64,000 bases of DNA from Bacteroidales bacterium (GTDB taxonomy: Bacteria; Bacteroidota; Bacteroidia; Bacteroidales; FEN-979). Position numbers and translations under genes: made by a program. Where the stretch lies: the NCBI GenBank assembly GCA_030681475.1, contig JAUXWT010000049.1, positions 7,991-71,990 of the forward strand. The letters run 5' to 3'. The notes under the pieces are model-generated. The model was not told the origin of the DNA and made no database searches. It saw only the letters and a list, made by a program, of their open reading frames with translations. Positions within the stretch are counted from its first letter, which is position 1, and each line of letters begins with the position of its first letter. Shown here piece after piece: positions 1-64,000 of the stretch.

Positions 1-26
1 ATTGGATCATTTAACAACAGTGCGCA

Positions 27-824
27 GTGAACAACAGTTACCATTCCATTCTCCCATTCCTTCCCGACCGAACAACCAAACCCCGACTAAGCGGCATCGC
101 GATGGTTATGGACAAAGGTCTCAGCGTGCGCGAGGCCGAAGACTTTGTTGAATCAGCAGGTCACCTTGCTGATTTTGTAAAACTTGGCTTTGGAACATCC
201 CTGGTGGGGAACAAAGTCAGGGAAAAAGTGAAGGTATATCGGCAGGCAAACATCAAAGTATATGTTGGCGGAACCCTTTTCGAAGCTTTCCTGGTCAGGA
301 ACCGGTTTGATGATTACCTGAAGTACATTGATAACCTTGGCCTTGATACCATTGAAGTTTCCGATGGCTCGATCATCCTGGAACATGAAATAAAATGCGA
401 ATATATTCGCAAATTGTCGGAACAATATACCGTACTTTCTGAGGTGGGCTCCAAAGAATCAGGCATGATCATTGCCCCCGGACGTTGGATCGAGATGATG
501 CAAAACGAATTGCAGGCCGGCGCTTTCAAGGTGATCGGGGAGGCGAGGGAAGGTGGAAATGTCGGGATATACCGTCCAACCGGTAAGGCCCATACGGTTC
601 TGATCAATAAAATTTTAGCAAAAGTACCGGGTGACCTGATTCTGTGGGAGGCGCCGTTGAAATCTCAGCAGGTTTGGTTTATTCAACATTTCGGTGCAAA
701 CGTGAACCTTGGAAATATTGCACCTGCCGAGCTCATCCCGCTTGAAACACTGCGCCTTGGACTAAGGGGGGATACATTTTTCAGCTTTCTGCCGGCTGAT
801 TTCAGTAAATTCCAACCGAAATAG
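27..824 (+). CDS. comA: (2R)-phospho-3-sulfolactate synthase, ComA family
   Basis: 265-aa ORF with a GTG start and an in-frame stop at 12-14 upstream. End-to-end resemblance to the ComA/YitD family from memory (KPRxSGIxMVMDKG, DFVKLGFGTS, VYVGGTLFE, IEVSDG). Confidence 0.75.
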   Translation: MNNSYHSILPFLPDRTTKPRLSGIAMVMDKGLSVREAEDFVESAGHLADFVKLGFGTSLVGNKVREKVKVYRQANIKVYVGGTLFEAFLVRNRFDDYLKYIDNLGLDTIEVSDGSIILEHEIKCEYIRKLSEQYTVLSEVGSKESGMIIAPGRWIEMMQNELQAGAFKVIGEAREGGNVGIYRPTGKAHTVLINKILAKVPGDLILWEAPLKSQQVWFIQHFGANVNLGNIAPAELIPLETLRLGLRGDTFFSFLPADFSKFQPK

Positions 825-863
825 AAAAATGGTGAAATGGCGAAATAGCGAAATGGTGAAATG
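824..863 (+). repeat. Octamer tandem array, 5 units (GAAAAATG GTGAAATG GCGAAATA GCGAAATG GTGAAATG)
   Basis: Read directly from the sequence. The array fills the whole spacer from the comA stop (822-824) to the aroE ATG (861-863), and that ATG is the last 3 nt of the last unit. Confidence 0.9.
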
Positions 864-1637
864 GACCAGGTCAAATTAATATTCGGGTTGATCGGGTTTC
901 CGCTGGGTCATTCGCGGTCGCCGGAATGGTTTAATGAAAAATTCAGATCCGCCGGACAAAATGAATATGAATATCGCCTTTTTCCTTTGGCCAGGATTGA
1001 GGAAGTTGCAAGTCTGCTGATAAAATATCCGGAACTTGCCGGCTTGAATGTCACCATCCCCTATAAAGAGAAAATTATTCCTTACCTCGACGAATTGGAT
1101 GAAACAGCCCGGTTGATCGGTGCGGTTAACACAATCATTATCATCCGAACGAAGGGGAAGATCCTGACCAGGGGTTTCAATACGGATGCACCCGGATTTC
1201 TTCAAACGCTCTCGGCCAGAATACCCCATAGTCCTGCGCTGATCCTTGGAACCGGTGGCGCTGCCAGGGCGGTTGCACATGCTTTGACCCTGAAAAATAT
1301 CCGGTTTACATTTGTTTCCTCCATTAATAAGGGGCCCGGAATCTTATCTTACAACGACCTCACCCGGGAGGTGATCAGCCATCATCTGCTTATCATTAAT
1401 GCCACACCACTTGGGATGTTTCCGGATATTGAAAGATTTCCGCCAATACCATACCATTTTCTTTCCGGTGATCACTTTTTATATGATCTGATCTATAACC
1501 CTGAAGAGACCGAATTCATCAAACGGGGAAAAGCCATGAACACCAAAACCATGAATGGCGCACAGATGCTGATAAACCAGGCAGAGTTATCTCTCCTAAA
1601 ATTCCTGAATCCCGTATTTAGAAGCATTCTCAATTAA
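861..1637 (+). CDS. aroE: Shikimate 5-dehydrogenase
   Basis: 258 aa with motifs GLIGFPLGHSRSP, NVTIPYKE, GAVNT, NTD and GTGGAARAV typical of AroE. Confidence 0.85.
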   Translation: MDQVKLIFGLIGFPLGHSRSPEWFNEKFRSAGQNEYEYRLFPLARIEEVASLLIKYPELAGLNVTIPYKEKIIPYLDELDETARLIGAVNTIIIIRTKGKILTRGFNTDAPGFLQTLSARIPHSPALILGTGGAARAVAHALTLKNIRFTFVSSINKGPGILSYNDLTREVISHHLLIINATPLGMFPDIERFPPIPYHFLSGDHFLYDLIYNPEETEFIKRGKAMNTKTMNGAQMLINQAELSLLKFLNPVFRSILN

Positions 1638-1668
1638 TTGTATTTGCAAATTTATGCCCTCTTTTGCT

Positions 1669-1676
1669 TAATTTTG
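1669..1676 (+). promoter_or_regulatory. Bacteroidota-type -7 box TAATTTTG
   Basis: Exact match to TAnnTTTG, 55 nt upstream of the ATG at 1731. Confidence 0.45.
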
Positions 1677-1730
1677 GGTGCGACAAGTTAAATTAACCTT
1701 ATCTGTTTCGCTCTGCCAGTATTCACAGCA

Positions 1731-2600
1731 ATGTCAAAAATTGCCCATATCATATATATTTCAGTGTTGACGATCATCGTCATTGTTGTGGTTATTGCGG
1801 TTACCCGCATCGGATTATCATACTACACGGTTGGAATTGAAGAGCGGTTCTTTCATCCTGACCATATAAAATTGAAACCCAGCGGGACCTGGGGCCATGG
1901 CATGGGCATCATCGGATCATTGTTTATGATAACCGGTGTTTCCATCTATATGGCAAGGAAAAGATTCAGGATATTCAGCCGGGTAGGCATCCTGAAACAC
2001 TGGCTGGAGTTTCACATTTTCCTGTGTTCGATGGGGCCGATCCTGGTGCTTTTTCACACCTCTTTTAAATTTGGCGGGTTGGTTGCCATCAGTTTCTGGA
2101 GCATGGTGGCGGTTTTCGTGAGCGGTATCATCGGGAGGTTCATCTATATCCAGATCCCGAGAACAATAGAAGGAAGGGAATTGAGTTTAAATGAAGTTAG
2201 GGAAATGAAGAGTGATATCGGTGACCATATCCGGAATCTTGTTTCCCTGAATGATGAAAGCTACAACATTATTGTTGATTCAACCAGGAAGAGGGTTGAA
2301 CGAAGTCATAAAAATTTCCTTGTTCGCTATATCAGGAAGTACAGCGATGACAGGAAAACTATCCGCAACGTAAAAACGGTCCTCAGGCAAAACAAAATTA
2401 CCAAATCGCAGCATAAACAAGTTCTGGCCCTGGTGAAGAGTGATATTTCACTGAACAGAAGGATTGAAAGACTTGTGACCATGCAAAATTTATTCAAATA
2501 CTGGCATGTCGCACATCTGCCGTTTGCACTTGTGATGCTGATCATCATGATCATTCACATTGCTGTAACCATCATTTTTGGTTACCGCTGGATATTTTGA
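1731..2600 (+). CDS. Polytopic membrane protein with His residues in TM helices (possible haem-b or ferric-reductase-like subunit)
   Basis: 289 aa with about 4 N-terminal TM segments, a basic soluble region and a C-terminal TM segment. His-containing helices are HWLEFHIFL, LFHTSF and WHVAHLPF. It overlaps the next gene by 4 nt. I do not recognise the family. Confidence 0.5.
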   Translation: MSKIAHIIYISVLTIIVIVVVIAVTRIGLSYYTVGIEERFFHPDHIKLKPSGTWGHGMGIIGSLFMITGVSIYMARKRFRIFSRVGILKHWLEFHIFLCSMGPILVLFHTSFKFGGLVAISFWSMVAVFVSGIIGRFIYIQIPRTIEGRELSLNEVREMKSDIGDHIRNLVSLNDESYNIIVDSTRKRVERSHKNFLVRYIRKYSDDRKTIRNVKTVLRQNKITKSQHKQVLALVKSDISLNRRIERLVTMQNLFKYWHVAHLPFALVMLIIMIIHIAVTIIFGYRWIF

Positions 2601-3934
2601 AGATGGAATTAGTATTCGAGAAAGTGGCTGTCTACACTGTGGCGATCCTCTTCTGCCTGGTGGTGGTCGTTATATATCTTCGAAAACAAAAACGGGATTC
2701 GAATAAGGTTGAGGAAAAAATCGTCAAGGCAAAGCTTGAGGGGTTGTATGAACCTGTATCACTTCATCCCGTAGTTGATGTAGGAAGTTGTATTAAAACC
2801 GGAGCCTGCATTGCTGCCTGTCCTGAAAAGGATATCCTCGGGATCAGAAATGGAAAAGCAACTACAATCAATGCTTCTCAATGCATCGGGCATGGCGCCT
2901 GTTTTCATGCATGCCCTACAGAGGCAATAACATTATGTATCGGCACCGAGAAGAGAGGTGTTGAATTACCGCATGTCGACCAAAACTTTGAGACTAACAT
3001 TCCCGGGATTTTCATTGCCGGGGAATTGGGTGGCATGGGCCTGATCAAAAATGCTGTGGAACAAGGCAAACAGGCTGTGGAAAATATTGTGAAGTCGATC
3101 CCTAAAAGCCATCAAGGCGCCTACGATCTGATTATTGTGGGAGCAGGGCCGGCAGGTATTTCTGCTTCGCTGACCGCAAAAAAACATCAACTTAAATTCA
3201 TCACCTTAGACCAGGATACCCTGGGTGGAACAGTTTTCACCTTTCCACGTTCAAAGATCGTGATGACATCGGCCATGGACTTGCCTCTTCACGGAAAAGT
3301 GAAACTCTTCGAAACGAGCAAATCAGAATTGCTTTCATTGTGGAATGACGTATTGACAAAAAACGACATTATAATAAAGGAAAATTCAAAGGTTGAGTCC
3401 ATTACTTCTGAAAATGATTATTTCAATGTGGTAACGCTAAACGGTGATAAATATACTGGTAAAAAGGTGTTGCTTTCCATCGGCCGGCGGGGAACCCCGC
3501 GAAAATTAGGCATTCCCGGAGAAACACTCGAGAAAGTAGCCTATCGGCTTCTGGAGCCTGAACTTATCAGCAATAATGAGATCATGATCGTGGGGGGTGG
3601 CGACTCCGCAATTGAATCTGCCCTACTGCTTGCGGACCAGAACAAAGTAACCATATCTTATAGAAATGAAGTATTCAACAGGATCAAACCTAAGAACAAC
3701 GAAAAGATCAACTTAGCCATGGCTTCAGGTAAGATCCAGGTTCTCTTTAATACCAACCCGATCAGAATTGAGAAAGAGTCGGTCACGCTTGCAAGAAATA
3801 CCGAAGGAGATGAATTGGGAATTAAAAATGACCTGATTTACATATTTGCCGGAGGTGAACTTCCAACACAATTTTTGCAGAAGGTCGGCCTGCACATCAC
3901 AAAAAAATTCGGAGAGGCGATTTTGAAACATTGA
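2597..3934 (+). CDS. Membrane-anchored Fe-S / FAD-NAD(P) oxidoreductase (thioredoxin-reductase-like fold)
   Basis: 445 aa with an N-terminal TM segment followed by RKQKR. Two ferredoxin-like motifs (CIKTGACIAACP, CIGHGACFHACP) are followed by dinucleotide-binding motifs IIVGAGPAG and IVGGGDSA. Confidence 0.8.
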   Translation: MKMELVFEKVAVYTVAILFCLVVVVIYLRKQKRDSNKVEEKIVKAKLEGLYEPVSLHPVVDVGSCIKTGACIAACPEKDILGIRNGKATTINASQCIGHGACFHACPTEAITLCIGTEKRGVELPHVDQNFETNIPGIFIAGELGGMGLIKNAVEQGKQAVENIVKSIPKSHQGAYDLIIVGAGPAGISASLTAKKHQLKFITLDQDTLGGTVFTFPRSKIVMTSAMDLPLHGKVKLFETSKSELLSLWNDVLTKNDIIIKENSKVESITSENDYFNVVTLNGDKYTGKKVLLSIGRRGTPRKLGIPGETLEKVAYRLLEPELISNNEIMIVGGGDSAIESALLLADQNKVTISYRNEVFNRIKPKNNEKINLAMASGKIQVLFNTNPIRIEKESVTLARNTEGDELGIKNDLIYIFAGGELPTQFLQKVGLHITKKFGEAILKH

Positions 3935-3944
3935 TAATTTATCG

Positions 3945-4034
3945 ATGCAAGCAATGGAGACAATGCAAGCAAGGAAAACAATGCAAGTAATGAAGACAAT
4001 GCAGGCAATGAAGGCAATGCAAGTAATGGCGCGA
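3945..4034 (+). repeat. Nonamer tandem array, 10 units (consensus ATGCAAGCA / ATGAAGACA, alternating to give an 18-bp super-repeat)
   Basis: Read directly from the sequence. Nine of the ten units start with an ATG in frame with the downstream cytochrome ORF. The array ends exactly at the ATG at 4035. Confidence 0.9.
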
Positions 4035-5633
4035 ATGAAATTAATAATTAGTTTACTGGCTTTATTGGTTGGTTGTCAGGGGTATGCTCAAATCTCACCA
4101 GGGGAATTATCCAAGGTTCATGCTCATCTGGAGGGGATATCAAATTGCACACAATGCCATATCCTGGGAAAAAAGGTGTCCAATAAAAAATGCCTGGATT
4201 GCCATACAGAGATCAAAGAACGGATTGAACAAAAGACTGGATATCATTCATCTTCCGACATCAGGGGTAAGGAGTGTGTTGCCTGTCACAGCGACCATCA
4301 CGGGTTAAATTTTCAGATCATCCGGTTCAACACAGAACAATTCGATCACAACTTAACAGGATTCGGTTTGTCAGGCGCACACAGCAAGAAGCAATGTTCC
4401 GACTGCCATAAAAAGGAATTCATTAAAGATCAGAAGATCAAAGCGAAAAAATTCACTTACCTTGGCTTGGGTTCAGGTTGCCTGACATGCCATGCGGATT
4501 ATCACCAGCAAACAATGTCGGCAAAATGCACTGAATGTCATGAATTTACAGCCTTCAAACCTGCCTCAAAATTCAACCATGACAAAACTGAATTTAAATT
4601 AATCGGGAAACATATCCAGGTCGCATGCATTGGCTGTCATAAGACCGGAACTAAAAACGGACAAAGCTTCCAGGAATTCAAGGACATCAAATTCGATAAC
4701 TGCACAAGCTGCCATCAGGATGTACACAACAACAAGTTTGGACAGAATTGCACACAATGTCATACAGAACAGTCATTCGGGTACATCAAAGGCGTCCGGA
4801 ATTTCGACCACGATAAAACTGATTTCAGGCTGGAGGGAAAACATCAAACAGTCGGATGCAATGATTGTCATAAAACTAAATTAACCAATGCGCTGAAATT
4901 CGGTCGGTGCACCGACTGTCATGCCGATTATCATAAGAACCAATTTGCTGCGCAGGGAGTATCACCTGATTGTTCGCAATGTCATACCGTAAATGGGTTC
5001 TCTGAAAGTACTTATACCATGGAACGGCACAACCAAGGCGTCTTTCCGTTAAGGGGAGCTCATCTGGCAACGCCATGTTTTGCCTGTCATAATAAAAATG
5101 CCGGTCAGACGCAGAAAAACTGGCAGTTCACGAAGATCGGGATGCGTTGCATCGACTGTCACCAGAATATTCACCAACAATTTATCAGCGAGAGATATTA
5201 TCCCCAATCAAGTTGCGAGAGTTGTCATGACGAGACCCGTTGGAATTCAATCAACTTTGATCACAACAAAACGAATTTTGAACTTACCGGTACACATGCC
5301 CATAAAACCTGCAGGGATTGTCATTTCAACAAAGAAAAGGAAGGAACCACACAGCAGAAATTTATGGGTACGCCAGCCACCTGCTCAGGATGCCATATCG
5401 ACATTCATTTACAACAGTTTGATAACAATGGGGTTAACGATTGTTCAAGATGTCATGACCCTGTTTCATTTAAACCTGTGACGAAATTTGATCACAGTAA
5501 AACCTTATTCCCGTTGGATGGAAAACACAAAGATCTTGCCTGTAACAAATGTCACAAGGTAATGGAGAATAATGGAATTTATTATGTACTGTACAAAATA
5601 AAGGAGTTCAAATGCGAAAATTGTCATCATTGA
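4035..5633 (+). CDS. Multihaem c-type cytochrome, 20 CXXCH, lipoprotein
   Basis: I counted 20 CXXCH motifs. The signal peptide MKLIISLLALLVGC carries a lipobox. Repeated F-[DN]-H-x-K-T-x-F-x-L-x-G-x-H...CxxCH modules resemble c3/c7-type polymers. The ORF-track start at 3945 lies inside the repeat array, so 4035 is preferred. Confidence 0.9.
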   Translation: MKLIISLLALLVGCQGYAQISPGELSKVHAHLEGISNCTQCHILGKKVSNKKCLDCHTEIKERIEQKTGYHSSSDIRGKECVACHSDHHGLNFQIIRFNTEQFDHNLTGFGLSGAHSKKQCSDCHKKEFIKDQKIKAKKFTYLGLGSGCLTCHADYHQQTMSAKCTECHEFTAFKPASKFNHDKTEFKLIGKHIQVACIGCHKTGTKNGQSFQEFKDIKFDNCTSCHQDVHNNKFGQNCTQCHTEQSFGYIKGVRNFDHDKTDFRLEGKHQTVGCNDCHKTKLTNALKFGRCTDCHADYHKNQFAAQGVSPDCSQCHTVNGFSESTYTMERHNQGVFPLRGAHLATPCFACHNKNAGQTQKNWQFTKIGMRCIDCHQNIHQQFISERYYPQSSCESCHDETRWNSINFDHNKTNFELTGTHAHKTCRDCHFNKEKEGTTQQKFMGTPATCSGCHIDIHLQQFDNNGVNDCSRCHDPVSFKPVTKFDHSKTLFPLDGKHKDLACNKCHKVMENNGIYYVLYKIKEFKCENCHH

Positions 5634-7354
5634 TTTTGTCGTCTGTATTGTCTGTAAGTCTGATTGCACAGCCATCGCCACACGGAGCGGATTTTGCTGT
5701 TGCATGTTCGGAATGCCACAGTACCTCGGGTTGGACCATAAACATGAAAACCCTTTCGTTTAATCATGGCTCCACTCAGTTTCCGCTGATCGGGCAACAC
5801 CGGTCGGTGAACTGCAGGTTGTGCCATACTTCCCTTGAATTTGTTAAAACAGGGGCTGAATGCATTGATTGTCATACAGATATGCACAATCAGACTTTGG
5901 GGCATGACTGCGTAAGGTGCCATACTCCAAAGTCATGGGTTGTAAATAATATTACGGAGATCCATCAACGGAGTCGGTTCCCCCTTGTGGGAGCCCATGT
6001 GACTGCAGATTGCTTCGACTGTCATACAAATGCCTCGGCATCGAAGCTAAGTTTTTATCCGCTGGGGGTAGAATGTTTTGATTGCCATTTAAAAGATTAT
6101 GCAGGCACCACCAGACCGGATCACACGGCCGGAGCTTATTCGAAAAACTGTCTCGAATGTCATAATATGACCTCTGTTTCATGGTCAGGAGCTGGAATAA
6201 ATCACAATTTCTTCCCACTCACCCTGGGTCATAAAATCAATAATTGCCAGGAGTGCCATAAAACAGGCAATTTTACCGGTACATCCACTGTTTGTGTCTC
6301 CTGTCATCAGTCAAACTACAATTCAACTTCTAACCCAAACCACAACTCCATCGGTTTTTCGACAAACTGCACCGACTGCCACACGACAAACCCTGGCTGG
6401 AAACCTGCCGAATACCGGGAACATGATGCCAAATCATTTCCAATTTATTCCGGAAAACATAATGGCACATGGAGCATATGCAGCGAATGCCACACTAATC
6501 CTGCAAGCTATACACAATTCACCTGTATCGATTGCCATGACCACAACCAACCTGACATGGACAAAGAGCACGCTGAGGTTCAAGGCTACGCCTATAACAG
6601 TCCAGCGTGCTTTGCATGTCACCCGACCGGCTCAAAAGAAGGTGCCTTTAACCACATCAGTTATCCGCTTACAGGCGCACATGCGAATATCGCTGCCAAT
6701 TGCTTTACCTGCCATCAGGGAAACTACATCAACACTCCGAATACCTGCGAGGGGTGTCACTTACCGGCTTATAACTCATCAACAAATCCAAATCATGCCT
6801 CCCTAAGCATTCCGGCAACCTGCACTTCCTGTCATACCACCAATCCAAACTGGAAACCTGCCACTTTCGATATACACAACACTTTTTATGTTCTGGCCGG
6901 AGCTCATGTTGCCATAGCGAACAATTGTACCGACTGCCACCAGGGGAATTATAATTCCACGCCAAGTACCTGCGTTGGTTGTCACCAGCCGGATTATAAT
7001 CAAACAACCAATCCATCGCATGTTGCAGCACAGTTTCCGACCAGTTGTATCGATTGCCATACACAATCAGCTTGGATTCCTGCCAATTGGAATCATGACG
7101 GACAGTACTTCCCAATCTACTCGGGAAAACATAAAAATGAATGGAATACCTGTGCCGATTGCCATACTAATGGGGGGAATTATTCAGTGTTTACCTGTAT
7201 AACCGCTTGCCATCCTCAATCACAAACAGACAATGACCATCAGGGGGTAAGCGGATATTTTTATAACAGCGCTGCCTGCTATAACTGCCATCCCCAGGGG
7301 ACATCGGCAGGAAAAATGCTGGACAAGTTCAACAAGATCAATCGAAAAGAATAA
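5612..7354 (+). CDS. Multihaem c-type cytochrome, 21 CXXCH plus one CX3CH (CITACH)
   Basis: The signal peptide is MRKLSSLILSSVLSVSLIAQ. Haem motifs were counted by hand. There is an internal duplication of about 115 aa. The gene overlaps the upstream cytochrome by 22 nt. Confidence 0.9.
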   Translation: MRKLSSLILSSVLSVSLIAQPSPHGADFAVACSECHSTSGWTINMKTLSFNHGSTQFPLIGQHRSVNCRLCHTSLEFVKTGAECIDCHTDMHNQTLGHDCVRCHTPKSWVVNNITEIHQRSRFPLVGAHVTADCFDCHTNASASKLSFYPLGVECFDCHLKDYAGTTRPDHTAGAYSKNCLECHNMTSVSWSGAGINHNFFPLTLGHKINNCQECHKTGNFTGTSTVCVSCHQSNYNSTSNPNHNSIGFSTNCTDCHTTNPGWKPAEYREHDAKSFPIYSGKHNGTWSICSECHTNPASYTQFTCIDCHDHNQPDMDKEHAEVQGYAYNSPACFACHPTGSKEGAFNHISYPLTGAHANIAANCFTCHQGNYINTPNTCEGCHLPAYNSSTNPNHASLSIPATCTSCHTTNPNWKPATFDIHNTFYVLAGAHVAIANNCTDCHQGNYNSTPSTCVGCHQPDYNQTTNPSHVAAQFPTSCIDCHTQSAWIPANWNHDGQYFPIYSGKHKNEWNTCADCHTNGGNYSVFTCITACHPQSQTDNDHQGVSGYFYNSAACYNCHPQGTSAGKMLDKFNKINRKE

Positions 7355-7364
7355 AACTATTTCC

Positions 7365-9002
7365 ATGAAACAATTACTTCCGGCGATACTGTTATTTTTT
7401 TCCTTGTCCTCCTTGACAGGTCAAACCCTTTATGAAACCAAAGAAGGCAAGGTTTCATATGTAACCACACAGACCGTTTACGTTAAATTCCAATCCACTG
7501 AAAATATCGCCCCGGGGGATACGCTGTTTTCGAACCAGGATGGAACCCTGATTCCGTTACTTACAGTAAGGGAAAAATCATCTATTTCCTGTGTTTGCTT
7601 GGTGATTTCTGAAAAAAAAATATCTGTCGGAGATCAGGTTTTTTCAAAACAAAAACCAGTTCAGATACCCAAAACCGGGGATAAAAAAACAGTTCCGGAG
7701 TTACCGCCGCTAACCTCTGACCGCGATTCTGTAATTGTCAGGCAGGAGCAACCATCCAAACGGTTGCAGGTGGTTACAGGAAATATTTCTGTTGCTTCTT
7801 ATCTGAATTTTTCAAGTGTAAGCAAGAGTACGCAACGGATGAAATATAATTTCGCGATGGCAGTGGAGAATATAGGTAACTCAAGGTTATCTGCTGAAAC
7901 ATACATATCCTTCGCTCATAAATTGGGTGAATGGAATACGGTTCAACATGACATCTTCAATGGATTAAAAATCTACAGTCTATCGCTTAACTATATGTTC
8001 AATAAACACAATAAAATTTTGTTAGGCAGAAAAATCAACCCCCGGATCTCCAATGTCGGAGCAATAGATGGACTCCAGTATGAAACTAAAGCGGGTGCAT
8101 TTTCCGTTGGGTTGCTGGTGGGCTCCAGACCCGATTACAGGAACTACAGTTTCAACGCAAACCTGCTTCAGTTTGGCGGGTATGTCGGGCACGACCATAC
8201 CGGAAAAAATGGAAATATGCAAACAACGCTGGCTTTTTTTGAACAAAAGAATAACGGCATCACCGACCGCAGGTTTGCCTATCTGCAGCACACCAATCCA
8301 CTCGTTCGTAATTTGTACTTTTTCGGTTCACTCGAGGTGGATCTTTATAAAAAAACCATGAACCACCCGGATACGGCCGTTAGTAAAGACACAACATACA
8401 ATAAGGACTACTCACCTGCCCTATCCAACCTGTATTTATCGCTGAGATACAGACCGGTCAGGCAATTGTCACTTTCTTTGTCGTACAGCGCCAGGCAAAA
8501 TGTAATTTACTATGAAACATATAAATCTCTGGTTGAAAGGCTGCTTGAGGAGGCAACCGTGCAGGGGTTTACCTTTCAAATCAATTATCAGCCTGTTAAA
8601 TTATTATCCATTGGCATAAATGCCGGATACCGGAATAGCAAAACGGACCCAAGGCCATCGAAAAATATTTACGGGTATGTCTCATTCAGCAGGATTCCGG
8701 GCATCAATGTGACAAGTACTGTTTCAGCTACTATTCTGGAAACCGGTTATCTGTCGGGAAACATATACAGCCTGGGTGTCTCACGTGATGTGGTGGAAGG
8801 AAAGTTGACGGCAGGCATGAACTACCGGTATGTCAGCTACCGGTTTCAGGGCGGTGAAACCCAACTGGTTCAAAACATGGGTGAGATAAATTTCACCTGG
8901 CGGATATTAAGAAAACTTTCCTGCGGTTTGTATTATGAAGGCACGTTTGACAAATCATCAACATTCAATCGCATTTACGTTAACCTAACCCAACGATTTT
9001 AA
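7365..9002 (+). CDS. Putative outer-membrane beta-barrel protein
   Basis: 545 aa with signal peptide MKQLLPAILLFFSLSSLTGQ. It shows alternating beta-strand-like sequence rich in Y/G/N/S and a C-terminal ...YVNLTQRF aromatic terminus. It starts 10 nt after the cytochrome gene. Confidence 0.6.
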   Translation: MKQLLPAILLFFSLSSLTGQTLYETKEGKVSYVTTQTVYVKFQSTENIAPGDTLFSNQDGTLIPLLTVREKSSISCVCLVISEKKISVGDQVFSKQKPVQIPKTGDKKTVPELPPLTSDRDSVIVRQEQPSKRLQVVTGNISVASYLNFSSVSKSTQRMKYNFAMAVENIGNSRLSAETYISFAHKLGEWNTVQHDIFNGLKIYSLSLNYMFNKHNKILLGRKINPRISNVGAIDGLQYETKAGAFSVGLLVGSRPDYRNYSFNANLLQFGGYVGHDHTGKNGNMQTTLAFFEQKNNGITDRRFAYLQHTNPLVRNLYFFGSLEVDLYKKTMNHPDTAVSKDTTYNKDYSPALSNLYLSLRYRPVRQLSLSLSYSARQNVIYYETYKSLVERLLEEATVQGFTFQINYQPVKLLSIGINAGYRNSKTDPRPSKNIYGYVSFSRIPGINVTSTVSATILETGYLSGNIYSLGVSRDVVEGKLTAGMNYRYVSYRFQGGETQLVQNMGEINFTWRILRKLSCGLYYEGTFDKSSTFNRIYVNLTQRF

Positions 9003-9042
9003 CTTTCCTTGATTTCACGCCATCCCCTACCTGATTAATAAT

Positions 9043-9050
9043 TATCTTTG
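9043..9050 (+). promoter_or_regulatory. -7 box TATCTTTG
   Basis: Exact TAnnTTTG match, 42 nt upstream of the ATG at 9092. Confidence 0.45.
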
Positions 9051-9091
9051 TGCGCTTAAAACTATAAAAATCAAATTAACTCTTAACTGAC

Positions 9092-9817
9092 ATGAATAGA
9101 AATAAACTAACCTTTACAATAATTTTAGTACTCCTCGGAGTATTCTTTATCGTCACAATCTTTTACAAAGGCGGAGAGAAGAACAAAGTAAATTTACCTC
9201 CCGGCACACATGGTGTAATTGTGACCGAGGTTATTCAGACGACCAATTATACCTACCTTCACGGTGAAGAAAACGGCACAAAATTGTGGATAGCTGTTGA
9301 ACGTGGTGAATACAAAACAGGCGATTCGGTTTACTACAGTCAGGCATCAGAGATGAAAGATTTTGTCAGCAAAGAATTAAACCGTACATTTCCGTCCATC
9401 TTTTTTGTACAGAATCCCCACAACTCACTCGTTTCGGCCGAAAATCTGATGCAGCAACCGCTTACACCGCAAAAGGTGGCCATCAAAAGATGGACTGAAA
9501 TCGACGTTACGCCACCGGCAGGGGGGATCACAATTGCAGATCTTTATAAAAATCCGGGTAATTATGCAGGTAAAACAGTGATCATCCGGGGAGTTGTTGT
9601 AAGGTTCAATGACCAGATCATGAACAAAAACTGGGTACATATTCAGGATGGCACCGACTATTCCGATAAATTTGACCTGACCATCACGACCCTTGACAGC
9701 CTGATCGTTGGCAGTACCGCTACATTCAAAGGTATTATTGCCCTGGATAAAGATTTTGGTTCAGGATACAAGTATGATGTGATCATGGAGGAGGCCAGAA
9801 TCTCAGATATTAAATAG
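9092..9817 (+). CDS. Membrane-anchored hypothetical protein (possibly two OB-like beta domains)
   Basis: 241 aa with an N-terminal TM segment. The NWVHIQDGT...DLTITT...LDKDFGSGYKY segment recalls conserved Bacteroidota hypotheticals. Function is unknown. Confidence 0.45.
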   Translation: MNRNKLTFTIILVLLGVFFIVTIFYKGGEKNKVNLPPGTHGVIVTEVIQTTNYTYLHGEENGTKLWIAVERGEYKTGDSVYYSQASEMKDFVSKELNRTFPSIFFVQNPHNSLVSAENLMQQPLTPQKVAIKRWTEIDVTPPAGGITIADLYKNPGNYAGKTVIIRGVVVRFNDQIMNKNWVHIQDGTDYSDKFDLTITTLDSLIVGSTATFKGIIALDKDFGSGYKYDVIMEEARISDIK

Positions 9818-10085
9818 CATCTTTTTTCTCCGGAGTTGTCGGTTCCTCGTCTCTGATAACTTCCACTTTCAGTTTCGCCACCATTGCAGCAACTGCGCCA
9901 ACTGCTGCCAGCATCGGGGCAAACAGGGCGCCGATCAGGCCATAGGTGACCGGAATTTCCAGGTACACCTTGTCATCTTCGTCTTTGATGATCAACCTTC
10001 TCACGTTGCCCTCATGAATGAGTTGCTTTACCTTTTCAACCAACTCTTCACCCCTGACTTTGAATTCCTCTGAGAAATTTTCCAT
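9810..10085 (-). CDS. DUF4342-like small protein
   Basis: 91 aa. The pattern KVKQLIHEGNVRRLIIKDEDDKVYLEIPV followed by a G/A-rich hydrophobic segment matches my memory of DUF4342. Confidence 0.55.
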   Translation of the reverse strand: MENFSEEFKVRGEELVEKVKQLIHEGNVRRLIIKDEDDKVYLEIPVTYGLIGALFAPMLAAVGAVAAMVAKLKVEVIRDEEPTTPEKKDAI

Positions 10086-10211
10086 TTTGAGATATTTTAA
10101 CTTTTTAAGGAAGCCTAATTTCCATCTGATTGTTCAAAATTACAGTTTATTTCAGTTCCAGTGAATATTGTGACAGAATAAGAATTATTTGGTAGTATTA
10201 AAAGAAATGAG

Positions 10212-10219
10212 TATTTTTG
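10212..10219 (+). promoter_or_regulatory. -7 box TATTTTTG
   Basis: Exact TAnnTTTG match, 51 nt upstream of the rpsO ATG. Confidence 0.45.
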
Positions 10220-10269
10220 CATCTTGTTTAATAGGCCTTTTAAGTTAATCAAAAACAACAAGCAGAGCA

Positions 10270-10539
10270 ATGAATTTAGCGCCCGAAGTAAAGAAGAAAG
10301 CATTTAAAGAACATGGGAAATCAGAATTTGACAGCGGCTCAACTGAAGCCCAGATTGCGATGTTCACTATGAAAATTCAGCATCTTACCGAACATTTGAA
10401 GATCAACAAAAAAGACATGGTGACCGAAAGGTCGCTGGTCATCATGGTTGGTAAACGCAGGAAATTACTGGATTATCTGAAAAGCAAGGAAATTCAACGT
10501 TATCGTGACATCATCAAGAAGCTCGGTATCCGTAAATAA
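10270..10539 (+). CDS. rpsO: 30S ribosomal protein S15
   Basis: 89 aa with GSTEAQIA...LTEHLK..KKD..S.R.L..MVGKRRKLLDYL, and the conserved rpsO-pnp gene order. Confidence 0.95.
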   Translation: MNLAPEVKKKAFKEHGKSEFDSGSTEAQIAMFTMKIQHLTEHLKINKKDMVTERSLVIMVGKRRKLLDYLKSKEIQRYRDIIKKLGIRK

Positions 10540-10567
10540 ATTAACCATATTCTTAATAAATCAAGAC

Positions 10568-10592
10568 TGAGGCAATATGATATTGCCTCTTT
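10568..10592 (+). terminator. Stem-loop GAGGCAATA-TGA-TATTGCCTC followed by TTTT
   Basis: A perfect 9-bp stem, 3-nt loop and T-run lie between rpsO and pnp. Confidence 0.7.
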
Positions 10593-10615
10593 TAATATCT
10601 GAAAGAGACTAACAC

Positions 10616-12829
10616 ATGAATGGAATAACACAAACTTTTAACCTTCCCGATGGTCGGGAAATTTCAATTGAAACAGGCAAACTCGCCAAACAGGCCGATG
10701 GGTCTGTTGTTGTCAGGATGGGCGACACCATGATCCTTGCTACCGTTGTAGCCAATAAGGAAGCCAAAGAAAACGTTGACTTCATGCCACTATCTGTTGA
10801 ATATCGTGAAAAATATGCAGCAGCTGGCCGGTTCCCCGGTGGCTTTTTTAAACGCGAAGCGCGTCCCTCCGACTACGAAATTCTTATCTCAAGATTGATT
10901 GACCGGGCGCTCCGTCCACTTTTTCCGGATGATTATCACGCTGAAGTCCAGGTGATTGTAACCCTGATTTCAGCAGACACGAATTTTTTTCCCGACGCAC
11001 TTGCCGGTCTGGCAGCCTCTGCTGCGCTTGCTGTCAGCGATATCCCCTTCAACGGCCCCATCTCCGAAGTCAGAGTTTCTAGAATTAACGGTCAATTCGT
11101 AATCAATCCCACCATTGAAGCCATGGTCGATTCTGATATCGATATGATCGTGGCTGCCACCCTGGATAACATCCTGATGGTGGAAGGCGAAATGAAAGAG
11201 GTATCTGAGGCGGACATGGTGGAAGCCATCCGTGTAGCACATGAAGCCATCAAGGTGCAATGCCAAGCGCAGGTCGACCTTGCCGCAATGATCGAAAAAT
11301 CAAAAGTCAAGCGGGTCTATTGCCACGAAACAAATAACCCTGAATTTAAGGAAAGAATTAAAGCCGCAACCTATCAAAAGGTGTACGATATGGCATCCAG
11401 CGGAAATGCAAACAAGCATGAACGCAAAAGGATCATTGAAGAGATCAAGGCGGAATTTGTTGCCACATTGACTGATGAGGAAAAGGAGGAATTTAAAAAC
11501 CTGATCGGCCGTTACTACCACGATGTTGAAAAAGATGCCATCCGTAATGCAACTTTAGACTACCGGAAACGGTTAGACGGACGAAAACTTGACGAGATCC
11601 GCCCAATCTGGACCGAAATTGATTATTTACCTGCTGCCCACGGATCGGCCATATTTACCCGTGGCGAAACCCAATCGCTTACAACGGTAACACTTGGCAC
11701 AAAACTTGACCAGCAGTCAATCGATGGCGCCATTATCGAAGGAAAACTGAATTTTCTCCTGCATTATAACTTTCCGGCTTTTGCTACGGGCGAGGTAAAG
11801 CCAATTCGCAGTACAGGCCGTCGTGAGATCGGTCACGGAAATCTGGCGCTTCGTGCATTGAAAAACATGATCCCGCAGGGAGTGGATAACTTATACACCA
11901 TCCGCATTGTTTCCGATATCCTTGAATCGAACGGCAGTTCTTCCATGGCAACTGTTTGCGCTGGTACCATGGCCCTGATGGATGCCGGTATTAAAATAAC
12001 CAAGCCTGTTTCAGGCATCGCGATGGGACTGATCACAGACAATAAGCGTTATGTTATTTTATCTGATATTCTTGGTGACGAAGATCACCTTGGCGACATG
12101 GACTTCAAGGTTTGCGGCACTCGTGATGGAATTACGGCATGCCAGATGGATATCAAGGTCGACGGTCTCTCATTTGATGTTCTGCGCGAAGCATTGACCC
12201 AGGCCCGCGAGGGACGCATGCACATCCTTGGTGAAATGGAAAAAACCATCTCTGAGGCACGTCCCGATTTCAAACCATTTGTACCCCGTATCTTCCAGAT
12301 GAAAGTTGCCAAGGAATTCATCGGTGCGATCATTGGCCCCGGAGGCAAAGTCATCCAGGAGATGCAGCGCGAAACCGGTACCACTATTGTTATTGAAGAG
12401 GTTGGAGAGTTTGGAATTGTTGACATTGTTGCCAACAATATGGAAGCGCGTGATAAAGTGATTGAAAAGATTAAACGAATTGCCTCTGTGGCTGAGGTTG
12501 GTGAAATTTACAAGGGGAAAGTCAAAAATATTCAATCATTTGGCGCTTTCATTGAAATTCTACCCAATCAGGATGGCCTACTCCATATTTCTGAAATTGA
12601 CTGGAAAAGATTGGAAAAGGTAGAAGATGCGCTGCAGGTTGGCGATGAGGTTGAAGTCAAACTGATCGAGGTTGATCAGAAAACCGGTAAACTGAAGCTA
12701 TCACGAAGAGCATTACTCCCGAAGCCGGAAGGCTATGTTGAAAGGAAACCCGAACCACGTTCAGACCGCCCCGATCGCGGAAATGACCGAGGAAATGACC
12801 GCGGATATGATCGTGGTCACAGAAGGTAA
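10616..12829 (+). CDS. pnp: Polyribonucleotide nucleotidyltransferase (PNPase)
   Basis: 737 aa with two RNase PH domains, a KH domain (GPGGKVIQE) and an S1 domain ([15 protein letters not shown]), plus a basic RGNDRG tail. Confidence 0.97.
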
Positions 12830-12898
12830 CATGATGTAACCTTTAGTTATTTTGTTCGTAAACCGACCTGTATCTATGGTCATAACAAATTGGTTCGC

Positions 12899-13762
12899 AT
12901 GAGGCAGTTAAAAATTACCAAACAGGTTACCAATCGCGAAACCGCATCACTGGATAAATACCTTCAGGAGATCGGTAAAGTTGAACTGATCACTGCTGAT
13001 GAAGAGGTTTCTCTGGCCCAGCGGATCAAACAGGGTGACATGGCTGCACTCGAAAAACTGACAAAAGCAAACCTTCGTTTCGTAGTCTCTGTCTCTAAAC
13101 AATATCAAAATCAAGGACTTAGCCTTCCAGATCTGATCAACGAGGGCAACCTCGGACTGATCAAAGCAGCGCAACGCTTTGACGAAACCCGAGGTTTCAA
13201 GTTCATCTCCTACGCAGTATGGTGGATCCGTCAGTCTATCCTTCAGGCGCTGGCAGAACAGTCGCGGATTGTACGTTTACCGCTGAATAAAATCGGATCG
13301 ATCAACAAAATCAACAAGGCATACGCCCAACTTGAGCAGAAGTATGAACGCGAACCAAATGCCGGAGAGATCGCCTTCCTTCTGGAAGTTTCCGAAAATG
13401 AAGTAAAAGAGTCGATGCGTAATTCCGGCCGGCATGTTTCCATGGATGCACCCCTGATCCAGGATGAGGATAACACCATGTACGATGTATTGCGCAGTGA
13501 GGAAAATACCACACCGGATACCGGACTGTTATATGAATCCCTGAAAAAGGAAATTGAACGGGCCGTGTCAACGCTGACGCAGCGTGAAGCTGACGTAGTC
13601 CGCCTCTATTTCGGCCTCAACGGAAGCCATCCGATGACCCTGGAGGAGATCGGCGAGAAATTCGACCTGACGCGTGAACGTGTACGCCAGATCAAAGAAA
13701 AGGCCATACGCCGACTGAAGCACACCTCAAGGAGTAAAATTCTAAAGACCTACCTTGGTTAA
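12899..13762 (+). CDS. rpoD: Primary RNA polymerase sigma factor (short Bacteroidota RpoD/SigA)
   Basis: Regions 2-4 are present ([52 protein letters not shown]). The ATG at 12899 is preferred over the TTG at 12890. Confidence 0.92.
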
Positions 13763-13769
13763 ATAAATA

Positions 13770-13801
13770 GTGAAATGGCGAGATGGCGAAAAGGTGAAAT
13801 C
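13770..13801 (+). repeat. Octamer tandem array, 4 units (GTGAAATG GCGAGATG GCGAAAAG GTGAAATC)
   Basis: Read directly from the sequence. The array lies in the rpoD-rpe spacer and ends 26 nt before the rpe ATG. Confidence 0.85.
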
Positions 13802-13826
13802 GTTACTCCTAATTCGTAATTTATCA

Positions 13827-14480
13827 ATGGCACATCTTGTTGCTCCATCTCTCCTTTCTGCCAATTTTCTGAACCTGGAAAAAGATATCGGGATGCTCAA
13901 TCAAAGTGAGGCCGATTGGTTTCACCTCGATGTGATGGATGGCCTGTTTGTTCCCAATATTTCCTTCGGATTCGCCATCATTGAAAAGATCAGGCAAGCG
14001 ACCCATAAAATCCTCGATGTTCATTTAATGATCGTAGAGCCTGAACGGTATCTCGAACGGTTTAAAAGGGCAGGGGCCGATATCATCAGCATTCATCAGG
14101 AAGCCTGCAAAAATCCGATTGAAGCCATCAAGACAATAAAGAACCTGAATGCAAAAGCAGGTATCGTGATCAACCCCGCAACACCGGTCAGCACTTTGTC
14201 AGCGGTGATCAATCATATTGACATGGTTCTGCTTATGTCAGTAAATCCGGGATTTGGCGGGCAATCGTTTATGCCTGGTACGTTTGGGAAGATTGCTGAA
14301 ATAAGACAAATGATAAAGTCACGCCAACTCAATGTGATGGTTGAAGTGGATGGTGGCATCGACCTCAATAACGCACCAAAACTTGTTCAATCTGGCGTTG
14401 ATATTCTGGTGGCAGGCAATACCATTTTTTCATCCCCCGATCCGGTGCAGACGATACATCAGTTAAAAACCATCTGCTGA
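13827..14480 (+). CDS. rpe: Ribulose-phosphate 3-epimerase
   Basis: Motifs are PSLLSANF, HLDVMDG.FVPN, MSVNPGFGGQ and VDGG. The ORF-track GTG at 13770 is inside the repeat array, so the ATG at 13827 is preferred. Confidence 0.93.
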   Translation: MAHLVAPSLLSANFLNLEKDIGMLNQSEADWFHLDVMDGLFVPNISFGFAIIEKIRQATHKILDVHLMIVEPERYLERFKRAGADIISIHQEACKNPIEAIKTIKNLNAKAGIVINPATPVSTLSAVINHIDMVLLMSVNPGFGGQSFMPGTFGKIAEIRQMIKSRQLNVMVEVDGGIDLNNAPKLVQSGVDILVAGNTIFSSPDPVQTIHQLKTIC

Positions 14481-14555
14481 ATTTCTGTTTCCGGGTTACA
14501 TGTTCCCCTGCGGGTCTAGGAATTTTTCCTATTTTTACAAAAAAAAGATCACTAC

Positions 14556-15161
14556 ATGGATTTTCATGCAGCCAGCAGGGACATCATTCAACGTTTACGA
14601 CGGGAGTTAAATCCCTCACTGACATATCATTCCGTTGAACACACCCTTGATGTACTTGAAGCAGCCCGATGGCTCTCTAATGCGGAAAAAATCGGTTCAC
14701 ACGCTAAAATATTGATAGAAACGGCATCACTTTACCATGATGCAGGAATGATTATTCAATATAAAGATCACGAATCTGCTTCAGTGATCCTTGCTAAACA
14801 AACATTACCGGGATTTGGTTTTCCAGATTCAGATATCGATGAAATCGCCAGATTGATCATGGTCACAAAGTTACCTCAACGACCTTATGATCATTTAGAA
14901 CAGATTATCTGTGATGCTGACCTGGATTATCTTGGACGCGATGATTTTTTCATACATTCTTTCAATTTAAAGCTTGAGTGGCAGGTCAATGAAGTCAGGG
15001 TTACAACATTGGCTGAATGGTGTGAAATTCAGATTAACTTTCTGACCGAACACCAATATTTTACAAAATCAGCCTCTTTGCTCAGAAATGAGAAAAAACT
15101 GAAACATCTGGCAGAGATACAACAATTATGTCGGCGGGAGGAATCAATTCATAAATTGTAA
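14556..15161 (+). CDS. HD-domain phosphohydrolase
   Basis: 201 aa carrying H...HD metal motifs (HSVEHT, YHDAG, DADLDYLG). Confidence 0.7.
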   Translation: MDFHAASRDIIQRLRRELNPSLTYHSVEHTLDVLEAARWLSNAEKIGSHAKILIETASLYHDAGMIIQYKDHESASVILAKQTLPGFGFPDSDIDEIARLIMVTKLPQRPYDHLEQIICDADLDYLGRDDFFIHSFNLKLEWQVNEVRVTTLAEWCEIQINFLTEHQYFTKSASLLRNEKKLKHLAEIQQLCRREESIHKL

Positions 15162-15185
15162 AACCATTATAAAAACTGTAATATT

Positions 15186-16067
15186 ATGGCAAAAGCAAAA
15201 CAGGAAGCAAAGTACAACAACATAGTACTGATCCCTACAGATTTTTCTGAAGTATGCGGCAACGCCATATCTCATGGCGTAAAACTGGCAAAATTTCTCG
15301 GATATAATGTTTTTATCCTGCATATTATAAACAAGGAAACCAAGGCAGAGTTAAGAAAGAAAAAGGTAGGCGTTGAGTATGTGAATACCCGGCTGAAGGA
15401 ATATAAAAAATATTATGCCAGAAAATATTCTGTTGATATCGAGACCATGGCGGTGGAGGGATCAATTTTTTCAACCATCAACACTGTTTCCAAAGAGATT
15501 AAAGCGAACCTGATGGTGCTTGGTACCCATGGAAAAAAGGGGTTGCAACACGTTTTTGGCAGTTATGTCATGAAAGTTGTAGAAGAGTCGACAGTTCCCG
15601 TTGTCGTGGTTCAGAAACGAGCGTTCAAATCAGGCTACCAAAACATTGTTTTCCCCGTAAGCTTTGATATTGAGCCTCGGCAGGCTGTTCAATGGGCAAA
15701 ACTGATCGCAAAATTGTTCAACGCAAAGATCCATATCTATATCTCTCCTGAAAAAGAGACTGCACGGCGCACATCACTGGCAATTATCACAAAGCAGATC
15801 ACCTCAATATTTGATGCTGAAAACATAACCTATAGCATTACGACTGCAGATAAGCCCACAGGTTTTGCCCATCAGGTCATTTCGTACAGTGTTATCAACC
15901 AGGCAGATCTGATCATGATCATGACAAGGCCAAATATTGATGTGGTCGGGTTCAGCCTCTCCGCATGGGATGAACGCCTGATGTTCAATGAGGCGCAGAT
16001 TCCGGTAATGGGAATCAATCCAATTGAATACGGTTACCATTATTATGAATGGTCAATGCTGGCGTAA
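15186..16067 (+). CDS. Universal stress protein, tandem Usp domains
   Basis: 293 aa with two Usp-like halves, including LMVLGTHGKKG and PVVVV in the first half. Confidence 0.65.
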   Translation: MAKAKQEAKYNNIVLIPTDFSEVCGNAISHGVKLAKFLGYNVFILHIINKETKAELRKKKVGVEYVNTRLKEYKKYYARKYSVDIETMAVEGSIFSTINTVSKEIKANLMVLGTHGKKGLQHVFGSYVMKVVEESTVPVVVVQKRAFKSGYQNIVFPVSFDIEPRQAVQWAKLIAKLFNAKIHIYISPEKETARRTSLAIITKQITSIFDAENITYSITTADKPTGFAHQVISYSVINQADLIMIMTRPNIDVVGFSLSAWDERLMFNEAQIPVMGINPIEYGYHYYEWSMLA

Positions 16068-16076
16068 ATTAAAATA

Positions 16077-18981
<2,905 letters not shown>

Positions 18982-19031
18982 AAATACAAATTTTTATTCT
19001 AATTTAGAATAAATATTCATAAATATGTTTT

Positions 19032-19766
19032 TCAGTTTACTCTTTTAATGGATCCCGCACCTGACACATGCTGATCAATCTCGCTTGGAGATCCTTTGTA
19101 CTTTACACTGCCTGCTCCGGAAATTCCGGCACGAATCCTTTTGGAAACATTGATCTGTGCATTGCCTGCTCCGCTGATGTCGATGTCGTAGGATTCGGCA
19201 AGCAAGTCATATCCGAATATGTCGGAAGCGCCGGATAGATCCATTTTAACATTTACCGCAGACCCGGAAAACTTCATTTTGCTGGCGCCACTACAGTCAA
19301 GCTTCAGATTTTGTACTTCAATATTCAATTTCGAATCAGATGCGCCAGATGCTTCAATCCTGAGTTCAGGTACTGCCAACATCCCATCGGTATCGATATC
19401 AACTGCCCCGCTCACATCAATTATTTTCAGGTCTTTCACTGTCACATATACTTTCATGACCGTGACCTTGCGAACCGGCTTTTTAGTTTCAATTCTAAGT
19501 ATCCCACCCACAACATCTGTACGGATAACTGGCAGCAGGTTGGCATCTGCTTCCACGGTAACCTCTTCTACGGCGCCTTGTTTTAGTATAATATCAAAAG
19601 CGCCAGAAACCTCTATTCCATCGAATGCGGTAACCTTGCGGGTCTCTTTCAACACATTTCCATCTCCCTGCATCCCTCCGATCATGGTGCAACCCGCGAA
19701 AAGAGTCGATATCCCCAGGAACAGGCTACCGAAAATTAACATTGAAAAAAATCTCGTTGTTTTCAT
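19032..19766 (-). CDS. DUF2807 / head-GIN-domain putative adhesin, lipoprotein-like
   Basis: 244 aa with signal peptide plus Cys (LFAGC). It contains repeated SGA(G/S).. beta-helix-like units (VSGAFDI, ASGASDS, CSGASKM, LSGASDI, ISGAGNA, ISGAGSV, VSGAGSI). Confidence 0.65.
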   Translation of the reverse strand: MKTTRFFSMLIFGSLFLGISTLFAGCTMIGGMQGDGNVLKETRKVTAFDGIEVSGAFDIILKQGAVEEVTVEADANLLPVIRTDVVGGILRIETKKPVRKVTVMKVYVTVKDLKIIDVSGAVDIDTDGMLAVPELRIEASGASDSKLNIEVQNLKLDCSGASKMKFSGSAVNVKMDLSGASDIFGYDLLAESYDIDISGAGNAQINVSKRIRAGISGAGSVKYKGSPSEIDQHVSGAGSIKRVN

Positions 19767-19824
19767 AGGATTTGAATTTAATTGATTAGACGTTTTTTTT
19801 GGATTTGGTTACAAATGGTAAGGT

Positions 19825-19860
19825 GGACAAGGGGACAAGGGGACAAGGGGACAAGGGGAC
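19825..19860 (+). repeat. Perfect octamer array (GGACAAGG) x4.5
   Basis: Read directly from the sequence. It contains four GGGG runs separated by ACAA (19831-19858). Confidence 0.95.
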
Positions 19861-19897
19861 TTTTGCAATTTGATTTTGCATTTTGGTTTTTGCATTT
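19861..19897 (+). repeat. 13-bp T-rich repeat x3 (TTTTGCAATTTGA TTTTGCATTTTGG TTTTTGCATTTC)
   Basis: Read directly from the sequence. It abuts the GGACAAGG array and ends at the stop codon of the 19898-20950 gene on the minus strand. Confidence 0.75.
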
Positions 19898-20950
19898 CTA
19901 TTTCAGTCTGACATTCCCATATTCACTCCGTACGATCACCGTTCCTGAAGGAGACTCGCTGCCCCCTATCGTTCCCTTGTAGCTTTTTTCGGTCGGTGAA
20001 GTTGACCGATAGGAGAATTTTGCTTTTTCCTCCGGAAAATCCAGGTCACAAAATTTCAGAAGGGCTTCAATTCGATATTTTGCCTGTTTACTAAGACCAA
20101 TTGAGACATCACCAAACTTGTTCCTGATATTGACCGAAGTAAAATCGGCCGGCATTTCACGAATCTTGCAACTACCGTATTGAATATCAAGGCTCAGGCT
20201 TTGTTCAATCCTTTGAATGTCAATGTCGGTAAATTTCGACTTGCTATCAACCGCCGACGAGTTCTCCATATTCAGTTTGCCACCTTCGAATACAACACTG
20301 AGCGCGATTATTTTCTCTGCATCAAGGTTGGAGAATTTAGAGTCCAGTCTTAAACTGCCGGCATAGTCAAGGTTCATATCAGAATATTTCAGGGACAACA
20401 CTGCTCCTTTGATCCAATTCACCCTTGCTTTGCTGAATTTTATATCTAAAAGGTTATCTGAGTTCCCGAGTTTATTTACGTCAAGGTTACCATAACCCAG
20501 GTTGATCCGTGCTTTACCCTGTAATTCATTGATAAAAATATTACCAAATTTATTGGTAACATCCAGATTGATGTTCGTTGGCATGTTTATCATATAATCG
20601 ATCGAAAAACGTCCTTTTCCTGAATTTTTTAATTCCTGGATAGTCGTAGTCGCGGTTATTGATGATGGAGTGTCGGTAAAATCGATTGAAATGCGTTTAA
20701 ACTTTTTTTCTGCTTCCTCCTGATTTGCCGCTGTAACAGTGATGGTAACATCGAAGGAAACCGATTTTTTTTCCCAGTTTGTACAGTGGACTTTCCCAAA
20801 ACGGTTGTTTACCGTCAACTGTGCATCAGGGTTCACCGGAAATTCCCTTTTAATAACCCTGGTGAACTCTTCACCTGCCGTTGCTCCCTTTATCCCCAGC
20901 AGGAAAATCATCATTAAAATGAATAGCGCTATTTTTATTATTGTTTTCAT
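19898..20950 (-). CDS. DUF4097-like putative adhesin (beta-helix repeats)
   Basis: 350 aa with a signal peptide and repeated short beta units (..FG.V.I.., ..GN.D...). It sits in an operon with an ECF sigma/anti-sigma pair, as is typical for this family. Confidence 0.55.
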   Translation of the reverse strand: MKTIIKIALFILMMIFLLGIKGATAGEEFTRVIKREFPVNPDAQLTVNNRFGKVHCTNWEKKSVSFDVTITVTAANQEEAEKKFKRISIDFTDTPSSITATTTIQELKNSGKGRFSIDYMINMPTNINLDVTNKFGNIFINELQGKARINLGYGNLDVNKLGNSDNLLDIKFSKARVNWIKGAVLSLKYSDMNLDYAGSLRLDSKFSNLDAEKIIALSVVFEGGKLNMENSSAVDSKSKFTDIDIQRIEQSLSLDIQYGSCKIREMPADFTSVNIRNKFGDVSIGLSKQAKYRIEALLKFCDLDFPEEKAKFSYRSTSPTEKSYKGTIGGSESPSGTVIVRSEYGNVRLK

Positions 20951-20965
20951 GGTTTTATATTTTAA

Positions 20966-21511
20966 CTATTTCCTGGCCAGAGACAATTGAGTCAGAATTG
21001 TATTCAGCATTGTTTCTTTCATTTGTTGATTCTGAATGATCGCATCAAGGATATGTTCATTGCCGGGATTTTTGGCCAATGACCTTTTCAACTCTTCGGT
21101 GGTAGCATCGAGGTTCTGAATTTCCGAAATGGCTGAATTTTTAAGCACATCTGCATCCTGTTGATTGACAGATAGTTTTTGGATGGCGGCAATTTTTATA
21201 GTTGCCTGATTGTCATAATACCTGACAGCTTCCCTTATTTCCAACGGTAATTCTGACCCCTGGTTTTCAGCAAAAATCCTTACCCTTAATTCGCTGGTTG
21301 CAAAATCGAACACAATAACGCTGACACTGATCATGACAAGGATCAAAGCTGCAACCTTAAGCATCACAGCGCGGTTAAACCGAAATGGACTTAATACCGG
21401 CACTGCCCCCACCCGATCTTCAAATCGTTTAAAATGGCCCGGATCCGGCTCAAACGCGTCGAATTCGTCAAGGTGGTCTTTAATATATTTTTCGAGTTTT
21501 GGCATGGTCAA
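20966..21511 (-). CDS. Putative anti-sigma factor, single-pass membrane protein
   Basis: 181 aa with one central TM segment (AVMLKVAALILVMISVSVIVF). It overlaps the upstream ECF sigma gene by 4 nt. Confidence 0.5.
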   Translation of the reverse strand: MTMPKLEKYIKDHLDEFDAFEPDPGHFKRFEDRVGAVPVLSPFRFNRAVMLKVAALILVMISVSVIVFDFATSELRVRIFAENQGSELPLEIREAVRYYDNQATIKIAAIQKLSVNQQDADVLKNSAISEIQNLDATTEELKRSLAKNPGNEHILDAIIQNQQMKETMLNTILTQLSLARK

Positions 21512-22080
21512 TTCGTACTAAACATTTTGTTATAACTATTTTGCTTCAGGAGGCCAATCAACTTCTGACGTGCCCTTGAGTATCGGGTTCGTGAAAGTTG
21601 GTTTGAAATGTTCAGGATCTGCGCGATCTCTTCATGATCATATCCTTCGAGTAAAAACAGGGACAAAACAACCCTGTACTCATCAGAAAGTTGTGTAATC
21701 GCCATTCTGATTTCTGCAACCCGGCATTGGATCTCTTCCTCTCTGTCCTCCTCAACGTTATCAAGTAATTCGTATGCCACTTCATCAATATACACAGTTT
21801 CTTTACACTTACGCAGGTAATCCAGGGAACGGTTGATAACGATCCGCTTAAGCCATGAACCAAAACTACCTTCGCCGGTATAGCTATGCAGGCGCTCAAA
21901 GGCATCCAGAAACGATTCCTGCATGATATCCTCAGCCTCGGCGGTATCGTTCACTATTCTCAGGCTTGTGTTGTACATGGCTTTATAATAAAGTTTATAA
22001 ATTCTGAACTGAGCATTTCTGTCACCGTTCAGACAGGCATTGATCAGGTCTTGATGAACGTTGATGTATTTACCTTCCAA
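21508..22080 (-). CDS. ECF-type RNA polymerase sigma-70 factor
   Basis: 190 aa with region 2 (AEDIMQESFLDAFERL..., SWLKRIVINRSLD) and region 4 (EIAQILNISNQLSRTRYSRARQKL). The start is a TTG. Confidence 0.85.
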   Translation of the reverse strand: MEGKYINVHQDLINACLNGDRNAQFRIYKLYYKAMYNTSLRIVNDTAEAEDIMQESFLDAFERLHSYTGEGSFGSWLKRIVINRSLDYLRKCKETVYIDEVAYELLDNVEEDREEEIQCRVAEIRMAITQLSDEYRVVLSLFLLEGYDHEEIAQILNISNQLSRTRYSRARQKLIGLLKQNSYNKMFSTN

Positions 22081-22155
22081 CTATCCGGATTTTTTATAAA
22101 TGACTCACTCTTTTTTGAAATGTTACAGGTCGAAGGTATTTTTTTTCTTAAATGT

Positions 22156-22187
22156 GGACAGGGGGACAAGGGGACGGGGGGACGGGT
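22156..22187 (+). repeat. Octamer array x4 (GGACAGGG GGACAAGG GGACGGGG GGACGGGT)
   Basis: Read directly from the sequence. It is related to the 19825 array and carries G-runs at 22161-22186. Confidence 0.9.
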
Positions 22188-22193
22188 GAAATT

Positions 22194-22228
22194 GTTTGCA
22201 TTGTCTGCATTGTTTTCATTATTTCATT
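22194..22228 (+). repeat. Nonamer array x3.5 (GTTTGCATT GTCTGCATT GTTTTCATT ATTTCATT)
   Basis: Read directly from the sequence. The reverse complement AATGCARAC matches the unit of the 3945-4034 array. Confidence 0.85.
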
Positions 22229-22263
22229 TTTTGTAACTATCTACAAACGATTAACTTTGCACC

Positions 22264-23154
22264 TTGTTAAAAAAACTCCGCATACCAGTCTATTTTTATC
22301 CGGTGGCCGCCATGCTTTTCTGGGGTCTTTCGTTCATATGGAGTTCAATGCTTCTGCAACATTACCAGCCTGTCACCATCATCTTTATCCGTTTGATCAT
22401 TTCTTCGGCATTCCTGTTCACACTGATCTATTTTTTAGGCAGAAATGAAAAAGTGGACCGGAAGGATTACAAGTTGATCTTATTAAGTGCCCTGTTCAAT
22501 CCATTCTTCTATTTCCTGGGTGAAAATTACGGTTTGAAATACTCATCCCCAACAATTGCAGCTGTTGTAATAGCTACCATTCCTGTTTTTGCTCCATTGG
22601 TCGGTTATCTGAGTTTCAGGGAAAAGCTGACACCAGTCAATTTCATTGGTATTGCTGTCTCATTTGCTGGCGTCATACTTATGCTGGTCACCCGTGATCT
22701 TTCGCTGGCTGCAGATATCAAAGGTATCCTTTTTCTCTTTTGTGCGGTATTTTCCGCATTATTATACTCTGTCACACTCCGGAAACTGACCTTGAAATAC
22801 TCTGCCATCTTGTTGGTTGCCTTACAAAACCTGATCGGGATTTTTCTTTTTCTCCCATTTTTTCTTTTTTACGAAGCAAAGTTGGCCATTGCTGTACCAA
22901 TTACTTCTGAGATAATTGTATCCATGTTTCTCCTTGCCATTCTTGCCTCCTCCCTGGCATTTGTATTTTTCGCCCATTCGGTGAAGTTACTTGGGATCAG
23001 CAAATCGAATATTTTTTCCAATTTAATCCCTGTATTTACGGCATTTTTTTCGTATCTCATTCTTGCTGAACTTTTTAACATTCAAAAAATCACAGGAATT
23101 GCATTGGTCATCTTCGGAGTGTATCTGTCGGAAAGGACAAAGAAAAGAGTTTAA
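22264..23154 (+). CDS. DMT-superfamily (EamA) transporter
   Basis: 296 aa with about 10 TM segments arranged as two EamA-like halves. The start is uncertain (TTG). Confidence 0.8.
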   Translation: MLKKLRIPVYFYPVAAMLFWGLSFIWSSMLLQHYQPVTIIFIRLIISSAFLFTLIYFLGRNEKVDRKDYKLILLSALFNPFFYFLGENYGLKYSSPTIAAVVIATIPVFAPLVGYLSFREKLTPVNFIGIAVSFAGVILMLVTRDLSLAADIKGILFLFCAVFSALLYSVTLRKLTLKYSAILLVALQNLIGIFLFLPFFLFYEAKLAIAVPITSEIIVSMFLLAILASSLAFVFFAHSVKLLGISKSNIFSNLIPVFTAFFSYLILAELFNIQKITGIALVIFGVYLSERTKKRV

Positions 23155-23170
23155 TTTACCGCAATTGTCC

Positions 23171-23178
23171 TATCTTTG
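23171..23178 (+). promoter_or_regulatory. -7 box TATCTTTG
   Basis: Exact TAnnTTTG match, 18 nt upstream of the hydG ATG. Confidence 0.45.
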
Positions 23179-23195
23179 CTAACAATGCATTAAAT

Positions 23196-24626
23196 ATGAT
23201 TTTCAGTCCCGAGAAATTAATGATCAGGGATCAGCGAATGAAACCCTTTATTGATGCCAGGGAGCTATGGGGTTTTATCAACACCACCCCTGCTACAAAG
23301 GAGAAGGTGAGGGAAGTTATTGCCAAATCGTTGGATAAAAACCGGTTGACACTTGCTGAAACGGCCATACTGATCAACGCCTCGGATCCCGAACTGATCG
23401 AAGAGATCAAACAAGGAGCCCGGACACTCAAGGAAAAAGTTTACGGACAGCGCATTGTGCTGTTTGCTCCATTATACATTGGCAACCTTTGTACCAACAA
23501 CTGTGCTTACTGTGGATTCAAGGCCTCGAACAAGAAGATAACCAGGGTTACGCTTGATCATGATGACTTGATCTCTCAGGTTAAGGCATTGGAGGACTCA
23601 GGTCAGAAACGGCTGATCCTGGTGTTTGGTGAACATCCGAAATATGATGCTAAATTCATTGCAGATTCAGTCAGGACTGTTTACTCGGTCAAAAGCGGTA
23701 ACGGCGAGATCAGACGGGTAAATATCAATGCCGCGCCCATGGAAATTGATGGTTTCCGGATCATAAAAGATGCCAGGATCGGAACTTATCAGATCTTCCA
23801 GGAAACTTATCATCAGGAAACCTATGCAAAGGTCCATCTCGGCGGACAAAAAAGGAACTATGACTGGAGACTTACGGGACTTGACCGTGCACAGGAGGCG
23901 GGGATCGACGATATTGGAATCGGAGCCCTGTTCGGACTTTACGACTGGCGGTTCGAAGTACTTGGGCTGGTAAGGCACACGAACCACTTCGAAGCCGTTT
24001 ACAATGTAGGCCCGCATACGATCTCATTTCCACGGATCCAATATGCCTCTGAACTGAACCTGGACAAGAGTCACCTGGTAAGCGATGAAGAATTTACCCG
24101 GCTGGTTGCTATTTTACGTCTGGCAGTCCCATATACCGGACTCATACTCACCGCAAGGGAAACAGCCGCCATTCGTGATGAGATCATGCAATTCGGTGTT
24201 TCACAGATCGATGGCGGCACGAACATCGAAATGGGCGGTTATTCAAAACGAAAGGAGAATGAAGAGCAGGACATAGACCTCGAACAGTTCCAGATCAACG
24301 ATAACCGCAGCCTGAACGAGATCATGGACGACCTGATCGAACATAAGTATATCCCTTCATTTTGTACCGCCTGTTACCGTTTGGGCAGAACAGGTGAACA
24401 CTTTATGGAATTTTCTGTTCCGGGATTTATTAAGCGGTTTTGTCAGCCAAATGCTTTAATGACCCTGGTGGAATACCTTGAAGACTATGCGCCGGAAGAT
24501 ACCAAAGTAAAAGGCTATCAGTTGGTCCGGGAGAAATTGGATGAAATTGAAGATGAAACATTCAAAGCCAGGTTGACTGACAAGATCAGCATGATCAAAG
24601 AAGGTAAACGCGACTTGTATTTTTGA
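23196..24626 (+). CDS. hydG: [FeFe]-hydrogenase H-cluster maturase HydG (radical SAM tyrosine lyase)
   Basis: 476 aa with the radical-SAM motif CTNNCAYC. The C-terminal CTAC-X22-C motif (spacing counted by hand) distinguishes HydG from ThiH. Confidence 0.85.
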   Translation: MIFSPEKLMIRDQRMKPFIDARELWGFINTTPATKEKVREVIAKSLDKNRLTLAETAILINASDPELIEEIKQGARTLKEKVYGQRIVLFAPLYIGNLCTNNCAYCGFKASNKKITRVTLDHDDLISQVKALEDSGQKRLILVFGEHPKYDAKFIADSVRTVYSVKSGNGEIRRVNINAAPMEIDGFRIIKDARIGTYQIFQETYHQETYAKVHLGGQKRNYDWRLTGLDRAQEAGIDDIGIGALFGLYDWRFEVLGLVRHTNHFEAVYNVGPHTISFPRIQYASELNLDKSHLVSDEEFTRLVAILRLAVPYTGLILTARETAAIRDEIMQFGVSQIDGGTNIEMGGYSKRKENEEQDIDLEQFQINDNRSLNEIMDDLIEHKYIPSFCTACYRLGRTGEHFMEFSVPGFIKRFCQPNALMTLVEYLEDYAPEDTKVKGYQLVREKLDEIEDETFKARLTDKISMIKEGKRDLYF

Positions 24627-24632
24627 AACCTA

Positions 24633-24896
24633 TTGAGCATGAAAGAACTCAGGATTATCGGTTTGCTGATCACCGACCGCATTAAGGAAGCCGGAAGAAT
24701 GCAGCAAACACTTACAAAACATGCCCACGTTATCAAATCAAGGCTCGGATTTCATGAAGTTTCTGAAGATGTATGCAGCCGGGTAGGTGTCGTCATTCTT
24801 CAGCTTGCAGGCAGCGCTGAAGCTTGCAATAAACTTGAAGATGAACTTGGTGAAATTGACGGACTCGAGATTCAGCGGATGGTTTTCAGCTATTAA
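24633..24896 (+). CDS. TM1266-like small ACT-fold protein (putative iron-only hydrogenase system regulator)
   Basis: 87 aa. The size, the pattern (..I..I.I.DR......V...L.......R.G.......C....I.L.L.G......L...L..I.G..V....F) and the adjacency to hydG match my memory of the family. Confidence 0.55.
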   Translation: MSMKELRIIGLLITDRIKEAGRMQQTLTKHAHVIKSRLGFHEVSEDVCSRVGVVILQLAGSAEACNKLEDELGEIDGLEIQRMVFSY

Positions 24897-24906
24897 AATC
24901 TTTTGA

Positions 24907-26580
24907 ATGAACTTTCATTCTAAGAAAAAATTACGCAGGGAGTTTCAGGATTTCTATATGATTTCCTCGTTACCCACCATGCGCATCGGTCTCTTTCTTA
25001 CCCTTGTCCTGTTCACATGTTTTGTCATTTTCAATTACATATTCTTTCCCGATTCACCGGAACAATTTTACTATCAACGGTTTGGAATCATCTCCCCTGT
25101 GTTGGTCATTTCGATCCTCGTTACCTATTTCAGGCCATTGTATAAATGGCTTCACTTGATCTATATATTCCTGAACTTGCTGGTTTGCGTTGCAATATTC
25201 AATGTAGGCATCCATTCTGACTTTTCCCAGCCGGGTTCTGAGTATTATTATACGTGGGTGATGCTTGTTGTGATCGGGTTGTTTGTTTTCTACAGGATGC
25301 CATTCTATACGAACGTCATCATCGGCCTGATCCAGATCACCGCCTTCATTGCAGCAACGATTTTCAATCATACGCTGGCACAAAAACCATTTTTCTTTTA
25401 CAACAACCTGTTTTTTGTTTTTGCCATCTATTCAATCGGATTCATATTGGCGTTTATGTTCAGAACACTGAACTGGAAAAACTTTCTGCACCAGAAAGCC
25501 ATTTCCAAAAACAACCTGCAACTCCAGGAAGAGATCAATGAACGGAAACAAGCCGTTGTAGCTTTACAGCTATCCGAGACCCAGTATCATAACACAATTG
25601 ATTCTATACCTGACTGGATTTTTGTTGTTGACAGGAATTTCCACGTTATCATCTTAAATTCTTCCTTGAAATACGGGCACATTGGATCTGGTCAGGTAGC
25701 AAATACATCCGGAAAGAGCATTGATGAGATATTGCCATTTATGCCGTCTGATACCATTGATGAGCTTAATTATGTATTTGATCAAGGCAAGATTCTGGTC
25801 ACAGAAGAGAAAATATCATTTATTGACACGGATGTCCATATGGAGATCCGTAAGGTACCCATATTTAATGACCGTGATGTAATTCAGGTGATGACAATTC
25901 TCCGCGACCGGTCCAAAGAAAAGGAGGTTGAGGCGTTGAAACAAAAAAATGCTGAACAAAAGGAGATCATGCTGCGTGAGATCCATCATCGCGTTAAGAA
26001 CAATCTTGCAATCGTGATCAGCCTTTTGAACCTTCAACTCCGCAACAATACGGACCAGGGGTTAGTCCGCATCATTCGTGATATTGAAATGCGCATCCGT
26101 TCCATGGCACTGATCCATGAGCATTTATACAGAGGGGAAAACCTCGACCGTATTCCATTGGCGACATATCTGCATTCCCTGGCTACAATTATAACAAGTA
26201 CCTTCAGCGGCCACCGGGTAAATCTTGTGACTTCACTTGATGTTACCGATGTGAGCATTGAAATTGCCTTACCGATAGGTTTGATCACCAATGAATTGCT
26301 GACAAATGCCTATAAATATGCTTTCCCGCGGCATCAGGATGGGGAAATTCAAATCCATTTAAACAAAGCAGCTGACGATCAGTTGACCCTCATGATCAAA
26401 GACAATGGTGTTGGATTACCTGATTCATTTTCGATGGATTCGGAAAAATCACTGGGTATGTTTATCGTAAAGTTATTGGTTCAGCAATTGGATGGTAATA
26501 TTGATTATTCCGGGCGAAACGGGACCTCCTTTACCATTCAATTCCGTAACCTTCTGGTAAAACGACAAGTGTTCTTATGA
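24907..26580 (+). CDS. Sensor histidine kinase (polytopic N-terminus, PAS, HisKA_2-type H-box, HATPase)
   Basis: 557 aa with about 6 TM segments. It has the H-box EIHHRVKNNLAIVISLL and N/G boxes (LLTNAYKYAF, DNGVGLP, GMFIV). Confidence 0.85.
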   Translation: MNFHSKKKLRREFQDFYMISSLPTMRIGLFLTLVLFTCFVIFNYIFFPDSPEQFYYQRFGIISPVLVISILVTYFRPLYKWLHLIYIFLNLLVCVAIFNVGIHSDFSQPGSEYYYTWVMLVVIGLFVFYRMPFYTNVIIGLIQITAFIAATIFNHTLAQKPFFFYNNLFFVFAIYSIGFILAFMFRTLNWKNFLHQKAISKNNLQLQEEINERKQAVVALQLSETQYHNTIDSIPDWIFVVDRNFHVIILNSSLKYGHIGSGQVANTSGKSIDEILPFMPSDTIDELNYVFDQGKILVTEEKISFIDTDVHMEIRKVPIFNDRDVIQVMTILRDRSKEKEVEALKQKNAEQKEIMLREIHHRVKNNLAIVISLLNLQLRNNTDQGLVRIIRDIEMRIRSMALIHEHLYRGENLDRIPLATYLHSLATIITSTFSGHRVNLVTSLDVTDVSIEIALPIGLITNELLTNAYKYAFPRHQDGEIQIHLNKAADDQLTLMIKDNGVGLPDSFSMDSEKSLGMFIVKLLVQQLDGNIDYSGRNGTSFTIQFRNLLVKRQVFL

Positions 26581-26590
26581 ATTATTCAAG

Positions 26591-26848
26591 ATGAAAGAGA
26601 TTTGGATTCTCGGTGTACACATCACCGACAGAGTGCCGGAAGTTTCAGTCGTTCAGGCAGTCCTGACAAAGTTCGGATGTACCATCAAGACCCGTCTGGG
26701 CCTGCACGAAGTAAAAGACGACTTCTGCGCACGCTCCGGGCTGATCATACTTGAGCTTACCGGCAACAGGGAAGAGTTTTTTAAACTGGAGAACGAATTG
26801 CTGAAGATTGATGGGTTGGAGGTGAAGAAGATGGTTTTTGAAGAATAA
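26591..26848 (+). CDS. TM1266-like small ACT-fold protein, paralogue of 24633-24896
   Basis: 85 aa, with 44 of 85 positions identical to the upstream paralogue in a hand alignment. Confidence 0.55.
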   Translation: MKEIWILGVHITDRVPEVSVVQAVLTKFGCTIKTRLGLHEVKDDFCARSGLIILELTGNREEFFKLENELLKIDGLEVKKMVFEE

Positions 26849-26855
26849 TTCGTCA

Positions 26856-27800
26856 TTATACAAGCGTTACCCTTGTTCCACCGTCATCAATTCCCAGCAT
26901 GGTCGTTTGGGTAATGATGGTATCTTTGCCGGAGCGCTCAACAAAGTGTATCGCAGCGCGTACTTTGGGGCCCATGCTGCCTTCAGGGAACTGGCCCTCG
27001 TCAAGGTAGCGTTTGGCTTCGGCAATGGTCATCCGGTCAAGTGCTTTTTCCTGGGGAGTATTGTAATTGATGCACACCTTTGGAACATCGGTGAGTATGA
27101 AAAGTTTATCCGCATTGATCTGTGAGGCAAGGAGCGCTGACGCCAGATCCTTATCAATCACGGCATCGATGCCCTGTAATTTATTTGGTTCAACATAATA
27201 GACCGGAATTCCGCCTCCACCCACTGCAATGGCAATTTGTCCGCCACGGGCGATCGATTCAATGGTTTTTTTGTTGATAATAACGAGCGGTATGGGAGAT
27301 GCAACTACTTTTCTCCAGCCCCGGCCGCGGGGATCCTCCTTGAACACCGATTTTGTTTCTTTAGTCAATGTATCAGCCTCCTCTTTTGTATAATAAGGAC
27401 CGACTGGCTTCGTTGGTTTCTGAAAAGCCGGATCGTCCTTATTGACAAGCACCTGGGTGGTGATGGTGATGATGTCGCGTTCCATGTCATGGATCTCCAG
27501 TACGTTTTTCAGTTGCTGTTCAATGATATAGCCAATAAATCCCTGGGAATAGGCAACACAGATATCCAGTGGCATCTCCGGGATCCCAAACATTTTAAAC
27601 CCGGCCGAGTTGGCCAGCATGATGTTACCCACCTGGGGCCCATTCCCATGGGTTATCACGATGTTGTACTCGCGTTTGATCAGCTTGATAAGACTTTCGG
27701 CCGTTGCGTTTGCATTTGCCTCCTGTTCATCGATGGTTCCTTTCTGATCTCCCCGTAACAGAGCATTTCCCCCAAGGGCAACAACAGCAAGCTTTTTCAT
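26856..27800 (-). CDS. arcC: Carbamate kinase
   Basis: 314 aa with MKKLAVVALGGNALL, ITHGNGPQVG and a typical C-terminal half. Confidence 0.9.
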   Translation of the reverse strand: MKKLAVVALGGNALLRGDQKGTIDEQEANANATAESLIKLIKREYNIVITHGNGPQVGNIMLANSAGFKMFGIPEMPLDICVAYSQGFIGYIIEQQLKNVLEIHDMERDIITITTQVLVNKDDPAFQKPTKPVGPYYTKEEADTLTKETKSVFKEDPRGRGWRKVVASPIPLVIINKKTIESIARGGQIAIAVGGGGIPVYYVEPNKLQGIDAVIDKDLASALLASQINADKLFILTDVPKVCINYNTPQEKALDRMTIAEAKRYLDEGQFPEGSMGPKVRAAIHFVERSGKDTIITQTTMLGIDDGGTRVTLV

Positions 27801-27849
27801 GGTTTCAATGGTTTAGACGGCAAAATTAGAAATATTTTCCGACAATTGG

Positions 27850-27857
27850 TACCTTCG
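27850..27857 (+). promoter_or_regulatory. Near-consensus -7 box TACCTTCG
   Basis: One mismatch to TAnnTTTG, 8 nt upstream of the ATG at 27865. Confidence 0.3.
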
Positions 27858-27864
27858 CAACGCC

Positions 27865-28764
27865 ATGAAACTTCAGAAAAAAGCCTATTTGTTTGCCTTC
27901 GCTGCCATTGCCTGCTGGTCAACCATTGGTTCTGCATTTAAAATAACCTTGCGGTATCTTGACCCGGTGCAATTGCTTCTCATTTCTTCGCTGGTTGCTT
28001 GCGTTGCTTTGTTTTTTATCCTGCTGCTTCAGGGAAAGATATACTTGCTATTCAAAATAACGCGTAAAGAGATCTTGCTTTCGGCATTCCTGGGGTTGAT
28101 GAATCCGTTTCTCTACTATTCAGTATTGCTGAAAGCTTATGATTTGCTGCAGGCACAGGAGGCAGGGACACTCAACTATATCTGGCCGCTTGTCCTGGTA
28201 CTCCTTTCGATACCGATGTTACGTCAGAAAATAAGTTTCGTCAGCATCGTCGCCATCGTAATCAGTTTCTTCGGAATTATCACCATTTCCAGTCACGGGA
28301 ATTTCTTTATCGGAGCCGAATCAACCAAACAGGACACCGTCGGACACACTTTGGGCGTATTTCTGGCTGTGGGCAGCGCCTTTTTGTGGGCGCTATACTG
28401 GATATTCAACCTCAAAGACCGGCGGGAGGCCGTAAGCAAACTCTTTCTGAATTTCTGCTTCGGTTTTCTATATACTGTCATTTTATCAGGCCTTACCGGC
28501 AACCTTACCCTTCCAGTATGGCAGGGTTTGGCCGGTGGTATTTATATTGGTTTGTTTGAGATGGGAATCACCTTTGTGCTGTGGCTAAATGCTTTGAAAT
28601 ATTCGTCAACAACGGCCAAAGTTTCAAACCTGATCTACCTGTCCCCTTTCATCTCCCTGATCATCATCTATTTCGCTGTTGGCGAAACCATCCTGCCTTC
28701 AACGGTCACCGGACTTGCGCTAATCATCGGAGGAATCGGGTTGCAGCAATATCTGAAACGCTGA
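27865..28764 (+). CDS. DMT-superfamily (EamA) transporter
   Basis: 299 aa with 10 predicted TM segments arranged as two EamA-like halves. Confidence 0.8.
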   Translation: MKLQKKAYLFAFAAIACWSTIGSAFKITLRYLDPVQLLLISSLVACVALFFILLLQGKIYLLFKITRKEILLSAFLGLMNPFLYYSVLLKAYDLLQAQEAGTLNYIWPLVLVLLSIPMLRQKISFVSIVAIVISFFGIITISSHGNFFIGAESTKQDTVGHTLGVFLAVGSAFLWALYWIFNLKDRREAVSKLFLNFCFGFLYTVILSGLTGNLTLPVWQGLAGGIYIGLFEMGITFVLWLNALKYSSTTAKVSNLIYLSPFISLIIIYFAVGETILPSTVTGLALIIGGIGLQQYLKR

Positions 28765-28865
28765 TGACCGGAATGTTTGTTATGATTCAAAAATCTTAAA
28801 TACCACGGATCAGATAAAAATCGTAATTTAGTTGTTTGATTAAAATTGACCGAAACTGAACGAAC

Positions 28866-30524
28866 ATGAAATATTTCAAGAATAAAGGAAATATACGAAG
28901 GCTATTCTCTGCCAAAACCGGCCTCCTGGCCTTTGGTCTGATGTTTATCATTGCCTTGTCTGGGTGCAGAAAGGATTTCGAATTCGATAAGGTTAAAAAC
29001 CTCTCCTGGAATCCCGATTTTGCACTTCCGCTGGTCAATGATACCATCACCCTTAGAAAAATATTGACACAGGGGGGCGTTGAAGACCACCTATTCATTG
29101 ATGAAAGCGGAGATATTTCGATACTGTACTATTTTAATAATGACGCATTCAGGATCAGGCCGAATGACCTGATCAGACTTTCGCCGGTCAGTTTTTCCTA
29201 TCTGCACCAGATTACCCAAGCTGAACAGGGCATATTGAGCATCACCGATCTCACCATCAATCCGGTAACTATCTCATTCAATCTTTCGGGAAACAATCCA
29301 GACACCAGGGTGGATAAACTGATGATCAAGAAGGGAGTGATCAAAGTGCTGACAAATAACACCTTCAGCAATGACGGATATCTGACCATCAGGCTGCTCA
29401 ATGCCACAAAAAACGGTGTTCCATTCTCATTTACCTTACAACCTGTTGTATCCGGGCAAACACAAACAAATGTTGACCTCACAGATGTTTTGCTCAACCT
29501 CTCCTCCTCGCCAAATATAGTAACGGCAGAGGTTGAAGGTTTTTTAAAGAAATCGGGAAGTCCCGTCGCCGGTGATCAAATCCGGGCTGAATTTCAGGTT
29601 GCCATTGATACGATCGGTGTGTTTGAAGGATACCTGGGTCATTATACCTTGACACAATTAACCGATACGGTCAGGGTAAATGTTTTTAACAATGCTTATA
29701 CCCTGGGCGAGGTCTTTTTCATGGACCCGCAGATCGCCATCACCATGGTAAATTCCATAGGATTTCCATCCGAGGTCACGATCGAAAATCTTATCGCCAT
29801 CAATAACGCTACCGGCAACACCCTTGACATTGCTGACAGATTGGGAGCAGGAGCTTTTTTACCCGTTCCCGCCCCACCTTTCCCTGTGCTTCAACCTGCC
29901 ACAACAAGGATGAACTATTCCAATGAGAATACGGGGAACGCCATGTACGATTTCTTCAATCTGAAGCCAGATAATGTAGCTTTTCAGGTCAAGACAGTGA
30001 TCAACCCGGTCGGAACCCCTTTTAATTTTTTCACTGACACCAGCTCCTTTTATGCCGACCTTCGGGTGAAACTTCCCCTGTGGGGTCATGTTGACCACCT
30101 TACTTATCAGGATACCTTTGACCTGAAAATTGACAAACCTGAAGAAATTGAGTATCTTGAATTCAGGACGAATATAATAAACGGGCTCCCCCTGACCGGA
30201 CTGATGCAAGTTTACTTTACCGATGATAATTTCATCAGGAAAGATTCTCTGGCCGGTAGCGACATGATCCTGATCAGGGAAGCCCCGGTTGACCCGGTCA
30301 CCTATCTGCCATATCCTGGAATGTTTGGGATCAAGGACACAACATATATCCTGAATTCAGGAAGAATGAAGAATCTTGAAAATGTAAAAAAAATGCTTGT
30401 CAAGGCAGTGCTTTTTTCTGCCAACGAGGGCCAGTCGGTTGTAAAACTTCGGGTAAGTCAGGCAATCAAACTCAACTTTTCAGCCAGAGCTAAACTGCGG
30501 AAAACGATCGAAACCAGCAAGTAA
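28866..30524 (+). CDS. Hypothetical lipoprotein
   Basis: 552 aa with a signal peptide and lipobox (IIALSGC). I do not recognise the family. Confidence 0.45.
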   Translation: MKYFKNKGNIRRLFSAKTGLLAFGLMFIIALSGCRKDFEFDKVKNLSWNPDFALPLVNDTITLRKILTQGGVEDHLFIDESGDISILYYFNNDAFRIRPNDLIRLSPVSFSYLHQITQAEQGILSITDLTINPVTISFNLSGNNPDTRVDKLMIKKGVIKVLTNNTFSNDGYLTIRLLNATKNGVPFSFTLQPVVSGQTQTNVDLTDVLLNLSSSPNIVTAEVEGFLKKSGSPVAGDQIRAEFQVAIDTIGVFEGYLGHYTLTQLTDTVRVNVFNNAYTLGEVFFMDPQIAITMVNSIGFPSEVTIENLIAINNATGNTLDIADRLGAGAFLPVPAPPFPVLQPATTRMNYSNENTGNAMYDFFNLKPDNVAFQVKTVINPVGTPFNFFTDTSSFYADLRVKLPLWGHVDHLTYQDTFDLKIDKPEEIEYLEFRTNIINGLPLTGLMQVYFTDDNFIRKDSLAGSDMILIREAPVDPVTYLPYPGMFGIKDTTYILNSGRMKNLENVKKMLVKAVLFSANEGQSVVKLRVSQAIKLNFSARAKLRKTIETSK

Positions 30525-30546
30525 CAACAAACTAAAACTGAAGAAC

Positions 30547-31962
30547 ATGAAAAGAAAGGCAGTTTGTTTCACGATCATCTGTTTTTTGCTGGGTCATAGC
30601 ACGATAAACATTTTTGCACAACATGACCTGGGTTTGTATAACATGCAGATGGTACCACAACGTATATTTCAGAATCCGGCATTTATCCCCGATCAGAGTT
30701 TTTTTATTGGGATCCCACTGCTTTCGGGCGTGCAAACGGCTTACGCACATCCCTTTTCCTATAACGACCTCATCGAAAGGGACGGTTATGATTCGGTTAC
30801 TTTCAGGGTGGAGAATTTTCTTGGAAAAATTGCCAAGAACAATCAACTGCGATTATATACCAACCTCGAGATTTTATCCCTTGGCGCCCGGATATCGAAA
30901 GACCGGTTTTTCTTTGGTTTCAGTGTTCGTGAACGGCTCGTTCAGCACATTATGATCCCCGGGAACCTGGGAACCCTGCTCTGGTATGGCAATGCAGCGC
31001 CTCAGATTTTTGGCCAGCATGCCAATATTGCGCCTTCAATAGACTTCACTGTTTTTGATGAATGGGGCGCCTCCTTTTCAGGCTATGCCCTGCAACGGAA
31101 GATGACCTGGGGAGGTCGGTTGAAGTATCTTTCAGGAAGGATCAATGCCACGACAGTCAAGTCGGAATTCGATGTGTACACCGATAAAAACAGTTACCAG
31201 CTGAATATGCGGTCAGATTTCGAGATCAGGACATCCGGCATCGACGACATTGAAAATTACCTGGATCAGCGTGTATCTTCATTGGTTTTTCCAGGTAACA
31301 ACGGCATTGGGATCGACCTTGGCGCAAGTTATCAGTTGACCGACCAGATCGGCCTGAGCGCCAGCATTCTCGATATCGGGTTCATCACCTGGAAATCCCG
31401 TAACATGACCATCGTAAGCCATAATCCGGGAGAGGAATTCGCATTTAAGGGATTCACCTTGCAAAATTTTATCGATATGATCGGTAACCTCGATACCTTC
31501 GGAACAAAACTGGCAGACAGCGTTCTGGATCTGGTGCAAATAGATACGGTATATGGCAAAAAATACACCTCCTGGTTACCTGTCAGATACAACATTGGCG
31601 GATCATATAAAATCAGTCCCAATCAGCAAGTTAATCTCCTGTTAAACGGAATTTCGTGGCGTCAGCGTTTTTATCCGGCCTTGTCAGTATCCTATCATTA
31701 CCAGCTTCCCGGGATATTGGGGCTGATGGTATCCTATAATATATTCAATCGCCAGTTCACCAACTTCGGGGCAGGCCTGAGCGTAAGTGCCGGCCCTGTA
31801 CAACTCTATGTCATTTCCGATAACGTAACCGGATTGATCTTTTACCATGGAACAAACAGTTCCTCCATCCAGTTCGGGATTAATATTGCGATCAATAAAA
31901 AAAGGATAACACAACAGGAGCAGCCAACTCCGGAAGTTGTGCCCGCCACCGGTGCAGAGTAG
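30547..31962 (+). CDS. Putative outer-membrane beta-barrel protein (PorP/SprF- or DUF5723-like)
   Basis: 471 aa with a signal peptide ending FAQ. The N-terminal LGLYNMQMVPQRIFQNPAF recalls the PorP/SprF-type motif. The assignment is from memory only. Confidence 0.4.
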   Translation: MKRKAVCFTIICFLLGHSTINIFAQHDLGLYNMQMVPQRIFQNPAFIPDQSFFIGIPLLSGVQTAYAHPFSYNDLIERDGYDSVTFRVENFLGKIAKNNQLRLYTNLEILSLGARISKDRFFFGFSVRERLVQHIMIPGNLGTLLWYGNAAPQIFGQHANIAPSIDFTVFDEWGASFSGYALQRKMTWGGRLKYLSGRINATTVKSEFDVYTDKNSYQLNMRSDFEIRTSGIDDIENYLDQRVSSLVFPGNNGIGIDLGASYQLTDQIGLSASILDIGFITWKSRNMTIVSHNPGEEFAFKGFTLQNFIDMIGNLDTFGTKLADSVLDLVQIDTVYGKKYTSWLPVRYNIGGSYKISPNQQVNLLLNGISWRQRFYPALSVSYHYQLPGILGLMVSYNIFNRQFTNFGAGLSVSAGPVQLYVISDNVTGLIFYHGTNSSSIQFGINIAINKKRITQQEQPTPEVVPATGAE

Positions 31963-31985
31963 GTAAAAACTCGTATTTTTGCGGG

Positions 31986-33335
31986 ATGATACCAAAATCC
32001 ATCGCATTCCATCATTTTGGCTGCAAGGTTAATTTCGCGGAAGCCTCGGCATTATCGCGGCAATTTCAGGAAAAAGGATTTGAGATCAAAGATTTCCACC
32101 ACCCGGCTGATGTTTATGTGATCAGCACTTGTGTTGTGACGACCGTTGCAGAGAAAAAATGCAGGGCTGCGATCAGGCAGGCTCACAAGATAAATCCAAA
32201 CGCCAGGATCGCCGTGATCGGCTGTTTTTCGGAATTGAAACCCGGCGAACTCTCTCAGATGGAGGGTGTTGACCTTGTGCTGGGACATACCGGCAAATTC
32301 GGCCTCCTCGAAGAAATTACCAGACTTTATCAACCGGTCGGTGTCCCAAAGGCTGAATCCGACGACCATGATTATCATGGCGGAGTTGCTCATCCGGCTA
32401 AGGCCGGCCGCGATGCTTTTATCCCTTCATTCTCCTACGGCGACCGGACACGCTCATTTTTGAAGATCCAGGATGGCTGCGATTATTATTGTACCTATTG
32501 CACCATCCCGCTTGCAAGGGGACGAAGCAGGAGCGATACGATCGAGAATGCCGTGAAGAGCGCCAGGGAATTAATTGCCAACGACATCAGGGAGATCGTG
32601 TTGACCGGGGTGAACATCGGCGATTTTGGTAAAACCACCGGAGAATCATTCATCGGTCTGATACGCGCCCTTGATGCAGTTGAAGGGATGAATCGCATCC
32701 GGATTTCATCTATTGAACCTGATCTGCTTACCAATGACATCATTGAGTTTGTCGCAGCATCTGAACATTTTCTGCCCCATTTTCACCTTCCTTTACAATC
32801 GGGATGCAATAAAATTCTCAAGGCCATGCATCGCAAATATGACCGGGAACTTTATACTTCCAGGGTTCAGAAGATCAGGCAACTTATCCCTGGCGCATGC
32901 ATAGCGGCCGATGTAATTGTTGGATTCCCCGGAGAGACGGATGAAGATTTTACGGATACCTGTGAATTTCTTGAAAAACTTGAGATATCATATATGCATG
33001 TGTTCACCTATTCAAAGCGCGACAACACCCTGGCCGCTAAAATGGATACTCCGGTTCCTGACAAGGTCAAGAAAGAACGGAGTAAGGCATTGCATAAGCT
33101 CTCCGACCACAAGAAACAACAATTCTACCTTCAAAACATGGGCAGGGAGGTAAAGGTCCTGTTTGAATCCGACAATTCTCAGGGGTTCATGCATGGTTTT
33201 ACCGAGAATTATATCAGGGTAAAAACTGAATACCAGCAAGAATATGTGAACCAGTTGATCCATGGGAAACTTACAAATCTGGACGCAGATGGCATTTATC
33301 AAATTGCGTCTTTGCGCCTTCGCGGTAAAAAATAA
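31986..33335 (+). CDS. mtaB: tRNA (t6A37) methylthiotransferase MtaB (radical SAM MTTase)
   Basis: 449 aa with an N-terminal UPF0004 Cys triad (FGCKVN...C...C), the radical-SAM motif CDYYCTYC and a TRAM-like C-terminus. Confidence 0.85.
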   Translation: MIPKSIAFHHFGCKVNFAEASALSRQFQEKGFEIKDFHHPADVYVISTCVVTTVAEKKCRAAIRQAHKINPNARIAVIGCFSELKPGELSQMEGVDLVLGHTGKFGLLEEITRLYQPVGVPKAESDDHDYHGGVAHPAKAGRDAFIPSFSYGDRTRSFLKIQDGCDYYCTYCTIPLARGRSRSDTIENAVKSARELIANDIREIVLTGVNIGDFGKTTGESFIGLIRALDAVEGMNRIRISSIEPDLLTNDIIEFVAASEHFLPHFHLPLQSGCNKILKAMHRKYDRELYTSRVQKIRQLIPGACIAADVIVGFPGETDEDFTDTCEFLEKLEISYMHVFTYSKRDNTLAAKMDTPVPDKVKKERSKALHKLSDHKKQQFYLQNMGREVKVLFESDNSQGFMHGFTENYIRVKTEYQQEYVNQLIHGKLTNLDADGIYQIASLRLRGKK

Positions 33336-33340
33336 CAACA

Positions 33341-34144
33341 ATGAAACTGAACCTTGAAAACCTGACATATAAGGTTTGCGACCTCGCCTCGGAGGTTGGT
33401 GAATTCTTAAAACTGGAGGTCTCAAAACTAAATACGACCGACATACAATCGAAGGGACTTCACAATTACGTAACCTGGGTTGATAAGGAATCAGAGCGGC
33501 GTATCGTGGAACAACTATCGAAGTTACTTCCGGGAAGCGGGTTTATCGCCGAGGAGAATCCGGCGCTGAAAACGGGCGAGTTCACCTGGGTCATCGATCC
33601 GCTGGACGGAACTACAAATTTCATCCATGGCGTACCGCTCTATTGCATCAGTATCGGTTTGATGCATCATGACGAGACCATCCTGGCCATGGTTTATGAA
33701 CCTAACCTGAATGAATGCTTTTTTACCTGGCAGTCGGCGCCGGCATACTTGAACGGAAAGACCATCCATGTTACGCAAACTGCAACGATCAACGAATCTC
33801 TTTTTGCCACAGGATTTCCATATTATGATTACACCCGGCTCGACGATTACCTCGACATCTTCAAACACCTCTTGCAAAACAGCCGTGGTGTCCGTCGCCT
33901 TGGTTCAGCCGCCGCCGATCTGGCATATACCGCCTGCGGAAGGTATGATGGTTTCTTCGAGTATGGCCTGAGTCCTTGGGACGTAAATGCCGGCGCATTG
34001 CTTGTTAAAAATGCCGGAGGGGTCGTATCTGATTTCCTGGGAACCCAGGACTATATTTTCGGTAAGCAGATCATCGCAACAAACAGTTCGATCTATACGG
34101 AATTTTTAAAGTTATTTGGCGCGTGGAAAACAGATTTGAAATAA
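33341..34144 (+). CDS. Inositol monophosphatase family protein
   Basis: 267 aa with motifs WVIDPLDGTTNF, EENP and the RRLGSAAADLAYTACGRYDGFFE region. Confidence 0.88.
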   Translation: MKLNLENLTYKVCDLASEVGEFLKLEVSKLNTTDIQSKGLHNYVTWVDKESERRIVEQLSKLLPGSGFIAEENPALKTGEFTWVIDPLDGTTNFIHGVPLYCISIGLMHHDETILAMVYEPNLNECFFTWQSAPAYLNGKTIHVTQTATINESLFATGFPYYDYTRLDDYLDIFKHLLQNSRGVRRLGSAAADLAYTACGRYDGFFEYGLSPWDVNAGALLVKNAGGVVSDFLGTQDYIFGKQIIATNSSIYTEFLKLFGAWKTDLK

Positions 34145-34166
34145 TTTTTGATCGTCTGTTGAATTC

Positions 34167-34834
34167 ATGAAAAACACCCTGCTCCTGTTCTTACTTTTCC
34201 TCGCCTGGAATAGTGCTTTCACCCAAACGGAAAAAAAAAGTGTTACAGCCATCCAGGTAGCCGATGCACCAAAAATTGACGGGATACTCGACGAACCTGC
34301 ATGGAAATCTATTCCTTCGGCCAGCGGTTTTGTGCAGCGCGAACCTTACAACGGAAAACCGGGTACATTGACCAAACCAAAGGTTCGTATGACAGCCTCA
34401 AAATATTTTTCGGACGACGCGACAGGCAGATCGTTACCAACGTGGTGGAGGCAAAATACATGATCACAAGCGCCATGAGTATAGACCTGAGAGCACGTCA
34501 TTATTGGGTCTCCGCCCCATATTACGATTTTTCGATACTCCTGCGTGATGGGTCCCTCCTGCCGGCCGGTTATTCCGGAGATCCGGATATCAATTACAAC
34601 CTCTTTAACCTCGATCTCACATATATCTTGAACTTTGCCCCGGGAAGTCAGCTATCGATCGTGTGGAAGAATGCGATCAGCACGTTTGATCATGATATTC
34701 AACCTGGTTTCTTTAAGGATATAAAAAATACTATTTCCGCTCCATCATCGAACAGCTTCTCTGTTAGGGTGCTCTATTATCTGGATGCGCTGTATTTTAA
34801 GATGAAGCGAGGTAGCGAGGTAGCGAAATGGTGA
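34167..34834 (+). pseudogene. Remnant of a DUF5916 / CBM9-like outer-membrane protein gene (N-terminus plus C-terminus, interior missing, frame change)
   Basis: Frame 0 gives a signal peptide plus APKIDGILDEPAWKSIPSASGFVQREPYNGKPG, the N-terminal motif of proteins of about 700 aa. Frame 2 (from about 34440) gives the family C-terminus (...FNLDLTYILNFAPGSQLSIVWKN...VRVLYYLD). The total is only about 220 codons. Confidence 0.6.
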
Positions 34835-34846
34835 AATGGTGAAATT
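34807..34846 (+). repeat. Octamer tandem array, 5 units (GCGAGGTA GCGAGGTA GCGAAATG GTGAAATG GTGAAATT)
   Basis: Read directly from the sequence. It lies between convergent genes, and the last unit overlaps the TAA stop (34845-34847) of the minus-strand kinase gene. Confidence 0.9.
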
Positions 34847-35792
34847 AAGAAAGAGAGACGTTGATGATGGGAACCTTTTTGTTATGAAAATATTCAGTCG
34901 TCGTTTCTTCATTTCGCGTAAAACACAGCAGAAAACCGCCACCCCCGGAGCCACATAGTTTCATGGTGAACAATCCCGACTCCAGTCCTTCAGCCCATAA
35001 AGGTCTTAATTTCTCCGGGATCAGATGCTTCAAATGTGTCAGTTGAAACAGTGAAAGCCTGTTGATTTCATGCAGCATGCCATGAATATCTCCGGAAATT
35101 AACTTCTCAATAGCTGAATTGACCATGTTACACATTTCAAATCCGCTTGAGGTAACTTTTCCATCTGGTACAAAATCGGTTAAAAAGTTTTTTACCAGTG
35201 GGCCCGTGGTGCATTGCCGGCCCGAATCGACCAACAGCGCCGCAACCCCATGATCGGCCAAAATCTGTCTGTTAAATTCTGCCACTGACACGTTACCATA
35301 CCTGTCCTGCATCAATGGCCTGTTAAACCAGGAAACCAGCGGATCAAAACCAGAACTCTTCCCATGAAAAAAAGATTCCATTATGACGAACGAACTCCTG
35401 AGGGGAACAAGTGTTTCCGGATTCAACTGGCGGGAGGAGGCACGATCCGTTGACGGGTAACCGCTGTAAATGGCAGCACAAAGCGCCCCCGAACTACCCA
35501 TGCCATAGCGCTGGGGGATGGTCGATGCGAGGTACAGTCCCTGGCTGATGTCGCGGGCTAAACGGTCAAGGTCAAGAAATTTTTCAACCGCAAAGCGGCT
35601 GGACATTAAATATTCACTCAACCCCTTGATCTGACGGTTACTCTGTTGCGTCTGTGAAAGTAAATGTTCCGGTTCCTGATTCGAAAACATCAGTGCGGCT
35701 CCAAAATAATTGAAAGGTAAACTTAACGCCGATGATCCCAACAGGATGGTGTATTCGCCAAACAGAAGCAGTTTTGCCGGAAAATGGTTCAT
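34845..35792 (-). CDS. GHMP-family kinase, mevalonate-kinase-like
   Basis: It has N-terminal FPAKLLLFGEYTILLGSSALSLPF and the GHMP ATP motif GMGSSGALCAA. The ATG at 35792 forms an ATGA overlap with the upstream stop, so it is preferred over 35834. Confidence 0.65.
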   Translation of the reverse strand: MNHFPAKLLLFGEYTILLGSSALSLPFNYFGAALMFSNQEPEHLLSQTQQSNRQIKGLSEYLMSSRFAVEKFLDLDRLARDISQGLYLASTIPQRYGMGSSGALCAAIYSGYPSTDRASSRQLNPETLVPLRSSFVIMESFFHGKSSGFDPLVSWFNRPLMQDRYGNVSVAEFNRQILADHGVAALLVDSGRQCTTGPLVKNFLTDFVPDGKVTSSGFEMCNMVNSAIEKLISGDIHGMLHEINRLSLFQLTHLKHLIPEKLRPLWAEGLESGLFTMKLCGSGGGGFLLCFTRNEETTTEYFHNKKVPIINVSLS

Positions 35793-36895
35793 AAACCAGG
35801 AATTGAAGTGATATTCACCGGCCCTTTGCCGCACCGGTCAAATATCACCCGGTTATCTTCACAGAGCGGCTGCAAGACATCCCTGATAAAATTTTCTACG
35901 ATCGCGGCAGATGCATCCGGGTACATCACGTGGACGTTGGCCCCGGCATCGAGGGTGAAAAACAGGGGAATACCTTTATTTCTGGCTTCACGCACACGAT
36001 GTATAACTTCAACCGTAGCCGGTTTCATCAGCAATGAACCCGGGTTCGCGCTCATGATCAGCGCATGGAGGGTCAACGCCTCGCACTCGGCAACCGCGCT
36101 AAGTTTTTCAAAATCATTGGCAGACATCGCTTGCAACGCCTCTTCAAGATTTTTATTCGACTGCCCGATACGTCCGCTGAAAAACGGATGACCTTGCATT
36201 GATTCGTGTCCCAATGTGCTGGATAAAATCTTTGGGTCAGCAGAGATGACCAGAATGGCATCACGCATTGAATACATGGCAGGATGTATATGTCCGGTGA
36301 CAGGTGTGGCGTATTCATCCGCCGCCTCTTCAATGCAACCGGATCGTCCCCAAACGGCAAACCCGCCATACATTGACCGGCACGCACTGCCTGACCCGAT
36401 GCGCGCACATCCCGAGGCCATGTGCAGGAATTCATCCATCGATGGTTCTGCACTCATTATTTTGCCTGCAATGCTAAGCAAACACAACGCGAATGCACTG
36501 ATGCCGGAAGCTGACGATGCGATCCCGGTAGAATGGGGGAAGGTATTCCTGGTGGAAACCGAGAGTGAGATACTGTTTAATACTGGTAAGTCCGCTGCCA
36601 TCCAATCATAGAGCCTCTGCATCTTCGGTAAAAAAAGGTGGTCAGGGTCGCCATTGATGGCCATAATTCCTTTGACACGTTTCTTCGTAAAAACATTGAC
36701 ATGGGTTTCCGTGACGGCCTGATCAAGGGTCATGCTCAATGACGGAGAGGCTGGCAACTGGCCATATTTTTTACCCCAATATTTTATAATGGCGATATTC
36801 GCAGGACTCTGCCAGGCAACACTGAAGTCTTCATCTGATTTAGGTTGCTCTTGAGGTGCAATCTCTTTAAGCCGTAAAAATGGAGAGATACTCAT
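35789..36895 (-). CDS. mvaD: Diphosphomevalonate decarboxylase family
   Basis: 368 aa with PANIAIIKYWGKK, GIASSASG and FTLDAGANVHV motifs. Confidence 0.88.
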   Translation of the reverse strand: MSISPFLRLKEIAPQEQPKSDEDFSVAWQSPANIAIIKYWGKKYGQLPASPSLSMTLDQAVTETHVNVFTKKRVKGIMAINGDPDHLFLPKMQRLYDWMAADLPVLNSISLSVSTRNTFPHSTGIASSASGISAFALCLLSIAGKIMSAEPSMDEFLHMASGCARIGSGSACRSMYGGFAVWGRSGCIEEAADEYATPVTGHIHPAMYSMRDAILVISADPKILSSTLGHESMQGHPFFSGRIGQSNKNLEEALQAMSANDFEKLSAVAECEALTLHALIMSANPGSLLMKPATVEVIHRVREARNKGIPLFFTLDAGANVHVMYPDASAAIVENFIRDVLQPLCEDNRVIFDRCGKGPVNITSIPGL

Positions 36896-37836
36896 GCGGC
36901 AATTTCCAATTCCTGGTAGGAAAATAAATGATAAAATCCCATCTCATGAAGGCGCTTTACAACATCTTCCTTTCTCTTGCTGCTGACAAACATGGCAAAG
37001 TCACCGCCCCAGGCGCCCAGTGATTTTACTGTCCCCGGAAAAGAGGGAAGACTTCCGGAGATCGGTTCCCGTCCGAGGATAGCGCTTAGAATGGCTTCAT
37101 GTTCATTCACAAACGCTATCAGTTCGTCAGGCGAACCGGCGTTGCAAATGGCCGAAGACAAACGTGATACCTCTTCCAGATCAATGCCTGAATACTTTTT
37201 ACCCTGCAAAAATGAGGCAACCTCACTGGCGCTGTCCTGCTTGTTTCCGATGTAAGCAAACCAGGTATTTTCGCGTAAAGCTTTACCTGCCACCGCTGGC
37301 GTGATCTCCGGCTGGCCTTTAATCAACCGGTAGTATAACAAGCTTTGCCGTGTGGCACAAGCTATATCGTAGCCCGATCCCTGAGATATCATGCGAAACA
37401 GATCAAAAGCAGGAACTTCTGCCCACCTGGCAACCAGTGAACAGAGGGTGGAACTGCTTCCGAAACCCCACGCCAGGGGAAAGGTGGCTGTTACCCTGAC
37501 ATTCCATCCTGTTGAATCAGGCAGGAAATCAGGGTTCATACTTCGGGCAGCGCCAAGGAGTGTTGCAAGCCCGGTGGCTACGGGGTGATTGTCGGTGGAA
37601 ATGACCCTGAATGTTGCAGTATCAAACCTCGACCTGAACCATGTTCCGTCAGGAGCAACACTTTCCCATTCAATGATGCCCCCGGATATTTCGTGAATAA
37701 AGATATGCTGACCGAAACGCACAGGCAAAGCAAGCGCCCTGGCACCGGCCAGTACAAGGTATTCACCTGTCAGGAGAAGTTTTCCGTTGGCATGAAACTC
37801 AATGGGTAATTTCATGCAAAAAATGTTTAACGGCAT
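36892..37836 (-). CDS. GHMP-family kinase, phosphomevalonate-kinase-like
   Basis: It has ANGKLLLTGEYLVLAGARALALPV and GFGSSSTLCSLVA. An alternative ATG at 37815 (MKLPIEF...) would shorten the overlap with the upstream gene to 17 nt. Confidence 0.6.
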   Translation of the reverse strand: MPLNIFCMKLPIEFHANGKLLLTGEYLVLAGARALALPVRFGQHIFIHEISGGIIEWESVAPDGTWFRSRFDTATFRVISTDNHPVATGLATLLGAARSMNPDFLPDSTGWNVRVTATFPLAWGFGSSSTLCSLVARWAEVPAFDLFRMISQGSGYDIACATRQSLLYYRLIKGQPEITPAVAGKALRENTWFAYIGNKQDSASEVASFLQGKKYSGIDLEEVSRLSSAICNAGSPDELIAFVNEHEAILSAILGREPISGSLPSFPGTVKSLGAWGGDFAMFVSSKRKEDVVKRLHEMGFYHLFSYQELEIAA

Positions 37837-39115
37837 TAAAACTCACTGTCCGGTTATTGAAATACAATTCGGCTTCTTCACGTTGACCGTTGGTAACGTT
37901 CAACATGTTAAGGATATTCGAAAGATGCAACCTCATGTGACCCTTTTGAATCCCTGTCGTCACCAGGCTGCGAACGGCGGCAAAATTACTTGCCAGCCCA
38001 ACGGAAGCCACCACACCCATCAACTCTTTTGCTGTTGGATTGCCAAGAATCTCAAGCGACAGACGTGCCAGCGGATGCAGATTGGTAATGCCCCCAACGG
38101 TTCCCAGGGCAATTGGAATGGTAAGGCCAATGGAAAGCCTGTTACCATTTACAGAACAATGGCTTAAGGCACGATACTGGCCATCGCGGGCCGCAAAGGC
38201 ATGAGCTGCTGCTTCTGCTGCCCGGGAATCGTTGCCGGTAGCCATCAGAACTGCATCCACCCCATTCATGATCCCCTTATTGTGCGTTACTGCACGGTAA
38301 GGATCATGATGTGCGATCTGGTATGCCAGACGAAGTTTATCGGTAAAAACTTCAACCGGCAACCACCCGGAAATCGGTTTAAGATCGTCAATTTCACAGG
38401 AAGCTTCGATGGTTACCGTGCATTCGGGCGTATAGTTGCTCAGGATGGCCATGGCCACCTGAAGTTTCCTTCCTTCCTGGCCGTTATCAAGGTTAAAGAA
38501 CATATCCAGCGCCTCGGCCATATCCTCAAGGCAGGTGTTCACAAAGTTGGCGCCCATTGAATTGACAGTTTCCACCTTCAGTTCGATCTTGAACAAATTA
38601 TCGATCATTAACGTCTCATCCTGAAGCTCGAGGCTGAGGATACCTCCTCCGCGACCAACCATATTGGTGGTTATTTTTTTGAGACGCTCCAACAGAAATA
38701 ATTTAAGCTGGCGCCAATGTTCACGGATATAGGATGGGTTGCCAAACCATCGAAAATAAACGTGCCCGAGTTTAACAGTCGATAGTCCGGTTACAGTAAA
38801 ACCACCATGTTCGGCCCAAAAACGGGCGCTATGGGAAACTGCCGCGACCACAGAACTCTCTTCAATGGCAAGCGGGACATGATATACTTTCCCATTCACA
38901 CGTAAGTTCGGCGCAATTCCATACGGGGTATGAAAGCTACTGATGGTATTCTCACTCAACTCCAGAAATTGGGTGCGTTCGTTCTCATCAGCCACTAAAA
39001 AATGTTCCAGCCGGTCTTCGGCCTGGGCCGGATCAATGCAAAGACCGGCGATAAAATTTCGTTTTTCCTCTTCGGTAAGTTTGGAAAAACCGCGAATAAC
39101 ATTATTAATTATCAT
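37799..39115 (-). CDS. mvaA: Hydroxymethylglutaryl-CoA reductase
   Basis: 438 aa with EESSVVAA, NTCLEDMAE-like, DAMGANFVN-like (SMGANFVN), THNKGIMNG and GTVGG motifs. Confidence 0.9.
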   Translation of the reverse strand: MIINNVIRGFSKLTEEEKRNFIAGLCIDPAQAEDRLEHFLVADENERTQFLELSENTISSFHTPYGIAPNLRVNGKVYHVPLAIEESSVVAAVSHSARFWAEHGGFTVTGLSTVKLGHVYFRWFGNPSYIREHWRQLKLFLLERLKKITTNMVGRGGGILSLELQDETLMIDNLFKIELKVETVNSMGANFVNTCLEDMAEALDMFFNLDNGQEGRKLQVAMAILSNYTPECTVTIEASCEIDDLKPISGWLPVEVFTDKLRLAYQIAHHDPYRAVTHNKGIMNGVDAVLMATGNDSRAAEAAAHAFAARDGQYRALSHCSVNGNRLSIGLTIPIALGTVGGITNLHPLARLSLEILGNPTAKELMGVVASVGLASNFAAVRSLVTTGIQKGHMRLHLSNILNMLNVTNGQREEAELYFNNRTVSFNAVKHFLHEITH

Positions 39116-40116
39116 CAGTTTCTGATTCGGAGATATGCCTTTGCGAATTTCAACCCGTTGATTTGTCCATTTACGTATTCGTGAAGCTCATGATAATCGC
39201 CCCGGGCAAAACGGAGAAATCCTGATGCTTGTCCATAAATAGCGGGAAGTAAACTCTTTGAAATAAAATAATAGCCGTCGAGGAATGAATGAATTCCTCC
39301 GGAAATAATAATTTGCCTGCATGCCAAAGGTCTGGCGCTGTTCACCAGTGAGTTTACCACTTCCAGCATCTCCCCGGCAGAATGGCCGAGCATAGCCAGC
39401 GGTCCGTAAAGTTCCTGATTTTGAAGCGTACTGCGGGCCAATTCTACTTTGGCAAAATTTGTACCCCCGAAAGCTGCAAAATCCAATGCTTCGATCGGAA
39501 GTTCCATGAGCCGTTTGATGCTCTCCGGGCCCATCCCCTGGCCTACCTCCTTAACAATGACTTTCAGGTTCGTTAAAGCCAGAAAAGCTTCAAGAGTCTC
39601 AACCGGAGGCTGTTTTAACACATCGCCATCCTTTTGAAGCCATTCCTGAACCGGGTTCACATGGATGACCAAACCATCGGCTTTTAACCGTGCAACAAGT
39701 TCGACAAGCCTCTCATGGCTTTTATTCAACAACATCTCCTCAACCTGTACGATGCCTATGTTAGCGTACAATGGCAAGTCATCCCCAATAATTTCCCGCA
39801 TGTAAAAATCCTCAAAAAGATCAGCGTTTTCGAGCAATATCCTGCAAGAGCCCAGCCCCATTCCCATGCCGAATTCATTACAGGCGCGGGCAAGGTTGCG
39901 GTTGATCGTTTTCGCCTCTTTGCTGCCGCCTGTCATGCTTGACACCCAGATGGGTACTTGCAGCGTCTTTCCTAAAAATGAAATTGGTGTCAATTGGTTA
40001 TGCAGGTGTGATTCAAGCATTGGTTCGTAGGTAAACCTTGTATCGGCAAGCGCCGGTTCAACCTGCGAAGAAAAAACCATGGCGATATGATCGTTTTTAC
40101 GTTGTTCCATCATCAA
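39115..40116 (-). CDS. fni: Type 2 (FMN-dependent) isopentenyl-diphosphate delta-isomerase
   Basis: 333 aa with RKNDHI, SSMTGG, VKEVGQGM and ISGGI motifs. It overlaps the next gene by 1 nt (TGATG). Confidence 0.9.
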   Translation of the reverse strand: MMMEQRKNDHIAMVFSSQVEPALADTRFTYEPMLESHLHNQLTPISFLGKTLQVPIWVSSMTGGSKEAKTINRNLARACNEFGMGMGLGSCRILLENADLFEDFYMREIIGDDLPLYANIGIVQVEEMLLNKSHERLVELVARLKADGLVIHVNPVQEWLQKDGDVLKQPPVETLEAFLALTNLKVIVKEVGQGMGPESIKRLMELPIEALDFAAFGGTNFAKVELARSTLQNQELYGPLAMLGHSAGEMLEVVNSLVNSARPLACRQIIISGGIHSFLDGYYFISKSLLPAIYGQASGFLRFARGDYHELHEYVNGQINGLKFAKAYLRIRN

Positions 40117-40217
40117 TTATTGGAGGACTGATCTTGAAATTATCCTGCGTCTTTTCACCTACGTGGTCAGAGATTGGCTGAATGACGTTTAATTTATTTT
40201 ACAAAATAAATCCGGAG

Positions 40218-40225
40218 CAAAAGTA
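40218..40225 (-). promoter_or_regulatory. -7 box TACTTTTG (minus strand)
   Basis: Exact TAnnTTTG match, about 100 nt upstream of the fni ATG (40116). Confidence 0.4.
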
Positions 40226-40358
40226 GGCAAAAAAAATGATTGAGTTAACAGGTATTACTATTCCTGAATAGATATCAATACCACTCACCATTCTCACAAC
40301 CAGAATACTCTCCTCCTATATTTTGTACCGGGTTTCGGATATTATAATGAAAAAGAGT

Positions 40359-40366
40359 TACCTTTG
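40359..40366 (+). promoter_or_regulatory. -7 box TACCTTTG
   Basis: Exact TAnnTTTG match, 43 nt upstream of the ATG at 40409. Confidence 0.45.
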
Positions 40367-40408
40367 AAGTGACTAGAACCTGACTAAGGTACAAATACAA
40401 TTTTTTAG

Positions 40409-42604
40409 ATGGCAAAAAAGAGTAATACCATTACCGTAGAAAGAAAGATAAGAGTGGCATTAAAAAAAAGCGAAGAGAAGTACAGGATGTTGCTTGACCT
40501 GGCGGTGGATGCAGTTTTCCATGGTGACGGTACTGGCAAGTTTATCACAGTAAACGATAAAGCTGTCGAATTAACCGGATATTCAAAGAAAGAACTGTTG
40601 AAGATGAATATCCGGGACTTGTTCCCCAATTACGCTCCGGACAGTAATCCATTGAATTATGATCTGCTTTCGGGTGGGATAACCATAAAAACAGTCAGGG
40701 AGATCATCCGTAAGGACGACAAGCGACTTCTTATTGAAATGACTTCAAAGGCGATGCCCGATGATACCTACCAGTCGCTGTTCAGAGACATCACTGAGAG
40801 CAGAAATGCAGAATTAGCCGCCCTTGATACAGCGCTTAAATACCGAAACCTCCATATGAGTATGATGGACGGGTACGTTTTTGTGGATATGAACGGAAAA
40901 ATAATAGACAGTAACAGCGCCTATCAGCGGATGCTCGGATACAATGCCATTGAACTTAACGCCCTTACTTATGAAGACCTGACCCCTTCGAAATGGCATG
41001 ATTTTGAGCATAATATCGTTGACCAGGAAATATTACCCAACGGCCACTCAGGTGTTTACCAGAAAGAATACCTTAAAAAGGATGGCACTGTTTTCCCGGT
41101 TGAGTTGCGTACCTTCCTTGTCAGGAATACCTCCGGGAGGAATGAAGGGATGTGGGCAATCGTGCGCGACATCACCAAGCGGAAACAGGCAGAAGACGAC
41201 CTTATGAAATCGGAAGAGAAGTTCAGGAGTATCGTGGAATCCTCTCCGACTGGTATGCTCTTTTACCAACTCGATAACAGCGACAACCTGATCCTTACTG
41301 GCGCCAACCCTGCTGCCGACAATATTCTGGGTATATCGCACAAAACACTGATTGGGAGTACGATCCTGGAGGCATTTCCAAACCTGGCATCTACCGGTAT
41401 TCCTGAATTGTACAAGAAAGTGGCCACCGGTGATACCGGTTCTCAATATTTCGAGATTCCTTATGAGGACGAAAGGTTTTCGGGATATTATACTGTTCAT
41501 GTGTTCAGAACAGGTTCACGTACAATCGCGGTCGATTTTTCCGACATTACCAGGAGAAGACAGATGGAAGAAGCCCTTCGCCACTCGGAGATCGAATACC
41601 GTGACACATTGAATTCAATGCCTGACTGGATTTATGTTGTCGACGAACATTATAAGATTGCCCTGGTCAACTCAGCGTTAACACAGGAGCTGATCCGACA
41701 GGGGTTTAAACCGGACTGCCTGGGCATGGAAATCGGGCATAAATTTCCATTTATTACCGGTAAAGCAATTAAGACAGTAAAACTCGTGTTCAGTACCGGA
41801 AACGTATCGGTCAGTGAGCAAAAAGTTGACCTGGCTGGCAGCAAGCATCACGTTGAAATCACCTGTGCACCTATTTTAAAGAATGACAAAGTTGTCAAAG
41901 TGATCCTGATGATCCGTGACCGGTCGAAGGAGAAAGAGATCGAGGAGTTGAAGCGTCGAAATGCAGAACAAAAGGAGGTATTGCTCAGGGAGATACACCA
42001 CCGTGTAAAGAACAACCTGGCGATCGTGATCAGTCTGTTGAACTTTCAGCTCAGGAATAATACCAACGGAGAACTTGCCCGGATTATCATTGATATTCAG
42101 ATGCGCATTCGCTCGATGGCCCTCATCCATGAAAATCTGTACCGGTCCGAAAATATCGACCGCATCCCGCTAACAAACTATATCGATGCACTTGTCTATA
42201 TGATCATTAATACCTATAGTGGGCAACACATAAAGCTGGAGAGACATCTTGATCCCATGGAAGTCTGCATCGAAACTGCCCTGCCAATCGGATTGATCGT
42301 GAATGAACTTTTAACCAATTCATTCAAGTACGCCTTCCCGGCCGGAGGACAGGGAGTCATCCATATCCGGCTTAAAAAAGAAGATGACCAGATGTGTACC
42401 CTTGTCGTTGAAGATAATGGCGTGGGTCTTCCCGAATCCATATCCATGGACTCGGAAAAGTCGATCGGGCTTTATATTGTTCATCTGCTCGTTGAACAAC
42501 TCGAAGGTACTTTAAAAATTGACCGTAATAACGGTACCTCCTTTGAGATCCGTTTCAGGAATATTGTCAGGAAGAAAAAGCCGCAATTACAGGATAGTGA
42601 ATAA
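40409..42604 (+). CDS. Soluble multi-PAS sensor histidine kinase (HisKA_2-type)
   Basis: 731 aa with about four PAS-like repeats, the H-box EIHHRVKNNLAIVISLL and a HATPase domain. The C-terminal ~330 aa are paralogous to the 24907-26580 kinase. Confidence 0.85.
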   Translation: MAKKSNTITVERKIRVALKKSEEKYRMLLDLAVDAVFHGDGTGKFITVNDKAVELTGYSKKELLKMNIRDLFPNYAPDSNPLNYDLLSGGITIKTVREIIRKDDKRLLIEMTSKAMPDDTYQSLFRDITESRNAELAALDTALKYRNLHMSMMDGYVFVDMNGKIIDSNSAYQRMLGYNAIELNALTYEDLTPSKWHDFEHNIVDQEILPNGHSGVYQKEYLKKDGTVFPVELRTFLVRNTSGRNEGMWAIVRDITKRKQAEDDLMKSEEKFRSIVESSPTGMLFYQLDNSDNLILTGANPAADNILGISHKTLIGSTILEAFPNLASTGIPELYKKVATGDTGSQYFEIPYEDERFSGYYTVHVFRTGSRTIAVDFSDITRRRQMEEALRHSEIEYRDTLNSMPDWIYVVDEHYKIALVNSALTQELIRQGFKPDCLGMEIGHKFPFITGKAIKTVKLVFSTGNVSVSEQKVDLAGSKHHVEITCAPILKNDKVVKVILMIRDRSKEKEIEELKRRNAEQKEVLLREIHHRVKNNLAIVISLLNFQLRNNTNGELARIIIDIQMRIRSMALIHENLYRSENIDRIPLTNYIDALVYMIINTYSGQHIKLERHLDPMEVCIETALPIGLIVNELLTNSFKYAFPAGGQGVIHIRLKKEDDQMCTLVVEDNGVGLPESISMDSEKSIGLYIVHLLVEQLEGTLKIDRNNGTSFEIRFRNIVRKKKPQLQDSE

Positions 42605-42834
42605 CGGGGAAATTAATTTTCGCTGAAAAGCATCGTGATTTTTCCCGGGAAAGTCTTACCATAGCATAAGACATTGGTAACCATTGCCAATCCGGAATTT
42701 CAGTTTTGACCACCTTTGGTCAACTTCCTTTGTGATATTTCTGGCTCATTCAATCTTTTCGGAGTGGCTTCAATAATCTATTTTTAAGATTTAACATTGT
42801 GTATTAGTAAGATTTTTGAAATATGAATAGAGAG

Positions 42835-42863
42835 ACCACCAAAATTTATTTATATTTGGTGGT
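42835..42863 (+). promoter_or_regulatory. 9-bp perfect inverted repeat ACCACCAAA-N11-TTTGGTGGT overlapping the -7 box TATATTTG (42851-42858)
   Basis: Read directly from the sequence, 48 nt upstream of the ATG at 42911. A third half-site, TCACCAAAA, is at 42870-42878. Confidence 0.5.
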
Positions 42864-42910
42864 TCTAATCACCAAAATAATCATAATCATTTATAATACG
42901 CTGATAAATA

Positions 42911-44104
42911 ATGGAAAACCTACGTGAAAAATCTAATAAAAGCATTCAGTCTGTACACTTTGCTTATCAACGTGATGTGATTGGTAAAATTAACTGGGCA
43001 TGGACGATGAACGGCATCGTTGGGGCCAGGGGAACAGGAAAAACTACCCTGCTGCTTCAAAAATTACAGCAATTTCAAAATGAAGGGCGTGAAGTATTGT
43101 ATGTCCGCCTTGACGATCTCTATTTTGCCGATCATCACATTTATGATCTGGCTGACACATTCAGGAAAAAAGGCGGCGAATATCTTTATCTGGATGAAGT
43201 CCATAAATACGAAGGTTGGGCAAGGGAATTGAAAAACATCTATGATTCAATTCCGGGGTTGAAATTGGTTTTCTCAGGATCTTCCATCCTCGAACTGACT
43301 ACACAAGACGCCGATTTAAGTCGAAGGGCGTTAATTTACGAAATGACAGGACTCTCATTCAGGGAATATCTGCTTATGTCAGGTATCCTTTCAAAACCGG
43401 TATACCCTTTAATTGAAATTTTCAGGGATCATATGGAGACAGCGATAGCGATTGTTAAAGAAATTCCTGTTCTAAAACATTTTTCATCCTACCTGAAAAG
43501 TGGATTCTATCCATATTTTCTTGAACCGGAGCGAGATTATTTTACGACGCTTGAACAAATAATACGTACGGTTATGGAAACCGACCTGAGGTTTATTGAA
43601 CATTTCGACATCGCACAGAGTAAAAAGATGTTAACGCTTTTAAAAGTGATAGCAGCATCTGTGCCGTTTAAGCCCAATATTTCAAAAATCAGTCAAAAAA
43701 CAGGTTTACACCGACAGACAATATTACAATATTTTCAATATTTGGAAAAGGCAAGAATGATTAAAACTATCAATCAGCCTGACAGGTATATCAGCCGTTT
43801 GCAAAAACCCGATAAAATATTCCTTGATAACCCTAACCTTTTTTATGCGCTGAACCACGATATGGTGAATATTGGTAACCTTAGGGAAACATTTGCGATG
43901 AATCAGCTATCTGCACATCATGACGTGTCTCTTCACGAACAGGCCGATTTTCTGGTAGATCATAAATATGCAATCGAAATCGGGGGTAAAAACAAAGATA
44001 ACAGGCAGGTCAGGGATTTTGATAATTCATATATTTTCGTTGACGACATTGAAATAGGGCACCATAACAGGATTCCTTTGTGGTTACTGGGGTTTCTGTA
44101 CTGA
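42911..44104 (+). CDS. AAA-family ATPase with DUF4143-like C-terminus
   Basis: 397 aa with Walker A GARGTGKTT and Walker B LYLDEV. The overall layout fits the common ATP-binding protein (AAA_14 + DUF4143) family. Confidence 0.75.
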   Translation: MENLREKSNKSIQSVHFAYQRDVIGKINWAWTMNGIVGARGTGKTTLLLQKLQQFQNEGREVLYVRLDDLYFADHHIYDLADTFRKKGGEYLYLDEVHKYEGWARELKNIYDSIPGLKLVFSGSSILELTTQDADLSRRALIYEMTGLSFREYLLMSGILSKPVYPLIEIFRDHMETAIAIVKEIPVLKHFSSYLKSGFYPYFLEPERDYFTTLEQIIRTVMETDLRFIEHFDIAQSKKMLTLLKVIAASVPFKPNISKISQKTGLHRQTILQYFQYLEKARMIKTINQPDRYISRLQKPDKIFLDNPNLFYALNHDMVNIGNLRETFAMNQLSAHHDVSLHEQADFLVDHKYAIEIGGKNKDNRQVRDFDNSYIFVDDIEIGHHNRIPLWLLGFLY

Positions 44105-44192
44105 TATTTCCCGATGTCTCCACATTAAAGAACCATTCACGACATACCATAAAATAGGCCTCCAGAATTCCTGAAAGCCTTTATTAACTTTG

Positions 44193-44265
44193 AGCGGTAA
44201 ATGGGATTCGGACCCACGACCCTCAGCTTGGGAAGCTGATGCTCTACCAACTGAGCTACTACCGC
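44193..44265 (-). tRNA. tRNA-Gly (anticodon CCC)
   Basis: I folded the cloverleaf by hand: acceptor GCGGTAG/TTACCGC, D arm GCTC-AGTTGGTA-GAGC, anticodon arm TCAGC-TTCCCAA-GCTGA, T arm GTGGG-TCCGAAT-CCCAT. It is 73 nt with no encoded CCA. Confidence 0.88.
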
Positions 44266-44309
44266 ATATGTGAATAAACCATTGCTTTTGACCTTGCTAT
44301 TTTACAATA

Positions 44310-44317
44310 CAAATATA
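44310..44317 (-). promoter_or_regulatory. -7 box TATATTTG (minus strand)
   Basis: Exact TAnnTTTG match, about 45 nt upstream of the tRNA 5' end. Confidence 0.4.
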
Positions 44318-44485
44318 ATAGTTTTTTGGATACCCGGTCAAGGGATTAGGAAAAAAATGATTCTCCTTCCTGATGCTTTTTTCAATTAAATCACGTAACT
44401 TTATATTGCCAAATTCGAGAAATGACCTGTTTTTTTCATCAACATCCTGTGCAAGATGCTGATCTGTTAAATAAAACCAAAAACC

Positions 44486-45028
44486 ATGAACATTGAAACA
44501 CTTACGCTGATCATCACCATCGCAGGAATCGTTTTCTTTCTCATCTGTCTTTCCATCATCATCATGGGGAAAAAAATTGATGATCCGGGTGCAAAACAAC
44601 AAAGGATTAAAATCGGACAGTATGTTGAAGTAAGCGGTAATTCAATCATCCTGCTGACCGTCATCTCCGCATTTCTGATCATCGCCCCGCTGGGATTGTA
44701 CTACTGGAAAAGAAATTATATCCCGGCCGAAGAGGTGTCGGAGAATTTTATCGCAAAAAAGGACCTGAAGCTGGAACTTTACATTCCGTTGATGCTCGAC
44801 AACAGCAGGACAGCCGACAGTGTCACTGTCCAGGTGATCACCGTCAAGGGAGACGATACAACGATCGTGAATGAAAAAGGCTTTCATAACAATTACTACG
44901 AGTTTAACCGGAATATCGAGCCTGATGTTGATTACACCCTTAACTTTATCAGGAAAGGCTCCCCGATGAACAAGTTTCATTACAAGTTCAACAAGATCAC
45001 CTCACCCATGACGTTAACCCAAAATTGA
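44486..45028 (+). CDS. Hypothetical two-TM membrane protein
   Basis: 180 aa with two TM segments followed by a beta-rich domain. It overlaps the next gene by 4 nt. Confidence 0.45.
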   Translation: MNIETLTLIITIAGIVFFLICLSIIIMGKKIDDPGAKQQRIKIGQYVEVSGNSIILLTVISAFLIIAPLGLYYWKRNYIPAEEVSENFIAKKDLKLELYIPLMLDNSRTADSVTVQVITVKGDDTTIVNEKGFHNNYYEFNRNIEPDVDYTLNFIRKGSPMNKFHYKFNKITSPMTLTQN

Positions 45029-45915
45029 TATCCACCATGTTATCACTTAAATCATTGTTAACCGCGATAGGCTTTCTGTTGATTTTTAGCCTGTTTTTCT
45101 TTTTTAACCAATCGTGTTCGATGCAGGGAGATAAACAAAGTCAGCCTTCCGACAGTGTTTCCATGCAAGGTGATACCGTTGCAGCAATTTCAGGGGGGAA
45201 ACTGCCGGAAAAATTCATTTCAGGGATTGACAGTTCCGAAATGATCCTGATCCCCTATGGCAACTTTATCTATGGGATCAGAAAAAAAAGCCGGGACAGC
45301 ATTCTTAAAGTACTTTCAAACGCGAACCTGGATATTTTTGAAGAGGAACTCCCATTGCAAAACAAATTCCTCCCATCATACTACATTGATAAAACGGAGG
45401 TAACCAATGCCCAATATGATAAATTCGTTGCCGCCACCGGCCACAAACCTTCAAGGCTCAGGGATTCAAGGATCTTCGGATCACCTGACAAACCGGTCGT
45501 TGGTATCGGATGGGCAGATGCCTTAGCTTATGCAAAATGGGCAGGCAAAAGGCTTCCGACCGAAGAAGAATGGGAAAAAGCAGCCAGAGGGACGGATGGC
45601 AGGATGTGGCCATGGGGCAATACACCTGCTCCTGATAACTATAATGGGAAAACACAGGGGTACTATGCCCCGGTCAAGGTTGGTACATTTAAAAACGGGG
45701 CCAGCCCATACGGTGTTCTTGACATGGCAGGAAATGTATATGAAATGACCACCGGGAAATGGCAGGTCACCTCGCATACCATGAGAGGGGGTTGTTATTT
45801 AAACAGCGGGGCATACGTGCGGACGATGTTCCGTTGGGCAACAGAGGATGAAATAAACGGCGCTGAATGGCTGGGGTTCAGGTGTGTGATGGATACTATG
45901 AAAATAACCCAATGA
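45025..45915 (+). CDS. Formylglycine-generating-enzyme (SUMF1/FGE-sulfatase) domain protein, membrane- or lipid-anchored
   Basis: 296 aa with YYIDKTEVTNAQYDKF, PVVGIGWADALAYAKWAGKRLPTEEEWEKAARG, PYGVLDMAGNVYEM and RGG. Confidence 0.8.
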   Translation: MISTMLSLKSLLTAIGFLLIFSLFFFFNQSCSMQGDKQSQPSDSVSMQGDTVAAISGGKLPEKFISGIDSSEMILIPYGNFIYGIRKKSRDSILKVLSNANLDIFEEELPLQNKFLPSYYIDKTEVTNAQYDKFVAATGHKPSRLRDSRIFGSPDKPVVGIGWADALAYAKWAGKRLPTEEEWEKAARGTDGRMWPWGNTPAPDNYNGKTQGYYAPVKVGTFKNGASPYGVLDMAGNVYEMTTGKWQVTSHTMRGGCYLNSGAYVRTMFRWATEDEINGAEWLGFRCVMDTMKITQ

Positions 45916-45965
45916 ATGTAAAGGTACAATTCACCCTGCCACCTTAATAAATTGGTTTTAGAGAT

Positions 45966-46199
45966 ATGTCTGAACTCGAGTTCTTCATGCCCAGCCGGGA
46001 AGGCCAGCCATTTTTTACGCGTGAATGGTCCCATGACAGGAGGTCCAATCATACCATCCTACTAACCTCTTTTACCGCTACCAGGGAATTGTCAGAAGAT
46101 ATGCTCACCGATCATACCTTCAAGGCCTGGGAAGGATTGTTCCATGAACTTCACAACGAAATTGTCCGGAAGAAAATCCTGGGCTATCTAAAAGAGTAG
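45966..46199 (+). pseudogene. Possible alpha/beta-hydrolase (lysophospholipase-like) remnant: N-terminus fused in frame to C-terminus
   Basis: 77 aa. EFFMPSREGQPFFTREW....HTILL resembles the N-terminal strand region. FKAWEGLFHELHNEIVRKKILGYL resembles the C-terminal catalytic-His region (..G..HE..NE.......I..WL). The nucleophile elbow and core are absent. Confidence 0.4.
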
Positions 46200-46533
46200 A
46201 TTGATTCAACATTATCCAAGTAACATCCCTTTCAATAGCTCAACAACCGGAAATATTCAAATCCGTTAATGTATTTTTATAACCGGAAAATTCCATTCGC
46301 TTAAACTATAAAACCTGAATCCCCTCCGAAAAGTATTTGTAACCAGAATTATCACAAATCTACCCACCCCCAACCGCTCCCTGCAAGCAGCTACTCTTTA
46401 TACACATCTTTGTGGTCAACATATGCCGAGGTCTGATCTATATGTGTGGATGCCTGTAAGACGAATCCACCTATAAATGTCGGAATGTCAATATTTATAA
46501 ATGATTGCAGGTCATCCATTTCTGAAAGGGAAT

Positions 46534-46561
46534 GATCCCGTAGGGATCAGATATTGGTAGC
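46534..46561 (+). repeat. Hairpin unit H1: GATCCC-GTA-GGGATC + AGATATTGGTAGC
   Basis: Read directly from the sequence. It is the inverted counterpart of H4. Confidence 0.8.
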
Positions 46562-46584
46562 TTTGGGAGGACAAACAAGATTAT

Positions 46585-46610
46585 CGGCCCCGTAGGGGTC
46601 GGATATTGTC
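46585..46610 (+). repeat. Hairpin unit H2: CGGCCCC-GTA-GGGGTCG + GATATTGTC
   Basis: Read directly from the sequence. It is the inverted counterpart of H3. Confidence 0.75.
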
Positions 46611-46680
46611 AAAAATCACCATCAGAATCCATCGTCACCATCATATGTGTGATCATACGACAATTATCTGCTAAACAATA

Positions 46681-46707
46681 ACCGATAATTCGACCCCTAA
46701 GGGGTCG
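46681..46707 (-). repeat. Hairpin unit H3: ACCGATAATT + CGACCCC-TAA-GGGGTCG
   Basis: Read directly from the sequence. Confidence 0.75.
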
Positions 46708-46731
46708 CGGATTACATACGGGGACACTTTT

Positions 46732-46760
46732 GCTACCAATATTCGACCCCACTGGGGTCG
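46732..46760 (-). repeat. Hairpin unit H4: GCTACCAATATT + CGACCCC-ACT-GGGGTCG
   Basis: Read directly from the sequence. The flank GCTACCAATAT is the exact complement of the H1 flank ATATTGGTAGC. Confidence 0.8.
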
Positions 46761-47055
46761 AGGTTAATGACCAAAATACCCACAGTACCTTTATAAGAGA
46801 ATACCAAACATTGCTAATTTGCAGATATAAAAAAGATGTGTATAAAGAGTAGCTGTGAGCAAGGATGGGAGTCCGTATACTATAGCATAATCCTTTCAAT
46901 CATGACATTAGGTGTAGTAGCGGTGTGCCCCTCCCTTTTCAAGGGAGGGGTTGGGGGTGGGTAGATTCACAAAGAAACCACTTTTTGTAGTGGACTCAAA
47001 CTTTAAGTTTTTATAAAAAAGTCATAAAAATAGGTTAATTTAGACTAAATTTAAT

Positions 47056-47063
47056 TATATTTG
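47056..47063 (+). promoter_or_regulatory. -7 box TATATTTG
   Basis: Exact TAnnTTTG match, 75 nt upstream of the ATG at 47138. Confidence 0.35.
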
Positions 47064-47137
47064 TATAATAATACACTGTTTCATCTCAGGAACAGATTAT
47101 TTCAATTAATAATTTTAACCAGATAAGGAGAACGAAT

Positions 47138-47448
47138 ATGAAATACATCATGAAAGTAAATATACCGGTCGAAAAAGGGAATGTAGCCTTAAAGGACCCA
47201 CAATTTGGACAAAAAATGAAAGCGTTGCTCTCGAAATTAAGGCAGAAGCAGCTTATTTTACGACCATGTGCGGCGAAAGAGGCGCCCATATCATTGTAAA
47301 CATTGATGATCCCTCTCAAATCCCCGCCATCTCGGAACCGTTTTTTTTATGGCTGAATGCTGGGATCACTTTTCTACCAGTGATGGAGTTAAAGGATCTC
47401 GAGAAAGCCGGTCCGGCAATCGGCGCAGCCGTATCGAAATGGGGATAG
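47138..47448 (+). pseudogene. Small conserved hypothetical (~103 aa if repaired) interrupted by a 1-nt frameshift near 47232
   Basis: Frame A (47138-47233) reads MKYIMKVNIPVEKGNVALKDPQFGQKMKALLS. Frame B (from 47233) reads EIKAEAAYFTTMCGERGAHIIVNIDDPSQIPAISEPFFLWLNAGITFLPVMELKDLEKAGPAIGAAVSKWG. Joined, they read as one continuous protein resembling a small family I recall but cannot name. AAGGAG lies 7 nt upstream of the ATG. Confidence 0.5.
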
Positions 47449-47455
47449 GATAAGA

Positions 47456-49324
47456 TCATTTCCGTTCGCTGAGTTCCATCCAGCGTTCGGTGCGTGCATC
47501 AATTTCGGGCATGATCGCGGCCCAGCGCTCAGATCGTTGCTTTAACACTTCAGTATCCAGGCTGCCGGACTGGAGATCATGCTCGATTTTCAGTTTTTCC
47601 TTCTCCAGCATCGCGATCTCTTTCTCTAGAGTTTCAAGATCACGTTTCTCCTTGAATGACAGCTTGTTGGTTGGAGGCGCCACTGGCTTTTGCGCTTCGC
47701 TGTTCCGTACGGCTATGCGTTTTACCAGTTGCTCCTTTCTTTTTCGCTCATCCAGCCATTCCTTGTATTGCGTATAGTTTCCGGGGAAATCCCTGATAAC
47801 GCCATCTCCCTCAAAGACAAACAGGTGATCAACGATCTTGTCGAGAAAATACCGGTCGTGGGTAACTACCACCACACAGCCATTGAATGAGGCCAGATAC
47901 TCCTCTAGTACATTGAGCGTAAGGATGTCGAGGTCGTTGGTTGGTTCGTCAAGGATCAGGAAATTGGGACTTCGCATAAGTACCGTCACAAGGTACAACC
48001 TTCGCTTCTCTCCCCCACTCAGCTTGTAAACCTGCTGAAAATGTGAAGGGTATGGAAACATAAAATAGTTGAGGAAGGCAGCAGCGGTGATGGTATCGCC
48101 GTTTCCCAATTTAACCACTTCGGCGATTTCCTTTACCACGTCGATGACCTTGGTATCCTCATTGAAAACCAGCCCCTGTTGCTTGTAATAACCATACCGG
48201 ATCGTCTCGCCGGTTTGTATATGACCTTTTTGCGGCCGGATCTTTCCGGTGATGACATCAAGAAATGTTGATTTGCCGGATCCATTTTTCCCAACGATAC
48301 CAACCTTTTCCCTGCGTTTGAAGGTGTAAGTGAATCCCTTTAGAATGGCCAGTTCACCCCAGCTGAACGAAACATCGTTGATCTCAAGGATCTTATTACC
48401 CATGCGGGCCCCTTCAATGTTAAGGTTCATTCGCTCTTCATATACTTTTTGCGAAGCCGTTTCCTGCAATTCATAAAAACTATCGATCCGGGCTTTGGCC
48501 TTGGTGGTACGCGCTTTAGGCATGCGACGCATCCATTCCTGCTCGGTGCGCATGAGGTTTTGTGCCCTTTCAACCTCTTTATTCTGGTTATCAATGCGTT
48601 CGGCCTGCTTTTCAATAAAATAGGAATAATTTCCCCGGTACCTGTAAACGGCTGCATTTTCCATCTCAAGCACCTCGTCGCACACCCTGTCGAGGAAATA
48701 CCTGTCATGGGTCACCATCAGCAGGGTGAGACTGGTTTTCGACAAGTACTCTTCCAGCCATTCGATCATCTCAACATCCAGGTGGTTGGTAGGTTCGTCG
48801 AGGATAAGGAAAGCGGGTTCGGTGATGAGAACCTTGGCCAGCGCCACTCTTTTACGCTGACCCCCGGAGAGTTCTTTGATGTGCTGGTCAAGATCGGGCA
48901 GCCTGAGCTGTGTCAGGATCTGCTTCACCCGTGTTTCATACTCCCATCCCTGGATGGCATCCATCTGTTCGATGGCATGTTGGATCTCCTCTTTGTCGTC
49001 GCCCTTGATCACATGCTCATAGTTCAGAATAGTTTTCTGAATATCATTGGAATGAGAATATACCTCCTCAAACACGGTGTTGGAAGGTTTAAGGTCGGGT
49101 TCCTGCCTGAGATATTCAATTGAATCGGGGCAAAATAGGTTGACGGTTCCGTCATCGCAGGGTTCGAGTCCCGCAATGATGTTCAGCAGACTGGTTTTCC
49201 CGGCACCGTTCCTGGCAATAAGGGCTACTTTTTGAGATTGGCTCAGAACAAATGAAATATTTTCAAACAAATTCTTTTCACCATATGAACGGGCCAGATT
49301 TTCAACTTGAAGAATTGTCGACAT
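47456..49324 (-). CDS. ABC-F family ATPase (Uup/YbiT-like, no TM domain)
   Basis: 622 aa with two ABC cassettes (Walker A GRNGAGKTS and GKNGSGKST; signatures LSGGQRKR and LSGGEKRR) and a C-terminal coiled coil. Confidence 0.9.
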   Translation of the reverse strand: MSTILQVENLARSYGEKNLFENISFVLSQSQKVALIARNGAGKTSLLNIIAGLEPCDDGTVNLFCPDSIEYLRQEPDLKPSNTVFEEVYSHSNDIQKTILNYEHVIKGDDKEEIQHAIEQMDAIQGWEYETRVKQILTQLRLPDLDQHIKELSGGQRKRVALAKVLITEPAFLILDEPTNHLDVEMIEWLEEYLSKTSLTLLMVTHDRYFLDRVCDEVLEMENAAVYRYRGNYSYFIEKQAERIDNQNKEVERAQNLMRTEQEWMRRMPKARTTKAKARIDSFYELQETASQKVYEERMNLNIEGARMGNKILEINDVSFSWGELAILKGFTYTFKRREKVGIVGKNGSGKSTFLDVITGKIRPQKGHIQTGETIRYGYYKQQGLVFNEDTKVIDVVKEIAEVVKLGNGDTITAAAFLNYFMFPYPSHFQQVYKLSGGEKRRLYLVTVLMRSPNFLILDEPTNDLDILTLNVLEEYLASFNGCVVVVTHDRYFLDKIVDHLFVFEGDGVIRDFPGNYTQYKEWLDERKRKEQLVKRIAVRNSEAQKPVAPPTNKLSFKEKRDLETLEKEIAMLEKEKLKIEHDLQSGSLDTEVLKQRSERWAAIMPEIDARTERWMELSERK

Positions 49325-49343
49325 GCATGAAATAAGTGATTGG

Positions 49344-49351
49344 CAAAGGTA
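49344..49351 (-). promoter_or_regulatory. -7 box TACCTTTG (minus strand)
   Basis: Exact TAnnTTTG match, 20 nt upstream of the ABC-F ATG (49324). Confidence 0.45.
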
Positions 49352-49426
49352 GTCAATATCGACATGAAAAATATGTCCTCAAAGATCAATGGAAAACAGA
49401 AATTTATCTAAATTTACCAAAAAAAA

Positions 49427-49990
49427 ATGCCGCTCCACAGTTACTTTGCATTGACAGCATTTTCTTTTCTGTTGATGTTTTTCACCTTTCAATACCTCAG
49501 GTTGAAACATTCCGGGTCTGATGTTATTGGAATTCCAACTATTGAAAAACTACATTTCTATTCAGGCAAAATTGCAATTATTACATCATGGACACTGTTT
49601 GTTTTAAAAGCCATCAGTCCGGGACTTGGATATGTTAATATTCCCACTGGTCTTTCATGGGTGGCCGTCGGATTGCTCTATTTTGGCGTGATCATCCTCA
49701 CCATGGCATTATTGAAGCTTGGGAAATCGCTTAGAGTCGGGTTGCCCGGCAAAGGAACAAAGTTGTGTACCACTGGGATTTATCGCATAAGCCGCAACCC
49801 TATATACCTTGGAGTCCATATCATCGCGGTGGCCTCGTGTATCTATTTTCCTGATTTGATTAATGTTACGTTCACTATTTATGGTATTTTCATGCATCAC
49901 AGGATCATCAAACAGGAGGAACGCTTTCTGGCAGAACGATTTGGCACTGACTGGTTGATTTACAGTGCAAAAGTGAGCAGATATGTTTAA
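49427..49990 (+). CDS. Isoprenylcysteine carboxyl / phospholipid methyltransferase-family membrane protein
   Basis: 187 aa with TM segments plus RNPIYLG...HHRIIKQEERFLAERFG, typical of the ICMT/PEMT family. Confidence 0.7.
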   Translation: MPLHSYFALTAFSFLLMFFTFQYLRLKHSGSDVIGIPTIEKLHFYSGKIAIITSWTLFVLKAISPGLGYVNIPTGLSWVAVGLLYFGVIILTMALLKLGKSLRVGLPGKGTKLCTTGIYRISRNPIYLGVHIIAVASCIYFPDLINVTFTIYGIFMHHRIIKQEERFLAERFGTDWLIYSAKVSRYV

Positions 49991-50321
49991 AAGTTTCGGA
50001 TTTGCGGTCAAAGGGCTAAAGCTGGCAATAAGCAGCCAGCAAAATTTCCGGATTCATGTCCTGGTGGCTGTCCTTGTAGTTGCAGCCGGAATATTTGCAA
50101 GGTTAAGCGCCGGCGAATGGTGCATCATCATGATAACCATATCTATGGTACTTGCCATGGAGGCGGTGAATACGGCCATCGAAAAGTTGGTGGATTTTGT
50201 GTCACCAGGATTTCATGAGCAGGCCGGAACGGTTAAGGATATTTCTGCCGGTGCAGTCCTGATCACTGCAATCGGCGCGGTAATTGTCGGACTTGTAATT
50301 TTTTTGCCGAAGATGGTGTAA
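49983..50321 (+). CDS. dgkA: Diacylglycerol/undecaprenol kinase
   Basis: 112 aa with three TM segments, NFRIH and EAVNTAIEKLVD motifs. Confidence 0.85.
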   Translation: MFKSFGFAVKGLKLAISSQQNFRIHVLVAVLVVAAGIFARLSAGEWCIIMITISMVLAMEAVNTAIEKLVDFVSPGFHEQAGTVKDISAGAVLITAIGAVIVGLVIFLPKMV

Positions 50322-50328
50322 TAAGACC

Positions 50329-50349
50329 CCACCCTGAATCCCACCCCAA
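50329..50349 (-). repeat. C-run tract CCCCACCCTGAATCCCACCCC (G-run tract on the minus strand), related to the arms of the 46357 element
   Basis: Read directly from the sequence. AATCCCACCCCAAC (50339-50352) compares with AATCTACCCACCCCCAACC at 46357. Confidence 0.6.
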
Positions 50350-50433
50350 CAAGGGTAGGACTTTTGAGACACCCTCTCTGGGGGATAGGGTAATAAAACA
50401 TAATGCAATTGTAGAAACCTTAATAACGACAAA

Positions 50434-52524
50434 ATGAAAAATCTATTCCTATTACTGTCAATGGCCCTGATTGCCGGGCTATATTCTTGCAAGCCGGCTG
50501 AGAAGAAAAGTGAAGATGCTCCGTTGATTGAAAAACAGGCCATTACGCTAAACAGCGACCTGATGACCCCTGAAGTGCTGTGGAGTTTCGGCAGGTTGAG
50601 TGAACCTGAGCTATCGCCGGATAAACAGACAATTGTTTATGGAGTAACTTATTATGACGTCGCTCAGAACAAAGGCAACCGTGAATTGTACACGATCGGA
50701 ACCGACGGACAAAATCCCAAACGGATCACCTCGACAAAATTCAGCGAATACCAGGCGATGTGGACCCCGGATGGAAAAAAGATCGTGTTCATGTCGGCGG
50801 AAAGTGGTTCCATGCAAATATGGGAAATGAGTCCGGACGGAAAGAACCGGAAGCAGGTGACCGACATCGAAAACGGCATCAATGGTTTTAAATATGCACC
50901 GGATATGACGAAGGTGCTTTTTACCGCTGAAGTTCAACAAGAAAAACAACACCAGGATCTATATGCCGGCCTTCCGAAGGCAACAGGTAGGATTTATAAT
51001 GACCTGATGTACCGTCACTGGGATACATGGGTTCAGTCATACAGCCATATTTTTATTGCTGATCTTACCTCCGTAAAGATTACCGGCGGAACCGATATCA
51101 TGGTGAATGAACCATACGAATCCCCTCTGATGCCATTCGGAGGCATGGAGCAGATCAACTGGAGTCCCGACAGTAAAATTATAGCATACACCTGCCGTAA
51201 GAAAAAGGGCGTAGAATATGCTAAGTCAACCAATTCTGACATTTTTCTTTATGAACCGGAAGGAGCAAAAACCACCAATATCACCGAAGGGATGATGGGG
51301 TATGATGTTGCTCCGGTATTTTCGCCCGATGGAAAAAAGATCGCCTGGCAAAGCATGGAACGTGATGGATATGAATCGGATAAAAACCGTCTGTTTGTCT
51401 ATGATATTGAATCAAAGACAAAAACGGATTTTACCCGGGATTTTGATCAGAATGCTGAAAGCCCTGCCTGGGCTGATGATAACAAATCTGTCTATTTCAT
51501 CAGTGATTATCACGCAACTGATGAGATCTACCGGCTTGACATTTCTGACGGGAAGATCACTAAGATCACAGAAGGGATTCATAATTATACCGGTGTAATC
51601 CCTGCAGGCGACCGGTTGATTGCCACCCGCATGTCAATGTCGATGCCTGTTGAACTTTATTCGGTCGATCCGGTTACCGGGAAAGATACGCAGATCACCA
51701 CAACCAATAAGGATATTTTAGACCAACTTGCCATAGCACGCGTTGAACAGCGGTGGATCAAGACCACTGATAACAAGGACATGCATTCGTGGATCATCTA
51801 TCCGCCCCATTTTGATCCGGCGAAAAAATACCCGACCCTTCTTTTCTGTGAAGGGGGGCCACAAAGCACAGTCAGTCAGTTCTGGTCGTATCGTTGGAAC
51901 TTTCAGATGATGGCTGCCAACGGATATATTATCGTGGCGCCGAACCGCAGGGGTTTACCCGGGTTCGGACAGGCATGGAACGAACAGATCAGCGGTGATT
52001 ATGGCGGACAGAATATGCTGGATTACCTCAGCGCCATTGATGCCATGACCAAAGAGCCTTACGTGAACAAGGATAAGCTTGGTTGCATCGGGGCCAGCTA
52101 TGGCGGATTCTCGGTGTACTGGCTTGCCGGCAACCATAACAAGCGATTCAAAGCGTTCATCTCACATGATGGCATGTTCAACCTTGAAGCGCAGTATCTC
52201 GAAACCGAAGAGATGTGGTTTGTCAATTGGGATCTTGGCGGGCCTTTCTGGGATAAAAACAATAAAGTTGCCCAGCGGTCATATGCCAGTTCACCGCACC
52301 GGTTTGTACAAAACTGGGACACCCCAATCCTTTGCATCCATGGAGAAAACGACTACCGGATTGTTGCCACACAGGGGATGCAGGCATTCAATGCCGCTAT
52401 TTTGAGAGGCATCCCTGCCGAGCTGCTATATTTCCCGGATGAGAACCACTGGGTACTGAAACCGCAAAACGGGATCCTGTGGCAACGCACTTTCTTTAAC
52501 TGGCTGGATAGGTGGTTGAAGTAA
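50434..52524 (+). CDS. S9-family serine peptidase (beta-propeller + prolyl-oligopeptidase/DPP domain), lipoprotein
   Basis: 696 aa with lipobox AGLYSC and TolB-like WSPDG repeats. It has the nucleophile elbow GASYGG and C-terminal D/H residues (GENDYR, ENHW). Confidence 0.85.
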   Translation: MKNLFLLLSMALIAGLYSCKPAEKKSEDAPLIEKQAITLNSDLMTPEVLWSFGRLSEPELSPDKQTIVYGVTYYDVAQNKGNRELYTIGTDGQNPKRITSTKFSEYQAMWTPDGKKIVFMSAESGSMQIWEMSPDGKNRKQVTDIENGINGFKYAPDMTKVLFTAEVQQEKQHQDLYAGLPKATGRIYNDLMYRHWDTWVQSYSHIFIADLTSVKITGGTDIMVNEPYESPLMPFGGMEQINWSPDSKIIAYTCRKKKGVEYAKSTNSDIFLYEPEGAKTTNITEGMMGYDVAPVFSPDGKKIAWQSMERDGYESDKNRLFVYDIESKTKTDFTRDFDQNAESPAWADDNKSVYFISDYHATDEIYRLDISDGKITKITEGIHNYTGVIPAGDRLIATRMSMSMPVELYSVDPVTGKDTQITTTNKDILDQLAIARVEQRWIKTTDNKDMHSWIIYPPHFDPAKKYPTLLFCEGGPQSTVSQFWSYRWNFQMMAANGYIIVAPNRRGLPGFGQAWNEQISGDYGGQNMLDYLSAIDAMTKEPYVNKDKLGCIGASYGGFSVYWLAGNHNKRFKAFISHDGMFNLEAQYLETEEMWFVNWDLGGPFWDKNNKVAQRSYASSPHRFVQNWDTPILCIHGENDYRIVATQGMQAFNAAILRGIPAELLYFPDENHWVLKPQNGILWQRTFFNWLDRWLK

Positions 52525-53300
52525 TGACTTCTGATTCTATAATAACCGCCACGCTGGCCCTAAAACGATCAAGATTCACTACCGCTTTCACCGGAGCAGG
52601 AATCTCCGTTGAAAGCGGGATCCCTTCATTCCGCGGAAGCGATGGTTTATGGGAGCGGTATGACCCTCGAGCGCTCGATCTGCATTATTTCATGAGAGAT
52701 CCCGCAGAATCATGGATCGTGATCAAGGAGATCTTTTATGATTTCTTCGGCAGGGCAAAACCCAATGCCGCGCACCGTGTCCTGGCCAGGATGGAAAAAG
52801 AAGGGATGCTGGGAAGGACCATCACTCAGAATATTGATAACCTTCATCAGGCAGCCGGGTCGGTCATCATCTCGGAATTCCATGGCAATTCACAAAAACT
52901 AAGGTGTATTCAATGTTATCAGGAATACCATGCCAGGGAGATCAACCTTGACCAATTACCTCCCACTTGCGCGAAATGTAGTGGAGTTCTTAAACCCGAT
53001 TTTGTCTTTTTCGGTGAGGCCATTCCGCAACTACCACTGTCAGAGGCCTATGAGGCAGCCTCGTTGTCGGATGTTTTCCTGATCATCGGGACCACCGGAG
53101 AGGTAATGCCTGCCAACCAGATACCTGTTATGGCCAAAGAATATGGGGCAACCATCATCGAAGTCAACCCTGAACCATCAAATTATACGGAAAGGATTAC
53201 TGATATTTACTTGCAGGGAAGGGCAACAGAAGTGATGCAAAAACTTGAAACACTGTTATTTTCCCCTGCCCTGGATGATAATAAGGATGGTGTAGATTAA
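52524..53300 (+). CDS. cobB: NAD-dependent protein deacylase (Sir2 family)
   Basis: It has GAGISVESGIPSFRG, TQNIDNLH and a Zn ribbon (CIQC...CAKC). The ATG at 52524 overlaps the upstream stop (TAATG). Confidence 0.88.
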   Translation: MTSDSIITATLALKRSRFTTAFTGAGISVESGIPSFRGSDGLWERYDPRALDLHYFMRDPAESWIVIKEIFYDFFGRAKPNAAHRVLARMEKEGMLGRTITQNIDNLHQAAGSVIISEFHGNSQKLRCIQCYQEYHAREINLDQLPPTCAKCSGVLKPDFVFFGEAIPQLPLSEAYEAASLSDVFLIIGTTGEVMPANQIPVMAKEYGATIIEVNPEPSNYTERITDIYLQGRATEVMQKLETLLFSPALDDNKDGVD

Positions 53301-54701
53301 GATTTTAAAATCCATCGCGAGCGACATATTCTCGATGTAGAGAATATCAAATTTCAAGCGCTCCACCATTTGGTCCAGATTTTCGGCATAGCCGTATTTA
53401 ACCTGTCCCCATGAGGTAATTCCGGGTTTGACTTTATGCAGCAGCCTGTAATGAGGCGCCCGCTGCGTGATGAGGTCAATATAATACTGGCGTTCGGGCC
53501 TGGGGCCTACAAGGCTCATGTCACCCTTGAGAACAGTAAAAAATTGAGGAATCTCATCAACCCTGAATTGGCGGAGAAATTTTCCGAAGCGGGTGATCCG
53601 GGGATCATTTTTTGATGACAACTGAGGTCCGCTCTCTTCTGCATCCCGGTACATGGTCCTGAATTTGTGCATGGTGAAAGGCTTTCCTTTAATACCGATC
53701 CGTTCCTGCGAAAAGAAAACAGGGCCCGGTGAGGTAACCTTAATGATGATGGCTGTAATGATCATTACCGGTGAAAGGATGATCAGACAGATGATCGAGA
53801 TCACAAGGTCAAGGATACGTTTCAGCGACATTTGCCAGTCGGGCATCAGGTCGGGGTAAATCTGAATGAGCGGAGCATGGAAAATGGAAGTTGTCTTGAC
53901 CGAACCCATAAGAATGTCCTGCATGGCCGGAATAATTTTTATCACCACATCTGTATCTTCAAGCTGGGTGATAATATTTTCAATTGTATGGTTTTCTGAG
54001 TGTTCGATCGCAATGATAACCTCCTCGATGTTCAATTCCTTCGCCAACCTGTTCAAATCCTGCAGGCCGCCAAGGTGGGGGATGGACTCTGCAAGCTTAT
54101 AGGCGCTGTATCCTTCGACATTGATGAAGCCGACAAATTTATTTCCGGATGATTTCTCCTGGTTTTCAATCTCATGGTAAATAGATACGGCATTCCCGTT
54201 GCTACCGATGATTATCGTGTTGAACCCGATGATTTTATGATGGATCTTATATGCAGCACGTGAAGTAAGGAAGAACCGGGCAGCGCCGGTAAAAAAGAGA
54301 TGAAGGGTAAAGAGGATGAAAAAGAATTCAACATAAGTATGCTTATTGTTGATAATGTCATCGAGGATCAGGGTAAAGAACAGGATGGTAACCCCGATAA
54401 AGGTGATCAGGATGGTTTGTGCAAATTCACGGAGCCTGGCTTTTCTGAATATCTTGCGGTAAGTTCCGATAAGCGTATAAAGGATCAGCCAGAATATCGG
54501 GATAATGGTAAGGCCGTAATAAAGTTTTTCATCGAGCAGGACGTCATTGAGATGGCTGAATACCTGATGATCAACAGCATATTTCCGGTAAATGAAAAAT
54601 AAAGTCCAGGCGATGAAAGCCGTAAAAAAATCGGTAACAATATATTTGATAACCTGTAACCGTTTATTCATATTTTCCTTGTTCTGGTTGTATCCGGCCA
54701 T
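53256..54701 (-). CDS. Polyprenyl-phosphate sugar phosphotransferase (WbaP/exopolysaccharide initiating type)
   Basis: 481 aa with N-terminal TM segments and a central Rossmann-like region. The C-terminal bacterial sugar-transferase domain carries SPGPVFFSQERIG, DEIPQF, GDMSLVGPRP and KPGITSWGQV. Confidence 0.85.
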   Translation of the reverse strand: MAGYNQNKENMNKRLQVIKYIVTDFFTAFIAWTLFFIYRKYAVDHQVFSHLNDVLLDEKLYYGLTIIPIFWLILYTLIGTYRKIFRKARLREFAQTILITFIGVTILFFTLILDDIINNKHTYVEFFFILFTLHLFFTGAARFFLTSRAAYKIHHKIIGFNTIIIGSNGNAVSIYHEIENQEKSSGNKFVGFINVEGYSAYKLAESIPHLGGLQDLNRLAKELNIEEVIIAIEHSENHTIENIITQLEDTDVVIKIIPAMQDILMGSVKTTSIFHAPLIQIYPDLMPDWQMSLKRILDLVISIICLIILSPVMIITAIIIKVTSPGPVFFSQERIGIKGKPFTMHKFRTMYRDAEESGPQLSSKNDPRITRFGKFLRQFRVDEIPQFFTVLKGDMSLVGPRPERQYYIDLITQRAPHYRLLHKVKPGITSWGQVKYGYAENLDQMVERLKFDILYIENMSLAMDFKILIYTILIIIQGRGK

Positions 54702-54705
54702 TTAT

Positions 54706-55626
54706 TTACTTCGATTTCCGCGTTACCACCTTGAAATTATCGAACAGGATCCTTGATTGATTCAATCCGGTATCTTTAAGTGCCCGGAAATATACACGGT
54801 AGGAACTCATTCCGTTATACGCGTTCAGTGTGGTCGTTAGATCGATATATATTTTTTTCCACTGACCATTCGTAGGGTTCAGGGTGACTACGGGTGTTTG
54901 ATACAGGAGTGTGGTTCCATAGGTAAAAAGACCCACGGTTAAGGGATTGGATGTGTTGAAATCCATCTCAAGAAAAACTGCTGCAAAAGGGATCGAATAT
55001 TCCGTATGTGTCTGACATTCAAAATAATCATGCAGTGAATCCAGCACGACCATCCCGGAATGGCTTCCTTCAAAAGTAAGCGCCGATCCTGCAGATGTAC
55101 GCTGGATGTAAGCTGTACTTCCACTCGTCGTGTCAAGCGACTGCGCCACATCCTCGAAATCCTCTTTCCACACAAAAATCGTTGTTGTCTGATAGGTTGT
55201 ACCCAAAACACCGGTACGGGTTGTACTGTCAGGCACAAAATCTACCTCCCGGGTAATCGGATTATAGAATTCATAACCAACGCGTGTCGCTGCTATGCCA
55301 TTTTTCTTTATCCCGGGCCATATTCTCAGTTTGTGTTTTCCGGATTTTAATACAGGCAGCCGGGAAGGCAGTTCATAAACGCCAAGAAATTCATCATCCA
55401 CATATACCCATGCATCGGTGATCCGCTGTGAAGATGTTCCATGCAGATAATAATCGGTGCTGAGGTAGATGGAATCTATACTAAGATATGCAGGAATGGT
55501 TTGATCGCCGGAAAATTTTTCACAGGAAGATGTAGTGACAAACAGGATGCATAACAAACAGAAATAGCGTAGAGATCTCCTGAAAATCATATTGTCATAA
55601 TAGGTTGAAATCACTGATTCCTGCAA
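54706..55626 (-). CDS. Hypothetical lipoprotein
   Basis: 306 aa with a lipobox (VTTSSC). The likely start is MIFRR at 55590. I do not recognise the family. Confidence 0.45.
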   Translation of the reverse strand: MQESVISTYYDNMIFRRSLRYFCLLCILFVTTSSCEKFSGDQTIPAYLSIDSIYLSTDYYLHGTSSQRITDAWVYVDDEFLGVYELPSRLPVLKSGKHKLRIWPGIKKNGIAATRVGYEFYNPITREVDFVPDSTTRTGVLGTTYQTTTIFVWKEDFEDVAQSLDTTSGSTAYIQRTSAGSALTFEGSHSGMVVLDSLHDYFECQTHTEYSIPFAAVFLEMDFNTSNPLTVGLFTYGTTLLYQTPVVTLNPTNGQWKKIYIDLTTTLNAYNGMSSYRVYFRALKDTGLNQSRILFDNFKVVTRKSK

Positions 55627-55699
55627 TGGATAACGGTTGGATTTTACTGATATTGTTCAGTTGTAAACAAAAGTAATGAACAGCCAGTCAAATTAATTT

Positions 55700-56686
55700 T
55701 CAGGCTATATTTACCGCGTTCGAATTGATCTTTTCAATGATCTTGTAGGCTACCTCCAGCGCGCTGTACCCATCATTGATCGTGACCATGGGAATGGTGT
55801 TGTTTGTTATGGCAGCATGAAAACTCTCAAGTTCCGCTCTGATGGCGTTCAATGGTTTTATTTCAGGTTTATCAAAATTGATCTGTTTCGTACCACGACC
55901 CGGTCCGAGTTCCAGAATAAATCCAACAGGGGGAGAATCGCTATTCACATCGTTGATCTTTACAACTTCGAGTTCCTTTTTCAGGAAATCCACAGAAATG
56001 TAAGCATCCCTTTGAAAAAACCTGGATTTCCGCATATTCTTTAATGAGATACGGCTTGCCGTGAGGTTTGCTACACAACCGTTATCGAACTCGATCCGCG
56101 CATTGGCGATATCCGGTGTATCTGATACAACTGCCACCCCGCTGGCGCTGATTTTTTTTATATTGCTCTTCACCACGCTCAACACGATGTCAATGTCATG
56201 GATCATCAGGTCGAGGATAACGGGAACATCGGTTCCCCGCGGGTTGAATTGTGCCAGCCGGTGACTTTCAATGAACATGGGGCGGTCGAAAGTTGCCTCG
56301 GCTGCCAGAAAGGCAGGGTTGAACCGTTCAACATGACCGACCTGCACTTTCACATTGGCCTCATGGGCGATTTTCATCAATTCGCGGGCCTCATCCAAAC
56401 TGGTAACAATCGGTTTTTCAATAAATACATGCCGACACTTTTTCAGCGCCTTGGCTGCGCACTCAAAATGGGAAATTGTAGGAGTAACAATATCAACAAC
56501 ATCAACAGCATCAATCAGGTCATCTAATGAACTCCATTTTTTAATACCATATTCCTGTTCCGTTTTTTCAGCGTTGGTTTCATCCGGATCGTAAAATCCA
56601 ACCAGGTCAAAATCAGGGATCTCTTTGATACATTTCAGGTGAATCTTTCCAAGATGCCCGGCTCCCAGTACTCCGATTTTCAGCAT
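55700..56686 (-). CDS. Gfo/Idh/MocA-family NAD(P) oxidoreductase
   Basis: MLKIGVLGAGHLGKIH forms a Rossmann start, followed by EKP. The ATG at 56686 is preferred because the ORF-track start at 56794 would run through the divergent promoter region. Confidence 0.85.
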   Translation of the reverse strand: MLKIGVLGAGHLGKIHLKCIKEIPDFDLVGFYDPDETNAEKTEQEYGIKKWSSLDDLIDAVDVVDIVTPTISHFECAAKALKKCRHVFIEKPIVTSLDEARELMKIAHEANVKVQVGHVERFNPAFLAAEATFDRPMFIESHRLAQFNPRGTDVPVILDLMIHDIDIVLSVVKSNIKKISASGVAVVSDTPDIANARIEFDNGCVANLTASRISLKNMRKSRFFQRDAYISVDFLKKELEVVKINDVNSDSPPVGFILELGPGRGTKQINFDKPEIKPLNAIRAELESFHAAITNNTIPMVTINDGYSALEVAYKIIEKINSNAVNIA

Positions 56687-56701
56687 TTTATTTTTTTTTT
56701 G

Positions 56702-56709
56702 CAAAGGTA
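56702..56709 (-). promoter_or_regulatory. -7 box TACCTTTG (minus strand)
   Basis: Exact TAnnTTTG match, 16 nt upstream of the ATG at 56686. Confidence 0.5.
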
Positions 56710-56766
56710 GGTTTTTACCCTGAGTGAATTTAGTATTTTCGTGAAAAATTAAACAAAGCAAAGCAC

Positions 56767-57435
56767 ATGACAACCGTAAGGCCGGCCGACACATACCGGC
56801 ATCAGGGACTGAGGAAGTTACTGGTACAAAAAATAAAACAAAAGGGAATTACTGACCAGCAGGTGCTTGCCGCCATGGAAGCAGTGCCCCGCCATTACTT
56901 CTTTGATTCTTCCTTTTTGGAATACGCATATGAAGACAAGCCTTTTCCGATCGGCGCCGGTCAAACCATTTCCCAGCCATATACCGTAGCGTTTCAGACA
57001 GAATTGCTGAGTATCCGGAAAAACGAAAAAGTTCTTGAAATCGGCACAGGCTCAGGATACCAGGCTTGTATTCTTGCCGAAATGGGCGCTAAGGTCTTTA
57101 CCATTGAACGCCAGAAAACACTGTTTGACCGCACCAGTAAATTCCTGTCGGTTGTTGGTTATCCAACGATCAAGACTTTTTTTGGCGATGGATATAAAGG
57201 GCTGAAGGCATTTGCCCCTTTTGATAAAATGATCGTAACTGCAGCAGCGCCATATATCCCAGACGCATTGCTGGAGCAACTAAAGCCCGGAGGCATTCTT
57301 GTCATCCCTGTCGGCGCCAACGATGTTCAGACCATGACCACCATCACTAAAAACTCAGATGGAACATTCGAAAAAAAGGAATTTGGCGCATTCCGGTTCG
57401 TGCCGATGCTGGAGGATAAGGCCAAGGAGACCTGA
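56767..57435 (+). CDS. pcm: Protein-L-isoaspartate O-methyltransferase
   Basis: 222 aa with QTISQPY, VLEIGTGSGYQ and GG.LV.PVG motifs. Confidence 0.9.
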   Translation: MTTVRPADTYRHQGLRKLLVQKIKQKGITDQQVLAAMEAVPRHYFFDSSFLEYAYEDKPFPIGAGQTISQPYTVAFQTELLSIRKNEKVLEIGTGSGYQACILAEMGAKVFTIERQKTLFDRTSKFLSVVGYPTIKTFFGDGYKGLKAFAPFDKMIVTAAAPYIPDALLEQLKPGGILVIPVGANDVQTMTTITKNSDGTFEKKEFGAFRFVPMLEDKAKET

Positions 57436-57442
57436 TGCGGGG

Positions 57443-59500
57443 TCAGGAATTGCCAAGCCACCGTTTCCGGGCCCGCCTGACAAATGCAATGCCTAAACCC
57501 ACCACCAGCAGGACTGACCCTAACCACAAAACATTTATGTACGGGTTCAAGATGGCTTTGATGACAATATAATCAGGCTCCTTTGATACAATGGCAATAT
57601 AGGTATAATAGTCGCGACCCAAAAAGTGCCGGGTGTCGGGATTATATACCGCACCCATGCGGGGATGAACGTTGACCGATGGGTGCAGGGTGAATTCAAG
57701 ATTGAACTTTCCATTCGTTTTTGTCAGAAAATCAACCTGGTAATCTGTTGTATTCCCTTTTGGCTTGTTGTTGACATAGGTTACATAAAATCCTGTCATG
57801 GCTAAGGTGTCGTTCTTCATCAATACCAGATTTTCAGTATTGGCCTGCCGGTTTCCCAAGTCAAATTCTGACGTGTTGGTTGATATAACTTGCGAATTGG
57901 AAAATGTCAGGATTGCGCCCAGCACGAAAATCACAAAACCAATATGAGTGATGATGGCTCCCGTATTCCTTGGCTTACTTGAAAGGAATAGCATATTGTA
58001 AATGGATGACAGCAGGGCAAAGAGTGTAAAAACAACCACCAATATGAAATTCATTCGAGTAATAACCCCTGTCAATACCAACGGGATACACAGGATGATG
58101 GCGGCTAACAACGGATAAAACAATTTCTTAAGGAACTGTCCTGCATCATTGGCGCTATAAGTTAAAAACTGGCTGAACGCGATGAAACCGGCAATCAGCA
58201 ATGCGAACGGCATTTGCCAGCGGTTATAAAAGCCAACTCGGTCAACTGGTGGGGCAACATCAGTGTGAAACAGGCTGTTGAATACAGGGATTGACGTGGT
58301 GACAATGATCTGAAAGGCTGCCAGAACCACGATTATGGCTCCGATGAACATCCAGAATTCACGGGAAAGGAGTATATCCTGTTTGGCCGTGTGGAACTTT
58401 CGGAAATTGATCCCGATCATCACGACCATCATCACGAAAAACACCAACATGAAAACAAGCAGTTGCAAGGTCATGCCATTGTCTCCGAAAGAATGGGCGG
58501 AAGAATCCCCTAAAACACCGCTCCTGGTGAGGAAACTGGCATATAATATCAGAACATACGACAGCGTGATAAGGATATAAGCTCCAAGCAAAGCAAAATT
58601 CTGCCGTCTGGTTATCAGCATAAAATGCAGTCCTGCCACCAGGGTCATCCAGGGAACAAGCGACGAATTTTCGACCGGATCCCATGACCAGAAACCACCG
58701 AAGGTCAGCGAAACATAGGCCCATGCTCCTCCCAGGAGTATTCCCGCCCCGAGCATCAGTAAGGAAATCAATGTCCAGGGCAGCGCCCTGTTGATCCATG
58801 TATGGTAGTCCTTTTTTAAAAAGGAGGCTATGGCATAACTGAACGGAACCAGCGCAAGTGCATAGCCCAGAAACAATATCGGGGGATGGATCGTCATCCA
58901 GATGTTCTCAAGCAGCGGGTTTAAGCCGTTCCCGTCACCGACCGCGCTCAGGTAGTCGGGCATGGTAAATATGGTTCCCTCAATCGTTTCGACTGTATTT
59001 CTGAGCAGGTCAAATGGTGTTGCCCCGATTTTTGCACCCAAAAAGGTTACGCCGAGCAGCATGGAGGTCACAAAGGCCTGGGAAAGTGAAAATATAATCA
59101 TGACCGCGGATTCCCATTTACGTGCAAGGATCAGCAAAACAACCCCAATCAATGCCTGAAACAGCGCCCACACAAGAAAACTTCCCTCCTGCCCTGCCCA
59201 GAAACATGAAACGATATACTTCATCGGCAACTCTTTGGAAGAATATTGCCAGACATAGGAATATTCAAAATAGTGGTTGAAAATGAGGAAATATAACACG
59301 GAGGCAACCGCAACGACCGATAGTGCATGTGCGAGGTATAATCCGCGGGCGCTGATCAACAATACTCTGCGTTTATCTTTACGGTAAAAGGCCAGCAGGT
59401 AAAAAACGGAAGCCAGGATCGCTGTTCCAAATCCCAGCCAGACAAAAAATTTCCCCATCTCACCGGGGAATAAATGCTCACCTATATATTGAATGTTCAT
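57443..59500 (-). CDS. ccmF: CcmF/NrfE-family haem lyase (cytochrome c maturation)
   Basis: A polytopic protein with the Trp-rich haem-handling motif GGFWSWDPVENSSLVPW. The N-terminal region (FEYSYVWQYSS..LP..Y....FWAGQEGSFLVW) parallels E. coli CcmF. The ATG at 59500 (MNIQYIGEH) is preferred. Confidence 0.8.
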   Translation of the reverse strand: MNIQYIGEHLFPGEMGKFFVWLGFGTAILASVFYLLAFYRKDKRRVLLISARGLYLAHALSVVAVASVLYFLIFNHYFEYSYVWQYSSKELPMKYIVSCFWAGQEGSFLVWALFQALIGVVLLILARKWESAVMIIFSLSQAFVTSMLLGVTFLGAKIGATPFDLLRNTVETIEGTIFTMPDYLSAVGDGNGLNPLLENIWMTIHPPILFLGYALALVPFSYAIASFLKKDYHTWINRALPWTLISLLMLGAGILLGGAWAYVSLTFGGFWSWDPVENSSLVPWMTLVAGLHFMLITRRQNFALLGAYILITLSYVLILYASFLTRSGVLGDSSAHSFGDNGMTLQLLVFMLVFFVMMVVMIGINFRKFHTAKQDILLSREFWMFIGAIIVVLAAFQIIVTTSIPVFNSLFHTDVAPPVDRVGFYNRWQMPFALLIAGFIAFSQFLTYSANDAGQFLKKLFYPLLAAIILCIPLVLTGVITRMNFILVVVFTLFALLSSIYNMLFLSSKPRNTGAIITHIGFVIFVLGAILTFSNSQVISTNTSEFDLGNRQANTENLVLMKNDTLAMTGFYVTYVNNKPKGNTTDYQVDFLTKTNGKFNLEFTLHPSVNVHPRMGAVYNPDTRHFLGRDYYTYIAIVSKEPDYIVIKAILNPYINVLWLGSVLLVVGLGIAFVRRARKRWLGNS

Positions 59501-59521
59501 GATTGAATTTTTATTTGCCGG

Positions 59522-59529
59522 CAAAATTA
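59522..59529 (-). promoter_or_regulatory. -7 box TAATTTTG (minus strand) overlapping the palindrome TTTGCCGGCAAA (59514-59525)
   Basis: Exact TAnnTTTG match, 22 nt upstream of the ATG at 59500. The 12-bp perfect palindrome was read directly. Confidence 0.45.
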
Positions 59530-59644
59530 CGCTTTTCAATCATATGCAGACTGCTTCATTCGTTTATTTATAATGTATCCAGCCATAAACAAGTTAGAAT
59601 CCCACGAGGTGTCATATGCGTTAGGGTGGTGCCAATATTTTCTC

Positions 59645-59652
59645 TAATTTTG
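59645..59652 (+). promoter_or_regulatory. -7 box TAATTTTG
   Basis: Exact TAnnTTTG match, 22 nt upstream of the ATG at 59674. Confidence 0.5.
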
Positions 59653-59673
59653 CATTTCCAAATCTTTTCCCGG

Positions 59674-61764
59674 ATGAAAAAAATTCTGATCGGCCTGCTT
59701 GTTTTAGTGTTATTACCATTATTCTCCTTATCCCAGATACTTGATCCAGTAAAATGGACATTCAAGGTTGAACAGACCAAGCCGGAAGAAGCTACTCTGC
59801 TGTTGATTGCAACAGCCGATAAAGGGTGGCATGTCTATTCACAGGATATTCCCCCGAAGGGTCCCATTCCAACAACATTCACCTTCGAGAAAAGTCAGCG
59901 CTATTCACTGGTTGGGAAAGTGTTGGAAGGGAAACCGATTGTGGAAAACGATCCGAACTTTGACATGGTATTGAAGTCCTTTATAGACAAAGCCGTTTTC
60001 AAGCAAAAGATCAAGATAACCAGCCGGAAGGACTTTGTGGTGAAGGGTGTTGTAAATTTCATGTGCTGTGATGACAAGCAATGTATCCCCCCGAATGACG
60101 TCGATTTTGAGTTTCATGTCAAGGGTAACCCCAATGCAACTGAACAAGTGGCCGAAGTTCCGGTTCCGGATACCGCAGGCGGAATATCACAGGATTCCTT
60201 GAACTCGGCTGCAGTGGCCGCCGCGAAAGCAGATTCGGGGGCTAAAGTTATTGAACAGGCCGCTTTTGGCAAAACAGATGCTGACAAGGCTGCTGACCAG
60301 TCCCTGCTGTGGTTTTTTCTGATCTCATTTGTTGCCGGACTGGCCGCCATCATCACACCTTGTGTCTTCCCGATGATCCCGATGACGGTGACCTTTTTCA
60401 TGCATGATACGACCAGCAAGCGGAAAGCGCGGCTCGAGGCCATCGTATATGGTTTATCCATCATCGTAATATATACTGTGATCGGCACCCTGGTGGCAGT
60501 GACCCTGGGCGCAAACTTTGCCAATTTTCTCAGCACACACTGGATCCCCAATGTTTTCTTCTTCCTGATATTTGTTGTCTTTGCAGCATCTTTCCTTGGC
60601 ATGTTCGAGATTACCATGCCGAGTTGGATCGTTAATAAAGCCGACAAGCAGGCTGATAAAGGTGGATATGGCGGCGCCTTTTTCATGGCTTTTACATTGG
60701 TGCTGGTGTCGTTTTCATGCACCGGGCCTATCGTCGGCGCCATCCTGGTAAAATCAGCCGGGGGAGACATCCTCCTGCCGATCATCGGGATGCTTGGTTT
60801 TTCGCTGGCCTTTGCGCTCCCATTCGGGCTGTTTGCCTTTTTCCCATCATGGCTTTCAGGCCTTCCCAAATCCGGAGGGTGGCTAAATGCCGTGAAGGTG
60901 GTTCTCGGATTCCTGGAGCTGGCGCTTGGTCTGAAATTTCTGAGCATCGCTGACCAGACCTACCACTGGCACATCCTTGACCGTGAAGTTTACCTTGCCA
61001 TCTGGATCGTTATCTTTTTCCTCATGGGGATGTATCTGATCGGCAAGCTAAAGTTCAACCACGACTCCGACCTGCCATATATCAGCGTACCGAGGATCAT
61101 CCTGGCCATCATTGTTTTCAGCTTTGTAGTGTACATGATCCCCGGCATGTGGGGCGCTCCGCTGAAAAAGCTATCGGGTTACCTCCCTCCCACAACCTAC
61201 CAGGATTTCGACATGAATGCCATCGTCCAAAAGGAGGTTGCAATGATAAATGCCGGTGGGGGTGGGCAATCCGCCTCCGGGTTGTGTGATAAACCAAAAT
61301 ATGCCGATTTTCTCAAGCTCCCCCATGGTTTGGATGGTTATTATGATTATGAGCAGGCGCTGGCCTGTGCGAAAAAGCAAAACAAACCCATATTCATTGA
61401 TTTTACCGGCCACGGATGCGTGAACTGCCGGGAAATGGAGGCCAATGTGTGGTCTGATCCAAAGGTATTGAAGCGGTTGAGGGAGAATTATATCGTCACA
61501 GCGCTTTATGTTGATGACAAAACCGGACTGCCTGAAAACGAATGGATCACTTCGAAGTATGACAAAAAGGTGAAAAAGACCATCGGGAAAATATTTGCTG
61601 ATTTTCAGATCACACGGTTTAATGTTAATTCCCAGCCTTATTATGTCTTACTCGACACCAGCGGCCATCTGCTTACCTCTCCCCGCGCTTACGACCTCGA
61701 CATCGATGCCTTTGTGGAGTTTCTGGATACAGGTATTGAGAATTTCAACAAACAGCAAAAATAG
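59674..61764 (+). CDS. dsbD: Thiol:disulfide interchange protein DsbD-like (N-terminal domain + CcdA-type membrane core + thioredoxin domain)
   Basis: The signal peptide is MKKILIGLLVLVLLPLFSLSQ. Membrane-core Cys residues are ITPCVFPMIP and SFSCTGP. The C-terminal thioredoxin motif is GHGCVNC. The ORF-track start at 59503 is rejected. Confidence 0.85.
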   Translation: MKKILIGLLVLVLLPLFSLSQILDPVKWTFKVEQTKPEEATLLLIATADKGWHVYSQDIPPKGPIPTTFTFEKSQRYSLVGKVLEGKPIVENDPNFDMVLKSFIDKAVFKQKIKITSRKDFVVKGVVNFMCCDDKQCIPPNDVDFEFHVKGNPNATEQVAEVPVPDTAGGISQDSLNSAAVAAAKADSGAKVIEQAAFGKTDADKAADQSLLWFFLISFVAGLAAIITPCVFPMIPMTVTFFMHDTTSKRKARLEAIVYGLSIIVIYTVIGTLVAVTLGANFANFLSTHWIPNVFFFLIFVVFAASFLGMFEITMPSWIVNKADKQADKGGYGGAFFMAFTLVLVSFSCTGPIVGAILVKSAGGDILLPIIGMLGFSLAFALPFGLFAFFPSWLSGLPKSGGWLNAVKVVLGFLELALGLKFLSIADQTYHWHILDREVYLAIWIVIFFLMGMYLIGKLKFNHDSDLPYISVPRIILAIIVFSFVVYMIPGMWGAPLKKLSGYLPPTTYQDFDMNAIVQKEVAMINAGGGGQSASGLCDKPKYADFLKLPHGLDGYYDYEQALACAKKQNKPIFIDFTGHGCVNCREMEANVWSDPKVLKRLRENYIVTALYVDDKTGLPENEWITSKYDKKVKKTIGKIFADFQITRFNVNSQPYYVLLDTSGHLLTSPRAYDLDIDAFVEFLDTGIENFNKQQK

Positions 61765-61769
61765 AAGAT

Positions 61770-63109
61770 ATGATGAGCGCATTTCCTGTTATTATCTTGT
61801 TGCTGTTTGCCATCCAAATGACTTCACCAGCACAGCAGATGCCGTTTTCGCAGGCAATCGTCACACTCCCTCAACTGGCATACAGCGCCTGCGCCTGGGG
61901 TGATTTCGACCATGACGGAGATCTCGACCTTGCGCTTACCGGCGCTGAAGGGAACAACCCGCTGACCAAAATATTCCGTAACGATAACGGCGTTTTCAAT
62001 GATACCCAGTCTAACCTGCTTGCCCTCCACTTTGGGTCGGCCGAATGGGGTGATTATGACAACGATGGGGATCTTGACTTATTGGTAACAGGCATCGAAA
62101 ACCAGGGAAATCCACACACGATCATCTATACGAACAACAACGGTTCATTCAGCGATTCCGGTATCGCTTTGCCGGGTATCATGGATGGAGAAGCAAGCTG
62201 GGGAGATGTTAACAACGACGGTTATCTTGATATTTTATTGGCCGGAAGTTCCATGGCACGGGTTTACGAAAACGATGGTAATGGTTACTTTATCATCATC
62301 AGCGCACCACTCCCCGACATGGTATCCACCATGTGCAGTTGGAGCGATTACAGGAACGACGGCAACGACCATTTCACCAGGTTCGATCAAAATGCAGCCA
62401 ACCTGCTTAATCCATCGTTTGATCTGGGTGATTATAACGGCGACGGGCTTATTGACATCATTCTGATCGGTACGACCGCGGGTTGTGGTGGTCCGGCAGT
62501 GACCATGCTTCTACAGAATATGGGAGCCATGAGCTTTTCAATTGTCAGTTCCCTGATACCCGGTTACAAACTGGGTGGGGTAACCTGGGGAGATTACAAT
62601 AACGATGGGTACACCGACCTTCTGTTTACCGGACTGGATGTTTTTGAAATCCCTCAAACAGATTTGTATCTCAATAACCTTGGTGATACTACGTTTTTCG
62701 ATTTGAACACACCGCCGACACAACCTGGATCATCTCAGGTATTCCTTCCGGAACATATTATTTCAGCGTCCAGGCCATTGACAACGGTTTTATGCCCGGC
62801 GCATTTTCTGAACCTGCCATGTTTTCATATCAAACGGTTGGAATGGGCGAACCGGATAGCGAGAATTTCAGCATCTACCCCAATCCGTGCACGAATAAAG
62901 TATTTATCAGAACTTCCGGATTACGAGACGGCTCTTTCGGGAACAGCAAACCGGATTATACCTTATCCGTTTTAAATACCTTGGGTAATGAAATCTTCCA
63001 GGGAAGTAACTGTAAAGAAATAGATATTTTCACCTGGTCTTCAGGACTTTACCTTATTCGATATCAATCGGGTGACACGGTTGTATTGAGAAAATTACTC
63101 AAACTGTAA
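61770..63109 (+). pseudogene. FG-GAP/VCBS-repeat protein with a T9SS C-terminal sorting domain, disrupted by a frame change near 62690-62740
   Basis: Frame 0 gives a signal peptide plus WGDFDHDGDLDL, WGDYDNDGDLDL, WGDVNNDGYLDI and WGDYNNDGYTDL repeats, then reads as junk after about 62720. Frame 2 (open from 62687) gives WIISGIPSGTYYFSVQAIDNGFMPGAFS and a Por-secretion-tail-like end (FSIYPNPCTNKVFI...GLYLIRYQSGDTVVLRKLLKL). Confidence 0.55.
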
Positions 63110-63122
63110 TCATCAGTTGATA

Positions 63123-63584
63123 TTACATCAATCCCGCATTTTTCAGAATTTCCCTCAATTTCGGCTGATGTTCAGCATAGTCACGAAGGGCATTGAGCAT
63201 CTTAAGGTTATCTTTTTTGATTGGATGCAGTGATAGTTTTCGATCCCAGAAGGCAAAGCCGAATACGCTCACCATCATGGCCGTGAAGATACCAATAAAA
63301 GCCCAAAGAAAGTTGAACAACTGATCAAAACGCTTGTCAATGGCATCGAAGCGTTGATTGACCGATTCAAAACGTTGATCAACAGATTCGAAGCGGGCAT
63401 TCATTTCTGCCCTCAGGCCATCCAATTTCGTATCTATTTTTGAATCGACTGACTCCAACTTCTGCTCAGTCCGGACCATACGGTCACGGTCCTCCAGGGT
63501 AAAGGGAATTTCTCCGGCTATCGCGTTCAGCCTGCAGGAGATCAGCATCAATGTTATGCAAAGAAATCTTGGAATTGGTTTCAT
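63123..63584 (-). CDS. Hypothetical coiled-coil protein with a C-proximal TM segment
   Basis: 153 aa with a signal-like N-terminus and repeated RFESVDQRF / RFESVNQRF / RFDAIDKRF heptad-like units, then a TM segment FLWAFIGIFTAMMVSVFGFAF. Confidence 0.45.
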   Translation of the reverse strand: MKPIPRFLCITLMLISCRLNAIAGEIPFTLEDRDRMVRTEQKLESVDSKIDTKLDGLRAEMNARFESVDQRFESVNQRFDAIDKRFDQLFNFLWAFIGIFTAMMVSVFGFAFWDRKLSLHPIKKDNLKMLNALRDYAEHQPKLREILKNAGLM

Positions 63585-63669
63585 TTTCGTTTCGGATTAA
63601 TTTTTTATGGTTAATCCGGATAATGAACCAAAGTTAATATATAAAATCCAAAAAGTTTTTAACAAACGC

Positions 63670-64000
63670 TTATTTTTTCGTCTGCCACATCTCGGAAAAA
63701 TACTTGTAGAAATACGGAATAGTCTCAATCCCCATGTAGAAATTATCCAGCGGATAATTCTCATTAGGCGAATGGATGGCATCGGTTTCCAGTCCGAATC
63801 CCAGCAGAATGGTCTTAACGCCAAGTATCTCCTCGAATTGAGTTATAATCGGAATGCTGCCCCCACTGCGAACCGGGATGGGTTTCGATCCCATTGTTTT
63901 TTCAGCCGCCTTGCTGGCAGCCATATATCCTATGGTATCGATGGGTGATACATAGGCTTGTCCGCCATGGAGCGCCTGCACTTTCACCTTGACACTTTTC
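63670..64000 (-). CDS. M20-family metallopeptidase/dipeptidase, C-terminal part (gene continues past the window end)
   Basis: The C-terminal sequence ...GGSIPI...LGFGLETDAIHSPNE... is typical of the M20 family. The ORF stays open to the window edge. Confidence 0.7.
   Translation of the reverse strand, partial: KSVKVKVQALHGGQAYVSPIDTIGYMAASKAAEKTMGSKPIPVRSGGSIPIITQFEEILGVKTILLGFGLETDAIHSPNENYPLDNFYMGIETIPYFYKYFSEMWQTKK

Follow-up and report, generated by a model that had tools for sequence, protein, structure and literature searches.

The comA-aroE junction and its octamer array

Near the start of the window, by which we mean the whole 64-kb stretch of DNA that was analyzed, a comA-like gene (Pfam PF02679, 4e-86) is followed on the same strand by an aroE-like gene encoding 258 aa (Shikimate_dh_N, PF08501, 6e-23), and the spacer between them consists of tandem octamers of the family GYGAAATR. 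The features of this junction are the following.

102..824, plus strand, comA-like gene of the (2R)-phospho-3-sulfolactate synthase family; ATG 102 according to an independent caller, longest ORF from 27; stop TAG 822-824
816..863, plus strand, GYGAAATR octamer array of six units, CCGAAATA GAAAAATG GTGAAATG GCGAAATA GCGAAATG GTGAAATG; unit 1 overlaps the end of comA and unit 6 contains the aroE ATG
829..879, plus strand, small ORF from array ATG 829; 16 codons, stop 877-879
837..848, plus strand, small ORF from array ATG 837; in frame with aroE, ended after 3 codons by TAG 846-848
853..879, plus strand, small ORF from array ATG 853; 8 codons, stop TAA 877-879
861..1637, plus strand, shikimate dehydrogenase gene (aroE-like); its ATG 861 occupies the N-terminal position conserved in congeners, whether or not they have arrays

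Direct reading of positions 824-863 gives GAAAAATG GTGAAATG GCGAAATA GCGAAATG GTGAAATG, the five GYGAAATR octamers that the original prediction had placed after the comA stop (822-824), and TRF reports the same tract (827-864, period 8, 4.8 copies; also 817-864, period 24). The spacer had been described as these five units and nothing else, but a sixth, degenerate unit (CCGAAATA, 816-823) precedes them inside the end of comA. Because it covers the final codons of comA, the TAG of that gene is itself in phase with the repeat. The final ATG (861-863) indeed opens the aroE ORF, as had been proposed: an independent gene caller, run on a 100% identical Logan contig, placed the ComA stop and the AroE start at the same bases. 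The small ORFs foreseen for the ATGs at 837 and 853 have the expected 3 and 8 codons, closed by TAG 846-848 and TAA 877-879. Both ATGs had been taken to be out of frame, which is correct for 853 but not for 837, which is in frame with 861, 24 nt away. The list of upstream ATGs also lacked the one at 829, which opens 16 codons and shares its frame with 853. On its antisense strand, the array has neither stops nor ATGs. As the period is not a multiple of three, the stop or start triplet of a unit meets all three frames within three units.

Rfam 15 covariance models gave zero matches at E<=1 over window positions 1-3000, the RNA fold of the comA-aroE spacer was no better than that of shuffles (z=0.14), and a promoter or terminator was looked for in the spacer and none was found. 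comA and aroE are probably cotranscribed. When AroE and the Usp-like protein encoded farther along the window were looked up as exact proteins, a single Logan contig (SRR13727517) was recovered, with 100% identity over 3137 nt including the array. The same look-up with the sigma-like protein returned no record, and a scan of metagenome contigs for the exact 24-nt comA flank gave no match.

The unit family recurs in the window at 13770, 16077 and 34807, as originally listed, and also at 34823; these copies are real. A two-unit pattern has 11 matches in the window, against 0.19 expected from shuffles. The further arrays are the following.

13763..13801, plus strand, GYGAAATR array directly after the TAA of a sigma-factor-like gene, then 27 nt of unique sequence before the next ATG
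16068..16125, plus strand, GYGAAATR array occupying the whole interval between the TAA of a Usp-like gene and the ATG (16123) of a DNA-ligase-like gene
34806..34846, plus strand, composite array of AGCGAGGT units, then GCGAAATG GTGAAATG GTGAAATT, after a plus-strand gene at a convergent junction

Logan SRR13727517_133338 (24 kb), the only other public contig of this population, ends 34 nt past the Usp-like stop (array at 16072-16124, locus L135), that is, inside the array; arrays therefore break short-read assemblies. Arrays of other units were also seen in the window. At 3945-4028 (plus strand), 10 nt past the stop of the previous gene, a 9-nt array with an 18-nt higher order (ATGCAAGCA x9) is in frame with a 562-aa ORF, so that about nine in-frame ATGs (MQAMETMQARKTMQVMKTMQAMKAMQVMAR) precede a lipoprotein signal peptide (MKLIISLLALLVGC); the last of them is probably the true start. 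Units related to this array, AAACAATGC and AAGCAATGC, form ~27 arrays genome-wide. Back-to-back arrays at 19820-19897 (AAGGGGAC x5, then TTTTGCA x5) start right where the minus-strand gene 19898-20950 stops and end ~50 nt before the minus-strand gene start at 19766. At 22156-22233, GGACAGGG x3.5 and then ATTGTTTGC x5 lie in a divergent spacer, between the end of a gene at 22080 (minus) and the start of one at 22264 (plus).

As for the array as a leader of aroE, we compared it with a start profile built from 498 confident starts of the host genome. These starts follow the Bacteroidota pattern, with an A/T-rich, G-poor leader and an A peak at -11 to -13. The aroE start context scores -3.49, the 3rd percentile of the 498 starts, while random ATGs average -3.09. 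In Flavobacterium johnsoniae, A at -3, -6, -12 and -13 promotes initiation (Baez 2019, PMC6847099); aroE has G, G, C and G at these positions and thus departs from the optimal Bacteroidota initiation region. The host genome's own start profile rules out the array as an optimized leader for initiation lacking a Shine-Dalgarno sequence.

Arrays across the host genome and their placement

The host is an uncultured freshwater Bacteroidales with a genome assembly of 4.24 Mb in 111 contigs (98.7% complete). Beyond the comA-aroE locus, genes were called with a crude purpose-made caller (3364 genes, 90% coding), and nonredundant short-period arrays were collected with TRF (periods 6-10, at least 3 copies). 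In this genome there are 83 GYGAAATR arrays, each with 2-17 units; 73 are intergenic. TRF arrays with 6-10-nt periods number 758, and 558 of them (74%) are intergenic, although only 14% of the genome is noncoding. Their periods are mostly 7 (333 arrays) and 8 (260), with 39 at 6 and 74 at 9, and a few dozen units recur, including AAATAGCG, AAATCGT, ACGCGTC, ACACGTG, AAACAATGC and AAGGGGAC. Arrays occupy about one in seven junctions overall: 13.7% of the co-directional, 17.1% of the convergent and 13.5% of the divergent ones. In the GYGAAATR unit itself, six of the eight positions are invariant over ~80 loci and across species, with only transitions at positions 2 and 8.

About 200 of the 758 short-period arrays fall inside ORFs of the crude caller, among them 12 sense arrays of ACGCGTC, on the strand without a stop; some in-ORF arrays may be translated repeat tails and others false gene calls. 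Two candidate causes were set aside. MutS and MutL are intact, so the genome is not repair-deficient and the loss of mismatch repair is ruled out as a trivial cause. A mobile element with conserved flanks was likewise rejected, on inspection only, as the arrays share nothing beyond partial units.

By the crude gene calls, 36-41 GYGAAATR arrays lie in sense and 12-14 in antisense orientation between co-directional genes, with a further 7-12 in divergent and 11-13 in convergent spacers. Where the upstream gene is on the same strand, the array overlaps its stop or starts no more than 10 nt from it in 49 of 54 cases. Of the 41 sense arrays located between co-directional genes, 24 extend all the way from stop to start. 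The informative spacers are those with more than 20 nt free: 13 of 17 have the array anchored at the stop and none at the start, with 3.4 of each expected under uniform placement. Arrays are therefore anchored at stops and not at starts, and are start-proximal only in filled spacers. The upstream stop codon is TAG in 23 of 49 cases (47%), compared with 16.4% genome-wide (p=8e-7). In several cases, the ORF reads 1-5 units into the array before TAG, which means that the array often supplies the stop codon, and ~10 arrays hold the ATG taken as the downstream start. In other genomes with GYGAAATR, 42 of 77 arrays begin at the end of an ORF of at least 80 codons. The comA-aroE array is thus not special to this gene pair: arrays start at or near the upstream stop, often fill the spacer and turn over rapidly between species.

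Orientation is biased as well. Sense GYGAAATR arrays outnumber antisense ones by about 3:1 overall, and the bias reaches 20 to 1 for arrays dominated by GCGAAATA (p=2e-5). Arrays of GCGAGGTA, AAATCGT, AAGTGAC and GACGCGT are likewise oriented with a stop triplet on the sense strand. Considering all families, 356 arrays lie in co-directional spacers; a stop is present on the sense strand only in 141 and on the antisense strand only in 87 (p=4e-4), and the former lie at a median of 2 nt from the stop codon. Whether the rule is a sense-strand stop or a purine-rich sense strand is confounded, with 123+63 arrays concordant and 40 discordant. Within arrays, TAG-bearing units (ending in AAATA) precede ATG-bearing units (ending in AAATG) in 36 cases and follow them in 18, and GCGAGGTA units, where present, are always at the 5' end. 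In any context, the 5'-to-3' order of the variants is GCGAGGTA, GCGAAATA, GYGAAATG and then degenerate GTGAAATT or GTGAAAAT. Since this order is the same in sense, antisense, convergent and divergent arrays, it looks intrinsic rather than imposed by a stop-then-start function.

Turnover among relatives and taxonomic range

comA and aroE are adjacent in all 18 relatives whose aroE locus reached upstream sequence. This pairing (27-1637; loci L002-L020) is also kept in one relative from another family of the order, and comA next to aroE is an unusual conserved neighborhood for a coenzyme-M-type enzyme in Bacteroidota. The contents of this spacer and of two other orthologous spacers are given below, by genome.

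comA-aroE spacer, G015: 4 GYGAAATR-family units
comA-aroE spacer, G004: 6 GYGAAATR-family units
comA-aroE spacer, G013: 9 units, mostly GCGAGGTA
comA-aroE spacer, G005: 15-nt two-unit remnant
comA-aroE spacer, remaining relatives: unrelated 29-75 nt, or 2-8 nt, or overlapping genes
Usp-like to ligase spacer, own genome: 6 GYGAAATR units
Usp-like to ligase spacer, G015: 3 units
Usp-like to ligase spacer, G014: GCGAGGTA array
Usp-like to ligase spacer, G005: unrelated 9-mer array (ATGAAAGCA)
Usp-like to ligase spacer, G004 and G002: array absent
Sigma-like to epimerase spacer, own genome: 4 units
Sigma-like to epimerase spacer, G015: 3 units, with the ATG at their end
Sigma-like to epimerase spacer, G014: 7-nt spacer
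Sigma-like to epimerase spacer, G004: 5-nt spacer
Sigma-like to epimerase spacer, G002: AAATCGT array

As can be seen, unit number differs between species at all three orthologous junctions. The counts of 4, 5, 6 and 9 at a single junction fit the suggestion that these are slippage-prone tracts. At these junctions, array position is conserved, the unit interchangeable and the arrays dispensable. In a tree of ComA plus AroE, three array-bearing and three array-free species form one moderately supported clade, and the fourth array-bearing species lies elsewhere. This two-protein tree, on which a single origin of the comA-aroE array was considered, is weakly to moderately resolved, and gains and losses are not confidently countable on it. 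comA ends in CCGAAATAG in most species, and the start residue of aroE is constant and frequently preceded by GAA (GAAATG); consequently, both native ends resemble the unit.

Among the 40 genomes of the genus, 28 contain three tandem GYGAAATR units, with 0 to 153 hits per genome across the genus, these species not being independent samples; a reversed-pattern control gave ~0 in the same 40 genomes. One of two genomes from other genera of the family has them, and none of the 298 genomes from ~147 other families of the order does. The GYGAAATR family is confined to the host family within the order, with scattered matches elsewhere, and the original prediction of a lineage-specific repeat family stands. 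When species-representative genomes were searched for four units, the matches listed were mostly uncultured freshwater Bacteroidales metagenome-assembled genomes (MAGs); also among the matches listed were a few MAGs from Flavobacteriales, Chitinophagaceae and Hymenobacter, as well as single contigs from MAGs labeled as other phyla. Arrays of at least four units (GTGAAATG, or GCGAAATG in L035) were seen at loci L035, L038, L048 and L056, in MAGs labeled Cloacimonas, Verrucomicrobiaceae, Gemmatimonadaceae and Kiritimatiellia, and three of these four arrays immediately follow the stop of a 423-677-codon ORF. The arrays in other phyla could reflect independent origin, horizontal spread or misbinned contigs. 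Per 100 kb, genomes of the genus carry between 0 and 27 arrays of 7-8-nt units, as against 5-10 in two other families, and the unit vocabulary is partly common to species within the genus.

Origin of the arrays and relation to known repeats

We consider it probable that the array in the comA-aroE spacer is a single copy of a short tandem repeat that is dispersed and lineage-specific, belongs to the long-simple-sequence-repeat (LSSR) class and is shaped by slippage and by the neutrality of sequence after stop codons. Arrays would grow and shrink by slipped-strand mispairing and would persist only where a compact genome has a function-free stretch, between a stop and any promoter or leader belonging to the following gene. 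Ancestrally, comA and aroE would have been only a few bases apart, and such tiny spacers would become filled. A tiny ancestral spacer whose native ends already resembled the unit (comA CCGAAATAG, aroE GAAATG) would give an array flush from stop to start. Because the 8-base period puts TAG and ATG in three frames and the antisense strand has neither, sense arrays could abut or replace a stop, and sometimes a start, harmlessly. The orientation bias and the impression that arrays "supply" codons would then result from this harmlessness filter and not from a dedicated function. The effect on aroE is likely neutral to mildly negative, through a greater distance between stop and start, decoy ATGs and a leader rich in G, and spacer length may mildly tune comA-aroE coupling.

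A dedicated module for initiation or reinitiation, as the original prediction had it, would be an intercistronic element with stops in three frames and then AUGs in three frames on an unstructured purine-rich leader. We regard this as unlikely, and the same is true of its more specific form, in which the array promotes or tunes termination-reinitiation on the polycistronic mRNA and unit number sets the strength of coupling. It would account for the filling of the spacer by 24 of 41 sense co-directional arrays, for the ~10 arrays that hold the presumed start ATG, for the preference for the sense strand (~3:1 overall, 20:1 for GCGAAATA-dominated arrays), for the tendency of TAG-bearing units to come before ATG-bearing ones and for the unstructured comA-aroE spacer, and a similar role has been proposed for TAACTGA repeats (MacGregor 2015, PMC4679880). 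However, roomy spacers have their arrays at the stop and never at the start (13 versus 0 of 17), convergent spacers, which have no start downstream, hold 11-13 arrays, antisense orientation is seen in 12-14, and the TAG-before-ATG polarity is unchanged in convergent and antisense arrays. Array rates are equal at co-directional, convergent and divergent junctions (13.7%, 17.1% and 13.5%). The aroE context lies at the 3rd percentile and lacks A at -3, -6, -12 and -13, congeners have spacers of 2-15 nt or of unrelated sequence at comA-aroE (natural "deletions"), and other unit families substitute at other junctions. Taken together, the anchoring at stops, the arrays in convergent spacers and in antisense orientation, the poor aroE start context and the natural deletions among congeners contradict the idea of an initiation module.

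Slippage and post-stop neutrality, our preferred explanation, also leave something unaccounted for. Pure slippage does not explain why one 8-mer is found at ~80 loci and recurs across the genus at 0 to 153 hits per genome, nor why periods 7 and 8 dominate; nor does it explain the shared unit vocabulary, the internal polarity or the strength of the orientation bias. These features beyond slippage keep two further readings in play at low probability. It is improbable that the arrays are tandem sites for a lineage-specific nucleic-acid-binding protein, recognizing GYGAAATR at 8-nt spacing on RNA 3' ends and leaders or on DNA, and equally so that such a protein acts posttranscriptionally on array-bearing transcripts. 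The invariance of six of eight unit positions (with transitions only at 2 and 8), the limited unit vocabulary common to the genus, the orientation bias relative to transcription and the restricted taxonomic range would all suit a binding site, but sister species have different unit families or no array at the same junction, a single genus spans counts of 0 to 153, no candidate protein was found, and the array-flanked genes have no common theme. Still less probable is an active process, such as templated repair insertion, ectopic gene conversion or an unrecognized mobile activity, that writes arrays at the 3' ends of genes or copies them there, in place of slippage on the spot. The same unit with the same internal order of variants at many unlinked loci, the sharp 5' edge of arrays at stop codons and the arrays of at least four units after long ORFs in mostly aquatic MAGs of other phyla (mostly GTGAAATG in the out-of-order matches examined) point that way. 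Against this, conserved flanks, terminal inverted repeats and target duplications are absent around the arrays (by inspection), as is an associated gene; the native stop and start contexts at comA-aroE resemble the unit, which fits growth in place; and the matches outside the phylum could be binning contamination. We give a correspondingly slim chance to arrays being placed or copied at the 3' ends of genes by a lineage-specific process, able to pass from one lineage to another, as ready-made junction cassettes, with three-frame stops and then three-frame starts in fixed order. If true, such cassettes would join or re-space genes without dedicated signals in a phylum lacking Shine-Dalgarno initiation.

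What first catches the eye as a start-supplying repeat is a local view of a genome-wide habit. The genus, with 0-153 hits per genome and units swapped at the same junction, is a good natural system for studying the origin and upkeep of repeats. For annotation, arrays account for spurious upstream starts, unusual TAG usage, short repeat-read C-terminal tails and assembly breaks.

Among known repeats, the phase-variation simple sequence repeats of host-adapted pathogens lie in ORFs or promoter spacers of surface or restriction genes and switch them on and off. The arrays described here resemble them as slippage-prone tandem repeats whose unit number may alter expression, but they follow the stops of housekeeping genes genome-wide, with no evident on/off consequence. 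The cyanobacterial STRR heptamers of Calothrix PCC 7601 are cited in PMC4692102. They comprise several tandem 7-nt families at many intergenic sites. They resemble the present case in that several unit families are dispersed intergenically within one lineage and differ in phylum and units; we know of no stop-codon anchoring rule for STRR. REP/BIME elements are palindromes, whereas the array has no inverted repeat (fold z=0.14).

The LSSR class comprises units of 5-11 nt in prokaryotes (Mrazek, Guo and Shah 2007, as summarized in PMC4679880 and PMC4692102); according to these summaries, its function is not established, and an origin by polymerase slippage has been proposed. The heptamers of Xanthomonas and Nostoc and the TAACTGA repeats are both placed in this class by their own papers (PMC4692102, PMC4679880). 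GYGAAATR arrays are likewise tandem beyond chance and present at many, mostly noncoding loci, and they share with LSSR the head-to-tail 7-8-nt units and the abundance in some nonpathogen lineages with absence from close relatives. What differs is that this octamer is specific to one uncultured freshwater Bacteroidales family and that a stop-flush rule and three-frame TAG/ATG are documented for it. In a Beggiatoaceae genome, sets of TAACTGA mostly end ~1 nt upstream of the start codon (PMC4679880). These repeats are also short, direct, mostly intergenic, gene-oriented, endowed with stop triplets and patchy in taxonomy, with a translational role that is proposed only; however, they have another unit and length and are start-proximal, whereas GYGAAATR is anchored at the upstream stop. 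In Xanthomonas (GGGAATC) and Nostoc PCC 7120 (GGGGA(C/T)T), the heptamers lie 0-50 bp from the stop of the 5' ORF or overlap it, on the coding strand (Rehm et al. 2015, PMC4692102). The stop proximity of GYGAAATR arrays is of the same kind (49 of 54 within 10 nt; 13 of 17 versus 0), and in both cases one unit is spread over numerous intergenic sites (~100 for the heptamers) and, at conserved junctions, varies extensively in length and sequence between close relatives. The heptamers are 7 nt long, G-rich and capable of forming G-quadruplexes, and belong to other phyla, while GYGAAATR is 8 nt long and has no G runs and no predicted structure. These GGGAATC/GGGGAYT heptamers are the closest published parallel. 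The original prediction regarded the repeat family as undescribed, which is true of the GYGAAATR unit but not of its class (PMC4692102, PMC4679880): GYGAAATR is a new, lineage-specific unit within a class of repeats known since 2007 and earlier from cyanobacteria, Xanthomonas and Beggiatoaceae.

What the first reader, a model, noticed from the sequence alone, without database searches (positions are those of the whole stretch)
1669..9002. Five-gene multihaem cytochrome cluster spanning inner to outer membrane (candidate porin-cytochrome electron conduit)
Seen: one co-directional, tightly packed block sits behind a TAATTTTG -7 box at 1669, with a 4-nt overlap at 2597-2600, a 22-nt overlap at 5612-5633 and 10-nt gaps. 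(i) The first gene encodes a polytopic membrane protein with His residues inside predicted TM helices (HWLEFHIFL, LFHTSF, WHVAHLPF). (ii) The second encodes an N-terminally anchored Fe-S flavoprotein whose basic stretch after the TM segment suggests a cytoplasmic catalytic domain. (iii) The third encodes a lipoprotein with 20 CXXCH. (iv) The fourth encodes a secreted protein with 21 CXXCH plus one CX3CH. (v) The fifth encodes a 545-aa signal-peptide protein ending in ...NLTQRF, the aromatic terminus typical of outer-membrane beta-barrels. Known: the MtrCAB, PioAB and Pcc systems of Proteobacteria combine periplasmic and lipoprotein multihaem cytochromes with a porin to carry electrons across the outer membrane. 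Inference: this may be an analogous conduit in a Bacteroidota lineage, fed by NAD(P)H or the membrane pool through the flavoprotein and the His-rich subunit. None of the five proteins looks to me like an Mtr or Pcc orthologue, so this composition may be undescribed.
Basis: partly seen in the sequence, partly recalled or inferred. Interest (0 to 1): 0.8.

Follow-up and report, generated by a model that had tools for sequence, protein, structure and literature searches.

The report
NAD(P)H-fed porin-cytochrome electron conduit
This gene cluster in an uncultured Bacteroidales bacterium probably builds a haem "wire" from the cytoplasm to the cell surface. It is a variant of the untested "PCC3" conduits that carries its own NAD(P)H-type flavoprotein, which suggests fermenters could shed electrons to minerals or humics without using quinones.

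Summary
Window 1731-9002 encodes five co-directional, tightly packed genes:
- a 5-TM membrane protein (g1);
- a membrane-anchored Fe-S flavoprotein (g2);
- a 20-haem cytochrome (g3);
- a 21(+1)-haem cytochrome (g4);
- a 545-aa outer-membrane protein (g5), modelled as a ~22-strand barrel.

The set is a conserved unit. All 52 Bacteroidota genome loci with enough flank keep g1-g2-g3-g4-g5. Distant relatives in Acidobacteriota- and Krumholzibacteriota-labelled MAGs keep the same five genes, reordered as g1-g3-g4-g5-g2.

It is not wholly undescribed. Four components match the bioinformatically proposed, functionally unverified "PCC3" conduit (He et al. 2017). The match includes the exact inner-membrane-protein signature: WX3HX13H on TM3 and TM5, and SGXXG on TM4. 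A Lentimicrobium "61 + 20 haem" cluster reported in 2026 appears to be the same family.

What I did not find in the literature is the conserved cytoplasmic NAD(P)H-type Fe-S flavoprotein.

Best reading: NAD(P)H → FAD → Fe-S → two haems b → a fixed-length periplasmic 20-haem wire → a variable 13-73-haem wire through or at the barrel → extracellular acceptor.

Everything is in silico. A cultured host, Emticicia oligotrophica, carries the cluster on a plasmid, so the model is testable.

The parts
1669..1676 (+). Possible Bacteroidota-type -7 promoter box (TAATTTTG) in the 93-nt gap upstream of g1
   Evidence: The sequence is present. The motif as a whole is not enriched in the window (56 found, 49 expected), so position is the only support.
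1731..2600 (+). g1: 289-aa inner-membrane protein with five TM helices. Candidate di-haem b transmembrane electron carrier of the PCC3-type 'IMP' kind.
   Evidence: - The motifs are W91-x3-H95-x13-H109 on TM3, S131-G-x-x-G135 on TM4 and W258-x3-H262-x13-H276 on TM5.
- H95, H109, H262 and H276 are 4 of only 10 invariant columns among relatives at 27-49% identity.
- The model shows helices H3-32, H53-78, H86-113, H117-141 and H225-286.
- Relatives weakly hit DUF4405, Ferric_reduct, Ni_hydr_CYTB and PepSY_TM.
- The basic loops 76-90 and 143-253 imply an N-in, C-out topology (read from the sequence).
2603..3934 (+). g2: N-terminally anchored cytoplasmic flavoprotein with two Fe-S clusters and a thioredoxin-reductase-like/YpdA-like FAD + NAD(P)H part. 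ORF finders extend it to TTG 2597.
   Evidence: - Pfam gives Fer4_10/Fer4_7 at residues 58-113 and Pyr_redox_3 at 179-434 with E 1.5e-39.
- The best PDB relatives are YpdA/Bdr-type and TrxR-like enzymes.
- GxGxxG (IVGAGPAG) and GGGDSA motifs are conserved.
- Fe-S motif 2 is C-x2-H-x2-C-x3-CP in every lineage.
- There is no Cys outside the TM and Fe-S parts, so it is not a disulfide reductase.
- There is no twin-arginine signal, and the residues after the TM are positively charged.
3945..4028 (+). 18-nt tandem repeat (4.7 copies of ATGCAAGCAATGAAGACA) between g2 and the probable true start of g3, in frame with g3
   Evidence: It is not conserved in orthologues, whose N-termini are short.
4026..5633 (+). 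g3: secreted 20-haem c-type cytochrome made of c7-like triheme repeats. The family has a fixed length. Proposed periplasm-spanning wire that docks on g1.
   Evidence: - It has 20 CXXCH and 44 His, at 28 aa per haem, and is K-rich.
- It hits the Cytochrome_C7 and c3 families.
- 86 of 92 complete orthologues have exactly 20 CXXCH.
- Its N-terminal part is homologous (E 2e-12) to the ~260-aa cytochromes that follow distant g1 relatives on plasmids.
5612..7354 (+). g4: secreted cytochrome with 21 CXXCH + 1 CX3CH. The family has variable length. Proposed barrel-associated or extracellular wire.
   Evidence: - Motif counts are.
- Orthologues carry 13-73 CXXCH in 580-1832 aa and always abut the barrel gene.
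- It is rich in T, S, N, A and G and poor in K and E, as described for PCC3 'extracellular' cytochromes (PMC5566968).
- It has no lipobox, and no Pfam domain other than cytochrome families was detected.
7365..9002 (+). g5: outer-membrane protein. It has a signal peptide, a small beta domain (residues ~26-94), a disordered linker (97-130) and a ~22-strand beta-barrel (136-545) ending in Phe.
   Evidence: - The AlphaFold2 model has mean pLDDT 75.6.
- Foldseek against the PDB finds only generic large barrels: FimD, TonB-dependent receptors, and MtrB at rank 19, with TM-scores of at most 0.43.
- There are no Pfam, NCBIfam or PDB sequence hits.
- It is homologous over its full length to the barrels of the non-Bacteroidota clusters (hhalign probability 100%, E 7e-41).
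9092..9817 (+). g6: 241-aa membrane-anchored protein with a weak GW/SH3-like signal. Frequent accessory gene of the Bacteroidota clusters; role unknown.
   Evidence: - It is present in 28 of 52 informative Bacteroidota loci: 18 just downstream of g5 and 10 divergent upstream of g1.
- It is absent from 16 of 16 non-Bacteroidota loci.
- It is present after g5 on the Emticicia plasmid, annotated there as a GW domain protein.

Best explanation
The cluster encodes a complete electron path from the cytoplasm to the cell surface. It has the PCC3 architecture plus a dedicated cytoplasmic input enzyme.

Proposed path:
1. g2 sits on the cytoplasmic face, held by its N-terminal helix. It oxidises NAD(P)H at its FAD and passes electrons through its two Fe-S clusters. 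These lie next to the membrane anchor, and one has a conserved His ligand.
2. g1 carries the electrons across the inner membrane on two stacked b haems. One is held by H95/H262 near the cytoplasm, the other by H109/H276 near the periplasm. This is the arrangement used by NADPH oxidases and ferric reductases.
3. g3, a 20-haem bis-His wire of invariant length, docks on g1 through its conserved N-terminal module and bridges the periplasm.
4. g4, a haem wire whose length varies between species from 13 to 73 haems, is held in or at the ~22-strand barrel g5. It delivers electrons to insoluble or macromolecular acceptors such as Fe(III)/Mn(IV) minerals, humic substances or partner cells.

Because the quinone pool is bypassed and negative charge leaves the cell, the path would not build proton-motive force. 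Its benefit would be re-oxidation of NAD(P)H, letting fermentative Bacteroidales make more oxidised products and more ATP by substrate-level phosphorylation.

Shown here:
- gene content, motifs and domain families;
- the predicted barrel;
- conservation of the five genes as a unit across phyla.

Inferred:
- cofactor occupancy;
- every protein-protein contact;
- the location of g4;
- the direction of electron flow;
- independence from quinones;
- the physiological role.
For: **Conserved unit**
- 341 species genomes encode a g5 relative.
- In 52 of 52 loci with at least 9 kb upstream of g5, g1-g2-g3-g4 are all present in the same order and strand.
- Distant g1 relatives (33-46% identity, contig GC 0.31-0.75) are followed by g3, g4 and g2 homologues in 16 of 16 loci with at least 8 kb of downstream sequence. 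A barrel is detected by tblastn in 8 of these.
- The barrels are homologous (hhalign E 7e-41).
- The same five genes lie tightly packed in MAGs labelled Thermoanaerobaculia, Krumholzibacteriota and Spirochaetales.
- They are also on a plasmid of cultured Emticicia oligotrophica, directly after ccsA.
- Survival of the set through a gene-order change argues for functional coupling of all five.

**g1 as a di-haem carrier**
- The four His in two H-x13-H pairs on parallel helices TM3 and TM5 are invariant across the family.
- Relatives hit di-haem cytochrome b families.
- He et al. reached the same inference for PCC3/PCC4 membrane proteins (PMC5566968).

**Cytoplasmic NAD(P)H input**
- g2 has both dinucleotide-binding motifs and Fe-S motifs, a positive-inside anchor and no Tat signal.
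- Independently, more distant g1 relatives on proteobacterial and Cytophagales plasmids are paired with an unrelated NAD(P)H flavoprotein type (FAD_binding_6 + NAD_binding_1 + 2Fe-2S) plus a small cytochrome homologous to the N-terminus of g3.
- So two different flavoprotein families have been recruited to this membrane protein and cytochrome.

**Wires**
- g3 is fixed at 20 haems while g4 ranges from 13 to 73.
- There are enough extra His for bis-His ligation: 44 His for 20 haems in g3, and 46 His for 22 in g4.
- Both have about 28 aa per haem.

**Barrel**
- About 22 strands with a C-terminal Phe.
- By the standard n/S barrel geometry formula (my calculation, not measured on the model), the backbone diameter would be about 40 Å.

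**Maturation**
- CcmF-like and DsbD-like genes are in the same window.
Against: - There is no experimental datum for this cluster or for any PCC3.
- In Sideroxydans ES-1 the PCC3 genes were down-regulated on Fe(II) and their function is called unverified (PMC8788666; bioRxiv 10.1101/2025.02.27.639646).
- The g1 model is poor (pLDDT 63) and gave no structural match. Haem binding therefore rests on motifs alone.
- I could not run complex prediction, so no contact (g2-g1, g1-g3, g3/g4-g5) has been tested.
- g4 has no recognisable surface-export signal, and the N-terminal domain of g5 could be a plug. Extracellular exposure is therefore unproven.
- A quinone site in g1 cannot be excluded.
- The nucleotide specificity of g2 is unknown.
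- Emticicia oligotrophica, which carries the cluster, is to my knowledge an aerobe (not checked here). That does not fit a purely fermentative-sink role.
Confidence: 0.55

Rival explanations
1. Same conduit, but quinone-coupled, as originally proposed for PCC3. g1 would be a quinol dehydrogenase or quinone reductase cytochrome b. g2 would be an accessory enzyme, for example for redox sensing, repair or an alternative input.
For: - He et al. 2017 proposed quinone coupling for the same membrane-protein signature.
- As described in the literature, proteobacterial PCC3 clusters have four genes and no flavoprotein. The membrane protein can therefore apparently work without g2.
Against: - g2 is retained in 52 of 52 and 16 of 16 informative loci, and through a gene-order rearrangement.
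- A second, unrelated NAD(P)H flavoprotein type is paired with distant g1 relatives.
- g1 has a long conserved basic cytoplasmic insert (143-253) suited to docking a partner.
- No quinone-site motif was identified, though none was specifically searched for.
Confidence: 0.15
2. The conduit runs inward. It would take up electrons from Fe(II), Fe(0), reduced humics, cathodes or partner cells, as hypothesised for PCC3 in iron oxidisers, and end in NAD(P)+ reduction by g2.
For: - PCC3 was first found in neutrophilic Fe(II) oxidisers and was modelled as an uptake path.
- Mtr-type conduits are reversible (PMC10734462).
Against: - Pushing electrons from Fe(II)-level donors to NAD(P)+ across the membrane, against the membrane potential, is doubly uphill. 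This is established bioenergetics and my inference here.
- The hosts are mostly Bacteroidales and Lentimicrobiaceae. To my knowledge, and per PMC13013709 for Lentimicrobiaceae, these are organotrophic fermenters.
- His-rich, Met-poor cytochromes suggest low-potential bis-His haems.
- PCC3 genes were down-regulated on Fe(II) in ES-1.
Confidence: 0.12
3. Not extracellular. The system would be a periplasmic electron sink or detoxifying reductase for soluble metals, metalloids or oxidants, supplied by NAD(P)H. g5 would act as an ordinary channel for the substrate, and the large cytochromes as a periplasmic capacitor.
For: - The simpler flavoprotein-membrane protein-small cytochrome modules lie in copper and heavy-metal resistance islands, without a barrel.
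- g4 lacks a known surface-export signal.
- The weak best NCBIfam matches include the selenite/tellurite Ext proteins.
Against: - A 73-haem linear cytochrome would be longer than the periplasm is wide (an inference from about 1 nm per haem).
- g4 length varies freely while g3 is fixed.
- The barrel gene is invariably fused in operon position to g4 with a 10-nt gap, and it co-evolves across phyla.
- All Ext, DmsE and Hmc scores are far below family cut-offs.
Confidence: 0.1

Closest known systems
PCC3 putative porin-cytochrome c complex (He et al. 2017, Front Microbiol 8:1584; Slit_0867-0870 of Sideroxydans lithotrophicus ES-1, Leptothrix cholodnii SP-6). Proposed bioinformatically and functionally unverified.
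   Same: - A ~300-aa inner-membrane protein with five TM helices, WX3HX13H on TM3 and TM5, and SGXXG on TM4.
- A 'periplasmic' cytochrome of about 21 haems at about 27 aa per haem, built of repeats.
- An 'extracellular' cytochrome with very variable haem number, rich in small residues.
- An adjacent barrel (22 predicted strands in L. cholodnii).
   Different: - The present family always carries a membrane-anchored Fe-S flavoprotein gene. None of the four PCC3 papers I read mentions one.
- The periplasmic cytochrome has 20 haems, not 21-27.
- Hosts are Bacteroidota, Krumholzibacteriota and Acidobacteriota rather than Proteobacteria.
- Direct sequence homology to the founding proteobacterial genes could not be tested here.
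MtrCAB / MtoAB / PioAB porin-cytochrome complexes (structure 6R2Q)
   Same: The logic is the same: a multihaem cytochrome insulated inside an outer-membrane barrel hands electrons to a surface cytochrome. The cytochrome gene is directly adjacent to the barrel gene.
   Different: - No family membership. DmsE/MtrA family scores are 45 and 35 bits against a cut-off of 192.
- No Pfam family at all matched g5, and the Foldseek TM-score to MtrB is only 0.36.
- The barrel has 22 strands rather than 26.
- The cytochromes have 20 and 13-73 haems rather than 10.
- The inner-membrane input is a di-haem b protein plus a flavoprotein, not the quinol dehydrogenase CymA.
NADPH oxidase / ferric reductase (FRD) superfamily (NOX, Fre, and the bacterial MsrQ relatives)
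   Same: Two b haems are held by two His pairs, 13 residues apart, on the third and fifth helices. They carry electrons from cytoplasmic NAD(P)H/FAD across a membrane. The process is electrogenic and not energy-conserving.
   Different: - g1 has five helices rather than six, and itself does not reach any Pfam FRD threshold. Only 3 of 37 relatives match weakly.
- The dehydrogenase is a separate polypeptide of the thioredoxin-reductase fold with two Fe-S clusters, not a fused FNR-type domain.
- The acceptor is a multihaem cytochrome chain, not O2 or Fe(III) chelates.
Flavin-based EET of Listeria monocytogenes (Ndh2-DMK-EetA/B-PplA), cited from my own knowledge
   Same: A dedicated NADH-oxidising input lets a fermentative organism dump electrons on extracellular acceptors.
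   Different: That system runs through a special quinone and a flavinylated lipoprotein in a monoderm. There are no cytochromes and no outer membrane.
Lentimicrobium 'giant PCC cluster' (Nat Commun 2026, PMC13013709) and putative novel PCCs in Bacteroidetes lake MAGs (mSphere 2019, PMC6344600)
   Same: Almost certainly the same gene family. It has two adjacent cytochromes with 61 and 20 haems next to a porin in Lentimicrobiaceae, and my Lentimicrobiaceae loci show 20 + 43-61 haems.
   Different: [quoted passage not shown] They do not mention the membrane protein motifs, the flavoprotein, the phylogenetic spread or a mechanism.

Membership tests
PCC3 (He et al. 2017) | Conserved inner-membrane protein of ~300 aa with five TM helices | tested here: met
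   g1 is 289 aa. Five long helices are predicted, and the basic loops alternate.
PCC3 (He et al. 2017) | Two WX3HX13H motifs on TM3 and TM5, and SGXXG on TM4 | tested here: met
   - W91/H95/H109, S131-G135 and W258/H262/H276 are all present.
- The His residues are invariant in relatives down to 27% identity.
- Both WX3HX13H motifs are present in 47 of 53 distant homologues scanned, and SGXXG in 52 of 53.
- He et al. note that PCC4 proteins share this motif too, so it does not distinguish PCC3 from PCC4.
PCC3 (He et al. 2017) | Periplasmic multihaem cytochrome with ~21 (21-27) haems, ~26-27 aa per haem, and internal repeats | tested here: met
   g3 has 20 CXXCH at 28 aa per haem, spaced in groups of three. 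86 of 92 orthologues have 20. This is one haem fewer than the published range. The periplasmic location itself is not testable here.
PCC3 (He et al. 2017) | Second, 'extracellular' cytochrome with a large and highly variable haem number, repeats, and enrichment in T/S/A/G | tested here: met
   g4 orthologues have 13-73 CXXCH (median 30). Composition is T 9.5, S 9.3, N 9.3, A 7.2 and G 6.2%. Extracellular location is not testable with these tools.
PCC3 (He et al. 2017) | Outer-membrane beta-barrel gene in the same cluster | tested here: met
   g5 is modelled as a ~22-strand barrel with pLDDT 75.6. The L. cholodnii PCC3 porin is predicted to have 22 strands.
PCC3 (He et al. 2017) | Sequence homology to the founding genes (Slit_0867-0870, L. 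cholodnii SP-6 cluster) | not testable with these tools
   No reference sequences could be obtained. The supplement holds only repeat tables. Named relatives found here were Acidobacteriota, Krumholzibacteriota and Bacteroidota, not Proteobacteria.
MtrCAB/MtoAB/PioAB | MtrB/PioB-family 26-strand porin | tested here: not met
   No Pfam or NCBIfam hit for g5. Foldseek places MtrB (6r2q_B) at rank 19 with TM-score 0.36. About 22 strands.
MtrCAB/MtoAB/PioAB | DmsE/MtrA-family decahaem cytochrome (TIGR03508) | tested here: not met
   Scores are 45.3 bits for g3 and 34.8 bits for g4, against a cut-off of 192.2.
Geobacter Pcc/Ext conduits | Orthology to Ext or GSU2203-type cytochromes | tested here: not met
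   ExtN scores 49 bits against a cut-off of 200, and GSU2203 scores 16.8 against 325.
Ferric reductase domain (NOX/FRD, PF01794) | Match to the FRD profile, and six TM helices with a fused or adjacent FNR-type dehydrogenase | tested here: not met
   - g1 has no PF01794 hit, and only 3 of 37 relatives match weakly (best E 1.5e-4).
- It has five helices.
- The partner g2 has the TrxR fold.
- The His-pair geometry (H-x13-H on TM3 and TM5) is shared, so it works like an FRD without being a demonstrable member.
Thioredoxin-reductase-like / YpdA (Bdr) flavoproteins | FAD and NAD(P)H Rossmann motifs of the two-dinucleotide-binding-domain fold | tested here: met
   Pyr_redox_3 E 1.5e-39. PDB 7a76 E 2e-25. 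GxGxxG and GGGDSA motifs are conserved.
Thioredoxin-reductase-like / YpdA (Bdr) flavoproteins | Equivalog-level score, or a disulfide-reductase active site | tested here: not met
   YpdA scores 152.6 bits against a cut-off of 339.9, and TrxR 84 against 343. No Cys lies outside the TM and Fe-S segments. It also has an extra Fe-S domain and a membrane anchor.

The most novel reading that the evidence does not exclude
The five genes may form a quinone-independent, NOX-like 'NAD(P)H:extracellular-acceptor oxidoreductase'. This would be one continuous cofactor chain (FAD, two Fe-S clusters, two haems b, then 20 + 13-73 haems c) from cytoplasmic NAD(P)H to the cell surface. It is conserved as a unit in Bacteroidota, Krumholzibacteriota, Acidobacteriota and others, and is mobile on a plasmid. 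It would give abundant 'fermentative' anaerobes in lakes, sediments and digesters a non-respiratory route to reduce minerals and humics. It would also imply that the membrane protein of PCC3/PCC4-type conduits in general is an electron exporter or importer for cytoplasmic flavoproteins rather than a quinol oxidase.
Probability: 0.4. Interest if true: 0.8.

Novelty: new variant of a known kind. Interest (0 to 1): 0.62.

Why it matters
Known outer-membrane electron conduits (Mtr, Pcc, Ext) all draw on the quinone pool through quinol dehydrogenases. A conduit wired directly to NAD(P)H would be a different coupling mode. It would conserve no energy, but it would be a powerful redox valve for fermenters.

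The family is large:
- more than 2,100 barrel clusters and more than 6,900 membrane-protein clusters at 90% identity;
- 341 species genomes for the Bacteroidota-type barrel alone.

It sits in lineages (Bacteroidales, Lentimicrobiaceae, Prolixibacteraceae, Krumholzibacteriota, Thermoanaerobaculia) that are common in humic lakes, sediments, aquifers and digesters. These lineages are usually scored as non-electroactive. If the cluster is active, iron and humic reduction and interspecies electron transfer budgets in those systems would need a new contributor.

It also gives the long-standing 'PCC3' hypothesis a concrete inner-membrane mechanism that can be tested. A cultured, plasmid-borne example (Emticicia oligotrophica DSM 17448) is available to test it in.

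The fixed-length and variable-length pair of haem wires is a natural experiment on how far biological haem chains can conduct.

Tried and rejected
1. **Structure of g1.** The AlphaFold2 model from 26 close homologues was poor (pLDDT 63, pTM 0.43). Foldseek against the PDB then gave only noise (best E 1.5), so I draw no structural conclusion.
2. **Sequence searches of solved structures.** g1, g3, g4, g5 and g6 returned nothing significant.
3. **Mtr, Pcc, Ext, Hmc or Nrf orthology.** Rejected on family cut-offs.
4. **Nutrient-porin or TonB-receptor identity for g5.** Rejected. There are no profile hits, and the structural matches are generic, spread over ushers, TonB-dependent receptors, porins and AlgE with TM-scores of at most 0.43.
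5. **The -7 box as evidence of a promoter.** The motif occurs at chance frequency. The sigma-70 and terminator scans were also at chance level.
6. **First metagenome scan.** I repeated it with a narrower alignment.
7. **Finding a proteobacterial PCC3 reference.**
   - Plasmid searches with g1 and g3 found only the Emticicia cluster and the three-gene flavoprotein-membrane protein-cytochrome modules.
   - The supplement of He et al. holds no sequences.
   - The third protein search returned Acidobacteriota and Krumholzibacteriota names, not Proteobacteria.
8. **Cluster look-up of ten distant g1 representatives.** It gave almost no taxonomy.
9. **Papers that turned out irrelevant.** These covered peat EET, chitin-EET, bioanode communities and the Bothnian Sea bioreactor.
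10. **Lipoprotein status of g3.** Rejected as a family feature, because the Cys is absent from many orthologues.

Full report
**1. What is in the sequence**

The window comes from an uncultured Bacteroidales bacterium. g5 and g1 are 100% identical to proteins Q8M08_06700 and Q8M08_06680 of a 'MAG: Bacteroidales bacterium' on a 168,870-nt contig. The same locus was assembled from run SRR13727517.

Five co-directional ORFs lie at 1731-2600 (g1), 2597/2603-3934 (g2), 3945/4026-5633 (g3), 5612-7354 (g4) and 7365-9002 (g5).

No other ORF in the 64 kb has two or more CXXCH.
- Pfam finds nothing above threshold in g1 or g5.
- In g2 it finds a 4Fe-4S dicluster domain plus Pyr_redox_3.
- In g3 and g4 it finds only generic c7/c3-type cytochrome families.

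Small corrections:
- Orthologues and the public gene call start g2 at ATG 2603.
- The first 84 nt of the g3 ORF are an 18-nt tandem repeat. The real start is probably 4026 or 4035.
- The TANNTTTG box at 1669 is real, but the motif occurs at chance frequency.
- The g3 lipobox is not conserved in orthologues. A signal-peptidase-I site directly before the conserved mature N-terminus QISPG is an equally good reading.

**2. The barrel**

An AlphaFold2 model of g5, built on 32 homologues, has mean pLDDT 75.6. It shows:
- a signal helix;
- a small six-strand beta domain (residues 26-94);
- a disordered linker (97-130);
- 22 long antiparallel strands from 136 to the C-terminal Phe.

Foldseek against the PDB returns only generic large barrels. 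These are the FimD and PapC ushers, TonB-dependent receptors, general porins, AlgE, and MtrB at rank 19. TM-scores are at most 0.43 and identity is 8-12%. There is no sequence hit in Pfam, NCBIfam or the PDB.

So g5 is a large barrel of its own family, not a recognisable nutrient porin. From standard barrel geometry (n = 22, S ≈ 24) I estimate a backbone diameter near 40 Å. This is a calculation, not a measurement on the model. I could not determine whether the N-terminal domain plugs the lumen.

**3. The five genes are one unit, and not only in Bacteroidota**

The g5 family has more than 2,100 clusters at 90% identity, all 'hypothetical'.

A scan of one genome per GTDB species found 341 stretches that encode a relative. 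The 80 best are MAGs labelled Bacteroidales, Lentimicrobiaceae, Prolixibacteraceae, Marinilabiliales, Salinivirgaceae, Draconibacterium and Cyclobacteriaceae. In all 52 loci with at least 9 kb upstream of g5, the genes g1, g2, g3 and g4 are present in that order on the same strand.

A profile search of 1.84 billion representative proteins found 2,964 g1 relatives. I used some of the distant ones (about 35% identical to g1) to fetch metagenome contigs with GC content from 0.31 to 0.75.
- In 45 of 59 loci with at least 600 nt downstream of the g1 relative, a g3 homologue starts within 800 nt of it.
- In 16 of 16 loci with at least 8 kb downstream there are also g4 and g2 homologues, in the order g1-g3-g4-barrel-g2.
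- tblastn detected the barrel in only 8 of those 16. For six of the loci I aligned the barrel ORF, and that alignment is homologous to g5 over its full length (hhalign probability 100%, E 7e-41).

NCBI MAGs labelled Thermoanaerobaculia, Krumholzibacteriota and Spirochaetales show the same five tightly packed genes. Retention of all five through a gene-order change and across phyla is the strongest evidence here that they work together.

A sixth gene, g6 (9092-9817), encodes a membrane-anchored protein with a weak GW/SH3-like signal. It accompanies 28 of the 52 Bacteroidota loci and none of the others.

**4. The two cytochromes behave differently**

- g3 orthologues have exactly 20 CXXCH in 86 of 92 complete copies. 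Lengths are about 530-560 aa in the copies I inspected.
- g4 orthologues range from 13 to 73 CXXCH (580 to 1,832 aa) through expansion of a repeated module. They always end about 10 nt before the barrel gene.
- g3 is lysine-rich (10%). g4 is rich in T, S, N, A and G and poor in K and E.
- Both have enough additional His for bis-His ligation of every haem.

At roughly 1 nm per haem, a figure from my knowledge of linear multihaem proteins, g3 is about the width of a periplasm. The longest g4 proteins would be far longer than a periplasm. That fits a fixed periplasmic bridge plus a variable-reach outer wire.

**5. The inner-membrane module**

Across relatives at only 27-49% identity, just ten g1 columns are invariant. 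Four of them are H95 and H109 on the third helix and H262 and H276 on the fifth. Each pair is 13 residues apart and preceded by Trp. There is also an S-G-x-x-G motif on helix 4.

The positive-inside rule places loops 76-90 and 143-253 in the cytoplasm. The two His pairs then form one haem site near each membrane face. Some relatives reach weak Pfam matches to DUF4405, Ferric_reduct, Ni_hydr_CYTB and PepSY_TM, which to my knowledge are all di-haem membrane cytochrome families. The AlphaFold model of g1 was too poor to use.

g2 has an N-terminal helix followed by a basic stretch and has no Tat motif, so its domains are cytoplasmic. In order after the anchor it has:
- an Fe-S domain;
- a thioredoxin-reductase/YpdA-like FAD + NAD(P)H part with both Rossmann motifs intact and no redox-active disulfide.

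Its second Fe-S motif is C-x2-H-x2-C-x3-CP in every lineage. The first motif is canonical outside Bacteroidales, but has Thr or Ser in place of the second Cys in Bacteroidales.

**6. An independent hint that this membrane protein serves cytoplasmic NAD(P)H flavoproteins**

More distant g1 relatives (24-27% identity) occur on plasmids of Alteromonas, Methylophaga, Qipengyuania, Acetobacter and Spirosoma. They sit between two genes:
- a large protein with FAD_binding_6 + NAD_binding_1 + 2Fe-2S domains. Domains were scanned for the Alteromonas copy only. The others are annotated as 2Fe-2S cluster-binding or FAD-binding oxidoreductases;
- a ~260-aa multihaem cytochrome that is homologous to the N-terminal part of g3 (E 2e-12 for the Alteromonas copy).

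These modules usually lie inside copper or heavy-metal resistance islands. Two unrelated flavoprotein types have thus been combined with the same membrane protein and the same cytochrome N-terminal module. I take this as support for electron flow flavoprotein → membrane protein → cytochrome, and for g3 as the direct periplasmic partner of g1.

**7. Comparison with what is known**

None of the proteins is an Mtr, Pcc/Ext, Hmc or Nrf orthologue. All NCBIfam scores are several-fold below their cut-offs.

The architecture does match 'PCC3', proposed by He et al. (2017) from genomes of iron oxidisers. PCC3 comprises:
- a porin (22 predicted strands in L. cholodnii);
- an 'extracellular' cytochrome (median 34 haems, up to 63, repeat-rich, rich in small residues);
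- a 'periplasmic' cytochrome (median 21 haems, about 26-27 aa per haem);
- a ~300-aa inner-membrane protein with five helices, SGXXG on TM4 and WX3HX13H on TM3 and TM5.

g1 carries that signature exactly.

PCC3 remains untested. Its genes were down-regulated on Fe(II) in S. lithotrophicus ES-1, and it was still described as functionally unverified in 2025. Those papers describe four genes and propose quinone coupling. None mentions a flavoprotein.

Bacteroidota versions have been glimpsed before:
- 'putative novel PCCs' in lake MAGs;

I could not obtain proteobacterial PCC3 sequences, so direct homology is untested. I therefore file the cluster as a variant of the PCC3 kind, distinguished by its conserved Fe-S flavoprotein.

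**8. Most likely mechanism, and its limits**

The proposed chain is:

NAD(P)H → FAD (g2) → two Fe-S clusters (g2) → cytoplasmic-side haem b → periplasmic-side haem b (g1) → 20 haems c (g3) → 22 haems c here, 13-73 elsewhere (g4, in or at barrel g5) → external acceptor.

Outward flow is favoured for three reasons:
- NAD(P)H is a strong reductant.
- The membrane potential assists electron exit.
- The hosts are mainly organotrophic fermenters.

The reverse reaction from Fe(II)-level donors would be uphill on both counts. This direction argument is an inference. The pathway would dissipate rather than build proton-motive force. Its likely value is therefore as a redox valve.

None of the following is shown: cofactor content, contacts, g4 location, direction of flow, or independence from quinones.

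The window also encodes CcmF-like and DsbD-like cytochrome c maturation proteins. On the Emticicia plasmid the cluster directly follows ccsA.

**9. Verdict**

Its novelty claim must be narrowed to the flavoprotein coupling and the phylogenetic breadth. The plasmid-borne copy in cultured Emticicia oligotrophica DSM 17448 makes direct tests feasible.

Noticed in passing
window 3945-4028: An 18-nt tandem repeat (4.7 copies of ATGCAAGCAATGAAGACA, each with ATG codons) lies in frame with g3. It fills the space between the g2 stop and the probable g3 start. It is not present in the orthologues inspected. It could affect translation initiation or vary in copy number.
   Followed up: partly
window 57443-59539 (-) and 59503-61764 (+): A CcmF-like cytochrome c assembly protein and a DsbD-like thiol:disulfide interchange protein lie in a divergent pair. 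The organism therefore has haem-attachment machinery within 50 kb of the cluster.
   Followed up: partly
window 9092-9817 (+): g6 is a membrane-anchored 241-aa protein with a weak GW/SH3-like signal. It is found next to the cluster in 28 of 52 Bacteroidota loci, either after g5 or divergent before g1, and on the Emticicia plasmid. It is never found in the non-Bacteroidota clusters. Its role is unknown.
   Followed up: partly
L163 7974-12693; L164 6929-10773; L165 7073-10850; L166 7672-10394; L167 2063-6154: Three- to four-gene modules occur in copper or heavy-metal resistance islands on plasmids of Alteromonas, Qipengyuania, Methylophaga, Acetobacter and Spirosoma. In Alteromonas the module lies next to a [NiFe] hydrogenase cluster. 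Each module has an FNR-type flavoprotein with 2Fe-2S, a g1-like membrane protein and a ~260-aa multihaem cytochrome, often followed by DUF1622. This looks like an undescribed NAD(P)H-to-periplasm electron export module.
   Followed up: partly
L162 8899-21483 (Emticicia oligotrophica DSM 17448 plasmid pEMTOL02, NC_018749.1): A complete cluster is preceded by a 1,028-aa ccsA gene on a 100-kb plasmid of a cultured organism. It comprises the g1 and g2 homologues, a 23-haem g3, a 40-haem g4, the barrel and g6. This suggests the system moves horizontally together with a haem-attachment gene.
   Followed up: partly
window 2597-3934, residues ~60-113 of g2; compared in L001-L162: The second Fe-S motif has a universally conserved His in place of the second Cys (C-x2-H-x2-C-x3-CP). 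The first motif has lost its second Cys (replaced by Thr or Ser) only in the Bacteroidales and Emticicia lineage. This hints at a His-ligated cluster and possibly a [3Fe-4S] cluster.
   Followed up: partly
L013 11717-15262; L060 11759-14377; L061, L068, L071: Some Bacteroidota loci carry a second g4-type giant cytochrome gene (34-45 haems) downstream of the barrel, in addition to the one upstream.
   Followed up: no
window 37799-39115 (-): An HMG-CoA reductase gene (Pfam E 2e-80) is present in this Bacteroidales genome. It is unrelated to the finding.
   Followed up: no
L170 (GCA_964615055.1, labelled Spirochaetales) versus L169 (Krumholzibacteriota): The two loci share the upstream neighbours of the cluster (HDOD/HD protein, AIRS-family protein, class I tRNA synthetase). 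The 'Spirochaetales' label of that MAG contig may therefore be wrong.
   Followed up: no

Follow-up and report, generated by a model that had tools for sequence, protein, structure and literature searches.

Within the 64,000-nucleotide stretch of Bacteroidales DNA analyzed here (the window), an oxidoreductase gene and a multihaem cytochrome c gene belong to one operon, and the 100 nt that separate them are filled by a tandem repeat that sets one ATG after another ahead of the cytochrome presequence. Is this array a device for initiating translation or shaping an exported protein, or a repeat that is merely tolerated there? Read directly, positions 3945 to 4034 of the + strand are ten head-to-tail 9-bp units with the consensus ATG[C/A]A[A/G][A/G]CA. 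Units 1 to 5 are ATGCAAGCA ATGGAGACA ATGCAAGCA AGGAAAACA ATGCAAGTA and units 6 to 10 are ATGAAGACA ATGCAGGCA ATGAAGGCA ATGCAAGTA ATGGCGCGA, after which ATGAAATTA... follows in register. ATG opens nine of the ten units (unit 4 opens with AGG). These nine ATGs share one frame in which the array has no stop codon, and the frame stays open from 3945 to 5633 (562 aa). The sequence reads exactly as an earlier note on this DNA had described it with respect to unit number and in-frame ATGs, and its point about frame safety also holds, since with a unit that is a multiple of three the gain or loss of units leaves the frame intact.

The identification of the array draws on the sequence, TRF, lag identities, shuffles and the distribution of the unit family. 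TRF reported a period of 18 with 4.7 copies (83% match, score 119) and a period of 9 with 9.3 copies. Units two or four apart are identical at 7.1 to 7.3 of 9 positions, compared with 5.4 to 5.9 for units one or three apart; lag 2 alone gives 7.1 of 9 and lag 1 gives 5.9 of 9. These results confirm the 18-bp alternation proposed earlier and suggest that the array grew by double units. The longest run of ATGs at 9-nt spacing in the window contains 7, while the maximum among 200 shuffles of the window was 4.

The array lies inside an operon. Upstream is a gene for a 4Fe-4S and FAD/NAD(P) oxidoreductase (2597 to 3934, + strand; Pyr_redox_3, 1.5e-39; Fer4_10), and downstream is the multihaem cytochrome c gene (4017 to 5633, + strand; Cytochrome_C7, 1.4e-24; Cytochrom_c3_2), placed by orthologue alignment and start-context scores. 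A second multihaem cytochrome c gene of the operon (5612 to 7354, + strand; ORF list and domain search) overlaps the end of the first, at 5633, by 22 nt. The oxidoreductase-cytochrome pair is kept in Bacteroidales, Ignavibacteria and others, and the overlap of stop and start in one congener (G015) argues that the pair is cotranscribed. Two other genes of the cluster, at 1731 to 2600 (289 aa, a polytopic membrane protein) and 7365 to 9002 (545 aa), had no Pfam match. The sole + strand match to TAnnTTTG near the cluster is a putative Bacteroidetes-type -7 box, TAATTTTG at 1669 to 1676, which was identified by consensus match only and lies ahead of the first gene (1731). There was no + strand match within 2073 to 9043, and the array is therefore probably inside a polycistronic transcript, as an intercistronic spacer rather than a promoter-proximal leader. 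A scan for sigma-70 promoters and terminators gave results at shuffle level. Regulation by an upstream ORF or leader peptide was ruled out because the ATG frame contains no stop from 3945 to 5633.

Several ATGs could start the cytochrome gene: 4017 (by orthologue length), 4026, 4035 or any of the array ATGs as far upstream as 3945. The public gene caller chose the 562-aa form, a call that is probably overextended or at least uncertain. In an alignment with 14 congeners, their initiator Met lines up with residue 25 of the extended ORF. This residue is encoded by the ATG at 4017, which precedes 4035 by two units. The presequence is 24 aa in 11 of the 14 orthologues and would be 18 aa here if translation started at 4035. 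By this alignment, the last two array units occupy what is coding sequence in relatives, and the ancestral start falls inside the array. The array had been described as running from 10 nt past the upstream stop exactly to the ATG at 4035. It does begin 10 nt past that stop (TGA at 3932 to 3934, followed by TAA), but with the orthologue Met at 4017 it may not end at the true start.

The presequence itself ends in ...LLVGCQGYA, and the QISPGEL that follows is conserved among orthologues. Its description as a normal lipoprotein signal peptide was correct insofar as 4035 to 4091 encodes an LVGC lipobox-like motif, but the Cys is not conserved in most orthologues, whose presequences mostly end in an Ala/Ser/Gly-Gln site resembling that of signal peptidase I. 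Lipidation is thus putative.

Bacteroidia ribosomes do not use Shine-Dalgarno pairing for start choice, and additional AUGs near starts are normally avoided or underrepresented in Bacteroidetes (Baez et al. 2019, PMC6847099). A start-context matrix was built from 387 confident starts of this genome, in which the upstream context is A-rich and G-poor and the AUG/GAU ratio upstream of starts is 0.51. The ATG at 4035 scored -1.45 (8th percentile of true starts) and that at 4017 scored -4.4, while the first two array ATGs, at 3945 and 3954, scored +2.3 and +3.2, above 4035. Nothing in the sequence favors 4035 over the other array ATGs, and initiation at several array AUGs, including reinitiation 10 nt past the upstream stop, is plausible. 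Taken together, the 24-residue orthologue presequence aligned to 4017 and the contexts of the upstream ATGs suggest that the array is, partly or wholly, probably translated into a longer, cleavable n-region of the signal peptide. Of the alternative starts raised in the earlier note, upstream initiation is accordingly credible as a possibility, given the scores at 3945 and 3954 and the likely ancestral start within the array, but a dedicated ladder of starts is unsupported.

These scores nevertheless fit a multistart "landing pad," in which successive in-frame AUGs would enhance or adjust initiation at the second cistron, in a lineage whose ribosomes disregard Shine-Dalgarno sequences, and slippage would alter output while keeping the frame. 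Upstream AUGs match or beat 4035 in the genome's own start matrix, and the first of them, 10 nt past the upstream stop, is well placed for reinitiation, in a phylum where AUG is otherwise avoided near starts (PMC6847099). The base composition of the array argues the other way: its G content is 28%, compared with 9 to 14% in real start regions of the genome. An optimized A-rich leader was ruled out by this G content together with the 8th-percentile score of ATG 4035. Folded alone, the array RNA showed no special structure relative to shuffles (z = 0.18). With its flanks, the value was not significant (z = -1.68), and there was weak pairing of the 3' half of the array with signal-peptide codons. 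An Rfam search of the window returned a single tRNA and no match at the array. The suggestion that the array is simply an unstructured leader fits the folding result, but an array richer in G than the genome's start regions does not look like an optimized leader.

The spacer between oxidoreductase and cytochrome was read in 21 orthologous loci. No clear array is present in 17 of these spacers, whose lengths run from an overlap of the two genes up to about 90 nt, and one of the 17 (G006) has only a degenerate octamer-like remnant. In G008, five or six nonamer-family units immediately follow the stop, but about 190 nt separate them from the start. Other unit families are present in three spacers: a heptamer in G011 and TGCCTAYT-type octamers in L001 and G020. 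In all, the cytochrome array is missing or is replaced by other placements or families in 20 of the 21 spacers, which argues against a dedicated device, including the landing pad just described. The absence of the array from orthologues, together with the different families found there, shows that the array is neither conserved nor tied to the cytochrome start; repeats turn over rapidly in this spacer. The arrays of other families in orthologous spacers, TGCCTAYT octamers and a CGTCC-type heptamer, are those at L001 (positions 1 to 60), L044 and L033.

The same alignments address the proposal that (MQA/MKT)n serves as an n-region of variable length, one that would influence how the cytochrome is targeted or exported, in the manner of extended signal peptides. 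The array-encoded peptide, MQAMETMQARKTMQVMKTMQAMKAMQVMAR, is Met-rich with a net charge of +4 and stands directly before the hydrophobic core, and at least two units occupy presequence positions in the orthologue alignment. Two other in-register arrays, described below, likewise precede a signal peptide or membrane anchor. However, an (Mxx)n N-terminal extension was found in none of the 14 aligned orthologues, nor in the more distant loci, and the presequence is 24 aa in 11 of 14. The unit also occurs as noncoding DNA or in another frame, for example as (NAN)n in surface proteins, which points to a repeat at the DNA level rather than a selected peptide. We regard a role of the extension in export, as suggested earlier, as very unlikely. 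A conserved extended signal peptide was ruled out by the absence of the extension in 14 of 14 aligned orthologues.

An assembly artifact might also produce such an array. Short repeats do break assemblies, as is suggested by the L001 contig, which starts inside its own array. The 90-bp array, however, lies inside a long contig, and dozens of like arrays are present in many independent genomes. An exact look-up of the two cytochrome proteins retrieved a single Logan contig (SRR13727517), which is identical over 7.7 kb with zero differences. An artifact is thus hardly credible. Two exact-flank scans of metagenome contigs for other strains gave no match.

To place the array among its kin, the nonamer family was surveyed in the genome (G000; 4.24 Mb in 111 contigs), where ORF calls are crude (longest ORF, greedy) and distances to starts are approximate. 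The family comprises 41 arrays with 234 units on both strands. Its logo reads A T G [C.67/A.20] A [A.58/G.38] [A.50/G.37] [C.76/T.17] A, with an invariant ATG. An in-frame stop, mostly ATG TAA, interrupts 23 of the 234 units (about 10%). By these ORF calls, 32 of the 41 arrays are intergenic, 22 pointing toward the next gene and 10 away. Of the 18 arrays in codirectional spacers, 13 have their first base in the interval from -15 to +10 nt relative to the upstream stop, while the gap to the following start can be anything from 0 to 649 nt. Only 3 of the 41 arrays read open into a long ORF. A second array lies in the window at 22191 to 22233 on the - strand (sequence and TRF), with GCAAACAAT-type units. 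It is the reverse-complement copy that had been placed at 22194 to 22228, and it abuts an array of GGACAGGG octamers. The two lie in a divergent promoter region, and no gene starts beside the nonamer array. The 30 nt on either side of 32 nonamer arrays had no conserved sequence or information content, and these featureless flanks ruled out a mobile element with defined ends.

A unit family that recurs at 41 sites in both orientations, anchored at stops rather than starts and often carrying in-frame stops, argues against the view of the array as a ladder or regulatory device. It also weighs against the landing pad reading, since most arrays of the family are far from starts, on the opposite strand or interrupted by stops. 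We consider that reading unlikely, although it draws some strength from the arrays that do reach a start.

In G000, 3 of 41 nonamer arrays reach a gene start, all in register: the array of the 4017 gene, C54:33073 and C22:7251. At C54:33073-33117, outside the window, (ATGAAGACA)5 forms the first 15 codons, (MKT)5, of the gene for a CusB-like efflux adaptor, and the membrane anchor follows. This adaptor has a C-terminal metal-binding domain, and the initial ATG of its gene shares bases with the stop of the preceding gene (ATGA). The C22:7251 array has its final three units in the reading frame of MalQ. In G008, six units on C10 (L109, about 6995 to 7048), (MQA)3(MKT)3, run in register into the lipoprotein presequence MKTFYVFAVCLLLLAGC. 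The arrangement is the same as that at the cytochrome, but the gene is unrelated. Nonamer arrays at least 20 nt from a start are in any frame. Within ORFs, nonamer DNA encodes an (MQx)n linker once and (NAN)n at seven places in large repeat-domain proteins, indicating that the repeat also invades coding sequence. Outside the window, nonamer DNA was observed within repeated domains at C69:9962-9997, C77:4525-5100, C87:828-1133, C90:550-858 and C106:828-863. The proteins in question are secreted and 1000 to 1766 aa long, and the nonamer is read there in another frame as ...YQWKVNANNANNANNAVFTY....

All four start-touching arrays are thus in register and open, which fits a landing pad. These cases are few and were noted post hoc. 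They could reflect selection rather than tolerance. They fit a tolerance filter, by which the repeat settles where its translation is tolerated, and they also fit a seeding of arrays at ATG-AAA-type starts; such small numbers demonstrate no function.

The nonamer is one of several repeat families in this genome. Among 933 tandem-repeat clusters, 234 have period 7, 247 have period 8 and 63 have period 9, and TRF found further 8- and 9-nt arrays within the window. Array blocks occupy 18 to 20% of codirectional, convergent and divergent spacers alike (crude ORF calls), and genome-wide the nearest gene boundary tends to be a stop codon and not a start. Of 651 arrays with period 7 to 9 or multiples, only 112 are inside ORFs, in a genome that is about 90% coding by the same crude calls. 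Two unit families abut in 44 of 608 blocks. Such composite blocks include 19820 to 19897 and 22156 to 22233 in the window and C63:51811, C75:6996 and C83:4052 elsewhere in G000, for example AAGGGGAC and then TTTTGCA. In composite blocks, the nonamer is repeatedly succeeded by a GTCACCCT/GTCCGCCT-type octamer.

An octamer family unrelated to the nonamer, GAAATRGY, also touches starts. Genome-wide, it comprises 85 arrays, and in 21 of them an ORF of at least 100 aa has its ATG in the last two units or within 10 nt. In the GAAATRGY arrays at 817 to 864 and 16072 to 16124, the start ATG of the next gene is inside the last unit; by Pfam these genes are a shikimate dehydrogenase (861) and ligA (ATG at 16121).

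Across the genus, the nonamer family was present in 23 of 40 genomes, as judged by a three-unit pattern with at most one mismatch, for which the reversed control gave none. G000 had 61 pattern matches and congeners as many as 544, with 0 for the reversed control. With no mismatch allowed, the pattern had no match in any of 200 genomes from 167 other genera of the order. GAAATRGY arrays were present in 27 of the 40 congeners, and 11 of the 40 had neither family. The abundances of the two families correlate across the 40 congeners (Spearman 0.62, a figure inflated by kinship), and individual genomes differ widely: nonamer and GAAATRGY matches number 186 and 0 in G018 and 544 and 158 in G051. Within this genus, the load of repeats is a trait of the species. 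The distribution suggests that the lineage as a whole tends to form and retain arrays, with amplification of particular families superimposed.

It might be argued that the nonamers are binding sites, recognized by an RNA- or DNA-binding factor, a role proposed for the TAACTGA repeats of Beggiatoaceae, and forming a posttranscriptional or nucleoid-level regulon. Their CAATG..A core is highly conserved across the 234 units while positions 4, 6, 7 and 8 vary, there is a moderate sense bias (22 forward, 10 reverse), different unit families recurrently pair, and the family is restricted to one genus, with hundreds of copies in some genomes. On the other hand, the arrays occur in either orientation, convergent spacers contain them as well as divergent ones, their flanking genes share no function, 17 of 40 congeners lack the nonamer family entirely and no candidate factor emerged. 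We give this explanation only a small chance.

The explanation that we favor, and consider likely, is that the array is a tolerated, slippage-born microsatellite, 1 of 41 of a genus-specific 9-nt family, and not a purpose-built ladder. From the observed anatomy, family distribution, orthologue turnover and start-context scores, we infer that slippage generated the array in the spacer of the cytochrome operon, where it would have grown by 18-bp double units and entered the cytochrome gene at its 5' end, matching the register of the start codon. Its ATG would be merely the invariant core of the repeat. A ribosome blind to Shine-Dalgarno sequences, perhaps reinitiating after the stop 10 nt upstream, could then start at any array AUG, and each such start would yield the same preprotein with a longer n-region that is removed with the signal peptide. 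The array may persist because it is harmless, being in frame and free of stops, with the added n-region cleaved. Sec signal peptides in general are the basis for expecting a longer n-region to do no harm.

Three observations stand as counterpoints to this account. One is the register of the four start-touching arrays, discussed above; another is that AUGs are underrepresented near Bacteroidetes starts, so that nine AUGs in good context should matter for translation; the third is that the account does not explain how identical unit families come to be at hundreds of loci whose flanks are not conserved. It is conceivable, but quite improbable, that start-reaching arrays are kept only when in register and stop free, as multi-AUG ladders in which slippage tunes the output of exported proteins and never inactivates the gene. 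If so, initiation would be spread over several AUGs, giving presequences of varied length that are all cleaved.

The tolerated-microsatellite reading has consequences beyond this locus. The 562-aa gene call probably has a repeat-derived N-terminus, and in this genus a "longest ORF" rule cannot assign starts beside ATG-bearing repeats. The locus also provides a natural setting, free of complications, in which to study the selection of one AUG from many in equivalent positions by Bacteroidia ribosomes; every choice of AUG would yield a viable, cleavable precursor. The spread of a few 7- to 9-nt families to a fifth of spacers in some species, when searches of others did not find them, is a question for the genome scale rather than for a single locus.

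How does the array compare with known systems? Slipped-strand repeats in leader-peptide or 5' regions underlie phase variation in Neisseria opa (CTCTT) and in Haemophilus hmw1A and hmw2A (7-bp repeats in the 5' UTR). As in those systems, a tandem repeat here separates the signal peptide of an exported protein from the signals upstream, and the unit number could slip. Unlike them, the unit is a multiple of three and can produce no ON/OFF frameshift, and the gene encodes a respiratory cytochrome within an operon, not a surface antigen. A phase-variation switch was ruled out by the 9-nt, in-frame, stop-free unit and by the lack of a + strand -7 box within 2073 to 9043. Start selection in Bacteroidia, which is independent of Shine-Dalgarno sequences (PMC6847099), is reflected in this genome by the A-rich, G-poor start context and by fewer upstream AUGs than GAUs. 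The locus breaks the rule of AUG avoidance nine times, with every AUG in frame.

TAACTGA intergenic direct repeats have been described in marine Beggiatoaceae, some Cyanobacteria and five Bacteroidetes and were proposed to act on translation (MacGregor 2015, PMC4679880). They share with the nonamers short intergenic tandem units, often oriented toward and near starts, and distribution in lineage-specific patches. However, most TAACTGA sets of BOGUAY end within a few nucleotides of a start, whereas the nonamers are anchored at the upstream stop, lie at variable distances from the next start and have a third of their copies reversed. The unit also differs and contains ATG. With 22 forward and 10 reverse arrays, 3 of 41 touching a start and arrays beginning at the upstream stop, the nonamer family does not have the start proximity of the TAACTGA repeats.

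The array is closest to two classes of short tandem repeats. One is the short tandemly repeated repeats (STRR) of cyanobacteria. The other, the long simple sequence repeats (LSSR) with 5- to 11-nt units of Mrazek, Guo and Shah (2007), is known here from the summary in PMC4679880, which discusses TAACTGA repeats together with LSSR and STRR. The likeness to both classes extends to head-to-tail units of 7 to 9 nt, a small vocabulary of families at hundreds of mostly intergenic loci, a sporadic phylogenetic spread, and the finding that the units in coding sequence are those whose length is a multiple of three. Both have been attributed to slippage, with function not established. What differs here is the host, an uncultured Bacteroidales genus, the nonamer with its invariant ATG, and the fusion of one array in register to a gene start. 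The repeats of this genome have a tandem unit of 5 to 11 nt, recur at many loci far above chance and are mainly noncoding, and the array ahead of the cytochrome is an ordinary member of this recognized repeat class.

Follow-up and report, generated by a model that had tools for sequence, protein, structure and literature searches.

TM1266-like proteins are, to our knowledge, among the few genes consistently tied to [FeFe]-hydrogenase maturation that have no known function. The family (TIGR03959/PF21699, structure 2NZC) is annotated as "iron-only hydrogenase system putative regulator", and its members have the same size of about 85 aa and the same linkage to hydG as the two small proteins described here, A and B. 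The present locus differs from TM1266 in holding two diverged paralogues in a fixed order 3' of hydG, both below the family thresholds, and in the presence in A of an additional invariant His-Glu-x5-Cys motif. The C-terminal metal-binding domain of NikR (1Q5Y, 3BKU, 2BJ7) is a further structural relative, although A is without the ribbon-helix-helix DNA-binding domain. A histidine kinase gene, K, lies between A and B, and its product has the HisKA_2 and HATPase_c core, with all catalytic boxes, of the HWE/HisKA_2 kinases LovK, PhyK and EL346. Its sensor part, in contrast to theirs, consists of an unclassified six-helix membrane module and a PAS domain without a cofactor signature. Kinases of the HWE/HisKA_2 family are often encoded without an adjacent response regulator. 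PII (GlnB), which binds NtrB directly, is a precedent for the switching of a histidine kinase by a small ligand sensor of ferredoxin-like fold, but A is not homologous to PII (PII-like matches were weak, TM about 0.57-0.63), and the kinase and A/B described here each occur naturally without the other. The features of the locus are as follows; the window is the whole 64-kb stretch of DNA that was analysed.

22264-23154, + strand: transporter gene of the EamA family; marks synteny upstream of the locus in family f1
23171-23178, + strand: -7 promoter box of Bacteroidetes type, TATCTTTG, 18 nt 5' of the hydG ATG
23196-24626, + strand: hydG, radical-SAM H-cluster maturase, 476 aa; TIGR03955; Radical_SAM and BATS domains
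24639-24896, + strand: small protein A, 85 aa, directly 3' of hydG; alternative TTG start at 24633
24753-24776, + strand: codons of the A motif His39-Glu40-x5-Cys46, at the end of strand 2 and in the loop preceding strand 3
24907-26580, + strand: kinase K, membrane sensor histidine kinase, 557 aa, the inserted gene
24958-25464, + strand: N-terminal membrane module of K, about 6 helices with short loops, by hydropathy analysis
25600-25923, + strand: PAS_4 domain of K (PF08448, 38 bits)
25978-26547, + strand: HisKA_2 (dimerisation/phospho-acceptor; PF07568, 83.7 bits) and HATPase_c (catalytic; PF02518, 47.2 bits) domains of K
26591-26848, + strand: small protein B, paralogue of A, 85 aa; NF052672, 101.2 bits
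26856-27800, - strand: arcC, carbamate kinase gene, convergent (TIGR00746, 375.9 bits), downstream synteny marker
40409-42604, + strand: soluble multi-PAS HisKA_2 kinase, 731 aa, closest paralogue of K

The open reading frames follow the order hydG, A, kinase, B claimed in an earlier note on this DNA, with the lengths given there for the kinase (557 aa) and B (85 aa), and the kinase is, as described, polytopic and of PAS/HisKA_2 type, with about six membrane helices followed by PAS_4, HisKA_2 and HATPase_c. Position 23171, taken as the start of the feature, proved to be the first base of the -7 box and not of hydG. Protein A, put at 87 aa, is 85 aa long: nearly all 120 listed orthologues have this length from the equivalent of ATG 24639, so TTG 24633 is probably not the start. 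With the ATG start the intergenic gaps are 12, 10 and 10 nt, which leaves the last two of the claimed gaps (6, 10 and 10 nt) unchanged and replaces the first. The 44 identities counted between A and B over 85 positions were recovered over an aligned length of 83 (53% identity, E 5e-31).

HydG is genuine. Its profile score was 504.7 bits against the TIGR03955 equivalog (curated cut-off 312.15), while the second-best model, ThiH, gave 286 bits and fell under its own cut-off, and the translation carries both the radical-SAM CX3CX2C motif (as CTNNCAYC) and the C-terminal CX2CX22C auxiliary-cluster motif (as CTAC-x22-C). Profile searches found no hydE, hydF, hydA or response-regulator gene within the 64-kb window, in agreement with the claim that hydE, hydF and an [FeFe]-hydrogenase gene are missing from it. 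The description of hydG as an orphan holds in the sense of linkage only, as the proposed search of the rest of the genome located hydE on contig C54 (354 bits), hydF on C81 (495 bits) and two hydA genes on C64.

The assignment of A and B to a TM1266-like group stood in part. When the suggested TIGR03959 profile was run, both proteins fell below its cut-off of 60.8 bits (A 33.9, B 21.3), and both were also below the PF21699 gathering threshold of 27 (A 25.5, B 16.6). The best curated family for both was NF052672 (CPF_0552), with B above the cut-off of 85 (101.2 bits) and A marginally under it (81.8 bits); this subfamily model does not separate the A-type from the B-type orthologous groups here. 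The genomic link to hydG and the fold did agree with the assignment. An AF2 model of A (pLDDT 87) has the beta-alpha-beta-beta-alpha-beta topology of ACT/NikR-C-like proteins, and its top Foldseek match in the PDB was 2NZC (TM 0.84, E 7e-7), with values of TM 0.84-0.89 and an rmsd of about 2 A for the family. The second-best fold match was the NikR C-terminal domain (TM 0.73-0.79), with no sequence relationship between A and NikR detectable by hhalign (probability 0.2%, using an approximate NikR query). By structure prediction, A and B thus share the TM1266/NikR-C (ACT-like) fold.

The motif His39-Glu40-x5-Cys46 of A was kept without exception in 36 sequences, in the 30 A-type sequences taken from loci and in the A half of the nine A-B read-through fusions. 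It is absent from TM1266 in the alignment. The nickel ligands of NikR (His87, His89 and Cys95) presumably lie where A has His39 and Glu40, at the end of strand 2, and Cys46, before strand 3. Residues at the corresponding positions of B are variable, and equally so with or without a kinase. A predicted model of a read-through A-B fusion from the tandem loci (pTM 0.74, linker disordered) makes it possible that A and B pack against each other, a geometry that single-chain fold searches do not validate.

A total of 301 genomes of the order Bacteroidales were sampled, 192 HydG-positive and 109 HydG-negative. A/B were found in 73 of the former and 5 of the latter, so that 73 of 78 A/B-positive genomes also encode HydG. 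Most of the 78 strongly A/B-positive genomes hold two copies, chiefly as adjacent tandems, and a distance of about 1.95 kb between the two small genes was observed only in family f1. Eight loci were retrieved from genus g2, which has no kinase, or from other families, and in all of them hydG is followed by an A-type and then by a B-type gene; hydG directly precedes A in every locus where both were seen. The A-B spacer of tandem loci without a kinase measures 15-60 nt. In several other families B is unlinked from A and adjoins truA, rubrerythrin or purN. Hence hydG-A-B is an ancestral unit across the Bacteroidales, and what had been described as a "symmetrical" small-kinase-small unit is an old tandem pair, A-B, split by the later insertion of a gene.

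Among the sampled Bacteroidales genomes K is confined to family f1, whose members are, by their submitters' labels, Prolixibacteraceae/Draconibacterium-like freshwater and sediment MAGs. The proposed survey for a kinase between A and B found the hydG-A-K-B arrangement in 34 of 61 sampled f1 genomes, spread over about nine genera with kinase identities of 43-76%, and in 33 of 80 named GTDB species loci. The arrangement is thus conserved across one Bacteroidales family and not unique to the source genome, and its recurrence in 42 distinct kinase-bearing loci is far beyond chance. Family f1 is monophyletic in the HydG tree (100/100), and within it the kinase-less genus g2 sits beside the kinase-bearing g210 (96/94), which indicates that g2 lost the kinase. 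These sequence comparisons place a single insertion of the kinase at the base of the family; the single gain rests on kinase orthology and the g2+g210 node, the base of the family being a polytomy in the HydG tree.

The kinase was later lost or decayed in some f1 lineages, and elsewhere its neighbours were. One locus (L083) retains a kinase remnant with an internal deletion. An intact kinase without A and B was observed in five genomes (G325, G320, G336, G356 and G305), in one of which (G305) hydG was not detected at 97% completeness, and one further kinase-bearing genome has only a decaying B. In G346 and G350 the kinase is at the old site and hydG has moved elsewhere, with K and B still together in G346 after the loss of hydG-A. 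A secreted alkaline phosphatase gene occupies the A-B junction in place of the kinase in G308. hydG itself is kept in 57 of the 61 family genomes.

Across 42 distinct full-length orthologues of K, residues H360/H361, N462/N467, D499-G501-G503 and G517 are at least 95% conserved, and from these H-, N- and G-boxes K is predicted to be catalytically active. It scored far below the cut-offs of the PhyK (98.7 bits, cut-off 750) and LOV-kinase (61.7 bits, cut-off 450) equivalogs. The N-terminal membrane module had no Pfam match at E <= 10 and its family is unclassified; among 5.8 billion proteins it was seen only in orthologues of K. MASE8 (PF20968) gave no match to K and none in the genome search, and its assignment to some K orthologues is a faint precomputed entry that was not reproduced. 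No conserved His or Cys and no cofactor signature were found in PAS_4 of the 42 orthologues, and the kinases of genus g213, of about 435 aa, have this domain deleted. The genome has 56 receiver domains, all of them outside the window, and on this contig about 95 kb separate the locus from its nearest response regulator, so the claim that none is nearby was borne out; the response regulator beside HydABC comes with its own HisKA kinase. Residues 209-554 of K are 53% identical to the 731-aa multi-PAS kinase. The sandwich kinases and this paralogue form two separate clades in the kinase tree (support 97/95), and the paralogue is also present in genus g2, which is without K. The soluble multi-PAS kinase gene is, on sequence similarity, the likely source of the cytoplasmic half of K.

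Spacing and promoter motifs are the basis on which co-transcription was judged. Most of 94 related loci have a TAnnTTTG box no farther than about 45 nt from the hydG start. Over the 42 kinase-bearing loci the median gaps were 11 nt from A to K and 5 nt from K to B, with some K-B junctions overlapping. The 150 nt in front of K had no such box, with the exception of two genomes that have lost hydG-A from the locus, in which a TAnnTTTG-type box directly precedes K. Given the tiny gaps and the missing box before K, hydG-A-K-B is probably one transcript from the conserved hydG promoter, and co-expression of the kinase with hydG is likely. The TM1266 orthologue of Thermotoga neapolitana is induced along with hydG and hydE (PMC7039931).

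We favour, at a probability of roughly 0.6, the reading of an old hydG-A-B cassette with a once-inserted kinase that is co-expressed with it, signals separately and forms no complex with A/B. It builds on directly observed points (gene order, a single origin with later losses, tight spacing, the lack of promoter boxes, the fold and the conserved residues). A and B would most likely act jointly on HydG or its substrates, with A as the conserved ligand- or metal-binding partner, through His39-Glu40-x5-Cys46, and B as the partner that varies more. The ancestor shared by family f1 would have gained a new kinase gene in the short A-B spacer, assembled from the PAS-HisKA_2-HATPase end copied from the nearby soluble multi-PAS kinase and from a six-helix membrane module. 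Having no promoter of its own, K would be transcribed from the hydG promoter as part of hydG-A-K-B and so be made whenever the cell makes HydG. K may then work like other membrane sensor kinases, passing its signal to a response regulator encoded elsewhere, and be tied to H-cluster maturation by co-expression and not by a physical complex with A/B. An obligatory form of the sensing unit that the earlier note suggested, the kinase plus two ACT-like modules, is unlikely, since A-B is widespread without a kinase, the kinase is found intact without A/B, and alkaline phosphatase takes its place in G308. From these gene distributions the functional coupling of the kinase to A/B looks non-obligatory, and the kinase has the look of an optional addition, not of a novel sensing machine.

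The occupation of one junction by two unrelated genes, the kinase and the secreted alkaline phosphatase, also fits a frozen accident, in which the A-B spacer is permissive for insertion and a kinase unrelated to hydrogen metabolism stays because the promoter is usable and excision is rare. The junction is evolutionarily fluid, as the placement of B near truA, rubrerythrin or purN shows, and the kinase outlives its linkage to hydG, including in G305. We regard this as unlikely: the kinase is under clear purifying selection and its exact position and hydG-type promoter are kept over about nine genera, although with hydG in 57 of 61 family genomes its independence from hydrogen metabolism has barely been tested by nature. 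Far less credible, and very improbable, is that A and B are RNA-binding attenuation proteins with the kinase part of that regulatory circuit. The -7 box, 18 nt from the hydG ATG here and within about 45 nt of it in most relatives, is too close for a leader switch to fit in between, the small genes are downstream and not upstream of hydG, and the invariant His, Glu and Cys of A look more like a metal or ligand site.

By analogy with PII-NtrB, an A-B hetero-oligomer or B alone might instead bind the cytoplasmic part of K as a true sensing unit, its switch set by a metabolite or metal tied to H-cluster synthesis. Forty-two distinct loci keep the A-K-B order, with the genes spaced by about 11 and 5 nt and overlapping at some K-B junctions; these distances are shorter than the A-B spacers of tandem loci, and K-B remains paired in G346. 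The persistence of the A-K-B order down to 43% kinase identity could come from selection to make K and B together, which would favour a physical link. A and B have a ferredoxin-like regulatory fold, with the PII-like SbtB among the weaker matches (TM 0.57-0.63), and K has neither an adjacent response regulator nor recognisable ligand-binding cofactor residues in its PAS domain. We nevertheless judge this unlikely, as the kinase is intact in five genomes that lack both A and B and is accompanied in another only by a decaying B, A-B is ancestral and widespread without any kinase, the putative site residues of B vary equally with or without one, and a different gene sits at the same junction in G308. 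The fuller version, in which a metal- or metabolite-binding A-B hetero-oligomer both serves HydG and gates the co-encoded membrane kinase, is quite unlikely; if true, a phosphorelay in this family would be informed of how H-cluster synthesis is faring (supply of iron, cysteine or tyrosine), and a metallocofactor pathway would have a checkpoint of PII/NtrB type.

Taken by itself, the sandwich amounts to a modest curiosity and not to a new kind of system. The order of A then B behind hydG, the invariant site of A and the near-confinement of both to HydG genomes lead to concrete hypotheses, open to test, on a still-missing accessory factor of HydG in vivo. A clean natural experiment is provided by the kinase insertion, with relatives that have the kinase, lack it, carry it without its PAS domain or without A/B, or hold another gene instead. 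Such variation argues against an obligatory complex of the kinase with A/B, and it shows which relatives to compare for an effect of the kinase on hydrogen metabolism.

The hydG gene, small protein A, the membrane sensor kinase K and small protein B all lie on one strand of the window.

Genes of the hydG locus (window coordinates)
23196-24626, + strand: hydG; TIGR03955 at 504.7 bits (cut-off 312), both cysteine motifs present
from 24639 (probable start ATG), + strand: small protein A, directly after hydG
24907-26580, + strand: kinase K, 557 aa; about six membrane helices, then PAS_4, HisKA_2 and HATPase_c
26591-26848, + strand: small protein B, 53% identical to A

The identification of HydG in the earlier note was confirmed by this score and these motifs. 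Also confirmed were the paralogy of A and B (44 of 83 positions identical) and the absence of a nearby response regulator, as the window contains none of the 56 receiver domains of the genome. Judged from sequence, the start of A is most likely ATG 24639 rather than TTG 24633, since nearly all orthologues among the matches listed are 85 aa long; from this start follow intergenic gaps of 12, 10 and 10 nt, the last two as previously described and the first corrected from 6 nt. Position 23171, where the finding had been said to start, lies 5' of the gene start at 23196 and marks the 5' end of a -7 promoter box of the Bacteroidetes type, TATCTTTG. A complete Bacteroidetes promoter consensus (TTTG-N18-TAACTTTG) was also observed at 22230-22259 (+), directly 5' of the EamA transporter gene that precedes hydG; the 64-kb window contained three matches to the full consensus versus about two expected by chance.

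Described as an orphan, hydG proved to be merely unlinked. The Bacteroidales MAG to which the window belongs (98.7% complete, 111 contigs) carries hydE on contig C54 (354 bits) and hydF on contig C81 (495 bits), each standing alone among unrelated genes, and two HydA genes on contig C64. The first of these HydA proteins is a member of a HydABC-type trimer, and the second is joined in one protein to an epimerase-like domain. This 1103-aa fusion (L044:3481-6795, minus strand of C64) combines an N-terminal NAD-dependent epimerase/dehydratase with a complete [FeFe]-hydrogenase (Fer2_4, NADH-G, Fe_hyd_lg_C, Fe_hyd_SSU), and adjoins both the HydABC-type operon and a two-component pair of the HisKA/OmpR type. 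The regulator beside HydABC was ruled out as the partner of K, being paired with its own HisKA kinase.

Both small proteins fell under the thresholds of the TM1266 models TIGR03959 and PF21699. The best family for both was NF052672 (CPF_0552 family), with B at 101 bits and A at 81.8 bits for a cut-off of 85 bits. Modelled with AlphaFold (pLDDT 87, beta-alpha-beta-beta-alpha-beta), A had TM1266 (2NZC) as its best fold match with a TM of 0.84, followed by the nickel-binding C-terminal domain of NikR (TM 0.73-0.79), and the proposed membership of the TM1266 family thus stands for the fold and not for the family thresholds. The profile of A also matched 2NZC in the PDB (E 0.0045), whereas a sequence search with B alone gave no PDB match at E <= 1. 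Sequence kinship to E. coli NikR was rejected, the A profile giving an hhalign probability of 0.2% against an approximate NikR query sequence. Across loci the proteins formed two orthologous types. A-type proteins share an invariant GFHE-x5-CSR motif (His39, Glu40, Cys46), which TM1266 lacks, while in B-type proteins the matching residues vary and a conserved FGC(S/T)I motif is kept instead. No correlation was found across loci between loss of the His/Cys site in B and the presence of K. In the literature searched, no mechanistic study of TM1266 or CPF_0552 proteins was found, and the sole functional hint comes from Thermotoga neapolitana, where hydG, hydE and a TM1266 orthologue are co-induced (PMC7039931).

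Strong A/B matches were observed in 78 of 301 sampled genomes of the order, most of them with two copies that were mostly adjacent (270-300 bp start to start). The order hydG, A-type, B-type held in every one of the eight loci retrieved at the outset, of which seven belong to other families and the eighth to genus g2, which lacks the kinase. The A/B pair was nearly confined to HydG-bearing genomes, with 73 of 192 HydG-positive and 5 of 109 HydG-negative genomes, counts that are descriptive as kin are not independent; one of the five carries a hydG truncated at the edge of a contig. In some families A remains behind hydG and B is located elsewhere, beside truA, rubrerythrin or purN. We repeatedly observed truA (tRNA pseudouridine synthase A) 3' of an unlinked B in other Bacteroidales families (L049, L051, L054), and unlinked B genes were also found upstream of a rubrerythrin-like gene (L047) and near a HydF-like GTPase gene (L057). 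An exception to the usual co-orientation was seen at G053:C22:42004-44039, where A/B are adjacent to hydG on the opposite strand and convergent. In Plebeiibacterium and Saccharicrinis (L132, L147) a lone B-type gene (at 4001) precedes hydG (at 4431), an order resembling that of TM1266 in Firmicutes and Thermotoga. At nine tandem loci A and B share a reading frame interrupted solely by TAA codons, and 'fusions' were made by reading these codons as glycine. The AlphaFold prediction for one of these fusions (pTM 0.74, disordered linker) is consistent with packing of A onto B; a fold search with this model did not validate the dimer geometry, matching tandem-ACT proteins at just TM 0.33-0.55.

An A-B spacing of about 1.95 kb was observed only in f1, the family carrying K, within the 301-genome sample.

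Arrangements in 61 sampled f1 genomes
A-K-B sandwich: 34 of 61, about nine genera
A-B tandem without kinase: 12 of 61, all 11 sampled g2 genomes and G328
kinase without A and B: 5 of 61, G325, G320, G336, G356 and G305
kinase retained at its original site, hydG relocated to a different contig: 2 of 61, G346 (with B) and G350 (decaying B)
secreted alkaline phosphatase between A and B: 1 of 61, G308
B only: 1 of 61, G306
no A, B or kinase: 6 of 61

A contig end splits one of the 34 sandwiches, and three contain a PAS-less kinase of about 435 aa. Searching GTDB species genomes with a B-type profile yielded 80 loci, including 33 full sandwiches, two sandwiches cut by contig ends, one K-B locus and one locus with a kinase remnant (L083). 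The genomes carry the labels Bacteroidales, Prolixibacteraceae or Draconibacterium and are MAGs, for the most part from lakes and sediments. The arrangement is thus not unique to this genome, nor is it the symmetrical unit first described; it is rather an old A-B tandem pair, into which one later insertion put the kinase gene. In the HydG tree f1 was monophyletic (support 100/100), and the kinase-less g2 grouped with the kinase-bearing genus g210 (96/94), which argues that g2 lost the kinase gene. An internally deleted kinase remnant between A and B (L083:2623-3080, residues about 7-96 joined to about 499-554) shows kinase loss by in-place deletion. G320 carries, elsewhere in the genome, an additional incomplete copy of its sandwich kinase (L064, G320:C26:22000-25000, a 381-aa open frame), and the two group together in the kinase tree (100/100).

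In a tree of the cytoplasmic halves, all sandwich kinases and the soluble multi-PAS kinases fell into separate clades (97/95). The multi-PAS clade includes one member in the window itself:

40409-42604, 13.8 kb downstream: soluble multi-PAS kinase, 53% identical to K over residues 209-554

The membrane module of K had no confirmed family, a match to MASE8 was not reproduced, and among 5.8 billion proteins the module was seen only in orthologues of K. Across 42 K orthologues the H-box, N-box and G-boxes were at least 95% conserved and the DHp region was the most conserved part, while the PAS domain had no conserved His or Cys to suggest a haem or flavin adduct.

The earlier note had proposed that the kinase and two ACT-like modules form a sensing unit. 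An obligatory form of this unit is unlikely because natural variants show each component without the others. Direct gating of the kinase by A and B is likewise improbable, given the five f1 genomes that retain K without either protein. A frozen accident, with K functionally unrelated to hydrogen metabolism, is somewhat less improbable and is favoured by G308, whose alkaline phosphatase (489 aa, L036:772-2241, PF00245 at 166.6 bits) occupies the exact site of K in relatives and is a second insertion at the A-B junction, unrelated to K.

Median gaps over 42 distinct kinase loci were 11 nt 5' of the kinase and 5 nt between kinase and B, some kinase-B junctions overlapping. In these loci the 150 nt upstream of the kinase and of B contained no TAnnTTTG box, except in two where hydG-A is deleted, and there the box now lies directly 5' of the kinase. 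From this layout we infer a probable single hydG-A-K-B transcript. In most of 94 hydG loci examined, about 45 nt or less separates the -7 box from the hydG start, and in the window the distance to the start codon is just 18 nt, leaving no room for a leader-RNA switch; a leader attenuator was therefore rejected, and an RNA-attenuator role for A/B is very improbable. Conserved position, tight spacing and the shared promoter argue that K is co-expressed with HydG, and we favour, with a probability of about 0.60, K as a co-expressed add-on to the hydG unit, in which the kinase would be transcribed together with hydG, A and B from a common promoter.
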